Shown here piece by piece: positions 1 through 51,114 of a stretch of DNA of 51,114 nucleotides. Under the pieces are notes generated by a model, which was not told where the DNA came from, did not search any database, and saw nothing but the letters and a program-made list of their open reading frames with translations. This DNA comes from Candidatus Fimenecus sp. (lineage in GTDB: Bacteria; Bacillota; Clostridia; Oscillospirales; Acutalibacteraceae). Both the position numbers and the translations under genes were made by a program. Position 1 is the stretch's first letter; every line of letters begins with the position of its first letter. The stretch covers positions 1 to 51,114 of the forward strand of contig JAZQUC010000017.1 of the NCBI GenBank assembly GCA_045631075.1, in the 5' to 3' direction.

Positions 1-45
1 GAGAAAGCCAAAAAATGCATTGATAAAATGCTTGAACTTGGGTGA
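1..45 (+). CDS. 3' end of an unidentified upstream CDS (partial)
   Basis: Frame 1 is open from the window edge (..EKAKKCIDKMLELG*) and stops at TGA 43-45. It forms a GTGA overlap with the GTG at 42. Too short to identify. Confidence 0.25.
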   Translation, partial: EKAKKCIDKMLELG

Positions 46-1073
46 ATAAAATGAAAAAAGCAGTTATTGCTATGAGTGGCGGAGTTGATAGCTCCGTCGC
101 TGCTTTACTTATTAAAAACGAAGGTTATGATTGTGTCGGTGCTACAATGCAGCTGTATATCGAAGGGGATTGCAGTGATGCAAAAGCAGTTGCCGATAAA
201 CTCAATATGCCTTTCTATATTTATCCACTTAAAGAAGAATTCAAAAAACTTGTTATCGATAAGTTCATTGAATTCTATGAAAATGGTAAAACGCCAAATC
301 CCTGTGTTGAATGTAATCGTACCCTTAAATTCGGTGCTATGATGGATAAAATGCACGAGTTAGATGCTGATTTTGTTGTTACAGGTCATTATGCAAGAGT
401 AGTCTGTGAAAATGGTGAATATAAACTGAAAAAAGCAGTTGACGAAAGCAAAGACCAGAGCTATTTTCTCTATATGCTCACACAAGAGCAACTCAAGCAT
501 ATTAAATTCCCATTGGGTGAATACACAAAGCCTGAAATTCGTGAAATGGCAGAAGAAAACGACCTTATAACTGCTCGAAAAAAGGATAGTCAGGACATTT
601 GCTTTGTACCTGACGGAGATTATGTAAGCTTTATTAAGAGTTATAACAATAAGGACTATCCAAAAGGTGAATTTATTCATAAAACAGGTTTTTCTTTCGG
701 TGAGCATAAAGGTATTGTGAATTACACAATTGGTCAGCGTAAAGGACTTGGAATTGCATATAAAAATCCACTTTATGTAATGAACATTGATCCTGAAACC
801 AATAATGTTGTTTTGGGTGATAATGAAGATTTGTTTACAGATACAGTTGTAGCTAAAAATGTAAATATAATCAGCGGAAAAGAGATAAAAGAACCAATTC
901 GTGTACTTGCTCGTGTCCGTTATAGACACAAGGAACAACCTGCAACCGCATGGCAGACAGAAGACGGATTTTTACATGTAAAATTCGACGAACCACAACG
1001 AGCAATCACCAAGGGTCAATCACTCGTAATTTTTGATGGTGATACAGTCCTTGGTGGTGGTGAAATTATTTAA
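42..1073 (+). CDS. mnmA: tRNA-specific 2-thiouridylase MnmA
   Basis: N-terminal PP-loop AMSGGVDSSVAA, conserved CVECN and DSQDICF motifs, length ~340 aa. Start is either GTG 42 or ATG 51. Confidence 0.95.
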   Translation: MNKMKKAVIAMSGGVDSSVAALLIKNEGYDCVGATMQLYIEGDCSDAKAVADKLNMPFYIYPLKEEFKKLVIDKFIEFYENGKTPNPCVECNRTLKFGAMMDKMHELDADFVVTGHYARVVCENGEYKLKKAVDESKDQSYFLYMLTQEQLKHIKFPLGEYTKPEIREMAEENDLITARKKDSQDICFVPDGDYVSFIKSYNNKDYPKGEFIHKTGFSFGEHKGIVNYTIGQRKGLGIAYKNPLYVMNIDPETNNVVLGDNEDLFTDTVVAKNVNIISGKEIKEPIRVLARVRYRHKEQPATAWQTEDGFLHVKFDEPQRAITKGQSLVIFDGDTVLGGGEII

Positions 1074-1165
1074 GTATAAATTAATAAATTTGAATTAGTT
1101 TAAGTATGACGGGGTCTTGATCTCGCCGTTATTGTTTTATATGAAATTAACCTAAATGAATTAAC

Positions 1166-1468
1166 CGCGTAGTGGCAGGCTTCCACGCCTGCATTGTCAT
1201 TTGATTACGCAAATTATAATTTATCGGTGAGTTTTTCGTAGGGGCTGGCGTCCCCGACGACCCGTTTTCAATATAATCATTAAAATTATAATTTGTTGGG
1301 ATGATATCAAATTAAAATAGAAACAAAAACCTTGTAGGGGTCATTCACGAATGACCCGTTCCAAAGTGTGATGGTAACCTTATTCGGGCGATTCTTGAAT
1401 CGCCCCTACATTACAATCAAACTAATAATATTGTAGGGGACGATGCTTCATCGTCTCTTTATTTTTTT
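1166..1468. repeat. Cluster of five GTAGGGG-hairpin repeats (GC-rich stem-loops in AT-rich spacer)
   Basis: Copies at 1166-1193, 1236-1264, 1333-1358, 1383-1410 (inverted orientation) and 1433-1457. Each has YGTAG(G/T)GG followed by a 6-9 bp stem whose sequence differs between copies but stays complementary. Confidence 0.75.
1211..1299 (+). repeat. ~90-bp composite direct repeat, copy A (partner at 2448-2538)
   Basis: AAATTATAATTTATCGG ... CGTAGGGG-hairpin ... CCCGTTTTCAATATAATCATT-AAATTATAATTTGTYGG. Roughly 85% identical by eye to 2448-2538 in the same orientation. Confidence 0.8.
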
Positions 1469-1498
1469 ACCGAATATATTCGTAAAATTACCGAACAT
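1467..1498 (+). promoter_or_regulatory. Two TTACCGAA(T/C)AT direct repeats spaced 21 bp, candidate LytTR binding site
   Basis: TTACCGAATAT at 1467 and TTACCGAACAT at 1488, exactly 21 bp apart and just upstream of the -35 at 1509. A third ACCGAA lies at 1515-1520. Confidence 0.45.
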
Positions 1499-1508
1499 CT
1501 TTAATACA

Positions 1509-1537
1509 TTGCAAACCGAAAAATGAGATGATATTAT
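1509..1537 (+). promoter_or_regulatory. Sigma-70-type promoter of the LytTR operon (TTGCAA-17-TATTAT)
   Basis: TTGCAA 1509-1514, 17-nt spacer, TATTAT 1532-1537. AGGAGG RBS lies before ATG 1559. Confidence 0.55.
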
Positions 1538-1558
1538 ACACTTGCAAGGAGGAATTTC

Positions 1559-1990
1559 ATGAAACTCAGAATTGTAATTGATAAAAATCGTGACGAAGAA
1601 ATTCTTATATATGCTCACGAAAAAACAGAGTTAATCTGCGAAATTGAACAACTCGTCAATAATGACTCCTTTGACTTGACAGGGTATGGTGAAACAGAAA
1701 CAATAAAGCTTAATTTAAATGAAATTTACTGTTTTATCACAGAGGATAGCAAGGTGTATGCACTGACTGAAAAGGGCAAATATAGGGTGAAATCAAGGCT
1801 TTATCAGATAGAGGGGAATTTAAATGATAACTTTGTTAAAATCAATCAGTCCTGTATTGCAAATATCAAAAAGATTGATAAATTCAAAGCCAGCGTCGGC
1901 GGAGCATTGACAGTTGTTTTTAAAAATGGCTATGTAGATTTTGTGTCGCGAAGAAATCTCAAAAATGTAAAAGAAAGGTTAGGTTTGTAA
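1559..1990 (+). CDS. LytTR-family DNA-binding protein lacking a receiver domain
   Basis: 143 aa. The C-terminal half matches the LytTR pattern (NLNEIYCF..E..KVY..T..G.Y.VK.RLYQIE..L...FVKINQSCIANI.KI). Strong RBS. No response-regulator receiver domain. Confidence 0.85.
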   Translation: MKLRIVIDKNRDEEILIYAHEKTELICEIEQLVNNDSFDLTGYGETETIKLNLNEIYCFITEDSKVYALTEKGKYRVKSRLYQIEGNLNDNFVKINQSCIANIKKIDKFKASVGGALTVVFKNGYVDFVSRRNLKNVKERLGL

Positions 1991-1991
1991 T

Positions 1992-2408
1992 ATGAATAAA
2001 TATGTAAAGGGGTTTATTCATCGAGGACTCATATTCGGTGGCTTTGGACCCATTATTTTAGGAATTATATATTTTATACTTTCAAAAACTGTTGATGGTT
2101 TTATACTGAGTGGTTTGGAAGTGATGACGGGTATAATTTCAATTTATTTGTTGGCATTTGTTCACGCTGGCGCAAGTATATTTAATCAAATTGAGCATTG
2201 GGGAATATCGAAATCATTGCTTTGTCATTTATCGACACTTTATGTTGCATATTCTCTGTGCTATGTGATAAATACATGGATTCCTTTTGAACCAAAAGTA
2301 CTTTTGTTGTTTACTGCAGTTTTTATGATAATATACTTTGCAGTGTGGTGTACGGTTTACTTTGTTATCAGAATGACAAGTAAAAACTTTAATGCAAAAC
2401 TGAAATGA
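1992..2408 (+). CDS. Small 4-TM membrane protein, DUF3021-like partner of the LytTR protein
   Basis: 138 aa with about four hydrophobic helices. Starts 1 nt after the LytTR stop (TAATATG). LytTR plus small membrane protein is the recurrent LytTR regulatory system arrangement. Confidence 0.6.
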   Translation: MNKYVKGFIHRGLIFGGFGPIILGIIYFILSKTVDGFILSGLEVMTGIISIYLLAFVHAGASIFNQIEHWGISKSLLCHLSTLYVAYSLCYVINTWIPFEPKVLLLFTAVFMIIYFAVWCTVYFVIRMTSKNFNAKLK

Positions 2409-2410
2409 TA

Positions 2411-2443
2411 TGTAAGGGACGATGTTCACATCGTCCTTTTTTA
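2411..2443 (+). terminator. Intrinsic terminator of the LytTR operon (also a GTAGGGG-family hairpin)
   Basis: TGTAAGGGACGATG-TTCA-CATCGTCC followed by TTTTTT. Confidence 0.8.
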
Positions 2444-2447
2444 TATA

Positions 2448-2538
2448 AAATTATAATTTATCGGGGAAAACAATTCGTAGGGGTCGGCGTCCTCGACGAC
2501 CCGTTTTCAATATAATCATTCAAATTATAATTTGTCGG
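2448..2538 (+). repeat. ~90-bp composite direct repeat, copy B (partner at 1211-1299)
   Basis: Same architecture as copy A, including an internal CGTAGGGG hairpin at 2475-2503. Confidence 0.8.
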
Positions 2539-2673
2539 GGAAAAAGCGCCCCTTGTCAAAGGGGAGAGGGCCACGAAGTGGCGAGGGGATTCTTGTTGTT
2601 GTATAATGAATCCCTCCACCGCTAACGCGGTCCCACTCCCTTTAACAAGGGAGGCTTATATCTCCCCGACAAA
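2531..2673. repeat. 143-bp imperfect palindrome made of two inverted copies of a GC-rich two-hairpin element
   Basis: The left arm TTTGTCGGGGA..CCCCTTGTCAAAGGGG..GCCACGAAGTGGC..GAGGGGATTC matches the reverse complement of the right arm GAATCCCTCC..ACCGCTAACGCGGT..CCCTTTAACAAGGGAGG..TCCCCGACAAA. Confidence 0.8.
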
Positions 2674-2746
2674 CTTCAATTTATCGAAATGTTTTTCTTT
2701 CTGACCGAAGGGAAAATCTCGTGAACCAACAAAATAAAACTTAATA

Positions 2747-2775
2747 TTGAATAATTGCAAAATATATGGTAAACT
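2747..2775 (+). promoter_or_regulatory. Candidate orphan promoter (TTGAAT-17-TAAACT)
   Basis: TTGAAT 2747-2752, 17-nt spacer, TAAACT 2770-2775. No credible ORF follows it. Confidence 0.4.
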
Positions 2776-2781
2776 TATAAT

Positions 2782-2995
2782 TGCCAAACCAATTGAATAT
2801 AAAAATGAGGGCGATTTCTATTTTTTTATAGGGATATTTTACTCGTATTTGCATAATCATAATCGTGTTATGAATTTGATAAAAACGCAAATTCTATCAA
2901 TACGATTGTGGTTAATTGCCCTTTATATTGAATTGGTTTGGCGACTATCGGAGTTTGCGTTTTTTGTGCGGCTGCTTCGGTGGTCGCACTTTTTG
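2782..2995 (+). ncRNA. Candidate ~210-nt structured small RNA of unknown family
   Basis: A 20-23 bp closing stem pairs 2781/2784-2803 with 2922-2941/2944, with one G.G mismatch. Inner helices are 2809-2816/2914-2921 and 2856-2865/2903-2912; the latter has three G.U pairs valid only on the + strand. An apical hairpin is GAATTTG..CAAATTC. It ends in a 10-bp UUCG-capped terminator at 2966-2989 plus TTTTT. Confidence 0.4.
2966..2995 (+). terminator. Strong intrinsic terminator with UUCG tetraloop, not preceded by any CDS
   Basis: GTGCGGCTGC-TTCG-GTGGTCGCAC followed by TTTTTG. It sits 190 bp upstream of the next start codon. Confidence 0.7.
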
Positions 2996-3112
2996 TATTT
3001 GTGGAGGGGATTTTTGTGAGATAATTTTATTCATAAAATTACTTGTCAAGATGTTTTATGAAATATTTTTTTGCAATTTTAACAAAAAAATCTGCAATAT
3101 TGCATTTTCTAT

Positions 3113-3140
3113 TGTAATTTATATAAAAATGCAATATACT
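3113..3140 (+). promoter_or_regulatory. Candidate promoter of the LRR surface protein gene (TTGTAA-16-TATACT)
   Basis: TTGTAA 3113-3118 and TATACT 3135-3140. AGGAGG RBS at 3171-3176 lies before ATG 3185. Confidence 0.4.
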
Positions 3141-3184
3141 TATTTTGAGAAAAATAATTTTTAAATATAAAGGAGGAAATTATT

Positions 3185-6100
3185 ATGAAAAAAACAAATA
3201 AAATCTTAGCAATTATCCTCGCAATACTTATGGTTGTATCCATTACACCAATCACAGCAAGTGCTGCTATTACGGGTACTGCCGGTAAAGACATCACATG
3301 GGAGTTGGATAGCTCTACAGGTACACTAACATTTTCAGGTTCAGGTGAAATGTATGGTTACTATGGTGATGGTAGTACTCCACCATGGGACTATGAGTCT
3401 AAAGTTAAAACAGTTATTATAGAAGAAGGAATTACAACTATTGGTTCACGCGCATTTATAGGATTTTATAATCTTACAAATGTGACAATTCCCAATAGTG
3501 TAACAATAATCGACGATAATGCTTTTTATAAATGTACTAAACTTACCAATATAATAATTCCTGAAGGTGTAAGACAAATTGGTGAATATGCATTTTCAAA
3601 CTGTTCTAATCTTACAAGTATAACTTTACCTGAAAGTTTATTGTGGATAGACACAGATGCATTTGCAAAATGTACCGCCCTGACAGATGTTAATTATTTA
3701 GGTACATTAGAAGATTGGTACGGTATTGGTATAGCTGAAGGAAATGGTAATCTTTATGTTGTTGACATTACCTCTCTCCCAAGCAAAAATTTTACATGGG
3801 AGTTCGATGAAGAAACAGCAACATTAACTATTACAGGTAGCGGTGAGATAGTTGATTTTCGTTATGAAGATGATTGGGGCGGTTATTATTGTGGCACTCG
3901 TCCATGGGAAGACATAATAGAAAATGATGTTAAGCATGTGGTTATCAACGAGGGTATAACAAGTATCGGTGCGTATGCCTTTGCTTATTCTAATTCCCTT
4001 GAAACAGTAACTATGAGTAGTGTAAAGACTATCAGTACTGATGCATTTTGTAGTTGTGTTAATCTTAAGGCTGTAACCACAAGTAATAGCTTAAAGGTTA
4101 TTGGAGACGATGCTTTTTATAAATGTGATAAATTAACTTATATTTATTATTCAGGCACACAAAATGAATGGGACCATGTTAAAATAGGAGACCATTGGAA
4201 CGATGAAATGGATACTGTAAAGGTTTATCCAAGTGATTATGTAGTCTATTCTGACTATGGTAATGGTGTTATATTAATTGCAGATGATACAATAACATGG
4301 GTCTTTGATGCCAATTCATATACTTTAACAGTTTCCGGTGAAGGCGATACTTTTGATGATTACATGGTTGACGAAAAGTTTCATTCTAAAACTTGTTATA
4401 AGTTCTTCGGATATAGAGGTTGGGATTATTACAAATACGATACCAAAAAAATTGTTGTAGATAACGGTATAAACTATATTGGTAATAACTCATTTCGTTT
4501 CTTCCTTAATGCTACAGATGTTGTAATTCCTTTAAGTGTAACAGAAATCGGAAAGATGGCATTCAGAACATGCGATTCTATTACTGATGTTTATTATGCA
4601 GGTACAGAAGTACAGTGGAAAAATATTGTAATAGGTACAGATAATGACGCACTTTTAAACGCAAATATTCATTATAACTATGTTGAATGTGAACATAACT
4701 ACGAAACAACAGTGGTAACAGAGCCAACTTGCATAAATCGTGGTTATACAACACACATCTGTTCAAAATGTAATGAAAGCTATGTTGACAGTTTTCTTGA
4801 ATTTACTGAATGTCCTGACTATGTTGAGGTTATATGGCCACCAACATGCACAGAACAAGGATACATAGCACATGAATGTCCTATTTGTCATACGGGATAT
4901 GTTGAAAAATATCTTGACCCGACTCACAAATATGAACAAACTTCTGTAACACAGCCAACTTGTACAACACAAGGCTATACAACATATACATGTACTGCAT
5001 GTGGCAAGGTTGCTAAAGATGACTATACTTCTTCATTAGGTCACGATTATGGTGATGCAATAGAAATATCTGCTCCGACTTGTACTGAAAAAGGCTATAC
5101 AAAACAGATATGTGCAAGATGTGAATATGAATTTATATCCAACAAGGTTCCAGCTTTGGGACACGATTATATTGAAGTGTCAACAATAGCTCCGACATGT
5201 ACTGAACAGGGTTATACAACATATGTGTGTTCAGTATGTGGTGCTGAAAGCATGGATAATTATATTGAAGCAACAGGACATAATTGTGAAGAATGGACAA
5301 CGGTTGTTGAGCCACAATGTGGTGTTAAAGGAAAAGAAAAGGCTGTTTGTACAGTATGTGAAGAAGAAATAGAACAGGATATTTCAAGCCTTAGTCACGA
5401 TTATGGTGAATTAGAGATCGACTATGATGCAACTTGTACAGAAACGGGTCGAATGGCTCAAAAATGTTCAAGATGTGAAAGCAAAACAGGTTTTAAAACA
5501 ATCCCTGCAAAAGGTCATACTTATGGTGAGTGGGTAGTTATAACACCTGCAACATGTCAGACATATGGACTGATGAGACGCCAATGCTTGTATTGCGATA
5601 CCAACGAGAGTGTTTCTGCAATAGGTGAACACGATTACTCAATTGAACATAATGTTGTTGAAGCAACTTGTATTACAGATGGAAGCAAAACAGTTGAATG
5701 TTCATTATGCGGAGATACAAAAAATGAAGTGACACCTGCAACAGGGCACAGTTACACAACAGAAATCACAACTCCTGCAACTCATACACAAACAGGCATT
5801 GAAACATTCACTTGTGCTTGTGGTGATACATACACAGAAGTAATTGAAAAACTTGAAAAACATAATTATGAATCAGTTGTAACAGCACCTACTTGCACAG
5901 AACAAGGTTACACAACATACACCTGCGGATGTGGTAACAGCTATGTTGTTGACTATATAGATGCAACAGGTCATATTTCTGCGGATGCAGTTGAAGAAAA
6001 TTATGTTGCTCCAACTTGTACAGAAACTGGTAGCAAAGATGTGGTTGTTTACTGCTCAATATGTGATGCGGAAATTAGCAGAGAAACAAAAACGATTGAA

Positions 6101-6427
6101 GAAGCTGAACATACAGTTGTTACTTATGAAAAGATAACTCTTGCACCGACTTGTACGGAAAATGGAGCGAAAGAAATTGCACATTGTTGTACTGAATGTA
6201 ACACAGTTATCAGCAAAGAAAATGTAACAATTGATGCAACAGGTCACGCAGACAATGACAATGACGGATACTGCGATGCAGATAACGAGATTCTTGACCC
6301 ATCAGTTGAATGTGAATGTAATTGCCATAAAACAGGCGTTTCAAATTTCTTCTTCAAGCTGATTCTTTTCTTCCAGAAGATTTTTGGCTCAAATAATGTC
6401 TGTGATTGTGGTGTATCACATTACTAA
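3185..6427 (+). CDS. Large secreted protein: signal peptide, BspA-type leucine-rich repeats, 13 Cys/His mini-repeats, Cys-flanked C-terminal motif
   Basis: 1080 aa. The N-terminus MKKTNKILAIILAILMVVSITPITASA is signal-like. Repeated I..AF..C..L..V.IP..V..I motifs are typical of BspA-like LRRs. The C-terminal half is an array of PTCTEQGYTTYTC..CG units. Confidence 0.85.
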   Translation: MKKTNKILAIILAILMVVSITPITASAAITGTAGKDITWELDSSTGTLTFSGSGEMYGYYGDGSTPPWDYESKVKTVIIEEGITTIGSRAFIGFYNLTNVTIPNSVTIIDDNAFYKCTKLTNIIIPEGVRQIGEYAFSNCSNLTSITLPESLLWIDTDAFAKCTALTDVNYLGTLEDWYGIGIAEGNGNLYVVDITSLPSKNFTWEFDEETATLTITGSGEIVDFRYEDDWGGYYCGTRPWEDIIENDVKHVVINEGITSIGAYAFAYSNSLETVTMSSVKTISTDAFCSCVNLKAVTTSNSLKVIGDDAFYKCDKLTYIYYSGTQNEWDHVKIGDHWNDEMDTVKVYPSDYVVYSDYGNGVILIADDTITWVFDANSYTLTVSGEGDTFDDYMVDEKFHSKTCYKFFGYRGWDYYKYDTKKIVVDNGINYIGNNSFRFFLNATDVVIPLSVTEIGKMAFRTCDSITDVYYAGTEVQWKNIVIGTDNDALLNANIHYNYVECEHNYETTVVTEPTCINRGYTTHICSKCNESYVDSFLEFTECPDYVEVIWPPTCTEQGYIAHECPICHTGYVEKYLDPTHKYEQTSVTQPTCTTQGYTTYTCTACGKVAKDDYTSSLGHDYGDAIEISAPTCTEKGYTKQICARCEYEFISNKVPALGHDYIEVSTIAPTCTEQGYTTYVCSVCGAESMDNYIEATGHNCEEWTTVVEPQCGVKGKEKAVCTVCEEEIEQDISSLSHDYGELEIDYDATCTETGRMAQKCSRCESKTGFKTIPAKGHTYGEWVVITPATCQTYGLMRRQCLYCDTNESVSAIGEHDYSIEHNVVEATCITDGSKTVECSLCGDTKNEVTPATGHSYTTEITTPATHTQTGIETFTCACGDTYTEVIEKLEKHNYESVVTAPTCTEQGYTTYTCGCGNSYVVDYIDATGHISADAVEENYVAPTCTETGSKDVVVYCSICDAEISRETKTIEEAEHTVVTYEKITLAPTCTENGAKEIAHCCTECNTVISKENVTIDATGHADNDNDGYCDADNEILDPSVECECNCHKTGVSNFFFKLILFFQKIFGSNNVCDCGVSHY
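4682..6250 (+). repeat. Coding tandem array of 13 units of ~38-42 aa (H-x-Y ... P-T-C-T-E-x-G-Y ... C-x2-C)
   Basis: Units are centred on TCINRGY, TCTEQGY (x3), TCTTQGY, TCTEKGY, QCGVKGK, TCTETGR, TCQTYGL, TCITDGS, THTQTGI, TCTETGS and TCTENGA. The DNA copies differ mainly at synonymous positions. Confidence 0.85.
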
Positions 6428-6448
6428 TTTTAATACGCAAACTTTTTC

Positions 6449-6502
6449 GGCTCCCTCTGACGAGGGAGCTGTCATTTTTGCAAAAAAATGACTGAGGGAG
6501 AG
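6449..6502 (+). repeat. GC-rich two-hairpin element (variant copy) just downstream of the LRR gene stop
   Basis: GGCTCCCTC-TGAC-GAGGGAGC, then GTCATTTTT-GCA-AAAAATGAC, then TGAGGGAGAG. Same architecture as 2531-2673 and 20266-20315. Confidence 0.65.
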
Positions 6503-6551
6503 ATAGATAATAAACAGAACTTATTTATTATCATTAAATTTCTTTTACCCC

Positions 6552-6580
6552 TTGCAAAATCTGTTACATAAGTATAAAAT
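6552..6580 (+). promoter_or_regulatory. Candidate ilvD promoter (TTGCAA-17-TAAAAT)
   Basis: TTGCAA 6552-6557 and TAAAAT 6575-6580. AGGAGG RBS lies before ATG 6624. Confidence 0.5.
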
Positions 6581-6623
6581 ATAGTGTATTATTGTAAATC
6601 TACTTTGTGTAGGAGGACTCATT

Positions 6624-8297
6624 ATGAATTTAAGAAGTGAAAATGTATTAAGAGGTGCAGAAAGAGCACCTAACAGAAGCCTTTTCTATGCAATGGGCTA
6701 TACTAAAGAAGAAATTGAAAGACCATTAATTGCAGTTGTTTCTGCACACAGTGAAATTGTTCCTGGTCATATTCATCTTGATAAAATTACAGAGGCTGTA
6801 AAAGCTGGTGTTCGTATGGCAGGTGGTACTCCTGTTATGGTTCCTGCAATCGGCGTTTGTGACGGTATTGCAATGGGACATGTTGGTATGAAATATTCAC
6901 TTGCATCCCGTGAACTTATTGCTGACAGCGTTGAAACAATGATTATGGCTCATGGTTTTGATGGTGCAGTTCTTGTTCCTAACTGTGATAAGATTGTTCC
7001 TGGTATGATTATGGCTGCTGTTCGCCTTAATATCCCTGCAGTTGTATGCTCAGGCGGACCTATGATGTCAGGTCTTGTTGATGGTGTTGAAACATCACTT
7101 TCAAAGATGTTTGAAGCAGTAGGTGCTCGTAAAGCAGGTCTTATTGATGATTGTAAGCTCTGTGAATTTGAAGAAAATGTTTGTCCGGGCTGTGGCTCTT
7201 GTTCAGGTATGTATACTGCTAACTCAATGAACTGTCTTGCAGAAGCAGTTGGTATTGCTCTTCCAGGTAACGGTACAATCCCTGCGGTACATAGCGGTCG
7301 TATTCAGCTTGCAAAGCATGCAGGTATGGCAATTATGAACCTTGTTAAAAATGATATTAAAGCTCGTGATATTATCAACGAAAAGTCAATCCGTAATGCT
7401 CTTGCTTGTGATATGGCTCTTGGTTGCTCATCAAACAGTGTTCTTCATCTTCTTGCTATTGCTAACGAAGCTGAAGTTCCTGTTGACCTTGAATTATTCA
7501 ACGAAATCAGTGCAAAAGTTCCTAACCTTTGTCATTTAGCTCCTGCAGGTGGAACACATATGCACGACCTTAACAATGCAGGTGGTATTCCTGCTGTTCA
7601 GGCTGAACTTGCAAAGAAAGACCTTCTTGATTTGTCACTTATTACTGCAACAGGTAAAACTGTTGGTGAAAATATTGAAAGTGCATATATTAAGAATACT
7701 GATGCTATTCGTCCTATTGATAACCCATACAGCGAAACAGGTGGTATCGCAATTCTTTGGGGCAATATCGCAAAAGACGGTTGCGTAGTAAAGAGAAGTG
7801 CAGTTGCATCTGAAATGCTTGTTCATTCAGGACCTGCAAGAGTATTTGACTCTGAAGACGAAGCTATTGATGCAATTTACAATGGCAAAATCACTCACGG
7901 TGATGTTGTTGTTATTCGTTACGAAGGTCCTATGGGTGGTCCTGGTATGAGAGAAATGCTTAACCCAACATCAGCACTTGCTGGTATGGAACTTGACAAG
8001 ACTGTTGCTCTTATTACTGACGGTCGTTTCAGTGGTGCATCTCGTGGTGCGTCAATTGGTCATGTTTCACCTGAAGCGGCTGCGGGCGGTGAAATTGGTC
8101 TTATTTATGAAGGTGATATTATTGAAATTAATATCCCTGAAAGCAAAATCAATGTTCAGGTTTCAAACGAAGAACTTGATGAAAGAAGAAAAGCTTATGT
8201 TAAGCCTGAACCAAAAGTTAAGTCAGGATGGCTTGCTCGTTATTCAACACTTGTTTCATCTGCAAAAGACGGTGCAGTTATGAAAAAGGTATTTTAA
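6624..8297 (+). CDS. ilvD: Dihydroxy-acid dehydratase
   Basis: 557 aa. The N-terminus [14 protein letters not shown] and the [17 protein letters not shown] and [16 protein letters not shown] motifs are diagnostic. Confidence 0.97.
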
Positions 8298-8300
8298 TCT

Positions 8301-9053
8301 ATGCCAAAGGTTGTAAAAATCAAATCGCAACTGAAAAAAGAAAAAAATAAGGAATTTATAAAAGTTTCTTTTTCCTTTTTGTTTGTATTGTTATTTGCAG
8401 GCATAGGATTCGGAATGCTATTTGCAATTCTCCTGAAAAAGTCCACAGTACATATTTCAATTCCTGTTATATTTATTGTGCTTGGTTTAATTGGATTTGT
8501 TTCGTTTGTTATATTTAAAAAGAAATATAACATTTTGCAATCGGGTGTGCATGGGGAAGAAATTACACTTAAAATTTTACGAAAACTGCCTAAGGATTTT
8601 ACTGTGCTTACTAATCCTGTAATTCTCAATCGCGGTATTACAATGGAGCTTGACTTTGTTGTTGTTAGCAAAAATGGTGTTTTCATTGTTGAAAGCAAAA
8701 ATTATCGTGGAATTGTTTATGGTAAAACATCGAATTCAAACTGGAAACAAGTTAAACATGGTAAAAACGGTAAAACATATGAAAAGTTAGTTTCTAATCC
8801 CGCTAAACAGTCATTCCGTCAGAAACGAAGACTTGAAGAACTGTTCAGAGATTTAAAGATAAGTGCAAATGTTTATTCAATTCTTTATTTTGTTGATGAC
8901 AGAACAGAGTTGAAAATTCAGGATGATGCAAATCTGAATATTGCAATAATCAATAATGAAGATTCTTTACTTGATTTTATAGAGAATACTAAAGGTAGAG
9001 AAAAAGTAAGTTCAGAAGAACTTACAAAAATTATCCGACAATTTAAAAGATAA
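8301..9053 (+). CDS. Membrane-anchored NERD-domain protein
   Basis: 250 aa with two N-terminal TM helices. The NERD-like core is GEEITLKILRKLPKDFTVLTN..LDFVVVSKNGVFIVESKNYRG. Starts 3 nt after the ilvD stop. Confidence 0.75.
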   Translation: MPKVVKIKSQLKKEKNKEFIKVSFSFLFVLLFAGIGFGMLFAILLKKSTVHISIPVIFIVLGLIGFVSFVIFKKKYNILQSGVHGEEITLKILRKLPKDFTVLTNPVILNRGITMELDFVVVSKNGVFIVESKNYRGIVYGKTSNSNWKQVKHGKNGKTYEKLVSNPAKQSFRQKRRLEELFRDLKISANVYSILYFVDDRTELKIQDDANLNIAIINNEDSLLDFIENTKGREKVSSEELTKIIRQFKR

Positions 9054-9095
9054 CATATTGTCTATAATATCAGCATAAAATTAAGTGGTGATATT

Positions 9096-9833
9096 ATGGA
9101 CAATGATTTTTATGAAAGAAGTTCAACAAGTAATAAAAAAAGAGAACAAAAAAAGCAGAATGTAATGACAAAAGTTATTGTTGTTCAGCTTGTTTTATCT
9201 CTTGTGGTGTCAGGAATTATTTTTGTAGTTTGCAAAACAGAAAGTAATCTTTCAAAAAATATTAAATTATTTTATACTGAAATATCAAAAACCGATATCG
9301 TAGTTTCTACTATCATAGATGTATTTAAAAATGTAGCGAAACAAACCTTTGCACCGACTATTATTGAAGAAACTGCATCAGGAGAAACAACAGAAGAATC
9401 AGGGGAAAAGGCAGACTTTTCTCCTGTTTTTTTAACAGTTGATATTACTAATCCAATTGAAAAAGGATATATTTCATCATATTTCGGATATCGTGTAAGT
9501 CCGATTACAAATAAATATTCATTACATAAAGGGATTGATATTCCTGCAGAGGAAAATACAAAAATATATACAATATATGATGGTACAGTCGAAATAGCAG
9601 ATTATAACAGCATAAACGGGAATTACATTGTTATAAAGCATAGCAATACATTTAAAACAACCTACAATCATTGTAATAAATTGTTCTTTAAAAAAGGAGA
9701 TAAGGTAAAAAAAGGAGAGTGTATAGCACTTGTTGGTGCAACAGGTTATGCAACGGGAAATCATTTGCATTTTGAATTGATTATCAATGGCAAATATATA
9801 AATCCCGTATGGGTATTAGACTATGATTTTTAA
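9096..9833 (+). CDS. M23 family metallopeptidase (membrane anchored; SpoIVFA-like position)
   Basis: One TM helix. LytM/M23 motifs are HKGIDI, NGNYIVIKH and GATGYATGNHLHFE. Confidence 0.85.
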   Translation: MDNDFYERSSTSNKKREQKKQNVMTKVIVVQLVLSLVVSGIIFVVCKTESNLSKNIKLFYTEISKTDIVVSTIIDVFKNVAKQTFAPTIIEETASGETTEESGEKADFSPVFLTVDITNPIEKGYISSYFGYRVSPITNKYSLHKGIDIPAEENTKIYTIYDGTVEIADYNSINGNYIVIKHSNTFKTTYNHCNKLFFKKGDKVKKGECIALVGATGYATGNHLHFELIINGKYINPVWVLDYDF

Positions 9834-10428
9834 TATAAAAGGAATCAAGATTGAAATAACATTTCTTTTTGTAGCATTTATTTCATTTGTTATTTTAATT
9901 GATGTATCGTCAAATGTGCTTATAACTGTTTTATCATCAATGTTGCACGAAATTGGTCATTTATTTACAATGATTTCATTGGGTAATAAACCGCAAAAGG
10001 TAAGATTTGAACTTACAGGCATAAATATTATACGAAATCAGGAAATAGCAATCAGCACTAAAAATGAAATATTAATTTCTTTTGGTGGACCTTTCGTAAA
10101 TGCTTTGATGACTCTTGCAAGTAGCGTTATTTTAGTGTTTTTTAATAATGAGGTGTTACTTACCTTTGCTTGTATCAATCTTATATTAATGACTTTCAAT
10201 CTTTTACCGGTTAAAAAACTTGACGGTGGAAGAATATTATATTTTTTATTGTCAACAAGGCTTGATTTTACAGTTTGCTCAAAGGTGTTAAATGTAACAT
10301 CATTATGTTTCATTTTCTTGATATTTGTATGGGGAATATATATATTTGTGGCAAGTCGTTATAATTTCTCTTTGATTATAATTGCCGTTTTTCTTTTTAT
10401 TTCGTACTTTAACGATAATGAATATTGA
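9823..10428 (+). CDS. M50 (site-2 protease) family membrane metalloprotease, SpoIVFB-like but without a CBS domain
   Basis: 201 aa polytopic protein. HEIGH motif (LHEIGHLF) and NLLPVKKLDGGRILY motif. Overlaps the M23 gene by 11 nt. Confidence 0.7.
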   Translation: MIFNIKGIKIEITFLFVAFISFVILIDVSSNVLITVLSSMLHEIGHLFTMISLGNKPQKVRFELTGINIIRNQEIAISTKNEILISFGGPFVNALMTLASSVILVFFNNEVLLTFACINLILMTFNLLPVKKLDGGRILYFLLSTRLDFTVCSKVLNVTSLCFIFLIFVWGIYIFVASRYNFSLIIIAVFLFISYFNDNEY

Positions 10429-10482
10429 AAAAAATTATGAATTATAGTAAAATAATACGAATAACTTTTTGTGAGGTCTGTT

Positions 10483-12327
10483 ATGGTTAAAAAAGAAGTT
10501 GAAAAATTACTGAAAAAAGTTCAAAAACCTGCAAGATATACAGGTGGTGAACTTAATAGTGTTATAAAAAATAAAGAAGATGTAAAACTTCGATATGCTT
10601 TCTGTTTTCCTGATAACTACGAAATCGGTATGTCGCATCTTGGTATGAAAATACTTTATAGTGTTGTAAATGAACGAAACGATGCTTGGTGTGAAAGAGT
10701 TTTTGCACCTTGGGACGATATGGAAGCACTTATGCGTGAAAACGACATTAAGCTTTATGCTCTTGAAAGTGGCGACAGTCTTGATGAGTTTGACTTAATC
10801 GGCTTTTCATTACAATACGAATTATGTTATACAAATGTACTTAATATGCTTGATTTAGGTGGTGTTCCTGTACTTAAAAAGGACAGAACAAGTCTTACGC
10901 CTATTGTTATTGCAGGCGGACCTTGTGCATGTAATGCTGAACCAATGGTTGATTTTGTTGACATTTTCTTACCTGGTGAGGGTGAAGAAGTAACAAATGA
11001 CCTTGTTGATTTGCTTGTTAAACATAAAGAGTTAGGCTCAACAAAGCTCGAGTTCTTAAAGGAAGCTGCACAGATACAGGGTGTTTATGTTCCTGAATTT
11101 TATGATGTTAAATACAATGAAGACGGAACAATTAAATCCATTGATAATACAGAAAATGCTCCTGAAAAAGTAACAAAAAGAATTGTATCAGACCTTGATA
11201 AAGCACATTATCCAAAAGACTTTATTGTTCCGTTTATTGATGTTGTTCAGGACAGAACAGTAGGGGAAGTGTTCCGTGGTTGTACTCGTGGATGCCGTTT
11301 CTGTCAGGCATGCTTTATCACAAGACCAATTCGTGAAAAATCACCTGAAACTATCAATGAACAATGCCGTAGTATTAGTGATTCAACAGGCTATGATGAA
11401 ATTTCTCTTTGCTCACTTTCAACAAGTGACTATACTAAAATTGAAAAACTCATTCCAATGCTTTTTGATTGGGCATTGAAAGAGAATATCAATGTTTCTT
11501 TACCATCTTTGCGAGTTGACAATTTCTCTGACGAGCTTATGGAAGAACTTAAAAAGGTGCGTCGTAGTGGTCTTACATTTGCTCCTGAAGCAGGTACTCA
11601 AAGACTTCGTGATGCTATCAATAAAAATGTTACTGAAGAAGAGGTACTTCGTACTGCACTTAAAGCCTTTGATGGTGGATGGACAAGCGTCAAGCTTTAC
11701 TTTATGATGGGACTTCCAACAGAAACAATGGAAGATATTGCTGGAATTGCTGACCTTGCACAAAAAGTTGTTGATGCGTTCTATCGTAATCCTAATAAAC
11801 CAAAGGGTAAGGGCGTTCAGGTGAGTGTAAGCTGTGCATCATTCGTTCCAAAGCCATTTACGCCTTTCCAGTGGGAACCACAGGACACTATGGAAAGTCT
11901 TACTGAAAAGCAAAAACATCTTCTCAGTAGTACAACAAGCCGTAAAATCACAATCAGCTATCATCAGTCTGAAACATCAGTTCTTGAAGGTGTGTTTGCG
12001 CGTGGTGACCGTCGTCTTGGTGAAGTAATTTATAAGGCTTGGCAAAAGGGCTGTAAGTTTGATGCTTGGGATGAATTCTTTGATTTTTCAAAGTGGTCAG
12101 AAGCGTTTAATGAATGTGGACTTACAACAGAATTTTACGCTAATCGTCGTCGTGAATACAATGAAATTCTTCCTTGGGATGTTATGGATTATGGTATTCG
12201 TAAAGAATTCCTTATTGAAGAAAACAAAAAAGCACACGAGAGCGTAACAACTCCACAATGTAGAATTAAATGTGCTGCTTGTGGTGCAAATAAATTGAAT
12301 GGAGGTAAATGTGATGCCAGAATTTAA
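10483..12327 (+). CDS. B12-binding-domain radical SAM protein (TIGR03960-type)
   Basis: GCTRGCRFCQA (CxxxCxxC) cluster motif, about 614 aa, and characteristic pairing with the next gene. ATG 10483 is preferred over GTG 10471 because of GAGGT spacing. Confidence 0.85.
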   Translation: MVKKEVEKLLKKVQKPARYTGGELNSVIKNKEDVKLRYAFCFPDNYEIGMSHLGMKILYSVVNERNDAWCERVFAPWDDMEALMRENDIKLYALESGDSLDEFDLIGFSLQYELCYTNVLNMLDLGGVPVLKKDRTSLTPIVIAGGPCACNAEPMVDFVDIFLPGEGEEVTNDLVDLLVKHKELGSTKLEFLKEAAQIQGVYVPEFYDVKYNEDGTIKSIDNTENAPEKVTKRIVSDLDKAHYPKDFIVPFIDVVQDRTVGEVFRGCTRGCRFCQACFITRPIREKSPETINEQCRSISDSTGYDEISLCSLSTSDYTKIEKLIPMLFDWALKENINVSLPSLRVDNFSDELMEELKKVRRSGLTFAPEAGTQRLRDAINKNVTEEEVLRTALKAFDGGWTSVKLYFMMGLPTETMEDIAGIADLAQKVVDAFYRNPNKPKGKGVQVSVSCASFVPKPFTPFQWEPQDTMESLTEKQKHLLSSTTSRKITISYHQSETSVLEGVFARGDRRLGEVIYKAWQKGCKFDAWDEFFDFSKWSEAFNECGLTTEFYANRRREYNEILPWDVMDYGIRKEFLIEENKKAHESVTTPQCRIKCAACGANKLNGGKCDARI

Positions 12328-12997
12328 AAAATGGGCAATGGACGTGAGAATGTCTTTCGAAAAAACAGGTATGGCAAAGTTTATCTCTCACCTTGATACA
12401 GTTCGTTGTATTACAAGAGCAATGAAAAGAGCCTGTGTGCCAATCTGGTTTACGGAAGGCTTTAACCCTCATGCTTTCCTTACGTTTGCAATGCCACTTT
12501 CATTAGGTTTTGAAAGCCTTTGTGAAACTGTTGACTTCCGTCTTATGGAAGAAGTCGATTTAACCGAACTTAAGGAAAGACTTAATAATGCTTTACCAGT
12601 TGATATTACAGTCAAGGAAATCTATGTTTATGAAACTTCACCTAATGATATTCGTTGGGCTGAATATAAGATTATTTTTAATAATCCCGATTCATTACTT
12701 TTAGAAAAGGCTGAAACAGTTCTTTCTGCTGATGAAATTCTTGTTCTCAAAAAAGGAAAACAGGGCAGGAAAAAGGTTGATAAGGAAGTTAATATTAAAG
12801 AACACATTAAATCATTTGAATTAGAAAATGATAATGGTAAGCTCGTGCTTAAAACAGTACTTTCTTCAGGTACAAGCATAAATATCAATCCAATGCTTTT
12901 AATCGGTGCATTAGTAAAAGATACTGAAACTGATGAGCAGGATGTGGATATTATTAAAATCCAATCTTATAAAGAAGATATGGAAATATTCAAATAA
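12314..12997 (+). CDS. Radical-SAM-associated protein (TIGR03936/DUF2344-type)
   Basis: F.K.G.AKFISHLD..R...RA.KRA..P..FTEGFNPH pattern. Overlaps the preceding radical SAM gene. GGAGGT RBS lies before ATG 12314. Confidence 0.8.
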   Translation: MPEFKKWAMDVRMSFEKTGMAKFISHLDTVRCITRAMKRACVPIWFTEGFNPHAFLTFAMPLSLGFESLCETVDFRLMEEVDLTELKERLNNALPVDITVKEIYVYETSPNDIRWAEYKIIFNNPDSLLLEKAETVLSADEILVLKKGKQGRKKVDKEVNIKEHIKSFELENDNGKLVLKTVLSSGTSININPMLLIGALVKDTETDEQDVDIIKIQSYKEDMEIFK

Positions 12998-13011
12998 ATG
13001 CAAAAAAACAC

Positions 13012-13040
13012 TTGCATTTCCTATTGACTTATGATATTAT
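13012..13040 (+). promoter_or_regulatory. Candidate rplS promoter (TTGCAT-17-TATTAT)
   Basis: TTGCAT 13012-13017 and TATTAT 13035-13040. Confidence 0.55.
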
Positions 13041-13046
13041 ATATGG

Positions 13047-13144
13047 GCATTTGTGGGAAACTGCAAAAAAATAACTATTATCTCGGGTGGTCCTCTGCTG
13101 ACATTCGGTACGAACACTTGAAAAATTTTTATCGGAGGTTAGTT
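13047..13144 (+). promoter_or_regulatory. ~100-nt rplS leader, possible ribosomal-protein (L19-type) autoregulatory leader
   Basis: Long untranslated leader between the promoter and RBS. GGTCCTCTGC can pair with the GGAGG Shine-Dalgarno. L19 leaders are known in Firmicutes, but I cannot verify the consensus by eye. Confidence 0.3.
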
Positions 13145-13486
13145 ATGGACGCATTAAGATTTATGGCACAGGATTGCATCAAAGAAGCAAATCCAGCAAT
13201 CAGAGTCGGTGACGTTGTTAAAGTACACGTTAAGATTCGTGAAGGCGAAAGAGAAAGAATTCAGGTATTCGAAGGAACAATCATTGCTCGCAAGGGTGCT
13301 GGTGTTTCTGAAACATTCACAGTACGTCGTGTATCATACGGTGTTGGTGTTGAAAGAGTATTCCCTGTAAATTCACCAAATGTTGCAAAGGTAGAGACAG
13401 TAAGACGCGGTAAGGTACGCAGAAGCAAGCTCTATTATCTTCGTGACAGAGTTGGTAAGGCTGCTAAAGTTAAAGAGCAGATATAA
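13145..13486 (+). CDS. rplS: 50S ribosomal protein L19
   Basis: VGD.V.V...I.EG.RERIQ.FEG..I...G.G..ETFTVR....GVGVER.FP..SP pattern, 113 aa. GGAGG RBS lies before ATG 13145. The upstream part of the tracked ORF is leader. Confidence 0.95.
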
Positions 13487-13508
13487 TCGAATCGTCAAAA
13501 AACAAACA

Positions 13509-13537
13509 AGGCAGAGAGTAATCTCTGCTTTTTGTTT
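13509..13537 (+). terminator. rplS intrinsic terminator
   Basis: GCAGAGA-GTAA-TCTCTGC followed by TTTTTGTTT. Confidence 0.8.
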
Positions 13538-13544
13538 ATTATCT

Positions 13545-13707
13545 GTAACCACTTCTTAAATCTTGCTCATAATTCTCAGTGGCTACTTTTTCGTCATAAC
13601 TCGTCCAAAATACTCGTTAATACACAAAGTATTGCCTGCGTTTTTTGACGGTTCTGACAAAAAAACTATCTCACTGATAATCATAACCCGATTTAATCAG
13701 CTGTTAC
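13545..13707. repeat. Long imperfect palindrome (~55-bp arms plus partly palindromic centre)
   Basis: GTAACCACTTCTTAAATCTTGCTCATAATTCTCAGTGGCTACTTTTTCGTCATAA resembles the reverse complement of 13652-13707 (GTAACAGCTGATTAAATCGGGTTATGATTATCAGTGAGATAGTTTTTTTGTCAGAA). Identity is roughly three quarters by eye. Confidence 0.55.
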
Positions 13708-13759
13708 TTTATTTCTCCTGAGTATATGGAGGAGTATTTATTGTGGAGGGATTCATATT

Positions 13760-14683
13760 ATGGACTGGACAGAAATTAAAATTGAAATAGATGCCGAAAA
13801 TATTGACCGTGCAGCCGATATTGCAAGTATGGCTGTACCTTACGGTATTTATATTGAAGATTATCGAACACTTGAACAGGAAGCTTGGGAAATTGCTAAT
13901 ATTGACCTTATTGATGAAGAATTATTAGCAAAAGACAGAACAAAGGGTTGTGTGCATATTTACATTTCACCTGAAGAAAACTATAAGGAAGCAATTTCAT
14001 TCTTAACAGAAAGATATGAAAGTGAAAAAATTCCTCATTCAATCGAATATAAGCCATGCAGAAATGAAGACTGGGAAAATAACTGGAAAGAATATTTTAA
14101 GCCAATGAAAATTGGTGAAAAACTTCTTATCCGTCCACTTTGGATTGACGATTATGATGCAGATGGCAGGGCAGTATTAAGCATCGAGCCTGGTCTTGCA
14201 TTTGGAAGTGGTGGACACAACACAACTCGTCTTTGTCTTGAAACACTTGAAAAGCATGTTAAAACAGGTGATAGTGTCCTTGACTGTGGTTGTGGTAGTG
14301 GTATTTTGTCAGTTGCATCTCTTTTAATGGGTGCTGACAATGCAACAGGTGTTGATATCGATAAGTTAGCTGTTAAAACTGCTATTGAAAATGGTAAGGT
14401 TAACGGTTTTGAAGCACCAAAATACAATATTCTCAATGGTAACCTTGTTGATAAGGTAACAGGCACTTTTGATGTTGTTGTTGCTAATATTGTTGCTGAT
14501 ATTATCATTCTTTTTTCTTCACAGGTTGGTGAATTCTTAAAGGATGACGGTGTTTTCATCACATCAGGTATTATCGAGCCTCGTGAGGAAGAGGTAATAA
14601 AAGCATTCCACGAAAACAACTTCGAAATAGTTGAAAGATATGAAGACGGCGGATGGCTTTGCTTCGTTTGTAAAAAGAAATAA
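13760..14683 (+). CDS. prmA: Ribosomal protein L11 methyltransferase
   Basis: Typical W.EI.I N-terminus, LAFGSGGHNTTRLCLE and the SAM motif VLDCGCGSGILS. 307 aa. Confidence 0.93.
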   Translation: MDWTEIKIEIDAENIDRAADIASMAVPYGIYIEDYRTLEQEAWEIANIDLIDEELLAKDRTKGCVHIYISPEENYKEAISFLTERYESEKIPHSIEYKPCRNEDWENNWKEYFKPMKIGEKLLIRPLWIDDYDADGRAVLSIEPGLAFGSGGHNTTRLCLETLEKHVKTGDSVLDCGCGSGILSVASLLMGADNATGVDIDKLAVKTAIENGKVNGFEAPKYNILNGNLVDKVTGTFDVVVANIVADIIILFSSQVGEFLKDDGVFITSGIIEPREEEVIKAFHENNFEIVERYEDGGWLCFVCKKK

Positions 14684-14692
14684 GGTGTAATT

Positions 14693-15043
14693 ATGCTTTT
14701 TATTGAATATCCTAAATGTACAACTTGTCAGAAGGCAAAGAAATTTCTTACAGAGAATAATGTGAATTTTACAGCTCGTCACATTAAAGAAGATAATCCA
14801 TCATATGATGAGCTTAAAAGCTGGTACGAAAAAAGTGGTTTACCATTAAAACGCTTTTTCAATACAAGTGGACTTTTGTACAAGTCAATGGACTTGAAAA
14901 ATAAACTTCCACAAATGAGTGAAGACGAGCAGTTAAAGCTTCTCTCAACCGACGGAATGCTTGTTAAACGACCAATTTTAATTACAGAAACTAAAATTCT
15001 TGTTGGCTTTCGTGAAAACGAATGGCTTGACGAAATAAAATAA
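14693..15043 (+). CDS. ArsC/Spx-family (arsenate reductase-like, thioredoxin fold) protein
   Basis: 116 aa. YPKCTTCQKAKKFL N-terminal motif and LVKRPIL near the C-terminus. Confidence 0.85.
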   Translation: MLFIEYPKCTTCQKAKKFLTENNVNFTARHIKEDNPSYDELKSWYEKSGLPLKRFFNTSGLLYKSMDLKNKLPQMSEDEQLKLLSTDGMLVKRPILITETKILVGFRENEWLDEIK

Positions 15044-15048
15044 TTTTA

Positions 15049-15082
15049 TAACCGCTTCAGATTGAGGCGGTTTTTCTTTTTG
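15049..15082 (+). terminator. Intrinsic terminator after the ArsC-family gene
   Basis: AACCGCTTCA-GAT-TGAGGCGGTT followed by TTTCTTTTT. Confidence 0.75.
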
Positions 15083-15135
15083 TATTGAAAAATGAAATGA
15101 TATCCAATATAATAAGTAAAAAGGAGAGATATTAT

Positions 15136-16389
15136 ATGAAGATTTTCACATCAATTTCTTTAATTGTTTCAGTTCTACTTTCTTTATTAGGTATGGGAAA
15201 AACACCAGATGTAAAAACTTTATCAGAATATAACCATGACAACACATATGAAATGACTATGCTTTCAGTTAATAAACAGGGCTATGTTGTAAATAAAGAT
15301 GGTGAAAAGATAGTTCTTGAAGGTGTAAATATCGGCAATTGGCTTTTGTGGGAAACATGGATGGGCTTTGTTCCTGAATATACTGACAATTGGGCTCATT
15401 ATGATACCCTTGAAGTCTTAATTAAACGATTCGGTGAAGAAAAAACAGCCGAAATCGAAAAGACATTCATGGATAATTTTATTACTGAGGATGATATTGC
15501 ACAAATTGAAAAACTTGGCTTTAATTGCGTTCGTGTGCCGTTTTGGTATCGTAATTTTATGAATGAAGATGGCAGTTGGATTACAATGAATCACGATAAT
15601 AATCCAGGTTTTAAACGAATAGATTGGCTTGTTGAAACTTGTGAAAAATATGGTATATATATTATCTTGGATATGCATGGTGCACCGGGTGGACAGAGTA
15701 AAAATCATAGTACAGGTAAAGCGGGACGAAATGAACTTTACGAAGTAAAGGAAAAAATGGATGCTTGTGTTGAACTTTGGACAGCAATTGCCCAAAGATA
15801 TAAAAATAATGAAATAATTGCTGTATATGACCTTTTGAATGAACCTCAAAATAATGGTGGATATACTGGTGACTATTCGTGGGAGGCAGGTTCACCTGAG
15901 GCTGTTGCACAGACTAACAAAGCATATGATATTCTATATAAAGCAATTAGAGAAATCGATGAAAATCACATAATTTCTTTTGAGGGTATCTGGTCAACAG
16001 ATGTTTTACCAAATCCTGAAGAGCTTGGATACGAAAATGTTATGTATCAGTTACACGTTTACGACAAGGATAGAAATATGATTAACTATCGTGTAAATGA
16101 ACTTCGAAAAATTAGAAAAAACTGGAATGTAGCTGTTTACAATGGCGAATATAACAACGGTGAAAACGAATATTTTGCTCAGATGCTTTATGAATTCTGT
16201 GACATAAATCGTACAAAATGGAATTACAAAACATTTAATGCAGGTAGTCAATGGGGAATTTTTAATCAGAAAGTTTCACGAATTGATATAAAAACTGCAT
16301 CTTATGATGAGATACTTGAATTTGTTAAAAATATTACCCCTACAAGTAAGTTTAATTTTAATGACGTTGAAATGAGCTATTTAGTTTAA
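15136..16389 (+). CDS. Secreted glycoside hydrolase family 5 enzyme
   Basis: Signal-like N-terminus from ATG 15136 (RBS AGGAGA). GFNCVRVPFWY, ILDMHGAPGGQS and the catalytic-acid motif DLLNEP. Confidence 0.85.
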   Translation: MKIFTSISLIVSVLLSLLGMGKTPDVKTLSEYNHDNTYEMTMLSVNKQGYVVNKDGEKIVLEGVNIGNWLLWETWMGFVPEYTDNWAHYDTLEVLIKRFGEEKTAEIEKTFMDNFITEDDIAQIEKLGFNCVRVPFWYRNFMNEDGSWITMNHDNNPGFKRIDWLVETCEKYGIYIILDMHGAPGGQSKNHSTGKAGRNELYEVKEKMDACVELWTAIAQRYKNNEIIAVYDLLNEPQNNGGYTGDYSWEAGSPEAVAQTNKAYDILYKAIREIDENHIISFEGIWSTDVLPNPEELGYENVMYQLHVYDKDRNMINYRVNELRKIRKNWNVAVYNGEYNNGENEYFAQMLYEFCDINRTKWNYKTFNAGSQWGIFNQKVSRIDIKTASYDEILEFVKNITPTSKFNFNDVEMSYLV

Positions 16390-16394
16390 TTCTA

Positions 16395-16423
16395 TTGCGA
16401 AAATTACATTAAAGTGATATAAT
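16395..16423 (+). promoter_or_regulatory. Candidate arabinose operon promoter (TTGCGA-17-TATAAT)
   Basis: TTGCGA 16395-16400 and TATAAT 16418-16423. Confidence 0.55.
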
Positions 16424-16458
16424 AATATGAAATTTTTTACAGTCAGGAGATGTGTAAA

Positions 16459-18060
16459 ATGGATATTCAAGCAATAAAATCTACAATTGAAAACGGTAAC
16501 GTTGTTCTTGGTATTGAAATGGGTTCAACAAGAATTAAAGCCGTTTTGATTGACGAAAAACATAATCCTGTTGCAAGTGGCTCTCACGGATGGGAAAATC
16601 GTTTTGAAAACGGTGTCTGGACATATCATATGGATGATGTTTGGACAGGCCTTCAGGATGCTTATAAAAATCTTAAAGATGAAGTATTCGAGAAATACGG
16701 TGTAAAGCTCACTAAGTTCAAATCTATGGGCTTTTCAGCTATGATGCACGGCTATCTTCCATTCTCAAAGGATGGAAAACAGCTTGCAGAATTCAGAACT
16801 TGGAGAAATACAATTACTGAACAGGCAGCACAGGAACTTACTGAATTATTTAAATTCAATATTCCTCAGCGTTGGAGCATTGCTCATTTGTATCAGGCAA
16901 TCCTTAATGGAGAAGACCATCTTCCACAGATTGATTTCCTTACAACACTTGAAGGTTATGTTCATTGGATGCTTACAGGTGAAAAAGTAATCGGTATCGG
17001 TGAAGCAGCAGGTATGTTCCCAATTGATAGTACAAGAAATTGCTATGATGAAAAAATGGTAGCAGATTTTGATGCTAAAATATCTGATAAAGGATATAGC
17101 TGGAAACTTCTTGATATTTTGCCTAAAATCCTTGTTGCAGGTGATAATGCAGGTGCACTTACAAAAGATGGTGCATTACTTCTTGACCCAACAGGTGAGT
17201 TGGAAGCAGGTTGTCCTCTTTGTCCTCCTGAAGGTGATGCAGGTACTGGTATGGTTGCTACAAACAGTGTTGCTGCAAAAACTGGTAATATTTCAGCGGG
17301 TACATCAATTTTTGGTATGATTGTTCTCGATAAAGCACTCTCAGATGTTTATACAGAAATTGATATGGTTACAACACCAACAGGTAAGCCAGTTGCGATG
17401 GTACACTGTAATACTTGTACATCAGACCTTGATGCTTATGTAAAACTCTTTGCAGAAGTTTTGGTAAATAGCGGTGTAGAGGTTAATAAACCAGCACTTT
17501 ACGATATGCTTTATGCCCAAGCTCTTAAGGGTGATGCAGATTGTAACGGAATCATAAGCTTTAATTATTATTCAGGTGAGCCTGTAACAGATACTGCTGA
17601 AGGCAGACCATTACTTGTGAGAATGCCTGATACTAAATTCAGCCTTGCAAACTTTATGAGAGCACAACTTTATGGCACAATGGCAACACTTCGTCTTGGT
17701 ATGAACATTCTTTTTGATAAAGAAAACGTTAAAATCGAGAAACTTTTAGGTCATGGTGGACTTTTCAAGACTCCGGTTGTAGGACAAAAGCTTATGGCAG
17801 GTGCACTTAATACTCCTGTTGCTGTTATGGAAACAGCAGGTGAAGGTGGTGCTTGGGGAATCGCTCTTCTCGCTTCATATATGGTAAACAAAAACGAAAA
17901 TGAAGCACTTGAAGATTACCTTGAAAACAAAGTTTTTGCTGATTATAAAGCATCTGTAATTGAGCCTGATATAGCAGATGTTGATGGTTTCAATAAATAT
18001 ATTAAGAGATATGAGTCAGCAGTTGCAGTTGAAAAATCTGCTATTGCTAATTTAAAATAA
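16459..18060 (+). CDS. FGGY-family sugar kinase, probable L-ribulokinase (clostridial AraK type)
   Basis: N-terminal actin-fold ATPase motif [14 protein letters not shown] and C-terminal GHGGLFK. First gene of an operon with araA and araD. ATG 16459 is preferred because of AGGAG spacing. Confidence 0.75.
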
Positions 18061-18072
18061 GGAGAAAATATT

Positions 18073-19551
18073 ATGAGTTTAAAAAATTATGAATTTTGGT
18101 TTGTGGTTGGTAGTCAGTTCCTTTATGGTCCTGAAGTTTTAGAAACAGTTGCAGCTCGTGCACAGGAAATGGTTGATGAGCTTAATGCATCAGGCACTCT
18201 TCCTTGCAAAGTTGTTTATAAAGTAACTGCAAAGACAAATAAGGAAATCACAGCTGTTGTAAGAGAAGCAAACTACGACAAAAAGTGTGCAGGTATCATT
18301 ACTTGGTGCCATACATTCAGCCCATCAAAAATGTGGATTAACGGCTTTGTAGATTTACAGAAGCCATATTGCCATCTTGCAACACAGTATAATACAGAAA
18401 TTCCAAATGACGAAATTGATATGGACTTTATGAACCTTAATCAGGCTGCTCACGGTGACCGTGAACACGGATTTATTGCAGCAAGACTTCGTATGCCTCG
18501 TAAAGTAATCGCAGGTCATTGGACAAAAGAGTCAGTTCGTACTCGTCTTGGTGACTGGATGCGTTCAGCAGTTGGTGTTGCTGTTAGTAAAGAACTTAAA
18601 GTTATGCGTTTCGGTGACAATATGCGTGAAGTTGCTGTTACTGAAGGTGATAAGGTAGAAGTACAGGCAAAACTCGGTTGGCAGGTTAATACTTGGGCAG
18701 TTGGTGACCTTGTAAAGGTTATGAATGAAGTTACTGATGCTGAAATCGACGCATTAATGGATGTTTATAAGGCTGAATATGATTTCAATACAGATAATAT
18801 AGATGCAATCCGTTATCAGGCTCGTGAAGAAATCGCAATGAAGAAAATGCTTGACGCTGAAGGTTGTATGGCATTTTCAAATACATTCCAGGACCTTTAT
18901 GGTATGGAACAGCTTCCTGGTCTTGCAAGTCAGCATTTGATGGCTCAGGGCTATGGCTACGGTGGTGAAGGTGACTGGAAGGTTGCTGCCATGACTGCTA
19001 TTATGAAAGCAATGGCAGAAGGAAAAAATGGTGGTACAGGCTTTATGGAAGACTATACATACCATCTTGTTGAAGGTGAAGAATATAGCCTTGGTGCACA
19101 TATGCTTGAAGTTTGTCCTTCAATGGCAGCTGATAGACCAAGAATTGAAACTCATCACCTTGGAATCGGTATGAATGAAAAAGACCCTGCAAGACTTGTT
19201 TTCGAAGGTAAAGCAGGTAGTGCTATTGTAGTTAGCCTTGTTGATATGGGTGGTCGTCTTCGTCTTATCTGTCAGGACATCGAATGTGTTAAACCAATTA
19301 TGGAAATGCCAAATCTTCCTGTTGCTCGTGTAATGTGGAGAGCGGAGCCATCGCTTGAAACAGGTATCGAATGCTGGATTACAGCCGGTGGTGCTCATCA
19401 TACTGTTCTCAGTTATGATGTTACAGCAGAGCAGATGAAAGACTGGGCAAATATGATGGATATCGAATTTGTTCATATCAATAAAGACACAACAGTTGCA
19501 GGTCTTGAAAAAGATTTATTCCTTGCTGACCTTGCTTGGAAACTTAAATAA
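18073..19551 (+). CDS. araA: L-arabinose isomerase
   Basis: 492 aa. FWFV.GSQ.LYG, the WCHTFSP.KMWI region and MLEVCPS motifs are typical of AraA. Confidence 0.95.
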   Translation: MSLKNYEFWFVVGSQFLYGPEVLETVAARAQEMVDELNASGTLPCKVVYKVTAKTNKEITAVVREANYDKKCAGIITWCHTFSPSKMWINGFVDLQKPYCHLATQYNTEIPNDEIDMDFMNLNQAAHGDREHGFIAARLRMPRKVIAGHWTKESVRTRLGDWMRSAVGVAVSKELKVMRFGDNMREVAVTEGDKVEVQAKLGWQVNTWAVGDLVKVMNEVTDAEIDALMDVYKAEYDFNTDNIDAIRYQAREEIAMKKMLDAEGCMAFSNTFQDLYGMEQLPGLASQHLMAQGYGYGGEGDWKVAAMTAIMKAMAEGKNGGTGFMEDYTYHLVEGEEYSLGAHMLEVCPSMAADRPRIETHHLGIGMNEKDPARLVFEGKAGSAIVVSLVDMGGRLRLICQDIECVKPIMEMPNLPVARVMWRAEPSLETGIECWITAGGAHHTVLSYDVTAEQMKDWANMMDIEFVHINKDTTVAGLEKDLFLADLAWKLK

Positions 19552-19563
19552 GGAGCAGAATAT

Positions 19564-20259
19564 ATGCTTGAACAGTTAAAAAAAGAAGTATTTGAAGCAA
19601 ATATGCTTTTGCCTAAATACGGATTGATTACATTTACATGGGGTAATGTTTCAGGTGTTGACCGTGAAAAAGGGCTAATGGTTATCAAAGCATCAGGTGT
19701 TGAATATGATACGATGAAAGCCGAAGATATGGTTGTTGTTGACCTGAGCACTGGTAAAAAGGTTGAGGGCGACCTAAACCCATCATCTGACACAGACACT
19801 CATGTAGCACTGTATAACGCTTTCCCTGATATAAAAGGTGTTGTTCATACTCATTCTCGTTGGGCAACAACTTTTGCTCAGGCTGGAATGGGTATTCCTG
19901 CACTTGGTACTACTCATGGTGACTATTTCTATGGTGAAATTCCTTGCACAAGAAAAATGACACCTGAAGAAATTGGTGGAAAATACGAGCTCGAAACAGG
20001 TAATGTGATTATTGAAACATTTAATGATAAAGAACCTAACGATATTCCTGCAGTTCTTGTTTACAGTCACGGACCATTCACATGGGGTACTGACCCACAT
20101 AATGCAGTTCATAACGCTGTTGTTTTAGAAGAACTTGCATTTATGGCATGGCACAATATTATGATGAATCCACAGATTCAGCCAATGCAACAGGAACTTC
20201 TCGATAAGCATTATCTCCGTAAGCACGGTGCAAATGCATACTACGGACAAAAGAAATAA
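19564..20259 (+). CDS. araD: L-ribulose-5-phosphate 4-epimerase
   Basis: 231 aa class II aldolase fold. TWGNVSG.DRE..L.VIKASGV.Y and VVHTHS motifs. Confidence 0.93.
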
Positions 20260-20265
20260 CCTCTT

Positions 20266-20315
20266 GAGCCTCCCTTGTCAAAGGGAGGGGGACCGCGACA
20301 GCGGTGGAGGGATTC
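20266..20315 (+). repeat. GC-rich two-hairpin element (single arm) immediately after the araD stop
   Basis: GCCTCCCTT-GTCA-AAGGGAGG, then ACCGC-GACA-GCGGT, then GGAGGGATTC. Near-identical to the reverse complement of the right arm of 2531-2673. Confidence 0.8.
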
Positions 20316-20356
20316 AAAAAAACGGATATTCCATTCTTGGAATATCCGTTTTTTTA
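20316..20356. terminator. Bidirectional intrinsic terminator between araD and the convergent permease gene
   Basis: AAAAAAA-CGGATATTCCA-TTCT-TGGAATATCCG-TTTTTTT. Confidence 0.85.
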
Positions 20357-20359
20357 TGT

Positions 20360-21466
20360 TTATTTAATTATTAACCATAATCCTAAATTTAATATTAAGA
20401 ACACAATATTCATAATTGTGAATGTCAGTATATACTTCGCTGTACTGACTTTTTCTTTTGCAATAAACTTAAATGAGATAAGACTTGCCATTGATGCAAT
20501 TAAAGTACCAAGTCCACCAAGGTTTACACCAATAAGTAAATCTCGTGCATTTTCAGTAAATTTTGAAAGAAGAATTGCTGCAGGAACATTTGAAAATACC
20601 TGACTTGAAACAACACCAACAATAACCTCATTGTCATTTACTATGCTTTTCAAAAAGTCACTGATAGGCTTAATTTCACCAAGATTTCCGATGAAAATGA
20701 ACAAAAATGTAAAAGTGAGAAGTAAACTGTAATCAACTTTTGTTATCACATTTCTGTTAAAAATAAGTAAAGCAATAACAGTAATAATTACAGTTGCAAT
20801 ATATGGAATAACACGAAAAACAGTTAACAATGAAAGAATAAATAAAACAGCAAAAATTACAATATGTAATTTTGAAAAAGTGTATTTATCTTCTGTTGAA
20901 CCTGATTTGATTTCACCTTTTCTGGTTATAAAGCAAGATATAATAACAAGAACAAGCGATAACAAAGCATAGGGGAGTATTGTAACTAAAAAATCATTCA
21001 TATTCATGTTGAATGCAGAGAATAAATATAAATTCTGTGGATTGCCGATAGGTGTCAGCATGCTTCCAAGGTTTGCAGCTATAGTTTCAACAGTCACAAT
21101 CCATATAAGCTTATCTGTTTTACCGGATAATTTTAATGCAGTAATTGTAAAAGGCACAAATGTAATCAGAGCCACATCATTAGTAATAATCATTGATGAA
21201 AAGAAACAAAGCAATCCTAATATAAGAGAAAGTCCAGAAATGCTTTTTACTTTTGAAAGCATCTTTTTTGCTATGAATTTAAAAACACCCATATTGTTAA
21301 GTCCTGCCATAACAGCCATAAGGCAAAATAACAGACCTAATGTTCTGAAATCAATATATTCCAGGTATTCTTTGTTTGGCGTAACAAAAAACGCTGAAAC
21401 CACTGCAAGAACAAAAGATAATATGAGCACAATTTCATTTTTTATAAATTCTTTAACTTTAAGCAT
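20360..21466 (-). CDS. YbiR/ArsB-NhaD-superfamily anion permease
   Basis: Polytopic protein. ITNDVALITFVPFT and ANLGSMLTPIGNPQNLYLF motifs. The real start is MLKVKEF at 21466 (RBS AGGTGG). The tracked ORF runs further upstream through the tRNA. Confidence 0.8.
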   Translation of the reverse strand: MLKVKEFIKNEIVLILSFVLAVVSAFFVTPNKEYLEYIDFRTLGLLFCLMAVMAGLNNMGVFKFIAKKMLSKVKSISGLSLILGLLCFFSSMIITNDVALITFVPFTITALKLSGKTDKLIWIVTVETIAANLGSMLTPIGNPQNLYLFSAFNMNMNDFLVTILPYALLSLVLVIISCFITRKGEIKSGSTEDKYTFSKLHIVIFAVLFILSLLTVFRVIPYIATVIITVIALLIFNRNVITKVDYSLLLTFTFLFIFIGNLGEIKPISDFLKSIVNDNEVIVGVVSSQVFSNVPAAILLSKFTENARDLLIGVNLGGLGTLIASMASLISFKFIAKEKVSTAKYILTFTIMNIVFLILNLGLWLIIK

Positions 21467-21485
21467 AATATAACCACCTAAAATA

Positions 21486-21515
21486 AATGACCTTTCTTTT
21501 TTTTGAAAGGTCATT
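21486..21515 (-). terminator. Terminator downstream of tRNA-Ser
   Basis: AATGACCTTTC / GAAAGGTCATT stem with an 8-nt loop directly after the tRNA 3' end on the minus strand. Confidence 0.55.
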
Positions 21516-21517
21516 TC

Positions 21518-21609
21518 TGGCGGAGATGAAGAGATTTGAACTCTTGCGCCGCTATTCACGACCTACCGCATTTCGAGTGCGGACCCTTCAACCACTTGGG
21601 TACATCTCC
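21518..21609 (-). tRNA. tRNA-Ser (anticodon CGA) with encoded CCA
   Basis: The reverse complement folds as a cloverleaf: acceptor GGAGATG/CATCTCC, anticodon arm CCGCA-CTCGAAA-TGCGG, long variable arm, T arm AAGAG-TTCAAAT-CTCTT, and 3' GCCA. Confidence 0.9.
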
Positions 21610-21652
21610 GTAACTAACTTCATAATTTTATCAAATCGAATGTTTGTTGTCA

Positions 21653-21682
21653 ACAAAAAACAGTAGGTGAGTACCTACTGTT
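21653..21682 (-). terminator. Intrinsic terminator of the GH43 gene
   Basis: CAGTAGGT-GAGT-ACCTACTG, with a T-run on the minus strand (A-run at 21655-21660). Confidence 0.75.
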
Positions 21683-21689
21683 TTAAACA

Positions 21690-22637
21690 TTATATATGGT
21701 CTTTATATCTTTCTGCTGTGATAATGCCGTCTTCAACATTTAATTTACAGATTCTTGCATTTCTTGCATCAAAAGCACTTGCATTAAGTCCGTCATCATA
21801 ATCACGAGCGTGATAAATTGCATACCACTGACCATCTTCTTTTATCATTGAGTGATGACCTGTACCTTCTTCAAATTCATTTGCCTTAAGAATAGGGAAG
21901 TATGTAGTATCATCAGGATATTTCTCAAATTTAATCTTTGTAAGGTCAGTTTCGTCAGTTTTTGCTCTTGCATAACCAATGTAATACGTAGGCTGTTCAA
22001 AGCAGTTTCCTGAATACATAAGATACTGCCAATCGCCCTCTTTGAAATAGAAAGCGCCTTCAATTGTGTGCCAATGCTGACCTTTCTTATATCTGTCACG
22101 ACAGTAAATGTCTTCGTCAAGAGTAGGCTCAACAACTAAAACAGGGTTTCCTGCTGGTGTGAATGGGTCAAGCATCTTGTCAACATAAATACATGTACCG
22201 ATTCTATCTCCTTCAAAACGATTTGCAGAATAGAAAAGGAAAAGCCCAGCTTCATTCTGTACAATATGTGAGTCAATTGAGAATGGGTGAAGAATCTGCT
22301 TTGTGCCTGTGAAAGGTCCGAGTGGATTATCGGCAACCGAAACGTGCATAGCACCTCTGTGACCACCCTTATCAGGTGTATCGTTGTAAATTTCAATGGA
22401 ATTATACATATAGAATTTGCCATCTAATTCAATAACGCTTGGTGCCCAGAATGAATCGTGATTTGGCATTGTCATAACAACACCATAATACTCCCAACCG
22501 TCAAAAAGGTTGTCTGAATGATAAGCATATATTGCATCGTGACCTGTAACATAGATGTAATATCTGCCATTTGATTTCAAAATATATGGGTCAGCCTGAC
22601 CAACATAATGAGTTTTGTCAACTTTTAATAAATGCAT
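21690..22637 (-). CDS. Glycoside hydrolase family 43 (arabinofuranosidase/xylosidase-type), cytoplasmic
   Basis: 315 aa with no signal peptide. QADPYILK..GRYYIY N-terminal catalytic-base motif, FWAPSV and five-bladed propeller-like repeats. Confidence 0.85.
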   Translation of the reverse strand: MHLLKVDKTHYVGQADPYILKSNGRYYIYVTGHDAIYAYHSDNLFDGWEYYGVVMTMPNHDSFWAPSVIELDGKFYMYNSIEIYNDTPDKGGHRGAMHVSVADNPLGPFTGTKQILHPFSIDSHIVQNEAGLFLFYSANRFEGDRIGTCIYVDKMLDPFTPAGNPVLVVEPTLDEDIYCRDRYKKGQHWHTIEGAFYFKEGDWQYLMYSGNCFEQPTYYIGYARAKTDETDLTKIKFEKYPDDTTYFPILKANEFEEGTGHHSMIKEDGQWYAIYHARDYDDGLNASAFDARNARICKLNVEDGIITAERYKDHI

Positions 22638-22809
22638 ATTATTTCCTCCAAAAGCATAACATTTACTATTGAATTATATAATGATAAAGCAATTATTTCA
22701 ATAGTTACAATAAATTTTGTTATACTTAATTCCAACATTTGGACTATTAACATATTTTCTGACCTCTGTTATACTGTGTATGCATATATGCAGAATAAAG
22801 AGGTGACTT

Positions 22810-23781
22810 ATGAAAAAAATATTATCAATTACTTTAATTATTACAATTATACTGTCGTTATTTATTTTTCCTATTAAATCTTATGGTGCAACTCTTACAT
22901 CACAAGCAGGTGTTGTATCTCTTACAAGTGGAAAATTAAATGTGCGTAAAAGTGCATCAACAAGTAGTACAGTGTTAACATCCTTGTCAAACGGCTCGTA
23001 TATTACTTTGATTTCACTTTCGGCAAATTGGTACTATGTAGAGTACGCTGACGGAAAATATGGATATTGCCATAAGGATTATATTAAACTTGATTCAGGC
23101 AAAACAGCTACTGTCAATACAATTTCAACATCACTTAATGTCCGTTCAGGTGCAGGAACGAACTATCTAGTTAAAGATTCAGTTAAGAAAAGTGATATAG
23201 TAATAATACTTTCAACTTCAGGAAGCTGGAGTAAAATTTTATATGATGGCACAAATACAGGATATGTAAGCAGTCAGTATCTTAAAATAAACCAATCAAC
23301 AAACGCTTATCCGTCAATTTCATTGAGTGTACCTGATTTTAAACAGACAGATTCCCGTTGGGCAAATGTTATAATCGGCAATTCAGGTAAAACAATAGGA
23401 AAAATCGGTTGTGCAACAACAGGTATTGCAATGATGGAATCTTATCGTACAGGTGAAACGATTTATCCAGATGCAATGTCTAAAAAGTTGAGTTATTCAT
23501 CAACAGGTAACTTGTATTGGCCAAGTGATTATGTAGTAGTGACAAGTAGTTCCGATTATCTAAATAAAATTTATCAAAAGCTTAAAGATGGCAAACCTGT
23601 ACTTTTTGGTGCGAAAAATTCTTCAGGTACTCAGCATTGGGTTGTAATTAAAGGATATTCAGGTGGCAACTTATTGAGTGCATCAGGATTTTTAATTAAC
23701 GACCCAGGTACTAAATACAGAACAAATCTTCAACAATTTCTGAATGAATATCCGACATTTTATAAATATTTTTATTATTAA
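22810..23781 (+). CDS. Secreted protein with two SH3b domains and a C-terminal C39-like cysteine-peptidase-type domain
   Basis: Signal peptide. Two LNVR...S....VL..L..G..I copies resembling SH3_3. The C-terminal PDFKQTDSRW....G.SGKTIGKIGCATTGIAMM pattern has a candidate nucleophile Cys and a later HWVVIKGY. Confidence 0.6.
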   Translation: MKKILSITLIITIILSLFIFPIKSYGATLTSQAGVVSLTSGKLNVRKSASTSSTVLTSLSNGSYITLISLSANWYYVEYADGKYGYCHKDYIKLDSGKTATVNTISTSLNVRSGAGTNYLVKDSVKKSDIVIILSTSGSWSKILYDGTNTGYVSSQYLKINQSTNAYPSISLSVPDFKQTDSRWANVIIGNSGKTIGKIGCATTGIAMMESYRTGETIYPDAMSKKLSYSSTGNLYWPSDYVVVTSSSDYLNKIYQKLKDGKPVLFGAKNSSGTQHWVVIKGYSGGNLLSASGFLINDPGTKYRTNLQQFLNEYPTFYKYFYY

Positions 23782-23784
23782 GAA

Positions 23785-23822
23785 AATAAACTGTATCAAA
23801 ATTTATGATACAGTTTATTTTG
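23785..23822 (+). terminator. Intrinsic terminator after the SH3b protein gene
   Basis: AAATAAACTGTATCA ... TGATACAGTTTATTT long stem followed by a T-rich run. Confidence 0.75.
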
Positions 23823-23953
23823 CTATACACTTTATGCTAATGTGTTCAATATTTCTTCAATCTATTGTAATATAATAGTAGTAATGGTAAAATGACTTAT
23901 TAAATATTTTAATATTTTATTCATAATTGTGTATTTAAATTGAGGTGAAATCC

Positions 23954-26900
23954 ATGAAGAAACTTTTGTCTGTTATTCTTATAATGACTATGCTTTTCAT
24001 ATCTGTTTCTCAGGGGGTTATTGCTGTTGCAAAAGATTATAAAGACGATACAGCTATATATAAATTTGCGGATGATATATCGAGAATAATTCGTGAAAAC
24101 AGTATTGAAAATGAGTCGGAAGGCACTGCTTCATCACTTGATGATATGTTGTATAGAATTGAATATTTTTTCAATAAGACACAGTCTTCTTCGATTTATG
24201 ATAGTTTATATGAAGACGCATTTGAAACAAAAAGACTTATTGTTAAGGCAGATAAACTTAATGATTACAAAGGCGCTATCGACTGTGTTAGTGGCTACAA
24301 TGATTTGTATGTTTTACAGTATGATAGTCAGTTGTCAGCAAAAAAAGCGTATGAATATTATCTTAAATCATCTTCAATTGAATATGTTGAGCCTGATTCT
24401 ATATATGTTTCACAAGAAGAGGAAGATTTGGGCGTAGTCATTCCTGATGATGAGGCTAATGAATATGATGAATTTACCGCAGCGGCTATTCAGTGGATGA
24501 CAGATAAAATCGGATTTACAGATATAAAAGAAAAACTTGCAGAAAGAATTGAAGATGATTATGTTCTTGTTGCAGTTATTGATAGTGGTGTTGATACTGA
24601 CCACGACCTTCTCAAAAACAGACTTGTTGAAAGTAATGTGAATTTGAGTGGTTCGGGTATTTTAAATTCTTCAGAGGATGATTATGGTCACGGAACTCAT
24701 GTTGCTGGTATTGTTGCAAGTTGCTCATTGGATAATGTAAAAATTAAACCTTATAAAGTTCTTAATAATGAGGGTAAGTGTTCTTTAATAACCATTGCGA
24801 CTGCTGTTGATATGGCGGTATCAGATGGCGCAGATGTAATTAATATAAGTATTTCAGGTAAAGTGGAAAGTCCAACCTTGACAACTGCAATTGATAATGC
24901 TGTGGCAAACGATGTTAATGTTGTTGTTGCAGCAGGTAACAACAAACTTGACCTTACAAAAAATTATGTTTCTCCTGCTTGTGTTGAGTCAGCAATTACA
25001 GTCAGTGCAACTGATGCAAATGATAATTTAGCATCATTTTCAAATTATAATGGAACTATAGATATTGCTGCACCTGGTGTTGATATTGAAAGTAGCTATC
25101 TCAATAACACATACATTCAGTTGAGTGGTACATCTATGGCAACTCCACAGGTTTCTGCAGGACTTGCAATTCTTCAATCAATATCAAAGGATATTTCAGC
25201 GTCTGCATGTGAAGCAAAGATTGAAGAATTTGCTATTAAAGCTAAAGGCGAAGACGGGAAAAATTATTTTGGTGCTGGTATATTGTTCTTGAAGTATATT
25301 CTTGATGAAAAGCCAACAACTGCCGACCCTGTTTTCAGTGTCCCAAGTGGTACATTTGAACAGACATTTACAGTAGATATTACTTGTCCTGATGAAGATG
25401 CAAAAATATATTATATTATTTATGATACGGATTTAAAGTCTGTAAATTGGTTTGATAGTTTTATTTATAGCGGACCGATTACTGTTTCAATTGATACTAA
25501 GATTTCAGCATTTGCTTGGTTGGATGGATGTAAACCAAGCTCTATTGTAACCGTTGAATACGATAGAATCGGACAGACTGAGGATGACTATTACGAAATC
25601 AATTCTCTTGGTTATATAACAAATTACTATGGTTCCGAAGTGAATCTTTTTGTTCCTGATGTGATAAAGGGAATTGTTGTTAAGGGTATCGGTATAGAAG
25701 CATTCAGCAATAATAGGAGAACTGAAAGCATCATTCTTCCAGACACTTGTAAAAAGATTAATGCTTCAGCATTTAATAATTGTTTATCATTAAAGTCTGT
25801 TTCTGGTAATGGAATTGAAGATGTTTCTATGCATGCATTTGAAAACTCTTCTGTTGAAGCAATCGATTTTCCTAATATGACAACTGTCGGTATGTATGCT
25901 TTTTCAGGATGTTCAGAACTTAATCAGATTACCCTTTCAAATGTAGAAACTATTGGTACTTATGCATTTACAGGTACAACAAGTCTTGGTCCTGTTATCT
26001 GTGATAATCTTACCACGCTTGGGACAGAGGCGTTTGCACAATCAGGTGTATCTCTTTTCAGTGCGCCAAAATTAACCTCAATAGGCAATAATGCTTTTGT
26101 TGATTGTACAGACCTTGTTTCAGTCTCTGTTCCGTTACTTACTGTTCTTGAACTTGGTGTGTTTAAGAATTGTTCTTCACTGGTTGAAGTGAATTTTGAT
26201 TCTGTTGTTGAAATCAAAGCAAATGCATTAAGAAATACTGCAATTGATAAATTTGTAGGAATGAATGTTGAAAAAGTAGGTAACTATGCTTTTGCTGATA
26301 ATCCTCATCTTGTTGCTTGTGCGTTGATGAAAAACACATCAACAGGTAGTTATGTTTTTCAAAATTGTTCTTCCTTAAAAATCGTTATGCTTCCTGTTTT
26401 AGAAGAATTAAATAGTAATGCATTTTCTAATTGTTCATCCCTTTTGAATTTATATTTGCCAAATGTAAAAACAGTCGCAAAGGACGCGTTTAAGAATTCA
26501 TCGGTTGAATTTTTAATGTTCGATAAAGTAAAGACTATCAAGAGTTTACCTAATACCTTGAAAGGTATCTTGTTGCCTGGAACAACCACATCCATTACAT
26601 CAGTACCGACAAGTGACTTTGTTGTTTATGGCTTTGAAGACACATATGCTCATGAGTTTGCTTTAACTAATAACAAAAAATTTGTGAAGGTTCCTTCTGT
26701 ATACGAAGATTCAGCACAGGTAACAGTTGGTGACAAATATATTGTTATATATGCTTTTGGATTTAATTGTGAGTATCAATGGTACCGAAATGATATTATT
26801 TCCAATGTTGGCGGAACACCTATTGAAGGTGCAACAAACTTCTATTATGAACCATCTCAGGATGATGATTCTGCAGCATTTTATTGTGTTGTAACTAGTC

Positions 26901-27343
26901 GAAATGGTGAAAATGTAAGTTCTAGTACATCGGTTCCGATTGTTAACGCTCCTGAATACAGAAAAGCTGACTATTCACAATATAACAAACTTCAACAAGA
27001 GATTTATTCGTTGAATCGTATTTTATATGATGAGGAACTTCTTCGTCAGCTTGATGAGTTGTTGAAAGTTGATATGACAGGTTTGAAACTTTCAGAACAA
27101 CATGTTCTTGATAACTATGTTCAACAGTTAGGAGAAATGTTAGCACTTGTTAAGGAGTCATTTGTGTTGGGCGACCTTAATTCTGATGGTTTTATTTCAG
27201 CTATTGATGCGCGAATTGTGTTGTTAGCTACAGTTAATCTTCAATCACTTGTCGGCAGACAAATCTATTCAGCTGATATGGATGGTAATGGTGAAATTAC
27301 AGCCGTTGATGCAAGAATGATTTTACAAAAAACAGTTGAATAA
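23954..27343 (+). CDS. Multidomain secreted S8 (subtilisin-family) serine protease with BspA-type LRR region, Ig-like module and C-terminal dockerin
   Basis: Signal peptide from ATG 23954 (RBS GAGGTG). I9-like propeptide. Catalytic triad contexts VAVIDSGVD, HGTHVAG and GTSMATP. LRR motifs (AF..C..L..V). The tail is GDLNSDGFISAIDA ... ADMDGNGEITAVDA. Confidence 0.88.
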   Translation: MKKLLSVILIMTMLFISVSQGVIAVAKDYKDDTAIYKFADDISRIIRENSIENESEGTASSLDDMLYRIEYFFNKTQSSSIYDSLYEDAFETKRLIVKADKLNDYKGAIDCVSGYNDLYVLQYDSQLSAKKAYEYYLKSSSIEYVEPDSIYVSQEEEDLGVVIPDDEANEYDEFTAAAIQWMTDKIGFTDIKEKLAERIEDDYVLVAVIDSGVDTDHDLLKNRLVESNVNLSGSGILNSSEDDYGHGTHVAGIVASCSLDNVKIKPYKVLNNEGKCSLITIATAVDMAVSDGADVINISISGKVESPTLTTAIDNAVANDVNVVVAAGNNKLDLTKNYVSPACVESAITVSATDANDNLASFSNYNGTIDIAAPGVDIESSYLNNTYIQLSGTSMATPQVSAGLAILQSISKDISASACEAKIEEFAIKAKGEDGKNYFGAGILFLKYILDEKPTTADPVFSVPSGTFEQTFTVDITCPDEDAKIYYIIYDTDLKSVNWFDSFIYSGPITVSIDTKISAFAWLDGCKPSSIVTVEYDRIGQTEDDYYEINSLGYITNYYGSEVNLFVPDVIKGIVVKGIGIEAFSNNRRTESIILPDTCKKINASAFNNCLSLKSVSGNGIEDVSMHAFENSSVEAIDFPNMTTVGMYAFSGCSELNQITLSNVETIGTYAFTGTTSLGPVICDNLTTLGTEAFAQSGVSLFSAPKLTSIGNNAFVDCTDLVSVSVPLLTVLELGVFKNCSSLVEVNFDSVVEIKANALRNTAIDKFVGMNVEKVGNYAFADNPHLVACALMKNTSTGSYVFQNCSSLKIVMLPVLEELNSNAFSNCSSLLNLYLPNVKTVAKDAFKNSSVEFLMFDKVKTIKSLPNTLKGILLPGTTTSITSVPTSDFVVYGFEDTYAHEFALTNNKKFVKVPSVYEDSAQVTVGDKYIVIYAFGFNCEYQWYRNDIISNVGGTPIEGATNFYYEPSQDDDSAAFYCVVTSRNGENVSSSTSVPIVNAPEYRKADYSQYNKLQQEIYSLNRILYDEELLRQLDELLKVDMTGLKLSEQHVLDNYVQQLGEMLALVKESFVLGDLNSDGFISAIDARIVLLATVNLQSLVGRQIYSADMDGNGEITAVDARMILQKTVE
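27166..27340 (+). other. Type I dockerin module (two Ca-binding F-hand repeats) within the S8 protease
   Basis: DLNSDGFISAIDARIVL and DMDGNGEITAVDARMIL duplicated segments about 30 aa apart. Confidence 0.85.
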
Positions 27344-27345
27344 GC

Positions 27346-27381
27346 AAAAAATTAGCCTTGAAAAATCAAGGCTAATTTTTA
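27346..27381. terminator. Bidirectional terminator between convergent genes
   Basis: AAAAAA-TTAGCCTTGA-AAAA-TCAAGGCTAA-TTTTT. It overlaps the stop codon of the minus-strand gene. Confidence 0.8.
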
Positions 27382-28304
27382 TATAACATTTCAATTATTC
27401 TGTCAATGTTTTCATCTGAATATTCTATTTCAGATGAATACAAACGACAATATTCTACAATATCATCACTTGTTAAAATTCCGTAATTTTTAATGTGCAT
27501 TTTACAAAGCAATTCAATCATATGGTAACTTGTTAATATGAAATAAATCATCTCTGAATCATTTTCTACTGTAATGTGTCTGTATATGAAATACATTATC
27601 AGATTTTCAAATTGTTTATTGTATTCTTCAGGAACAATAACGTTTGAAATATCGGTATCTTTTAAATTTTTTAATACAACACTCCAGTAATCATCAAGTC
27701 TTTCGAGTGATAAATATAAATCAACCAAATCACTTTTATTATATTTAGGTACTTTCATTTCGCAGTATGATGAGAATTTATTTTTTTTCTCATTTAATGT
27801 AAGTGATTCATTATTTAATATTTTAAATAAATTTTCTCTATAAGTGAAAAAATCAAAATTGCATTCATCTGTTTCATCTGTATTACTATCATCCGAAAGC
27901 AATTCGAGCGTAAAAGGAATATCTTGACCAAGAATTATTCGTCCTGCTTCTTCGCAACAAAGACCTAATCCCATCTCAATACGGTCAGAATAGTAATTTC
28001 TGAATCGAGGATGGTCACTGCAAATCTGACAAAGTGAGTCTTCACCTAAATTAATAATAATGTCACACAAGTTTTTATCATTAAGAAATACACAACGACC
28101 TTTTCCGTCAAGTCTGAAACTTGCACAGTTATTATTGTATTCTATACCTTGCTTGATTTTTCTGCTGAATTTTCCCTTAAGATTTTCATAATAAGATAAT
28201 GTATCTTCGTCGATATCAATTTCCCAACCGATACAGCAGTTGTGCTTGCATTCCTTGGAAATACATTTAAAATCTTTATAATAATTCGGAACATAAGTTT
28301 TCAT
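27372..28304 (-). CDS. Cys-rich FliB-like (flagellin lysine-N-methylase family / CxxCxxCC-type) protein
   Basis: N-terminal F.C....C.HNCCIGWEIDID..T...Y, then GRCVFL...NLC.I....GE..LC..C..HPR. Markedly AT-rich gene. Confidence 0.5.
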   Translation of the reverse strand: MKTYVPNYYKDFKCISKECKHNCCIGWEIDIDEDTLSYYENLKGKFSRKIKQGIEYNNNCASFRLDGKGRCVFLNDKNLCDIIINLGEDSLCQICSDHPRFRNYYSDRIEMGLGLCCEEAGRIILGQDIPFTLELLSDDSNTDETDECNFDFFTYRENLFKILNNESLTLNEKKNKFSSYCEMKVPKYNKSDLVDLYLSLERLDDYWSVVLKNLKDTDISNVIVPEEYNKQFENLIMYFIYRHITVENDSEMIYFILTSYHMIELLCKMHIKNYGILTSDDIVEYCRLYSSEIEYSDENIDRIIEMLYKN

Positions 28305-28384
28305 ACAATCTCTCCATTATCCATATGAGATGATTATAAAATAAATCAGATATTATTTCAATGAGTTTTTATTATTTGTTATCG

Positions 28385-28413
28385 TTGAAAATAAAAATAT
28401 TATATGCTAAAAT
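28385..28413 (+). promoter_or_regulatory. Candidate MFS gene promoter (TTGAAA-17-TAAAAT)
   Basis: TTGAAA 28385-28390 and TAAAAT 28408-28413. This places the tracked ATG 28414 upstream of the likely transcription start. Confidence 0.5.
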
Positions 28414-28440
28414 ATGTTAATTAAAATTTTAGGAGTAATT

Positions 28441-29604
28441 ATGGTTATTATTTTAGCAGTAATTTATGTTGTTTTCATATCATTAGGACTTCCTGATTCA
28501 CTGTTTGGTGCCGCTTGGCCGGTTGTTCATAAGGACTTTGGAATTGAAGAAAGTTTTGCATCTCTTTACGGTATAATTACAGGTTTTTGTGTCGGTGGTG
28601 TAAGCTTTGTTGCAGGTAAGGTTATACGAAAGTTTGGTACACCATTAGTGACTTTGGTTTCAACTTTACTTACAGTGTTTGGTCTTTTGATAATGAGCAT
28701 TTCACCTAATATTGTCATTATGATGCTTGGTGCAGTAGTTTTAGGATATGGTGCAGGTGTAATTGATACTGCACTTAATAACTTTGTGTCGCTTCATTAT
28801 AAAGCTCAACATATGAATTGGTTACATGCTTTTTGGGGTATAGGTGTTACAATAAGTCCGCTTATATTATCGTTTTTCTTAACAGATGAAATGGGCTCTT
28901 GGCGTAATGGGTATCGTGTGGTTGCTTTGTTACAACTTTTTGTAGCAATTATTATAGCTTTTTCACTAAAAAAATGGCAAGCAGTTAAAGAAGATGACCA
29001 ACCAGAAGAAATTTCAAATGAAAATAAAAAAGGATTTCTTGAGATATTCAAGATGAAAGGTGTGCTTACAAGCCTTCTTTCGCAAGGGTTTTATTGTGGT
29101 ATGGAGTTTACAATCGGAACATGGGGTGCATCGTTTATTGTTCATGTTCACGCATTAGAGCCTGATGAAGCTGCAAAATGGATTTCTTTATATTTTTGTG
29201 GAATAACAGTAGGTAGAATTATATCAGGATTTGTATCAATGAAAGCATCTGATAACACTATGATTCGTTCAGGTATTGCAATTTCATTTTTAGGGATGAT
29301 TCTGTTAGCTCTTCCGATTGGTAAAATATCTCTTTTAGGGTTATTACTTATTGGTGTAGGCTTTGGACCGATTTTCCCAAGTGTGTTGCATAGTGTTCCT
29401 GACCGTTTTGGGAAAGAATATTCAGCAGATATAACAGGTTTTCATATGGGTGGGGCGTATGGAATAGGTTTTGGTATCCAATTGATTTTTGGTTTTATTG
29501 CAACAGCAACAACATTTGAAATTACGACTTTTGTTTTGATGGCAATTGCAATTGGGACTTTTATTGCAAACGAAATAACAATATCATTAGTAAAGAAAAA
29601 ATAA
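28441..29604 (+). CDS. MFS transporter
   Basis: About 12 TM segments. GLPDSLFGAAWP motif near TM1. AGGAG RBS lies before ATG 28441. Confidence 0.8.
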   Translation: MVIILAVIYVVFISLGLPDSLFGAAWPVVHKDFGIEESFASLYGIITGFCVGGVSFVAGKVIRKFGTPLVTLVSTLLTVFGLLIMSISPNIVIMMLGAVVLGYGAGVIDTALNNFVSLHYKAQHMNWLHAFWGIGVTISPLILSFFLTDEMGSWRNGYRVVALLQLFVAIIIAFSLKKWQAVKEDDQPEEISNENKKGFLEIFKMKGVLTSLLSQGFYCGMEFTIGTWGASFIVHVHALEPDEAAKWISLYFCGITVGRIISGFVSMKASDNTMIRSGIAISFLGMILLALPIGKISLLGLLLIGVGFGPIFPSVLHSVPDRFGKEYSADITGFHMGGAYGIGFGIQLIFGFIATATTFEITTFVLMAIAIGTFIANEITISLVKKK

Positions 29605-29657
29605 TTATAGTTGAAGTACATATAATAATCAAAAGACATTAAAAGGATGTGATTGTT

Positions 29658-30629
29658 ATGTGTACTTCTGTTTCTTTTTTGACGAAGGAACACTACTTTG
29701 GCAGAACACTTGATATGGAAATCTCTTATAATGAAAAAGTGATAATAACGCCTAGAAATTTCAATTTGAAATTTAGATTATCAAATGATTTGAATAATCA
29801 TTATGCTATTATTGGAATGGGTATAGTGGTTGATAATTACCCGTTGTATTATGATGCAACCAATGAAAAAGGATTGTCGGTTGCAGGGTTAAATTTTCCC
29901 GTAACAGCAAGGTACAATGAGCCTGTAAATGACAAAAATAATATTGGTGTTTTTGAATTGATACCATGGATATTAGGAAATTGTTCATCTGTTGATGAAA
30001 CTCGTGAATTGCTTACCGAAACCAATATTATCAATATAGATTTTAACGAAAAATATAAATCAGCACAGCTTCATTGGATGATTTCTGACAGAGATTATTC
30101 CATTGTTCTTGAATGCACAGAAAATGGTATGAAAATTTATTATAATCCCGTTCATATTCTTACAAATAATCCTGAATTTCCTTTGCAGGTATTTAATATT
30201 AATAATTTTATGAATATTACTCGTGAAGAGCCTGAAACACGGTTTGCAGAAGGCTTTGACCTAAATAAATACAGCAGGGGAATGGGCGCTATTGGTTTGC
30301 CAGGTGATTTGTCATCAATGTCACGATTTGTCCGAGCATCATTTACAAGATTAAATTCAGTTTGTGGAAACACAGAAAGTGAGAGTATAAGTCAGTTTTT
30401 TCATATACTTGATACCGTTTCACAGACAAATGGTTGCGTCAGAGTTGGCGATAGCTTCGAAAAAACAGTGTACACTTCTTGTTGCAATACAGACAAAGGA
30501 ATTTATTATTATAAAACTTATAATAATAGTCAAATTTCAGCAGTAGATTTGTATCGTGAAAATCTTGACAGAAATGATTTGATATTATATAATCTCGTTG
30601 ATGAACAACAAATAAAATTTTATAATTAA
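29658..30629 (+). CDS. Choloylglycine hydrolase family protein (bile salt hydrolase / penicillin V acylase type Ntn hydrolase)
   Basis: Met-Cys start (MCTSVSF..HYFGRTLD), with the Ntn nucleophile Cys2. NEKGL..AGLNFP and later conserved blocks. About 323 aa. Confidence 0.88.
   Translation: MCTSVSFLTKEHYFGRTLDMEISYNEKVIITPRNFNLKFRLSNDLNNHYAIIGMGIVVDNYPLYYDATNEKGLSVAGLNFPVTARYNEPVNDKNNIGVFELIPWILGNCSSVDETRELLTETNIINIDFNEKYKSAQLHWMISDRDYSIVLECTENGMKIYYNPVHILTNNPEFPLQVFNINNFMNITREEPETRFAEGFDLNKYSRGMGAIGLPGDLSSMSRFVRASFTRLNSVCGNTESESISQFFHILDTVSQTNGCVRVGDSFEKTVYTSCCNTDKGIYYYKTYNNSQISAVDLYRENLDRNDLILYNLVDEQQIKFYN
30565..30593 (+). promoter_or_regulatory. Perfect consensus promoter TTGACA-17-TATAAT inside the 3' end of the hydrolase gene
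   Basis: TTGACA 30565-30570, 17-nt spacer, TATAAT 30588-30593. Confidence 0.6.
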
Positions 30630-30726
30630 ATATACTGCCACCGGGTAGTGTGATGCAAAGCATCCATTTGATACATCGTTAGGTCTTTGAAGATGTATCA
30701 GTGGGTGTTATTTTTATGAGGTTTTT
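30600..30726 (+). promoter_or_regulatory. pnuC leader with terminator-type hairpin abutting the RBS (candidate attenuator/riboswitch)
   Basis: Small hairpin GATGC-AAA-GCATC. A 10-12 bp stem pairs CCATTTGATACATC (30664-30677) with GATGTATCAGTGGG (30692-30705). TGTTATTTTTA follows, running into GAGG and ATG 30727. Confidence 0.4.
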
Positions 30727-31413
30727 ATGAAAAAGATACTTAATTATTTTACAAAATTTGAAATCGGACTTTGGTCTGTATCTGTCTTGTTAATTATTAT
30801 TTCATTTTTTATGCTTAAACAAACTGATTACCTAACTCTTTCAGCCTCTTTAATAGGTGCAACATTCTTAATTTTCAATGCAAAAGGAAATCCTATTGGT
30901 CAATTTTTAACAATTATATTCAGCTTACTTTATGGAATTATTTCATATAGATTTTCATATTACGGTGAAATGATTACATACCTTGGAATGTCAATGCCTA
31001 TGGCATTTCTTGCACTTGTTTCATGGCTTAAAAATCCTTACAAAAACAAATCTCAAGTTAAAGTGAATAGGCTAAAAAGAAAAGAAACTATTTTAATGTT
31101 CCTGTTGACAGGCATAGTAACTGTTATTTTCTATTTTATTTTAAAGCATTTCAATACTGCAAATCTTATTCAAAGTACTATTTCGGTAACAACCAGTTTT
31201 TTAGCTGTTTATCTCACATTCAGACGAAGTCCGTATTTTGCTCTTGCATATGCTTTGAACGACTTGGTATTGATTGTTTTGTGGGTGTTGGCAAGTATTA
31301 CTGACATTACATACATTTCTGTTGTCATATGTTTTATTGTATTCTTTGTGAATGATTTGTATAGTTTTGTAAATTGGAAGAAAATGGAGAAAAATCAAAA
31401 ATTAAATATGTAA
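30727..31413 (+). CDS. pnuC: Nicotinamide riboside transporter PnuC family
   Basis: 228 aa with about 7 TM segments. Characteristic L..A.G....Q...I..S..Y....Y....YGE and W.KN blocks. Confidence 0.85.
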   Translation: MKKILNYFTKFEIGLWSVSVLLIIISFFMLKQTDYLTLSASLIGATFLIFNAKGNPIGQFLTIIFSLLYGIISYRFSYYGEMITYLGMSMPMAFLALVSWLKNPYKNKSQVKVNRLKRKETILMFLLTGIVTVIFYFILKHFNTANLIQSTISVTTSFLAVYLTFRRSPYFALAYALNDLVLIVLWVLASITDITYISVVICFIVFFVNDLYSFVNWKKMEKNQKLNM

Positions 31414-31441
31414 AAAGCCGATGATTATCATCGGCTTTTTA
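31412..31441. terminator. Bidirectional terminator between pnuC and the convergent lipoprotein gene
   Basis: AAAAA-GCCGATGA-TTA-TCATCGGC-TTTTT. Confidence 0.85.
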
Positions 31442-31444
31442 CTT

Positions 31445-31765
31445 TTACTTGGTCATATCTTTAAAACCTTTTCCAATGCCGTTTGCAACATCTGATGCTG
31501 CCTCACCAACACCACCAATTACATTTGATGCTGCTTCACCAACATTATCTGCAAGGTTACTTGCACCATCACCGATATCAGTAGCAGCATTATTAGTTGT
31601 ACTGTCATTTCGTGTTGTACTTGTCGAACTGCTTTGGTTTGTTGTTGAAGTTGAACTCTGGTTGTTGTCACTTGTTACTTTTCCGTCTTCAGGATTACTG
31701 CATCCCGTCATAAATACACTGAGTAACGCAATAACAACAAGTGAAATAATAATTACTTTTTTCAT
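31445..31765 (-). CDS. Small lipoprotein with Ser/Thr/Asn-rich linker and GEAAS.V repeats
   Basis: Signal peptide with lipobox (FMTGC). Low-complexity linker. Repeated NVGEAASNVIGGVGEAASDVANGIG tail. GGAGG-type RBS. Confidence 0.6.
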   Translation of the reverse strand: MKKVIIISLVVIALLSVFMTGCSNPEDGKVTSDNNQSSTSTTNQSSSTSTTRNDSTTNNAATDIGDGASNLADNVGEAASNVIGGVGEAASDVANGIGKGFKDMTK

Positions 31766-31823
31766 TTTGTACCTCCTATAAATATTGGTAATAATATTAT
31801 TTGTAATTAAATTTGTTTTTATT

Positions 31824-33170
31824 CTATTTTGTCAAAACTCCGCCATCGCTGTACAAAAGAAGTAAAATATTATTTTCCTCACCGCTTTCGCAATCTATAT
31901 ATACAAGCAATTCTTGTCTTGAATCTGTCTTACAATGAAATTCATAACAAAGCTGTTCTGTTTTCCATTCTGTAGGTATAACACAAATTTGTGAATCAAT
32001 AACTGTGAGATGATTGTTTAACTTATTCTCTGCGTCTTTAAGCGACAACTTTCTATTAAGTTTTTGTCTTTCAGTATGATTTGAAATGTATCCTGAAGCA
32101 TCAAAGGATATAATATTACCAGTTTCAAGGCATACGCTGACTTTAATAAGGTCAGGATACATTGTTACATCGTCTTCTTCAAATGCAAAATTTATAGTAC
32201 ATATTCCGTCATCAGTAAAATAATAGCTTTCTTCCATATCGTCATATCCAATTTTTTCAAGGAAATCATCAGCATATCTTATTGCATCTTCATATTTTAC
32301 TTTCATTTCACCTGAAAACTCTGAACTCAACATATAACAAGGCTTACCGCCTTGCTTTGTTATTGCAACAGTGTATTTTTCTCCTTTAAAAACATAACAG
32401 GGAATATCACCGTCTTCTTCGTGCGAAAAAGAAAGAATATCTTTTTCCATATTACAAACAGTCTTTGCAATTTTCAAAGCATCCTCTTTACTGATTTCTT
32501 TAAGACCTTCTAAAAACTTTGGTTTACTTTGAGTAAGATGGTCAGAAAAAGGACCGTCATAAATAAGTGTTGGAATATCTGTCATAGCTTGTTCTGTATC
32601 ATCAAAGCTATTACCAATTGACTGTATTTCAGTGCTTGTATTTAATAGAGTAGAAGATGAATCATCAAAGAGAAAGTTTCCGTTCTGCATATCGTGGCAC
32701 ATTTGATTTACTTTATCGTTCAGATTTCTACAAAGGGAATTTAGTTGTTTAAGTTGTTCTCGTTCTTTATCGGTCAACTGTTCGCCTAATGCACTTTTTC
32801 GTTCAAGAGACATTACAAATTCTCCGATTTGTGATAAAAATTTGTAAGTGTTACTTATTGTGTTTTCACCTGTTGGTAAAATTGAAAGATTATTTTTGGC
32901 ACCTGATGCCTCTCGCCATAATTCAGCAGAAAGTTTTGATAGCATTGTGGGAGTGCTGACATAAATAGTTTTTTCAAGATTTGTCGAAATGTTGTTAAGG
33001 TTTTCATCCAAAGCTATCAGTGCCATTTGTCTTAGTATCATTGTTTCTTTTTCATATCTGTTTGCTTTTACAGTTTGAACAATTGAAAATATACCTAAAA
33101 CAACAATCAGTGTAGTTGAATATAGTATAATTCGTGCTTTGACGCGTGTTGAAATGTTGATTTTTTCCAT
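31824..33170 (-). CDS. ypeB: Germination protein YpeB-like (N-terminal TM helix, PepSY-type C-terminal repeats)
   Basis: About 448 aa from MEKINIST (RBS AAGGAG). Single TM helix. The conserved region LSKLSAELWREASGAKNNLSILP and overall architecture resemble YpeB. Confidence 0.6.
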   Translation of the reverse strand: MEKINISTRVKARIILYSTTLIVVLGIFSIVQTVKANRYEKETMILRQMALIALDENLNNISTNLEKTIYVSTPTMLSKLSAELWREASGAKNNLSILPTGENTISNTYKFLSQIGEFVMSLERKSALGEQLTDKEREQLKQLNSLCRNLNDKVNQMCHDMQNGNFLFDDSSSTLLNTSTEIQSIGNSFDDTEQAMTDIPTLIYDGPFSDHLTQSKPKFLEGLKEISKEDALKIAKTVCNMEKDILSFSHEEDGDIPCYVFKGEKYTVAITKQGGKPCYMLSSEFSGEMKVKYEDAIRYADDFLEKIGYDDMEESYYFTDDGICTINFAFEEDDVTMYPDLIKVSVCLETGNIISFDASGYISNHTERQKLNRKLSLKDAENKLNNHLTVIDSQICVIPTEWKTEQLCYEFHCKTDSRQELLVYIDCESGEENNILLLLYSDGGVLTK

Positions 33171-33299
33171 TAAAATGAACTCCTTTAAACATTTGGAAAT
33201 ATTATTCACAAAAAATTTAAATTTATGCCTAAAAATATTCAATTTTTATTTGCCAAATCATAGTTTTTGTAGTATAATTACTATGTTTAAGTATGTAAA

Positions 33300-34442
33300 A
33301 TGGGGGCGAAGAATTTGAGCGTTTATCTTGATAATAGTGCAACAACAAAACCGTGTGAAAAATCGGTGAAAAAAGCACTTGAAATGATGAACGAGAAATT
33401 CGGTAATCCGTCATCACTTCATTTGTGTGGCTTTAATGCTAAAAAAGAAATTGACACTGCTCGTCATACAATTTCTTCATTTTTAGGGTGCGAGGATAAA
33501 GAAATTTTCTTTACTCCAAGTGGCACTGTTGCCAATAATACCGCAATTTTTGGTACGGCTAAAGCAAAATGTCGTGAAGGCAAAAAAGTAATAACAACTA
33601 TGTTGGAACACCCAAGCGTGCTTAAATGCTTTGAAAATCTTGGTGAACAGGGCTTTGATGTTGTTTATCTTAAGCCTGATATTAACGGAAAAATCAATCT
33701 TGATGAGTTATCAAATACTGTTGATGAAAACACGATTCTTGTAAGTATTATGGCAGTTAATAATGAGGTTGGTTCCATTCAGGATTTTGCAAAAGTAAAA
33801 AGTATTATTAAAAACAAAAAATCAAAGGCATATTTTCATTGTGATGCTGTTCAGGCTTTTGGTAAGATTCAAATAAAACCTAAAAAACTTGGAATTGACC
33901 TTATGAGTATGAGTGCTCATAAAATTCACGGAGTGAAAGGTTCTGGTGCATTGTTTGTTAACAGCAATGTCCGTATTTCACCATATATCTTTGGTGGTGG
34001 TCAGGAAAATGGAATGGTTTCTGGTACTGAATCAACTCCAATGATATGTGCTTTTGCTGAAGCAGTAGGGGATATTGGTAATGTTGAGAGAAATCTTCAC
34101 AATGTTACGGCTGTAAGGAATTACTTTGTTAATAAAATTAATGATGTTGACAAGGTTTATATAAATTCTCCACAGGACGCCTTACCATATATTATCAACA
34201 TTTCCGTTGAGGGTGTACCATCACAGGTTATGCTCAATTCACTTTCTTCAATGGGGATTTATGTTTCAGCAGGTTCTGCCTGTGCTAAGGGTCACAGAAG
34301 TGATGTTTTGACAGCAATGGGCGTATCACCAGCAGGAATAGACAGTGCTATAAGAATAAGTTTGTCAAAATTTACCACGGAAAATGATATGGATTTGTTG
34401 TATAATGGAATAATCGAAACCATTAACCGTGTCAGGAGATGA
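33300..34442 (+). CDS. Cysteine desulfurase (NifS/IscS-like, class V aminotransferase)
   Basis: YLDNSATT N-terminus, SAHKIHG.KG PLP-lysine motif and GSACA..H active-site Cys loop. Confidence 0.9.
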   Translation: MGAKNLSVYLDNSATTKPCEKSVKKALEMMNEKFGNPSSLHLCGFNAKKEIDTARHTISSFLGCEDKEIFFTPSGTVANNTAIFGTAKAKCREGKKVITTMLEHPSVLKCFENLGEQGFDVVYLKPDINGKINLDELSNTVDENTILVSIMAVNNEVGSIQDFAKVKSIIKNKKSKAYFHCDAVQAFGKIQIKPKKLGIDLMSMSAHKIHGVKGSGALFVNSNVRISPYIFGGGQENGMVSGTESTPMICAFAEAVGDIGNVERNLHNVTAVRNYFVNKINDVDKVYINSPQDALPYIINISVEGVPSQVMLNSLSSMGIYVSAGSACAKGHRSDVLTAMGVSPAGIDSAIRISLSKFTTENDMDLLYNGIIETINRVRR

Positions 34443-34444
34443 AT

Positions 34445-35617
34445 ATGAAAGAGATTATATTAATTAAGAACGGTGAGTTAGCTTTAAAGGGTCTTAACCG
34501 TTCCACATTTGAAGATATTTTAATTAAAAATATTCGCAAACGCATTAAACCTTTAGGTGAATTTGAATATAGAAAAGAGCAATCAACAATTTCTGTTGTT
34601 CCTATGGATGATTACATAGATATGGATGAAGTCAGTGACAGAATTAGTCGTGTTTTCGGTATTGCAGCATATTCAAGAGCCTTACAGGTCGAAAAAGATA
34701 TGTCAGTCATTCTTGAGAATGCGCCTGATTATCTTGCTGAACAGTTAAGAGAAGCAAAAACATTTAAGGTTGAGGGTAAGCGTTCTGATAAAAAATTCCC
34801 TCTTAAATCACCTGAGATTTCTGCTGAAGTTGGTGGAGCAATTTTAAGTAAATTCCCTCACTTGAAGGTTGATGTTAAAAATCCTGATATCCTTGTTACG
34901 ATTGAGATAAGAGAAAAATTTGCTTTTATCCGTGGTAATCAGACAAAGGGTGCTGGTGGTATGCCAACAGGTACAGCAGGAAAATCAGCAATCTTAATTT
35001 CTGGTGGAATTGATAGTCCTGTTGCTGCATATATGATGGCAAAGCGTGGACTTGTGCTTAATGCAATTCATTTTGCTTCACCACCATATACATCACCACA
35101 GTCTGAGGAAAAGGTTCACAATCTTCTTCGTAAGGTTTCAAGATACAGCGGAAATATCTGTTTATTTACAGTCGGATTTACAGAAATTCAGGAAGAAATA
35201 AGAGATAAATGTCCTGAGGAATTGTTTACTCTTATTATGCGTCGTTTTATGATGCGAATTTCTAACCGAATTGCCGAGCGTGAAGATTGCAAAGCACTTA
35301 TAACCGGTGAAAGTCTTGGTCAAGTAGCAAGTCAGACACTCAATGCTCTTGCTTGTACTGATGCAGTTGTTGAAATGCCTGTATTCAGACCATTGATTGG
35401 TCTTGATAAGGATGAAATTATTAAGGTTTCAAGAAAGATTGATACATTTAATATTTCTATCGAGCCTTATGAAGATTGCTGTACAGTATTTACTCCAAAG
35501 CATCCTAAAACAAGACCACAGATATCAATTATTGAAACAGCTGAACAAGCACTTGATATTGAAGGTCTTATTGAAAGAGCAATAGCAAATACAACAATCA
35601 ATAATATTTGTTTTTAA
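34445..35617 (+). CDS. thiI: tRNA 4-thiouridine synthase ThiI
   Basis: MKEIILIKNGELALKG start, THUMP region and PP-loop LISGGIDSPVAAY. It follows the cysteine desulfurase, as usual. Confidence 0.93.
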   Translation: MKEIILIKNGELALKGLNRSTFEDILIKNIRKRIKPLGEFEYRKEQSTISVVPMDDYIDMDEVSDRISRVFGIAAYSRALQVEKDMSVILENAPDYLAEQLREAKTFKVEGKRSDKKFPLKSPEISAEVGGAILSKFPHLKVDVKNPDILVTIEIREKFAFIRGNQTKGAGGMPTGTAGKSAILISGGIDSPVAAYMMAKRGLVLNAIHFASPPYTSPQSEEKVHNLLRKVSRYSGNICLFTVGFTEIQEEIRDKCPEELFTLIMRRFMMRISNRIAEREDCKALITGESLGQVASQTLNALACTDAVVEMPVFRPLIGLDKDEIIKVSRKIDTFNISIEPYEDCCTVFTPKHPKTRPQISIIETAEQALDIEGLIERAIANTTINNICF

Positions 35618-35627
35618 GAGGTAGTTT

Positions 35628-36107
35628 ATGAAACTTGAAGAAAAGGTTGTAAAACTGCTTCGTGAAAAAAATCTTGTGCTGTCTTGTGCTGAATCATGCA
35701 CTGGTGGTCTTATAGCAAAGAGAATTACAGATGTCAGTGGTTCATCTGCAGTTTTTAATTGTGGAATAGTCAGTTACAGTAATGAGATTAAAGAAAAAGT
35801 TCTTAATGTTAAGAATGATACGTTAAAAGAGTTTGGTGCAGTCAGTGAACAAACTGTTCGTGAAATGGTGAACGGAGTTCTCACTGTTTCAGGTGCTGGT
35901 ATTGCAGTTTCAGTATCAGGGATTGCAGGACCAAATTCTGATAATACCGATAAACCTGTCGGTTTAATTTATTTAGCAGTTTCCAACGGTGAAACAACCG
36001 TTGTTAAGAAATTGAATAATCAGTTCACAACTGATGTTAGAAACAGTAACAGAATAAGTGCTTCAGATGAAGCTCTTAAAATGATTATAGAAATGATAGG
36101 AGAATAA
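35628..36107 (+). CDS. Stand-alone CinA C-terminal domain protein (nicotinamide-nucleotide amidase PncC type)
   Basis: 159 aa. LSCAESCTGGLIA..IT...GSS.VF.CG.V.YSNE.K and SGIAGP motifs. No N-terminal MoCF-like domain. Confidence 0.88.
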   Translation: MKLEEKVVKLLREKNLVLSCAESCTGGLIAKRITDVSGSSAVFNCGIVSYSNEIKEKVLNVKNDTLKEFGAVSEQTVREMVNGVLTVSGAGIAVSVSGIAGPNSDNTDKPVGLIYLAVSNGETTVVKKLNNQFTTDVRNSNRISASDEALKMIIEMIGE

Positions 36108-36109
36108 CT

Positions 36110-37015
36110 ATGGAAAAGAAAAATAATGCTGTTGTAAAAAAAGTCATTATTGCAGTTGTAGTTGCTATATTACTTATTTCTGCAATATTTTTGACAAAAT
36201 TCTTTATTGACCAGAAGAACGAACCATCAAATGGTGATGATGTTACAAATTCATCACAGGTACAAACAACTGAACCTGTTGCAAAACCTGACTATTCAGA
36301 ATATGTTGAACAGAATCCTGAAACAGTAGGTTGGATTTCAATTCCTGGTACACAAATTAACTTCCCTGTTGTTCAGTCAGTAGATAATGAATATTATCTT
36401 TCACACACATTTGACCATAAGTCAGATAAACGTGGTGCAATTTATATGGACTATCGTAACAATGCTGTTGACCTTGACGCAAATACTATTATTTATGGTC
36501 ACAACGATTACAAAGCTGGTAGTGTTTTCTCAGAAATTGCTTACTACGATGATATTGAATATTATAAAGAACACCCAATTATTGAGTTTAATACACTTGA
36601 AAGCTATTATCAGTGGAAAATCTATGCTGTGTTTATCACAAATCAGCAGGCATATGATGATAATGGATATATTTTCAACTTCATTTGGCCACAGATGGAA
36701 GGACCAAACTTCAAAGGTTATGTTGAAGAATTGAATAAGCGTACACTTTATTACACAGGCGTTGACATCAAGGATGGTGACAGAATTCTTACATTGTCAT
36801 CATGTGCAAGAAATCTTGATACAGCTGGAAATCGTGCGAAAACAAGTATCGTTGTTGTTGCCCGTGCAGTAAGACCAGGTGAAGATGCAACAGTTGATGT
36901 ATCAAGAGCATATGTAAATGAAAATCCAAAATATCCACAGCTTTATTACAACATAAAGGGTATTGCAAATCCATATAAGAATGATAAAAAGTGGTATCCT
37001 GTGGTGATTGACTAA
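36110..37015 (+). CDS. srtB: Class B sortase
   Basis: N-terminal TM anchor. GWISIPGTQINFPVVQ..DNEYYL.H, TIIYGHN (catalytic His), LTLSSC (catalytic Cys) and VVVARAVR (Arg). Confidence 0.85.
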   Translation: MEKKNNAVVKKVIIAVVVAILLISAIFLTKFFIDQKNEPSNGDDVTNSSQVQTTEPVAKPDYSEYVEQNPETVGWISIPGTQINFPVVQSVDNEYYLSHTFDHKSDKRGAIYMDYRNNAVDLDANTIIYGHNDYKAGSVFSEIAYYDDIEYYKEHPIIEFNTLESYYQWKIYAVFITNQQAYDDNGYIFNFIWPQMEGPNFKGYVEELNKRTLYYTGVDIKDGDRILTLSSCARNLDTAGNRAKTSIVVVARAVRPGEDATVDVSRAYVNENPKYPQLYYNIKGIANPYKNDKKWYPVVID

Positions 37016-38289
37016 TGGATAATAAAGAAAATAATTCAATGCTTTCTTTTGATAAACTTCGTGAGGGCTTAGGTATAGAAGGCGAATTACCGCAGGTTAA
37101 CGAACCTGAAAGACCTAAAGTTGTTGAAGATGTGAAATCGGTTTCAAAAAGTGATACACCAACAGGTGGTAAATCTGTTATTGAAAACGGTATTAAGTTT
37201 ATTGATATTACTGAACAATATACATCTTTTAATCAACCGACCGAAAAAGCAGAAGAAATTCCTGTAAAACAAGAGGAGAAAGTGGAACAGGTTATAGCAT
37301 CTGTTCCTGAAACACCTAAAAAGCGTGTTAAAACATTTGATGAAATATTTTCTGATTTTTTTGCAGTATTTCTTCCTGTTAAGAATGATAGCAGTAAAGA
37401 AAAAATCAGAAAAATCATAATGGATTTTTCAATTATTCTTATAATTGCTTGTTTTATAGGTTTTGTTCAACTTTTTATAGAACGAAGTGAACAATCATCT
37501 TTGGGCTCAGTTAATAACGCTGAATTAACTGACAAATTAAGTATTAATTCCTATAATGAGTCATGGAATGAAATTCTTTCTGATAGTTCATCAGTTTCTT
37601 TTCCTCAAGGTATGAAATCTCAATTTTCATATTTTTATAGTTCCAATAATGATATGGCAGGTTGGATTAAAATCAGCAACACCAATCTTGATGCTCAGGT
37701 TGTTCAAGGTGATAACAACGAATACTATAAAAATAAGGATTTCTATGGAAATGATAACAAATCAGGATGTCCGTATATTGATTACAAAAACGAAACATAT
37801 GAACTTGATGATAATACAATAATTTATGGACAAAATTCCAACAATAATCTTATGTTTTCTGTTCTTGAACAGTATAAGACTATTGAAGGATATAAAAATT
37901 CACCAATTATTGAATTCAGTACCTTATATAAATCATATACATTCAAGGTTTTTGCGGTGTTTATTGCGACTGACAGCCCTGTAAGTGATAATGGTTTTAG
38001 TTATACTGTTACTGATTTTATGTCTGACAATAAATTCGGTGAATTTATCAATGAAGTTAAAGTCAGAAGTCTTATTAATACGGATGTATCAGTACAGACT
38101 GATGATAAAATTTTGACTCTTGTTACTCCAACTCGTGAATTTGATAATGCACGACTTGTTGTAATGGGAAGAATGGTTCGTGAAAACGAATCACCTAATG
38201 TGAATGTGGATGGTGCAACTATTAATACATCACCAAAATATCCACAGGTTTGGTATGATAAAAAAGGTGAAAGCAATCCTTTTGCATAA
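37015..38289 (+). CDS. Sortase-B-like paralogue lacking catalytic His and Cys, with a long N-terminal cytoplasmic extension
   Basis: Start overlaps the srtB stop (TAATG). It aligns with SrtB as AGWIKISNTNLDAQVVQGDNNEYY, but has TIIYGQN (His to Gln) and LTLVTPT (Cys to Pro/Thr). Arg is retained (VVMGRMVR). Confidence 0.7.
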   Translation: MDNKENNSMLSFDKLREGLGIEGELPQVNEPERPKVVEDVKSVSKSDTPTGGKSVIENGIKFIDITEQYTSFNQPTEKAEEIPVKQEEKVEQVIASVPETPKKRVKTFDEIFSDFFAVFLPVKNDSSKEKIRKIIMDFSIILIIACFIGFVQLFIERSEQSSLGSVNNAELTDKLSINSYNESWNEILSDSSSVSFPQGMKSQFSYFYSSNNDMAGWIKISNTNLDAQVVQGDNNEYYKNKDFYGNDNKSGCPYIDYKNETYELDDNTIIYGQNSNNNLMFSVLEQYKTIEGYKNSPIIEFSTLYKSYTFKVFAVFIATDSPVSDNGFSYTVTDFMSDNKFGEFINEVKVRSLINTDVSVQTDDKILTLVTPTREFDNARLVVMGRMVRENESPNVNVDGATINTSPKYPQVWYDKKGESNPFA

Positions 38290-38333
38290 TAATTTAGCAG
38301 GTAAAAAGTAGGGAAAAGAGAGGTTATTTGAAT

Positions 38334-40403
38334 ATGAGAACAAAAGTGTTATCACTTAATGTTGACAGAAGTATGTCTTTTGCTCGTTTTCAGGCTCGTG
38401 TTGAAAGTAGTATAAACAACTATACTGATGATTGCGTCTTCCAGCAATTTGAAGATATCAGAGAAATGTTTGTTGCTTTACAGAGTGCACTTGAAAACGA
38501 TGAATTAATTCTCACTGCTGTTGATGTTAAAAATTATTTAAAATTTAAAAATGCGTTAATTCAGGCTTTTGGCACAGAGGTTGTATATAATTCAACTGTG
38601 TCAAAACGAGTTGAAAAATTAAGCCTTGATGATAAAAAGAAGCAAGCCTTTTCCGCTTTCCCTGAACCTGCAACTGTGTTTGCATCTGATGATGGACTTT
38701 ATTCAGGTTTTGCAATGGCTAACGGAAATCAGCATCTTATTCTTTTACCTATAGACAATTATAGAATTGATGAAATTTTAAGAAATGGTGTAATTCCTTA
38801 TCTTAATGAACAGTTAATGGCTAAATATGATGACATTGTTTTATCAACTGAAAAGCCTCCATTTTTCGATAAGGTTTCATTTGCTGTAAACAGTATTCTT
38901 GAATGTGATTCATTGGTTGCTGTTAACGGTACAAGAAATGCAGAGGTTTTAAAGAGCTGTGGCGATGAAGTTGTAGGTTTTGATAAAGCATTTGTATTTA
39001 CACCTTATGTTGAGGATAAAGGTAAGATTAATCCTACTGAATATACTGCACAGCTTGCAAGAGTAAGCCTTGATTTATCATCTGCAAAACTTGGTGCTTG
39101 CATCAGTGATATTTATACATCAAATGATGCTAAATATATTTGTATTGCAGTTTCTGATGGTGATTCAGCACTTGTAAGAAAACTTTATATGTCAGATAAT
39201 GAAACTGAACATGAGTTTGTTGAAAGTGCAGCAGTTGAGCTCATTGAACTTGTTGGTGAAAAGGTATCTGGTAAGAGAAGTGTTGGAATTGAAATTTCCG
39301 ATTCACAGGATAATGTTATTACAGATGATGATAAGAAAATTGCAAAGAAAAAGCCTCTTGCCATCCTTGCAATTGTTATAGGTCTTGTATTCATAGTTTG
39401 TGCAATCTTTGCTTTTATTTTCCAGCAGAATGTAAAAGACGATAATAAAGGTGATACACCAACTGAATCAACAACTAATCCTATAATTTCAACTACTGAA
39501 CCTACAACAGTTGGTTCTACAGCATATGATGAAAATATGATGAAACTTTCTGATTATCTTGTTTCAGCAATTATGAGTATGGATGAGGCAACAATTCAGA
39601 ATAATATTTCAGAGTATAGTAAAGATGTACCGGAGTTTATTACTGTTAATGGTAAACAAATTCCTGCAAAACAGGCACTTGCTCGTCTTGTTACAGCAGA
39701 AATTTCTAACGGATATAACTTTGATGTTGTAAAGGCATATACAGTTGCTACATATACTTGTCTTAAAGTAATCGGCAATGATTTTGTTCTTGATAATGTA
39801 AGAATTTCACAGGCAGCAAATGGTGTTGTTACTCGTGCTGTTGAAGATGTTTTTGGTGAATATCTTACATATAATAATTTCCTTGCTGTTCCTTTGTTCC
39901 ATAATCTTACAGCAGTAAATACTCTTGATATGTCAGCAAAATTACCATATCTTAAGAGCGTAAAATTAGAACGTCATCAGGATGTTAATGTTAGAACTTA
40001 CCAATCAAGCAAGGTTTATTCTCTTGATGAAATGAAAGCAATCTTGCTTAAAAACAACAGTTCTGTTGTTCTTTCTGAAAACCCTGCTGAATGGGTAGTA
40101 ATTAAAGAGCACGATGCTTCTGTTTCAGCAGATGTAGGTAATGTTAAATCTGTTGTTTTCAATGGTACTGAAATGACAGGTATTGAATTTAAAATGAAGG
40201 TAATGGGTGATGATAAGTTAGCGTCAATCTGTTTCCAGATTGTTTATAATGCAGAAACATCATCATTTATCGTTACAACATATGGTCAAGGATACGGAAT
40301 TGGTATGGGTCAGATTGGTGCAAAATATCTTTCAGTAAATGACCATGACTATACAGCAATTCTCACAAAGTATTATGAGGGAACAACAGTTACAAAGGGG
40401 TAA
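38334..40403 (+). CDS. Bitopic membrane protein: ~330-aa cytoplasmic domain, one TM helix, extracellular SpoIID/LytB-like domain
   Basis: TM helix PLAILAIVIGLVFIVCAIFAFIF. The C-terminal end YGQGYGIGMGQIGAKYLS....YT.IL.KYYEGTTV matches the SpoIID/LytB terminal motif. LARLVTAEIS resembles the catalytic-Glu block. Confidence 0.5.
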   Translation: MRTKVLSLNVDRSMSFARFQARVESSINNYTDDCVFQQFEDIREMFVALQSALENDELILTAVDVKNYLKFKNALIQAFGTEVVYNSTVSKRVEKLSLDDKKKQAFSAFPEPATVFASDDGLYSGFAMANGNQHLILLPIDNYRIDEILRNGVIPYLNEQLMAKYDDIVLSTEKPPFFDKVSFAVNSILECDSLVAVNGTRNAEVLKSCGDEVVGFDKAFVFTPYVEDKGKINPTEYTAQLARVSLDLSSAKLGACISDIYTSNDAKYICIAVSDGDSALVRKLYMSDNETEHEFVESAAVELIELVGEKVSGKRSVGIEISDSQDNVITDDDKKIAKKKPLAILAIVIGLVFIVCAIFAFIFQQNVKDDNKGDTPTESTTNPIISTTEPTTVGSTAYDENMMKLSDYLVSAIMSMDEATIQNNISEYSKDVPEFITVNGKQIPAKQALARLVTAEISNGYNFDVVKAYTVATYTCLKVIGNDFVLDNVRISQAANGVVTRAVEDVFGEYLTYNNFLAVPLFHNLTAVNTLDMSAKLPYLKSVKLERHQDVNVRTYQSSKVYSLDEMKAILLKNNSSVVLSENPAEWVVIKEHDASVSADVGNVKSVVFNGTEMTGIEFKMKVMGDDKLASICFQIVYNAETSSFIVTTYGQGYGIGMGQIGAKYLSVNDHDYTAILTKYYEGTTVTKG

Positions 40404-40409
40404 ATTAAT

Positions 40410-41429
40410 ATGAGTATTTTAGTTACAGGTGGCGCAGGTTTTATTGGTTCACACACTTGCGTTGAGCTTTTAAATGCAGGTTATGATGTTGTTGTTGTAG
40501 ATAATCTTTACAACTCAAGTGAAAAATCTCTTGACAGAGTAAAAGAATTAACAGGAAAAGATTTTTCATTCTATCCTTATGATATCCGTGATAAGGAGAA
40601 TATGAGAAAGGTTTTTGAAAATCATAATATTGATGCTTGTATTCATTTTGCAGGTCTTAAGGCGGTTGGAGAAAGCTGTGCAAAACCATTGGAATATTAT
40701 GATAATAATATTGGTGGCACACTTGCTCTTTGTGAAGTTATGAGAGAATACAATTGTAAAAAAATTGTTTTCAGTTCATCAGCGACAGTTTATGGTAGCA
40801 GTAACATTTCTCCACTTAAGGAAGATATGAAAACAGGTGGTACAACAAATCCATACGGTACTACAAAATATATGATTGAAATTATTCTTGATGATTTCCA
40901 TAAGGGTGATAATGAATGGGCAGTAACTCTTCTTCGTTATTTTAATCCAATCGGAGCACATAAGAGTGGTCGTATTGGTGAAAATCCAAATGGTATTCCA
41001 AATAATCTTATGCCATATATTACACAGGTTGCTATCGGTAAATTACCTTGCCTTAATGTATTTGGTGATGATTATGATACACATGATGGTACAGGTGTAA
41101 GAGACTATATTCACGTTGTTGACTTGGCGCTTGGTCACGTTAAAGCTGTTGAAAAAATCCTTAAGGATGAACCAAAGGTTAATATTTATAATCTTGGTAC
41201 AGGTAATGGATACAGCGTTCTTGATATTGTTAAGGCTTTTGAACAAGCTTCAGGACAGAAAATTAATTATAAAATTGCTCCTCGTCGTCCTGGCGACCTT
41301 GATGTTTGTTATTCAGATGCAACAAAAGCATTCAATGAACTTGGTTGGAAAGCTGAACGTGACCTTCTTGAAATGTGTGAAGATTCATGGAGATGGCAGA
41401 GCAATAATCCAAACGGTTTTGATGAATAA
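40410..41429 (+). CDS. galE: UDP-glucose 4-epimerase
   Basis: [13 protein letters not shown] Rossmann motif and YG.TK catalytic motif ([10 protein letters not shown]). 339 aa. Confidence 0.95.
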
Positions 41430-41442
41430 TTTAGTTTAAAGG

Positions 41443-42018
41443 GTGATTTTTGTGAAAAAAGGTTTAATTGTTGTTATTGCTATTGTTGCAGTAATTGCAA
41501 TTTTAGGCGGAAGTTTAGTTTCATCTTACAATGGTCTTGTTGATAAACAGGCAAATGTTGAAAATGCAGATGCACAGATTCAGGTACAGCTTCAACGCAG
41601 AGCTGATTTGATTCCTAACCTTGTAAATACAGTAAAAGCGTATGCATCTCATGAAGAAGATGTCTATACAGCACTTGCTGATGCTCGTGCTAAGCTTAAT
41701 TCTGCATCAAACCCTGAAGAATATAAGGAAGCAACAGATAGCTTTGATTCAGCTCTTTCAAGACTTTTAGTTGTTGTTGAAAATTATCCTGAACTTAAAG
41801 CAGACAAGAATTTTATTGCATTACAGGATGAACTTGCAGGTACAGAAAACAGACTTTCAACTGCAAGAAAGGATTACAATGATGTTGCAACAGAATATAA
41901 TGCTTCAATCAAAAAGTTCCCAACAGTAATTTTTGCTGGAATGTTTGGTTTTGAAAAAGTTGACTTATTCGAGGCATCAAGTGAATCACAGACTGCTCCA
42001 ACAGTAAACTTTGATTGA
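41443..42018 (+). CDS. lemA: LemA family protein
   Basis: N-terminal TM helix. YN.LV......V....A.I.VQLQRRADLIPNLV.TVK.YA.HE pattern. Start is GTG 41443 or GTG 41452. Confidence 0.88.
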   Translation: MIFVKKGLIVVIAIVAVIAILGGSLVSSYNGLVDKQANVENADAQIQVQLQRRADLIPNLVNTVKAYASHEEDVYTALADARAKLNSASNPEEYKEATDSFDSALSRLLVVVENYPELKADKNFIALQDELAGTENRLSTARKDYNDVATEYNASIKKFPTVIFAGMFGFEKVDLFEASSESQTAPTVNFD

Positions 42019-42029
42019 TTTTTAAAGAT

Positions 42030-42845
42030 ATGAAAAAGATAATTGTACTTTTATGTACCTTATTTTTAATTTCTTCACTGACTTTTTCATCTTATGCAAT
42101 ATCATTGCCTGAACCAACAAATGATTTCTTTGTGAATGATTTTGTTAATATTATTGATGATATTGATGAATCAGAGATTATGAAGATTGGTGCTGATTTA
42201 TACGAACAAACCAATGCTCAGATTGTTGTTGTCACAATTGATTCACTCGATGGGTACGATGTTGATGAGTATGCACTTGAGCTTGGCCGTAAATGGGGCG
42301 TAGGAAACGAAGATAGTGATAACGGTGTTGTTATCTTACTTTCTCTTTCTGACCGTCAAATCTCAATTCAGGTCGGATATGGCTTAGAAGGTTGTCTTAA
42401 TGATGGTAAGGTCGGCAGAATTCTTGATGATTATGCTATTCCATATTTAACCGTTGATGATTTTTCAACAGGGCTTACAGAAGCATATAAAGCAGTTGCT
42501 TATGTTGTTTGTGAGGAATATGGTGTTGAGTTAAATGCTGAATATGAAATTCAGAATTATGATACTTATGAATCTGATTCAGAAGACATTGGTGAAGATG
42601 TACTTGGTGGACTTTTTATTGTAATTATAATTATTATAATTACAATAGTTGTTCTTAATAAATCCTTTGATGGAGACTCTAATAATGGTGGCTCGCATCA
42701 CGGTGGTGGAAGATATTATGGTGGTCCAACAATATACCGTGGAGGATTTTCAGGTGGCTCACGAGGTGGATTTTCCGGCGGAGGTGGTGGCTTCCGTGGT
42801 GGTGGAGGTTCATTCGGTGGCGGTGGCGCATCAAGAGGGTTCTGA
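42030..42845 (+). CDS. TPM-domain (YgcG-like) membrane protein with Gly-rich tail
   Basis: Signal/TM N-terminus, then V.D.....I......I.......L....T.AQIVVVTI.SL and GVVILLS..DR.I.IQVGYGLEG. A TM helix is followed by a GGFSGG-rich C-terminus. Classical LemA-TPM gene pair. Confidence 0.8.
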   Translation: MKKIIVLLCTLFLISSLTFSSYAISLPEPTNDFFVNDFVNIIDDIDESEIMKIGADLYEQTNAQIVVVTIDSLDGYDVDEYALELGRKWGVGNEDSDNGVVILLSLSDRQISIQVGYGLEGCLNDGKVGRILDDYAIPYLTVDDFSTGLTEAYKAVAYVVCEEYGVELNAEYEIQNYDTYESDSEDIGEDVLGGLFIVIIIIIITIVVLNKSFDGDSNNGGSHHGGGRYYGGPTIYRGGFSGGSRGGFSGGGGGFRGGGGSFGGGGASRGF

Positions 42846-42848
42846 TTT

Positions 42849-43436
42849 ATGAGAGTATTTGATTTTGATAATACGATTTATGATGGCGAAAGTATAATGG
42901 ATGTTTTTCTTTATTTTTTAAAGAAGGATTTTAAAACCATTATAAGATTTGCACCAAAATTTATTAAGGATTTTATCCGTTATAAATTAGATAAAATCAC
43001 TGTTGAAGAAGCAATGGAAAGCTACGGAAAAGCTTTTAAAGAATATTGCCAGAAATATGATAATATCTATGATGAATTTGAAAAGTTCTGGGATTTGAAC
43101 GAGCATAAAGTAAAAGATTTTTATGCTCAAATTCAGGATGAAGAAGATATTGTAGTTTCAGGTTGTCCATATTGTCTTTTAAAAATTATATGTGACAGAA
43201 TTGGCATAAAACATTACATAGGTTCTGATATTGACCCTATTAAGGGTGAAATAAACAGTATATGCTATAAGGAACATAAACTTGAAGTTTTTCGTTCTGT
43301 ATATGGTGATGTCATTATCGATGATTTTTATACAGATTCAATGGCTGATAAACCTATGATGGATATTTCAAAAAATGTCTTTATGGTAAAGGGTAATCAG
43401 ATTACTCAAACTAAAAAAGACGGTATTACAATATAA
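42849..43436 (+). CDS. HAD-superfamily (IB-like) hydrolase
   Basis: Motif I FDFDNTIY at the N-terminus. C-terminal DS..D motif (YTDSMADKPM). Confidence 0.7.
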   Translation: MRVFDFDNTIYDGESIMDVFLYFLKKDFKTIIRFAPKFIKDFIRYKLDKITVEEAMESYGKAFKEYCQKYDNIYDEFEKFWDLNEHKVKDFYAQIQDEEDIVVSGCPYCLLKIICDRIGIKHYIGSDIDPIKGEINSICYKEHKLEVFRSVYGDVIIDDFYTDSMADKPMMDISKNVFMVKGNQITQTKKDGITI

Positions 43437-43441
43437 TAAAT

Positions 43442-43770
43442 ATGAGTAAATTGGGCAGTTGCGTAAGTGTTTACTTGTGAGGAAAGTCCGAGCATCATAC
43501 AGCAGGGTAACGGCTAACAGCCGCCGAGGGTGACCTTAGGGAAAGTGCATAGAGAATAACCGCCGTTTTTACGGTAAGGGTGGAAAGGCGAGGTAAGAGC
43601 TCACCAGCGTTGCAGAGATGTAACGGCTGAGCAAACCCTACCCGATGCAACATCGACTGGAGTTGTCAGCTGGGCAGATACTCCGAAAGATGGCTTCAGG
43701 TATGTGGCAACACATATCGCAGATAGATAATTGCCTTAAACGACAGAACTCGGCTTACAGATTTACTCAT
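43442..43770 (+). ncRNA. rnpB: RNase P RNA (bacterial; class-A-like features)
   Basis: The P4 strands GAGGAAAGTCCG (43479-43490) and ACAGAACTCGGCTTAC are present. GGTAAGGGTGGAAAGGCGAGGTAAGAGCTCACC resembles the class A P10-P12 region. P1 is formed by TGAGTAAAT / ATTTACTCA. Confidence 0.9.
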
Positions 43771-43775
43771 TTTTA

Positions 43776-43808
43776 TAACAGAGTGCTTATGTGCTCTGTT
43801 ATTTTTTT
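43776..43808 (+). terminator. Terminator after rnpB
   Basis: AACAGAG..CTCTGTT stem followed by ATTTTTTT. Confidence 0.65.
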
Positions 43809-43860
43809 CTTTCAAAACAATATTTTTCTTATATTATGTTGTCTAAGATATATATATAGG

Positions 43861-43889
43861 TTGACAAAAATCAAAATGATTTTTAAAAT
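43861..43889 (+). promoter_or_regulatory. Candidate lipase promoter (TTGACA-17-TAAAAT)
   Basis: TTGACA 43861-43866 and TAAAAT 43884-43889. Confidence 0.6.
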
Positions 43890-43912
43890 ATATATAAGAA
43901 AGGATGATTATT

Positions 43913-45217
43913 ATGAAAAAAGTATTAGTTGTTATGTTGACGATTGCTGTTGTGTTTTCAATAGCAGTGATTCCCGCATCTGCTTGTACTGGGGTGAATA
44001 ATGATGTTCAGTTTCGTCCTGTGAATAAAAACAGTTTTGTGACTGACTACCCTTATGTATTTGTTCACGGAATGGGTGGTTGGGGACCAACAAATAAGTT
44101 TTATAAATTTTCACCTTACTGGGGTGGAGGACTCTCTCTTTCTAATAACGACTTTGTGAAAATGTTAAATGACCAAGGCGTTGAAGCTTATGCTGCTGCA
44201 GTTGGTCCTTTGAACAGTGCTTGGGATAGAGCTTGTGAACTTTATGCTCAACTTACAGGTACAGTTGTTGATTATGGTGAAGCACATTCAAAAGCACATA
44301 ACCATGACAGATATGGATTTTCATACGAAGGTGTTCCATTAATGGGAAAAGAATGGAATCCTAATGATAAAATCAATCTCGTTGGACATTCATTCGGTGG
44401 TGAAACAATCAGACTTTTCACTTCTCTTATGACTTATGGTTGTGAAGAAGAAATTGATGCAACAGGTGATGCTACAAGTCCTTTGTTTATTGGTGGTTAT
44501 GATAGTGTTCATTCGTGTATTACACTTTCAAGTCCTCACAATGGTACACAAGTGGCAAATATCTTATATGACCCAGGATACCCACTTTATGGAGTTGTAT
44601 TTCTTTATAATGTAATCGGCTCAACTCTTGGTAATAATTTTCTTGTTTTTTCATTACAAATGAGTCATTTTGGACTTACACCTGCACAGGGTGAAAGAAA
44701 AGCCAATATCAATATGCAGAGTGTATCAAATTACTATTACGCAGAGGATAATTGCTATTACGATTTGACCATTCGTGGAGCTAAAGAACTTAACGAAAAA
44801 ATTAAACTTTCACCAAATACATATTATTATTCATATACTACATCTGCGACAAATCAGATTAGTGAAAATGGTCCACAGATTATAAATAAAACTGTTACGC
44901 CTATTTTCTATATCTCATCTGGAATGATGTTCTTGTCAGAAGGGAAAACTTATGATGGAGTTACAATAGAAGGTAATTGGGCGGCCCATGATGGCATTGT
45001 GCCACTTGCAAGCGCATTATATCCTGAATGTGATGCTGCAACTGCAAAAAGTTATGAAGAAAGTATCGCAAGTGGTGAAATTATTGAGCCTGGCAGATGG
45101 TATTATATGAAAACATTAGAGGGTACTGACCATTTCGATTTTTGTGGTACAAAGGATTACCCAACAAGTGCTGATGATTTTTATTTATCAATGGTTGAAA
45201 CGGCAAATAGCAGATAA
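43913..45217 (+). CDS. Secreted alpha/beta-hydrolase lipase/esterase
   Basis: Signal peptide. YPYVFVHGMGGWG oxyanion region, GHSFGG nucleophile elbow and C-terminal GTDHFDF (His). Confidence 0.8.
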   Translation: MKKVLVVMLTIAVVFSIAVIPASACTGVNNDVQFRPVNKNSFVTDYPYVFVHGMGGWGPTNKFYKFSPYWGGGLSLSNNDFVKMLNDQGVEAYAAAVGPLNSAWDRACELYAQLTGTVVDYGEAHSKAHNHDRYGFSYEGVPLMGKEWNPNDKINLVGHSFGGETIRLFTSLMTYGCEEEIDATGDATSPLFIGGYDSVHSCITLSSPHNGTQVANILYDPGYPLYGVVFLYNVIGSTLGNNFLVFSLQMSHFGLTPAQGERKANINMQSVSNYYYAEDNCYYDLTIRGAKELNEKIKLSPNTYYYSYTTSATNQISENGPQIINKTVTPIFYISSGMMFLSEGKTYDGVTIEGNWAAHDGIVPLASALYPECDAATAKSYEESIASGEIIEPGRWYYMKTLEGTDHFDFCGTKDYPTSADDFYLSMVETANSR

Positions 45218-45223
45218 AATTGA

Positions 45224-45256
45224 AAGGACTGTCATTGACGGTCCTTTTTAACATTG
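45224..45256 (+). terminator. Intrinsic terminator after the lipase gene
   Basis: GGACTGTC-ATT-GACGGTCC followed by TTTTT. Confidence 0.8.
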
Positions 45257-45292
45257 TAATAATTATTACATATAATGAGTCGAGGTGATTTT

Positions 45293-45637
45293 ATGTTCGA
45301 CTCTATAATTTGGTTTGTTTTTGTTGTTCTTATACTGCTTGGAACAGTTGCAATTTGTTACCTTATTATGTTAAAATTGTTATTATCAAAAATGTATAAT
45401 GCTTATTATGTTATTTTGCCTTGCAATGAAAATTCAAAAGATGTTCGAAAAAAAGCATACGGAATGCGAATTAAATTAAATTTCATAAATGAAGATATAA
45501 ACAGTAAAATTGTTGTTCTTGATTATGGGATGAATAATGATGAAAAAGAAGATTTACTGAATATTTGCAAAGAGTGTAATGGCATATATTATGTGAAAAA
45601 TGAGTGCTTAAAGGATTTTTTAGATGGAAGAATTTGA
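45293..45637 (+). CDS. Small membrane-anchored hypothetical protein
   Basis: 114 aa from ATG 45293 (RBS GAGGTG) with one N-terminal TM helix. Overlaps the recD2 start by 14 nt. No family recognised. Confidence 0.45.
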   Translation: MFDSIIWFVFVVLILLGTVAICYLIMLKLLLSKMYNAYYVILPCNENSKDVRKKAYGMRIKLNFINEDINSKIVVLDYGMNNDEKEDLLNICKECNGIYYVKNECLKDFLDGRI

Positions 45638-47825
45638 ATCAAAAATCAAATTAAAAGGTATTGTAACTGATATAACCTTTCGTAATGATATGAATGGTTA
45701 TACGGTTTTCCTTGTCGATACAAGCGATGAAGAAATAACCGTAGTTGGTATAACACCTGATTTGAAAATGGGTGACAAAGTCGAACTTGTAGGAGATTAT
45801 ACATATCATTCAGTTTACGGAAGACAGTTTAAAGCTGACTTCTGCAATGCCTTGTTGCCTGAAACAGTAGAAGACTTATATCACTATCTTGCAAGTGGTG
45901 TTATTAAGGGTATTCGTGAATCAACTGCATTAAAAATTATTGATAAATTTGGTGAAAAGACATTTGATGTTCTTGAAAACGAACCTGAAAGACTTGCTGA
46001 AATCAAGGGCATTTCATTGGAAAAAGCCAAAAAAATCGGGAAAGAATACAAAAGACAAGCATCCACAAGAATGCTCATTATTAATCTTTCAAAATATGGT
46101 CTTAATACTAACGAATGTCTTATTGCATTTGATAAATTAGGTGCAAGTGCTGTTGAAATAATCGAAAATAATCCATATGTTCTTTGTGAAGGTGATAAAA
46201 GAATTTCATTTGAACGAGTAGAGCAAATAGCAGATATGTTGCCTAATAAGCCTGACTCAAAGCACAGAATTGAAGCAGGAATCTTGTATGTTATAAGACA
46301 TAATTATCTTAATGGTCATACTTGTCTTCCACTTGAAAAAATTTATACACCATCAGGTGAACTTTTAAATGAAACAAGAGAAAACATAGAAATTGCTGTG
46401 GAAAACCTTGTTTCAAATAAAAGGGTTATTGTTGAAAAAATTGGTAAAAAAGATTTTGTTTTTTTGCCTGAAAGTTATATTGCTGAAAAAAGTATTGCAA
46501 GCAGATTGAGAGTTTTATTAAAGTTTCCGCCTGAAAATCCAATTGACGTAGTATCGTATATTTCTAAAATTGAAAAAAGACATAACATTGAATATGCAGA
46601 ACTTCAGAAAGAGGCAATAATTACTGCAGTAAATAAGGGAATTCTTATTCTGACAGGTGGTCCGGGTACAGGTAAAACAACAACACTTAATGGTATTATT
46701 AGTATGTTCGAAAAGGATTTTCTTGATATTGCACTTTGTGCACCGACAGGTCGTGCAGCACAAAGAATGACGGAAACAACAGGACGAACAGCAACAACAA
46801 TTCATAGACTTTTAGAAGTTGAATGGGGAGAAGGGGATAAACCGGTTTTTAAACGAAATCTTCGTAACCCTCTTGATTGTCAGGCTCTTATAGTTGATGA
46901 AATGTCTATGGTTGATATTTTCTTGTTTTCAAGTCTTCTTGATGCACTTCCTTTTGGTTGCAGACTGATTATGGTTGGGGATAGTGACCAGTTGCCATCT
47001 GTAAGTCCGGGTAATGTTCTTAAAGATTTAATTGAAAGTGGTCTTTTACCTGTTGTACAGTTGAAGGAAATTTTTCGTCAATCAATGGACAGTAACATTG
47101 TAAAGAATGCGCATGCCATTGTTAATGGTGAATATATTGAAACCGATAACAAAACAGGCGATTTTTATATGATGCAAAGAGCTTTTGCACTTGATGCCGT
47201 TCGTACCATAAAGGAACTTTCAATAACAAGACTTACTAATGCATATGGTTTTGACCCTGCAACACAGATTCAGGTACTTTGTCCATCAAAAAAAGGTGAA
47301 ACAGGTACGGTAAACCTTAATAATGTATTGCAAGAAGCACTTAATTCACCATCACAGAATAAAAGAGAACATAATACAGGTTATCGTCTTTTCCGTGAAG
47401 GTGATAAGGTAATGCAGACGCGTAATAATTATAACATTCACTGGGAATCTGATGATGGTGATGGTGACGGAATTTTCAATGGTGATATTGGTTTTATTGA
47501 AACTATTGATATGCGTAATGATGCTGTTATCATTGATTTTTCAGGAAAACGTGCTACATATTCTAAAGAGCAATTGCAGGAAATTGAACTTGCATACGCC
47601 ATAACTGTTCATAAAAGTCAGGGTAGTGAATTTGATGCAGTAATTATGCCTGTAATCTCAGTTAACAGCAGACTTTGTTATAGAAATCTTTTGTATACTG
47701 CAGTTACACGAGCAAAAAAGTTGATGATTCTTGTTGGTACAACAGGGTGTCTTAACAGTATGATTGATAATAATAAGACTCAATTAAGATATTCATCACT
47801 TAAACATTTTTTGCTTGACAATTAA
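45624..47825 (+). CDS. recD2: SF1B ATP-dependent RecD-like DNA helicase (RecD2)
   Basis: 733 aa. N-terminal OB/HhH region, Walker A LTGGPGTGKTT, Walker B LIVDEMSMVD, and AITVHKSQGSE / YTAVTRAK C-terminal motifs. Confidence 0.92.
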   Translation: MEEFESKIKLKGIVTDITFRNDMNGYTVFLVDTSDEEITVVGITPDLKMGDKVELVGDYTYHSVYGRQFKADFCNALLPETVEDLYHYLASGVIKGIRESTALKIIDKFGEKTFDVLENEPERLAEIKGISLEKAKKIGKEYKRQASTRMLIINLSKYGLNTNECLIAFDKLGASAVEIIENNPYVLCEGDKRISFERVEQIADMLPNKPDSKHRIEAGILYVIRHNYLNGHTCLPLEKIYTPSGELLNETRENIEIAVENLVSNKRVIVEKIGKKDFVFLPESYIAEKSIASRLRVLLKFPPENPIDVVSYISKIEKRHNIEYAELQKEAIITAVNKGILILTGGPGTGKTTTLNGIISMFEKDFLDIALCAPTGRAAQRMTETTGRTATTIHRLLEVEWGEGDKPVFKRNLRNPLDCQALIVDEMSMVDIFLFSSLLDALPFGCRLIMVGDSDQLPSVSPGNVLKDLIESGLLPVVQLKEIFRQSMDSNIVKNAHAIVNGEYIETDNKTGDFYMMQRAFALDAVRTIKELSITRLTNAYGFDPATQIQVLCPSKKGETGTVNLNNVLQEALNSPSQNKREHNTGYRLFREGDKVMQTRNNYNIHWESDDGDGDGIFNGDIGFIETIDMRNDAVIIDFSGKRATYSKEQLQEIELAYAITVHKSQGSEFDAVIMPVISVNSRLCYRNLLYTAVTRAKKLMILVGTTGCLNSMIDNNKTQLRYSSLKHFLLDN

Positions 47826-47861
47826 TTTGTCAGGTGTATAATGTAATCAAGCCAAGTAAAT

Positions 47862-47955
47862 ATAGTTATGGGTGCTGACGGGTAAGTCGGCTGAGATTGA
47901 GGGTAATCCACCTCTGACCATTGAACCTGATACGGATAATGCCGGCGTAGGAAAT
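47862..47955 (+). promoter_or_regulatory. TPP (THI-box) riboswitch aptamer
   Basis: GGGTGCTG...GGCTGAGA...ACC..TGAACCTGATACGGATAATGCCGGCGTAGGAA matches the THI-element consensus. It lies upstream of a thiamine transporter gene. Confidence 0.9.
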
Positions 47956-47957
47956 TT

Positions 47958-47996
47958 TCATTCAGCCTTGCGGTATTCCTTGGCTGAATTTTTTAT
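47958..47996 (+). terminator. Expression-platform terminator of the TPP riboswitch
   Basis: ATTCAGCC ... GGCTGAAT stem followed by TTTTTT, just upstream of the thiT RBS (GGAGG). Confidence 0.8.
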
Positions 47997-48012
47997 TTGG
48001 AGGTAAAAGAGA

Positions 48013-48669
48013 ATGAAAAAGAAAAATCTATATTGGTTGGTAGAAAGTGCAGTTATGATTGCACTTGCAGCAGTTCTTGAACTTGTTGCAAAAATGGTAA
48101 TACCCGAAATGCCATTCGGTGGACAGGTTACAATAGTAAGTATGTTACCTATTGTGCTTGTTGGTTGGAAATATGGTATTGGAAAAGGTATTGTTACAGG
48201 TTTTGTTTATTCACTTGTACAGATGGCTTTGGGTGTAAAGACAATAAGCAGTCTTATTTTACCTTCATCTGATGACTATCTTGGTGGCCTTGGCAACATT
48301 GTATTGATGTTTATTTTTGATTATATTGTTGCTTATACTGTACTTGGCCTTGGTGCAATATATAAACAAAGAATCAGGAATAACAGCGTATCTCTTACTT
48401 TAGGTGCATTCACAGTTTTAACACTGCGATACATTTCACATATTATTTCAGGCTATATTCTTTATGGTGCATGGGCAGAATGGTTTTTTACACAGGAAGG
48501 TTTCTACTCATGGGGACAAACAATAATGAATACATATACAGGAAATGCTCTTTCTCTTGTTTACTCGATAATATATAACGGATTTTATATGATTCCAGAA
48601 ATTATTATCACAACTGTCGTCGCGGTAATTATAGGCAAAATTCCTCAAATCACAAAGGTTAAAAATTAA
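48013..48669 (+). CDS. thiT: Thiamine transporter ThiT (ECF S-component)
   Basis: 218 aa with 6 TM segments. The N-terminus E.AVMIALA.VL and the preceding TPP riboswitch support the call. Confidence 0.85.
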   Translation: MKKKNLYWLVESAVMIALAAVLELVAKMVIPEMPFGGQVTIVSMLPIVLVGWKYGIGKGIVTGFVYSLVQMALGVKTISSLILPSSDDYLGGLGNIVLMFIFDYIVAYTVLGLGAIYKQRIRNNSVSLTLGAFTVLTLRYISHIISGYILYGAWAEWFFTQEGFYSWGQTIMNTYTGNALSLVYSIIYNGFYMIPEIIITTVVAVIIGKIPQITKVKN

Positions 48670-48674
48670 AACAA

Positions 48675-48712
48675 AAGACTCCCTTGATGGTTTTCAAGGG
48701 AGTTTAATCTTT
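48675..48712. terminator. Bidirectional terminator between thiT and the convergent comM-like gene
   Basis: GACTCCCTTGA-TGGTTT-TCAAGGGAGT, flanked by A- and T-rich runs. Confidence 0.8.
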
Positions 48713-50250
48713 TATTCAAAATTTCTGTCAAAGCTTCTGTATTGGATTGCCTCTGTAATATGCTTTGTATCAATTATTTCCGAATGGTCAAGGTCAGCAA
48801 TTGTTCTTGCAATTCTTAATACTTTGTCATATGCTCTTGCAGAAAGTGAAAGTCTTTCGAATGCAGTTTTAAGAATAAGCAAAGCATTTTCAGTTAACTT
48901 GCAGAATTTTCTTGTTGCAGAAGCATCCATTTTTGCATTACAAGTAATCTTTGTACCCACAAATCGTTTGTGTTGTATTTGTCTTGCTAATTCAACGCGC
49001 TTTTTAATATCAGCAGAACATTCAGCCTTACTTGTTCCTGAAAGATTTTCAAAATCTACAGGTGGAACATTTATATGAATATCAAGTCTGTCAATAAGAG
49101 GACCACTTACTCTGTTAAGATATCGTTGCGCAGCACCATTTGAACAGGTACATGGTCTTGTAGGATGTCCATGATAACCACAAGGACATGGATTCATTGC
49201 GCAAATCATCATGACTGAACAAGGATATTGAAATTTTGCAGCAGCACGAGAAATGCTGATAACACCATCTTCAATTGGTTGACGAAGAACTTCAAGTGTA
49301 TTTCTTGTGAATTCAGGTAACTCATCAAGAAACAAAACACCATTATGTGCAAGTGATACTTCGCCTGGTCTTGGAATTGCACCACCACCGGAAAGTCCGG
49401 CAGGGGATACTGTGTGATGTGGTGAGCGGAATGGTCTTGAACGAATAAGTGAAATACCGCTTGGTAATGCACCTGCAATTGAATATATATTTGTTGTTTC
49501 AATTGATTCATCAAATGTCATATCAGGTAAGATTGATGGCATTCGTTTTGCAAGCATACTTTTACCTGAACCAGGAGGTCCGACCATGAGAACATTATGA
49601 CCACCTGCAGCAGCAATTTCTAATGCTCTCTTAACCTCTTCCTGTCCTCTAACATCTGAAAAATCTGGAATGTTGACAGGATTGTAATATTCCTTATATT
49701 CGTCAGTTGTAATAGGTTTAATTTCTTCGATTCCTGTTAAGTGTTTTAATAATTGAAATACGCTTTTAACAGGATAAACTTCAATACCCCTAACAACAGC
49801 GCCCTCACTTATGTTTTCATATGGAATAAAAATTTTTTTGATTCCATTCTTTTTAGCACAAAGAACCATCGGTAAAACACCGTTAACTTTTCTTAACTCA
49901 CCATCTAGAGCCAATTCACCGATAAACGCCATTTCATCGGTAACACCTTTTAACTGTTCGTTTGCACTAAGTAATGCAATTAGAATAGGAAGGTCATAAA
50001 TGGGACCTTCTTTCTTTATATCTGCAGGAGCAAGGTTGACAGTTATTCTGCTGACTGGATATTGTAAATTGGCATTTTTAATTGCTGAACGGACACGTTC
50101 TCTGCTTTCAGATACAGCAGTATCAGGGAGTCCAACAATATCAAAGCGAGGCATTCCGCCTGATATATCAGCCTCAACAATTACCTTGTATGCTTCCATT
50201 CCAAAAAGTCCTAGACTTATAATTCTTGAAAACAAAATATCACATCCCAA
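48712..50250 (-). CDS. comM: YifB/ComM family Mg-chelatase-like AAA+ ATPase
   Basis: The N-terminal Lon-protease-like domain begins G..AY.V.VE.DIS.G. Walker A is GPPGSGKSM. FLDELPEF is also present, and a ChlI-like C-terminus. The tracked start is TTG 50250; an in-frame TTG at 50235 is equally possible. Confidence 0.92.
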   Translation of the reverse strand: MGCDILFSRIISLGLFGMEAYKVIVEADISGGMPRFDIVGLPDTAVSESRERVRSAIKNANLQYPVSRITVNLAPADIKKEGPIYDLPILIALLSANEQLKGVTDEMAFIGELALDGELRKVNGVLPMVLCAKKNGIKKIFIPYENISEGAVVRGIEVYPVKSVFQLLKHLTGIEEIKPITTDEYKEYYNPVNIPDFSDVRGQEEVKRALEIAAAGGHNVLMVGPPGSGKSMLAKRMPSILPDMTFDESIETTNIYSIAGALPSGISLIRSRPFRSPHHTVSPAGLSGGGAIPRPGEVSLAHNGVLFLDELPEFTRNTLEVLRQPIEDGVISISRAAAKFQYPCSVMMICAMNPCPCGYHGHPTRPCTCSNGAAQRYLNRVSGPLIDRLDIHINVPPVDFENLSGTSKAECSADIKKRVELARQIQHKRFVGTKITCNAKMDASATRKFCKLTENALLILKTAFERLSLSARAYDKVLRIARTIADLDHSEIIDTKHITEAIQYRSFDRNFE

Positions 50251-50368
50251 TGTTAATGTAATAATTATACAATATTACGCATAATATTTTCAATATTAAA
50301 TTGAAATCATATTTACATTTGACAAAAAATAGGATAAAATATATACAGATAAATTTGGAGGTTTTATA

Positions 50369-51114
50369 ATGAACGACATAAATAAACTCTATAATTTGTG
50401 GACTTCTTCTGCTGTTGCAGATAAAGACTTGATTACTGAGCTTGAAAATATTAAAGGTGACGACGAAGCAATTCTTGACCGTTTTTATAAAAATCTTGAG
50501 TTTGGTACTGCAGGACTTCGTGGTGTTATTGGTGCAGGAACAAACAGAATGAACGTATATACTGTTAATCAGGCAACACAGGGATTAGCTGATTATCTTA
50601 ACGAATCGTTTGAAAATCCTTCAGTTGCAATTGCTTATGATTCAAGAATTAAGTCAAAGGAATTTGCAGAAAGTGCAGCCGGTGTTCTTGCAGCGAATGG
50701 AATTAAAGTTTATATTTATCCTGAACTTGTTCCAACTCCTATGCTCTCTTTTGCTGTTAGAAGACTTAATTGTTCATCAGGTATTATTATTACAGCCAGT
50801 CATAATCCATCAAAGTATAATGGTTATAAATGTTATGATCCAAATGGATACCAGATGACTGATGAGGCAGCTGAAAAAACATATAATTATATTCAGAATA
50901 TTGATATGTTCACAGGTGTTAAAACAATGGATTTTGATGATGCACTTGCTGAGGATATGGTTGATTTTATTGAAGATTGGCTTTATGATGAATTTTATGA
51001 GAAAGTTCTTTCTTGTCGTGTAAATCCTGATGCAATCAAAAAATCAGGACTTAAGATTATTTATACACCACTTAACGGTGCAGGTAATAAGCCTGTGCGC
51101 AAGGTGTTTAAAAT
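50369..51114 (+). CDS. Phosphoglucomutase/phosphomannomutase family protein (5' partial, runs off the window)
   Basis: GGAGG RBS lies before ATG 50369. The frame is open to the window end. FGTAGLRG and the phosphoserine loop TASHNPSKYNGYK are present. Not in the supplied ORF track because it has no stop in the window. Confidence 0.9.
   Translation, partial: MNDINKLYNLWTSSAVADKDLITELENIKGDDEAILDRFYKNLEFGTAGLRGVIGAGTNRMNVYTVNQATQGLADYLNESFENPSVAIAYDSRIKSKEFAESAAGVLAANGIKVYIYPELVPTPMLSFAVRRLNCSSGIIITASHNPSKYNGYKCYDPNGYQMTDEAAEKTYNYIQNIDMFTGVKTMDFDDALAEDMVDFIEDWLYDEFYEKVLSCRVNPDAIKKSGLKIIYTPLNGAGNKPVRKVFK

Follow-up and report, generated by a model that had tools for sequence, protein, structure and literature searches.

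A conserved pseudo-sortase and its candidate non-catalytic role in a Clostridial CinA, sortase and SpoIID-like gene block

Introduction

Why would a bacterium keep, directly behind a class B sortase gene, a second sortase gene whose product lacks both the catalytic His and the catalytic Cys? Sortases are regarded as enzymes, drug targets and protein-engineering tools, and a large conserved set of nucleophile-free sortase-fold proteins would imply a non-catalytic use of the fold. The question is raised by two neighbouring genes, here called ORF A and ORF B, in a 51,114-nt stretch of Candidatus Fimenecus DNA (the window). A preliminary description of this stretch proposed that ORF A encodes an active sortase and ORF B a conserved dead paralogue acting as its regulatory, scaffolding or substrate-recognition partner, and it stated that no such pair was known to have been characterised. 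Our literature searches on pseudo-sortase, inactive sortase and CinA together with sortase returned nothing relevant, and the absence of any published pseudo-sortase among the results agrees with that statement.

Results

Organisation and conservation of the locus

ORF A (36110..37015, 301 aa) encodes a membrane-anchored class B sortase and ORF B (37015..38289, 424 aa) the pseudo-sortase. Both lie on the + strand and have one base in common: the TAA of ORF A occupies 37013-37015 and the ATG of ORF B 37015-37017, confirming the TAATG stop/start overlap (37013..37017) reported earlier. A Shine-Dalgarno-like GGTGA is found 8 nt 5' of the ORF B ATG. Directly 5' of the pair, on the same strand, cinA (35628..36107) encodes a 159-aa protein with the PncC-type domain only (Pfam CinA PF02464, E = 7e-52). 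The 3' neighbour (38328..40403, + strand) encodes a 691-aa bitopic membrane protein with a SpoIID/LytB-like ectodomain. The best sigma-70-like promoter match, TTGCCA-17-TATAAT (33250..33278, + strand), lies 5' of a nifS-like gene and thiI and marks a possible start of the co-directional array holding the sortase pair; the first strong terminator-like hairpin 3' of the array (43775..43802, + strand) follows a HAD gene, and both elements are consensus matches only.

No iron-uptake or pilin genes adjoin the two ORFs. Among the ORFs of the 51,114-nt window, none ends in a C-terminal sorting signal of the kind expected of a sortase substrate. The window also encodes two large LRR proteins, one with a Cys-rich tail end and the other with a dockerin end.

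The gene order nifS-like, thiI, cinA, sortase, sortase, SpoIID/LytB-like membrane protein, galE forms a conserved Clostridial block. A genome contig search with a single-sequence query yielded 6 loci. Of 90 related loci, 81 had two sortase genes in tandem that abut or overlap, together with CinA 5' and a SpoIID-like protein 3', showing that the pair is conserved together; 73 of these had an A/B junction gap of -4, -1 or 0 nt. The 691-aa protein or a homologue was encoded in 83 of the 90. Deeper relatives carry the same thiI-cinA-srtA-srtB-spoIID-like-galE block with His, Cys and Arg in both sortase copies. The two-active-copy version is carried by a species represented by dozens of contigs from human-gut metagenomes, and the taxon names on record include "Clostridia bacterium" (a goat gut MAG), Oscillospiraceae and Candidatus Fimenecus. 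We use the term CinA / sortase-fold / SpoIID-LytB envelope module of Clostridia, a category defined in the present analysis, for loci in which CinA, at least one TM-anchored sortase fold and a SpoIID/LytB-like ectodomain are encoded, as separate genes or fused, with nifS-like and thiI genes 5'; the window contains each of these elements.

ORF A retains His and Cys and has lost the canonical Arg

ORF A scored 156.1 bits against TIGR03064 (class B sortase; cut-off 153.75 bits) and also matched Pfam Sortase. Its AF2 model had a mean pLDDT of 89, and the Foldseek matches were SrtB structures. His131 (36500-36502, + strand) lies in the motif TIIYGHN and Cys232 (36803-36805, + strand) in LTLSSC; both residues were invariant in 120/120 homologues. 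In fold, His, Cys and family score, ORF A is a class B sortase. The earlier assignment of a full catalytic set, which placed the Arg in ARAVR, held for the His and Cys but not for the Arg. The catalytic Arg of sortases stands at the start of strand beta8 (PMC5118464), and the arginines of ARAVR and of the corresponding ORF B motif, GRMVR, lie at the far end of that strand. The canonical position in ORF A is Ser246 (36845-36847, + strand; KTSIVVV, strand 245-253 in the model), and ORF A thus lacks the full canonical triad. The Arg column among homologues contained R 66, S 41, G 13 and Y 1, a tally that includes the added S. aureus SrtB row. Arg242 (36833-36835, + strand), near-invariant in the homologue alignment and four residues before Ser246, and the invariant Arg234 are both nearby and might act as substitutes. 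Because the canonical Arg is missing, the activity of ORF A is assumed. The gene has a dN/dS of 0.084, and residues 270-288 hold the motif N-x-[ST]-PKYPQ-x-WYD...NP[FY].

ORF B has the sortase fold and lacks the nucleophile and base

ORF A and ORF B are paralogues with 33% identity over ~300 aa (E = 8e-49). ORF B matched Pfam Sortase and, by phmmer, PDB 1qwz (E = 7e-33), and its TIGR03064 score of 144.1 bits was below the 153.75 cut-off. The ectodomain (aa 206-390; 37630..38184, + strand) was modelled with pLDDT 80-94, and Foldseek matched the AF2 model to SrtB crystal structures at target-normalised TM-scores of 0.8-0.92. When ORF B was aligned with S. aureus SrtB (1qwz) by HMMER, Gln273 (TIIYGQN; 37831-37833, + strand) fell on His130 and Pro372 (LTLVTPT; 38128-38130, + strand) on Cys223. 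The sortase fold and the Gln and Pro replacements described for ORF B were therefore upheld by alignment, AF2 and Foldseek, and the structural alignment brought no His or Cys into the active site. The frame was intact over 424 codons, as stated. ORF B does keep an Arg, at a different place from the one proposed: the residue at the start of beta8 is Arg380 (38152-38154, + strand; NARLVV, strand 379-387 in the model). ORF B thus combines a class B fold and a beta8-start Arg with the loss of the His that follows strand beta4 and of the TLxTC Cys and with a score below the family cut-off.

With neither nucleophile (Cys) nor general base (His) left, ORF B would be unable to transpeptidate, and activity on a sorting signal is predicted to be absent. 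The orthologue alignment of the dead clade contained no other conserved Cys or His as a substitute nucleophile or base, and an alternative nucleophile in ORF B was rejected on these grounds.

ORF B is predicted to cross the membrane once, through a helix at aa ~134-158 (37414..37488, + strand; helix 127-161 in the model), N-in / C-out. Cys146 in this helix is shared by all dead orthologues (56/56) and nearly all active ones (62/64). The ectodomain is followed by a C-terminal extension (38185..38286, + strand) with the same family-wide N-x-[ST]-PKYPQ-x-WYD...NP[FY] motif, conserved in the alignment. The cytoplasmic N-terminal extension (aa 1-133; 37015..37413, + strand) is mostly disordered, with low pLDDT apart from short elements, and has conserved columns that include short motifs at aa 10-20, at aa 57-68 and next to the membrane (KKRVKTFDEIFSDFFAVFLPVKNDSSKEKIRK). 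It had no Pfam family match, and a phmmer search with residues 1-161 over 1.84 billion representative proteins matched family members only. An extension of ~135 aa had been described as gained by the dead copy. The extension is present, but all active ORF B orthologues carry it, as do some ORF A orthologues of deeper lineages, and it must therefore predate inactivation.

The dead copy is a maintained lineage

Both His and Cys were missing from 56 of 120 ORF B cluster representatives, and an NJ tree with the A family as root grouped these 56 in a single clade. Every one of them had an intact, full-length ORF of 405-465 aa, drawn from many independent assemblies, with pairwise identity as low as ~48%; the second gene is thus neither absent nor frameshifted in close relatives. 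Ten residue pairs occupy the His/Cys positions (QP, NT, QT, PP, PT, PS, PD, SP, YS and NS), with P, Q, S, N or Y in column 273 and P, T, S or D in column 372. The Arg column has drifted to K, Q or I in 22/56. Comparison of the window with locus L001 (dS ~0.5) gave a dN/dS of 0.123 for ORF B overall and 0.055 for its sortase domain; the values were 0.084 for ORF A and 0.108 for both cinA and the SpoIID-like gene. Homology, missing catalytic residues, purifying selection and conservation across species together mark ORF B as a pseudoenzyme. The single clade, full-length frames, low dN/dS and tight junction support the view, put forward in the preliminary description, that ORF B is a selectively maintained dead paralogue and not a decaying one. 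As read from the sequences, the starting point was an old tandem of two intact sortases, and ORF B goes back to the second of these; in the window lineage this second copy lost catalysis once and has been under purifying selection since.

Constraint within the ectodomain has moved. R249, Y250, H273, H274, M275, D277, G278, N283, N329 and C372 are invariant in active ORF B and variable in the dead clade, and L239 (L in 61/64 active orthologues) behaves likewise. Positions 239 and 249 correspond to L106 and R116 of B. anthracis SrtB, which have been tested as ligand-contact residues (PMC11987632). Eight positions in helix 338-351 and the next loop are invariant in the dead clade only. The active-site shell is therefore relaxed, and a new conserved patch has formed at aa 337-362. 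The dead clade no longer conserves the canonical ligand-contact positions, which speaks against one of the proposed partner roles, the recognition of substrates by way of the canonical groove. A non-catalytic scaffold or partner function is the best reading. A rate comparison of ORF A showed no active-site change after inactivation of ORF B.

Fusions in other Clostridia

Fused architectures were found in other Clostridia: CinA-TM-sortase, dead-sortase-SpoIID/LytB and CinA-TM-dead-sortase-SpoIID/LytB. All 120 top matches in a large Clostridial family consisted of CinA, a TM helix and a sortase-type domain. His and Cys were missing from 79 of these 120. The resulting 79:41 dead:intact ratio reflects a query that was itself a dead fusion protein and should not be read as an unbiased frequency. 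SpoIID-like C-termini were detected in 27/79 dead fusions and 0/41 intact fusions. In two loci (L091, L093) the gene for an intact CinA-sortase precedes one for a dead-sortase-SpoIID/LytB protein, and a third (L092) encodes CinA-TM-dead-sortase-SpoIID/LytB as one chain plus a separate intact sortase; in all three, the C-terminal domain fused to the dead sortase is homologous to the ectodomain of the 691-aa protein. Some CinA-TM-(pseudo)sortase proteins have added PASTA domains, which are peptidoglycan-binding modules.

A profile of the ORF B juxtamembrane motif matched the CinA-sortase fusions just before the TM helix (E = 1e-7 to 1e-8), and on these matches the motif is homologous to their pre-TM linker. 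The NDK-type CinA fusions (L006, L094) lack a SpoIID-like ectodomain, as well as any intact sortase within 6 kb, so the dead domain must have some role that depends on neither.

The 691-aa neighbour

The 691-aa protein has a cytoplasmic N-domain, a TM segment at ~aa 345-367 and a C-terminal SpoIID/LytB-like ectodomain, which matched C. difficile SpoIID (5i1t) with E = 6e-11. It scored 65.9 bits against TIGR02669 (cut-off 83.3) and 74.1 bits against TIGR02870 (SpoIID; cut-off 234.75), the latter over the C-terminal half of the model only. It is not SpoIID proper: the equivalog score falls short, and the SpoIID architecture of ~340 aa with an N-terminal TM is replaced by one with an extra 340-aa cytoplasmic domain. 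This N-domain had no Pfam family match and matched the N-terminal part of the L006 fusion weakly (E = 0.17).

Discussion

ORF B is a genuine pseudo-sortase. On balance we lean towards a non-catalytic scaffold role for it, in an envelope module with CinA, sortase and the SpoIID-like protein, and we infer both this role and its physical association with the other components. As a single-pass membrane protein with a cytoplasmic N-terminus and an external C-terminus, it would act as an adaptor of a membrane-spanning complex. Its ectodomain would dock the SpoIID/LytB-like ectodomain of the 3' neighbour and probably ORF A too; its conserved cytoplasmic tail would contact partners in the cytoplasm, for instance the stand-alone CinA whose gene lies two genes upstream. 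ORF A would then provide any transpeptidase activity that the module still requires. The process served may be cell-wall remodelling, possibly linked to sporulation. Because the dead domain is found fused to CinA and/or to SpoIID/LytB-like domains, and some lineages have no intact sortase nearby, the partner of ORF B is probably not only ORF A. Sister lineages have a catalytically intact ORF B in the identical gene context, so gene context alone does not require a dead domain.

Several other explanations bear on the same data. ORF B might be a regulatory or substrate-presenting subunit of ORF A whose dead groove binds sorting signals or lipid II or gates ORF A, the CinA and SpoIID-like neighbours being incidental. 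The tight, conserved A/B stop-start junction, the retention of His and Cys in every ORF A homologue and the joint recurrence of intact and degenerate sortase domains in L091, L092 and L093 would fit such a subunit, and SipA in class B sortase pilus assembly offers a precedent (PMC4049620). We nevertheless consider it rather unlikely: conservation has been lost at the canonical groove (L239, R249, N329, and Arg to K, Q or I), the dead fusions L006 and L094 have no intact sortase in the locus, and no matching change of constraint followed in ORF A. An ORF A-independent sensor is less probable still. Here the ectodomain would bind an extracytoplasmic ligand (e.g. stem peptide or lipid II) and signal through the TM helix and tail to CinA, as the widespread single-chain CinA-TM-(pseudo)sortase proteins, some with PASTA domains, the short family-private motifs conserved in the tail and the invariant Cys146 of the TM helix could suggest; but in the window CinA is encoded on its own, as a protein of 159 aa, and the dead clade has not kept the canonical ligand-contact residues conserved.

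Residual catalysis through non-canonical residues, for example a Thr or Ser nucleophile beside position 372, seems very improbable. The window protein does keep Arg380, position 372 is flanked by Thr371 and Thr373, and purifying selection on the domain is strong. Against this, positions 372 and 273 vary within the clade, the second His (274) is lost as well, the Arg column drifts, and no alternative Cys or His is conserved, C252 being only ~90% conserved and common to active ORF B. A decaying pseudogene might also lack two of the three catalytic residues, as might an artefact of assembly or sequencing; this reading is refuted by the intact ORFs in 56/56 representatives from independent assemblies, the dN/dS of 0.12 at dS ~0.5 and the conserved synteny and junction. 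A split active site, with ORF B supplying its Arg in trans to ORF A, was considered and rejected: that Arg is K, Q or I in 22/56 dead-clade members, and the R-to-S change in ORF A is older than the inactivation of ORF B, since at locus L090 the A copy has Ser and the B copy its His and Cys intact.

A broader proposal is offered tentatively. Clostridia may possess an undescribed trans-envelope module in which an often-dead sortase-fold core links cytoplasmic CinA to extracytoplasmic domains that act on or bind peptidoglycan (SpoIID/LytB-like, PASTA), and the window may represent its fully unfused form, with CinA, a live sortase, a dead sortase and the SpoIID-like protein as separate chains. CinA belongs to the NMN deamidase / ADP-ribose pyrophosphatase family, and its physiological role is debated. 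If such a module exists, the sortase fold would have a second, non-enzymatic use in the envelope, as adaptor or sensor, and the long-obscure cellular role of CinA would be given a concrete envelope-linked context. From the repeated fusion to CinA and SpoIID/LytB-like domains, specific contacts between the proteins can be predicted, and the fusions connect CinA to the cell envelope of spore-forming anaerobes. Current annotation of such proteins as "class B sortase" or "competence/damage-inducible protein A" misleads surface-proteome predictions for gut and rumen Clostridia.

Comparison with known systems

ORF A and ORF B share with the class B sortases (S. aureus, B. anthracis and C. difficile SrtB; MEROPS C60B, TIGR03064) the fold, including class-B-specific elements, and the N-terminal membrane anchor, with 27-34% identity to solved structures. 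The characterised SrtBs lack the C-terminal PKYPQ-x-WYD extension of ~35-50 aa seen in both proteins and the 133-aa cytoplasmic tail of ORF B. ORF B differs further in lacking His and Cys and in falling below the TIGR03064 cut-off, and ORF A in lacking the canonical Arg while keeping His and Cys. [quoted passage not shown] The class C tandem sortases of pilus islands resemble the window in having several paralogues per operon, but all are intact and lie adjacent to pilin substrates.

Further parallels come from other folds. The degenerate LytM factors EnvC, NlpD and SpoIIQ are paralogues of peptidoglycan hydrolases that have lost catalysis and serve to activate amidases or to scaffold the sporulation channel. 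Like the role suggested for ORF B, theirs is that of an envelope pseudoenzyme with a cell-wall enzyme fold acting as activator or scaffold in a multi-protein machine, in some cases in sporulation; fold and chemistry are unrelated, and the likeness is one of analogy only. [quoted passage not shown] It differs from ORF B in being homologous to signal peptidases and not to sortases, in lying in a pilus cluster with pilin substrates and in having a role established by experiment, ORF B being known from its sequence; what the two have in common is a catalytically dead envelope-enzyme paralogue encoded beside a class B sortase and retained, in ORF B probably, for a non-catalytic role.

Results

ORF A (36110-37015, forward strand, 301 aa) and ORF B (37015-38289, forward strand, 424 aa) share one base, common to the TAA stop of A and the ATG of B in the TAATG at 37013-37017, and a Shine-Dalgarno-like GGTGA lies 8 nt 5' of the ATG of B. 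The proteins are paralogues (33% identity, E = 8e-49). Both matched Pfam Sortase and NCBIfam TIGR03064 (class B sortase), A scoring just above the cut-off of 153.75 bits (156.1) and B just below it (144.1). HMMER alignments to solved SrtB structures paired Gln273 and Pro372 of B with His130 and Cys223, respectively, in S. aureus SrtB. The ectodomain of B was confident in an AlphaFold2 model (pLDDT 80-94) and matched crystal structures of SrtB at target-normalised TM-scores of 0.8-0.92; the model of A (mean pLDDT 89) matched the same structures. With Gln273 and Pro372 aligned to the His and Cys positions and an SrtB fold in the model, the core observation of the preliminary description, an overlapping pair whose second copy keeps the sortase fold and lacks both catalytic residues (hereafter dead), was correct. 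The modelled fold makes B a homologue of class B sortases. Classing it with the sortase enzymes would be wrong, since it lacks their defining catalytic features, scores under the curated threshold and cannot use the Cys/His mechanism.

The catalytic Arg of class B sortases is anchored where strand beta8 begins (PMC5118464). The residue at this position in B is Arg380 (NARLVV; strand 379-387 in the model), and the assignment first made to the arginines of GRMVR was misplaced. In A the equivalent is Ser246 (KTSIVVV; strand 245-253; 36845-36847, forward strand): of the full catalytic set originally ascribed to A, His and Cys stood and the canonical Arg did not. His and Cys were invariant across 120 A-type homologues, and the Arg column, counted with an added S. 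aureus SrtB row, read R 66, S 41, G 13 and Y 1. Four residues before this column, R242 of a YRA motif (36833-36835, forward strand) was near-invariant, and Arg234 (C-x-R) was invariant within an invariant C-x-R-x-x-D motif. A has kept its nucleophile and base, the third catalytic residue having moved or been lost; R242 and R234 are candidate substitutes for it. Among directly sequenced loci, five (L087, L089, L001, L007 and L008) had Ser or Gly in A and a dead B. Since another, L090, pairs Ser in A with an intact B, the canonical Arg of A was lost first and the His and Cys of B later.

Searched against 5.8 billion proteins, B gave 352 homologues, of which the best 120 were analysed. All were full length (404-465 aa); His was present in 63, Cys in 64 and neither in 56. 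The 56 dead proteins carried ten residue pairs at these positions (QP, NT, QT, PP, PT, PS, PD, SP, YS and NS) and formed one clade without an intact member in a neighbour-joining tree rooted on the A family, with a small clade of intact B proteins as sister, a pattern in line with the residues having been lost once and the dead copy having long persisted since. Within that clade of dead proteins, pairwise identity was as low as 48% overall and 54% in the sortase domain, making it as diverse as the active set. One B orthologue in the active clade (P0097, on a 2.5-kb contig) kept Cys and had Gln in place of His (TVIYGQHM ... TCSYEF); this single case could be an independent early step to inactivation or a sequencing error.

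Comparison of the window with L001, a Clostridia MAG from goat caecum and its closest genome relative (dS ~0.5), gave dN/dS of 0.123 for the whole of B, 0.055 for its sortase domain and 0.19 for its tail; values were 0.084 for A and 0.108 for both cinA and the SpoIID-like gene. These comparisons indicate that B is under selection. Constraint on it has moved, not gone. Positions that are invariant in active B but vary in dead B (R249, Y250, H273, H274, M275, D277, G278, N283, N329 and C372) clustered around the former active site. L239, a Leu in 61 of the 64 active orthologues, was also variable in dead B; positions 239 and 249 are the counterparts of B. anthracis SrtB L106 and R116, which were tested as ligand-contact residues (PMC11987632). 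Eight positions were invariant in the dead clade only (S337, I345, N346, K349, N355, D357, S359 and T362), on helix 338-351 and the loop preceding strand beta7.

The 133-aa cytoplasmic tail of B was common to all B orthologues, active ones included, and a similar tail occurred in A orthologues of some deeper lineages, so the tail was not acquired at the inactivation of B, as had been supposed. Cys146, within the TM helix (37414-37488), was invariant in 56 of 56 dead and 62 of 64 active orthologues. Both A and B extend ~35-50 aa past the last sortase strand, modelled at high confidence, with an [NS]PKYPQ-x-WYD...NP[YF] motif (A aa 270-288, within 36110-37015; B aa 404-422, within 38185-38286; forward strand) strongly conserved in almost all orthologues of both families. 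[NS]PKY is like the class B sorting motifs NPKTG and SPKTG with the cleavable Thr-Gly replaced, and might serve as an internal pseudo-substrate or as a lid.

The neighbourhood comparison covered 90 related loci. Sortase genes were in tandem at 81, a contig end cut 7, and only the two most distant had a single sortase; in 73 of these 81 tandem loci the gap at the A-B junction was -4, -1 or 0 nt. The block thiI, cinA, A, B, a ~700-aa SpoIID-like membrane protein and galE was conserved throughout, with a nifS-like gene ahead of thiI wherever the genes further 5' were read. Both copies had His, Cys and Arg in deeper relatives, namely an Oscillospiraceae MAG, Candidatus Fimenecus and a species found repeatedly, in dozens of contigs from human-gut metagenomes. 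The pair and its neighbourhood are old. The best promoter-like (33250-33278) and terminator-like (43775-43802) sequences, consensus matches only, flank a ~10-kb co-directional array of nifS-like, thiI, cinA, A, B, SpoIID-like, galE, lemA, TPM and HAD genes, which suggests one long transcription unit. Divergent from it lies the gene for YpeB (31824-33242, reverse strand), a spore germination protein and SleB partner, which was also found 5' on the opposite strand in L006, L087, L089, L090 and L091.

The 691-aa SpoIID-like protein (38328-40403) has a 340-aa cytoplasmic N-domain without a family match and an ectodomain scoring below curated cut-offs. The C. difficile SpoIID motif GHGVGMSQWGA reads GYGIGMGQIGA here, and this ectodomain, too, may have degenerated catalytically. 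A shortened protein of ~390 aa, ending just past the TM helix, occurs in the SP subclade of dead B (L089 and L010). The window also encodes a secreted 1132-aa subtilase with BspA-type leucine-rich repeats and a C-terminal dockerin (23945-27343), a secreted 1080-aa BspA-LRR protein (3185-6427) and a secreted GH5 cellulase (15085-16389); neither large LRR protein had a sortase sorting signal at its C-terminus. The organism seems to employ cohesin-dockerin complexes, in line with an Oscillospirales origin in rumen or gut.

At a distant locus, L006 (4522-7218), a single 898-aa protein comprised an N-domain, a CinA/PncC domain, an acidic linker, a TM helix and a B-type sortase domain, with N, D and K at the three catalytic positions and the SPKYPQVWYD tail of the B family. 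Used as query it returned 175 homologues, and each of the top 120 examined (669-1269 aa) had the CinA-TM-sortase-fold architecture, publicly annotated only as CinA or nicotinamide-nucleotide amidohydrolase. These fusions form a large family in Clostridia, some members of which additionally bear PASTA and/or SpoIID/LytB domains. His and Cys were present in 41 and absent in 79 (about two thirds), a ratio biased by a query that is itself a dead fusion; the commonest states of the 79 were NPR, NDK, NPE, KDK and QTR. Even so, loss of the sortase catalytic residues is recurrent among fusions. As for the window's pair, nifS-like and thiI genes lay directly 5' of every fusion locus read.

In locus L091, gene 1 (6001-8892) encodes a full CinA, a TM helix and an intact class B sortase (TIGR03064, 164 bits); directly 3' of it, gene 2 (8912-11368) encodes a protein in which a dead sortase-like domain (Lys for His and Tyr for Cys; B. 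anthracis SrtB matched at E = 3.6e-16) follows a cytoplasmic N-domain and TM helix and precedes a SpoIID/LytB domain (118.7 bits, above cut-off). L093 (6001-9411 and 9417-12059) has the same arrangement, with PASTA domains in its dead-sortase gene. L092 (6001-9489) joins CinA, TM helix, dead sortase and SpoIID/LytB in a single chain, whose protein cluster has 263 member sequences, and also has a separate intact sortase bearing a B-like tail. A SpoIID-like C-terminus was detected in 27 of 79 dead fusions versus 0 of 41 intact ones, and a profile of the B pre-TM motif (aa 98-135) matched fusions just ahead of the TM helix (E = 1e-7 to 1e-8). Rosetta-stone reasoning makes the window's four separate genes (cinA, A, B and SpoIID-like) the unfused form of one module, whose repeatedly fused piece is the degenerate sortase fold, with CinA as inner partner and SpoIID/LytB-like or PASTA domains as outer ones. 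B belongs to a conserved module, and its counterparts elsewhere are covalently fused to neighbouring gene products.

Discussion

These results are broader than the pair in the preliminary description; at sequence level the facts are firm, and they are unexpected in this field. Dead B proteins are a pseudoenzyme branch of class B sortases within an undescribed CinA / sortase-fold / SpoIID-LytB module. From comparative genomics entirely, we lean somewhat towards B as a scaffold or adaptor without catalysis, in a membrane-spanning complex that includes the SpoIID-like protein, CinA and probably sortase A. The newly conserved patch at aa 337-362 and the conserved tail motifs of B would be candidate interfaces. 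The process served, at a guess, may be cell-wall remodelling tied to sporulation or germination, because the module holds peptidoglycan-related domains and ypeB adjoins it in spore-formers.

B might instead be a dedicated regulatory or substrate-presenting subunit for A only, but canonical groove conservation is lost in dead B and dead fusions occur without an intact sortase nearby; we consider this role unlikely. A ligand sensor signalling to CinA seems less likely still. Residual non-canonical catalysis is highly improbable, and no substitute conserved Cys or His was found in B. Decay or artefact is barely credible: the single dead clade, the full-length ORFs and the dN/dS of B agree with the earlier proposal that B is retained.

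A full-text literature search on pseudo-, inactive and Cys-less sortases and on CinA with sortase found nothing relevant, in keeping with the preliminary description, which knew of no characterised pair. The degenerate LytM factors EnvC, NlpD and SpoIIQ offer analogies to B. C. difficile 630 has a second sortase-like gene, but this is a true pseudogene with an in-frame stop (PMC4155245) and so a different case. Within the sortase field the nearest functional analogy to B is SipA, a homologue of signal peptidase that lacks catalytic residues yet is essential to pilus assembly by a class B sortase (PMC4049620).
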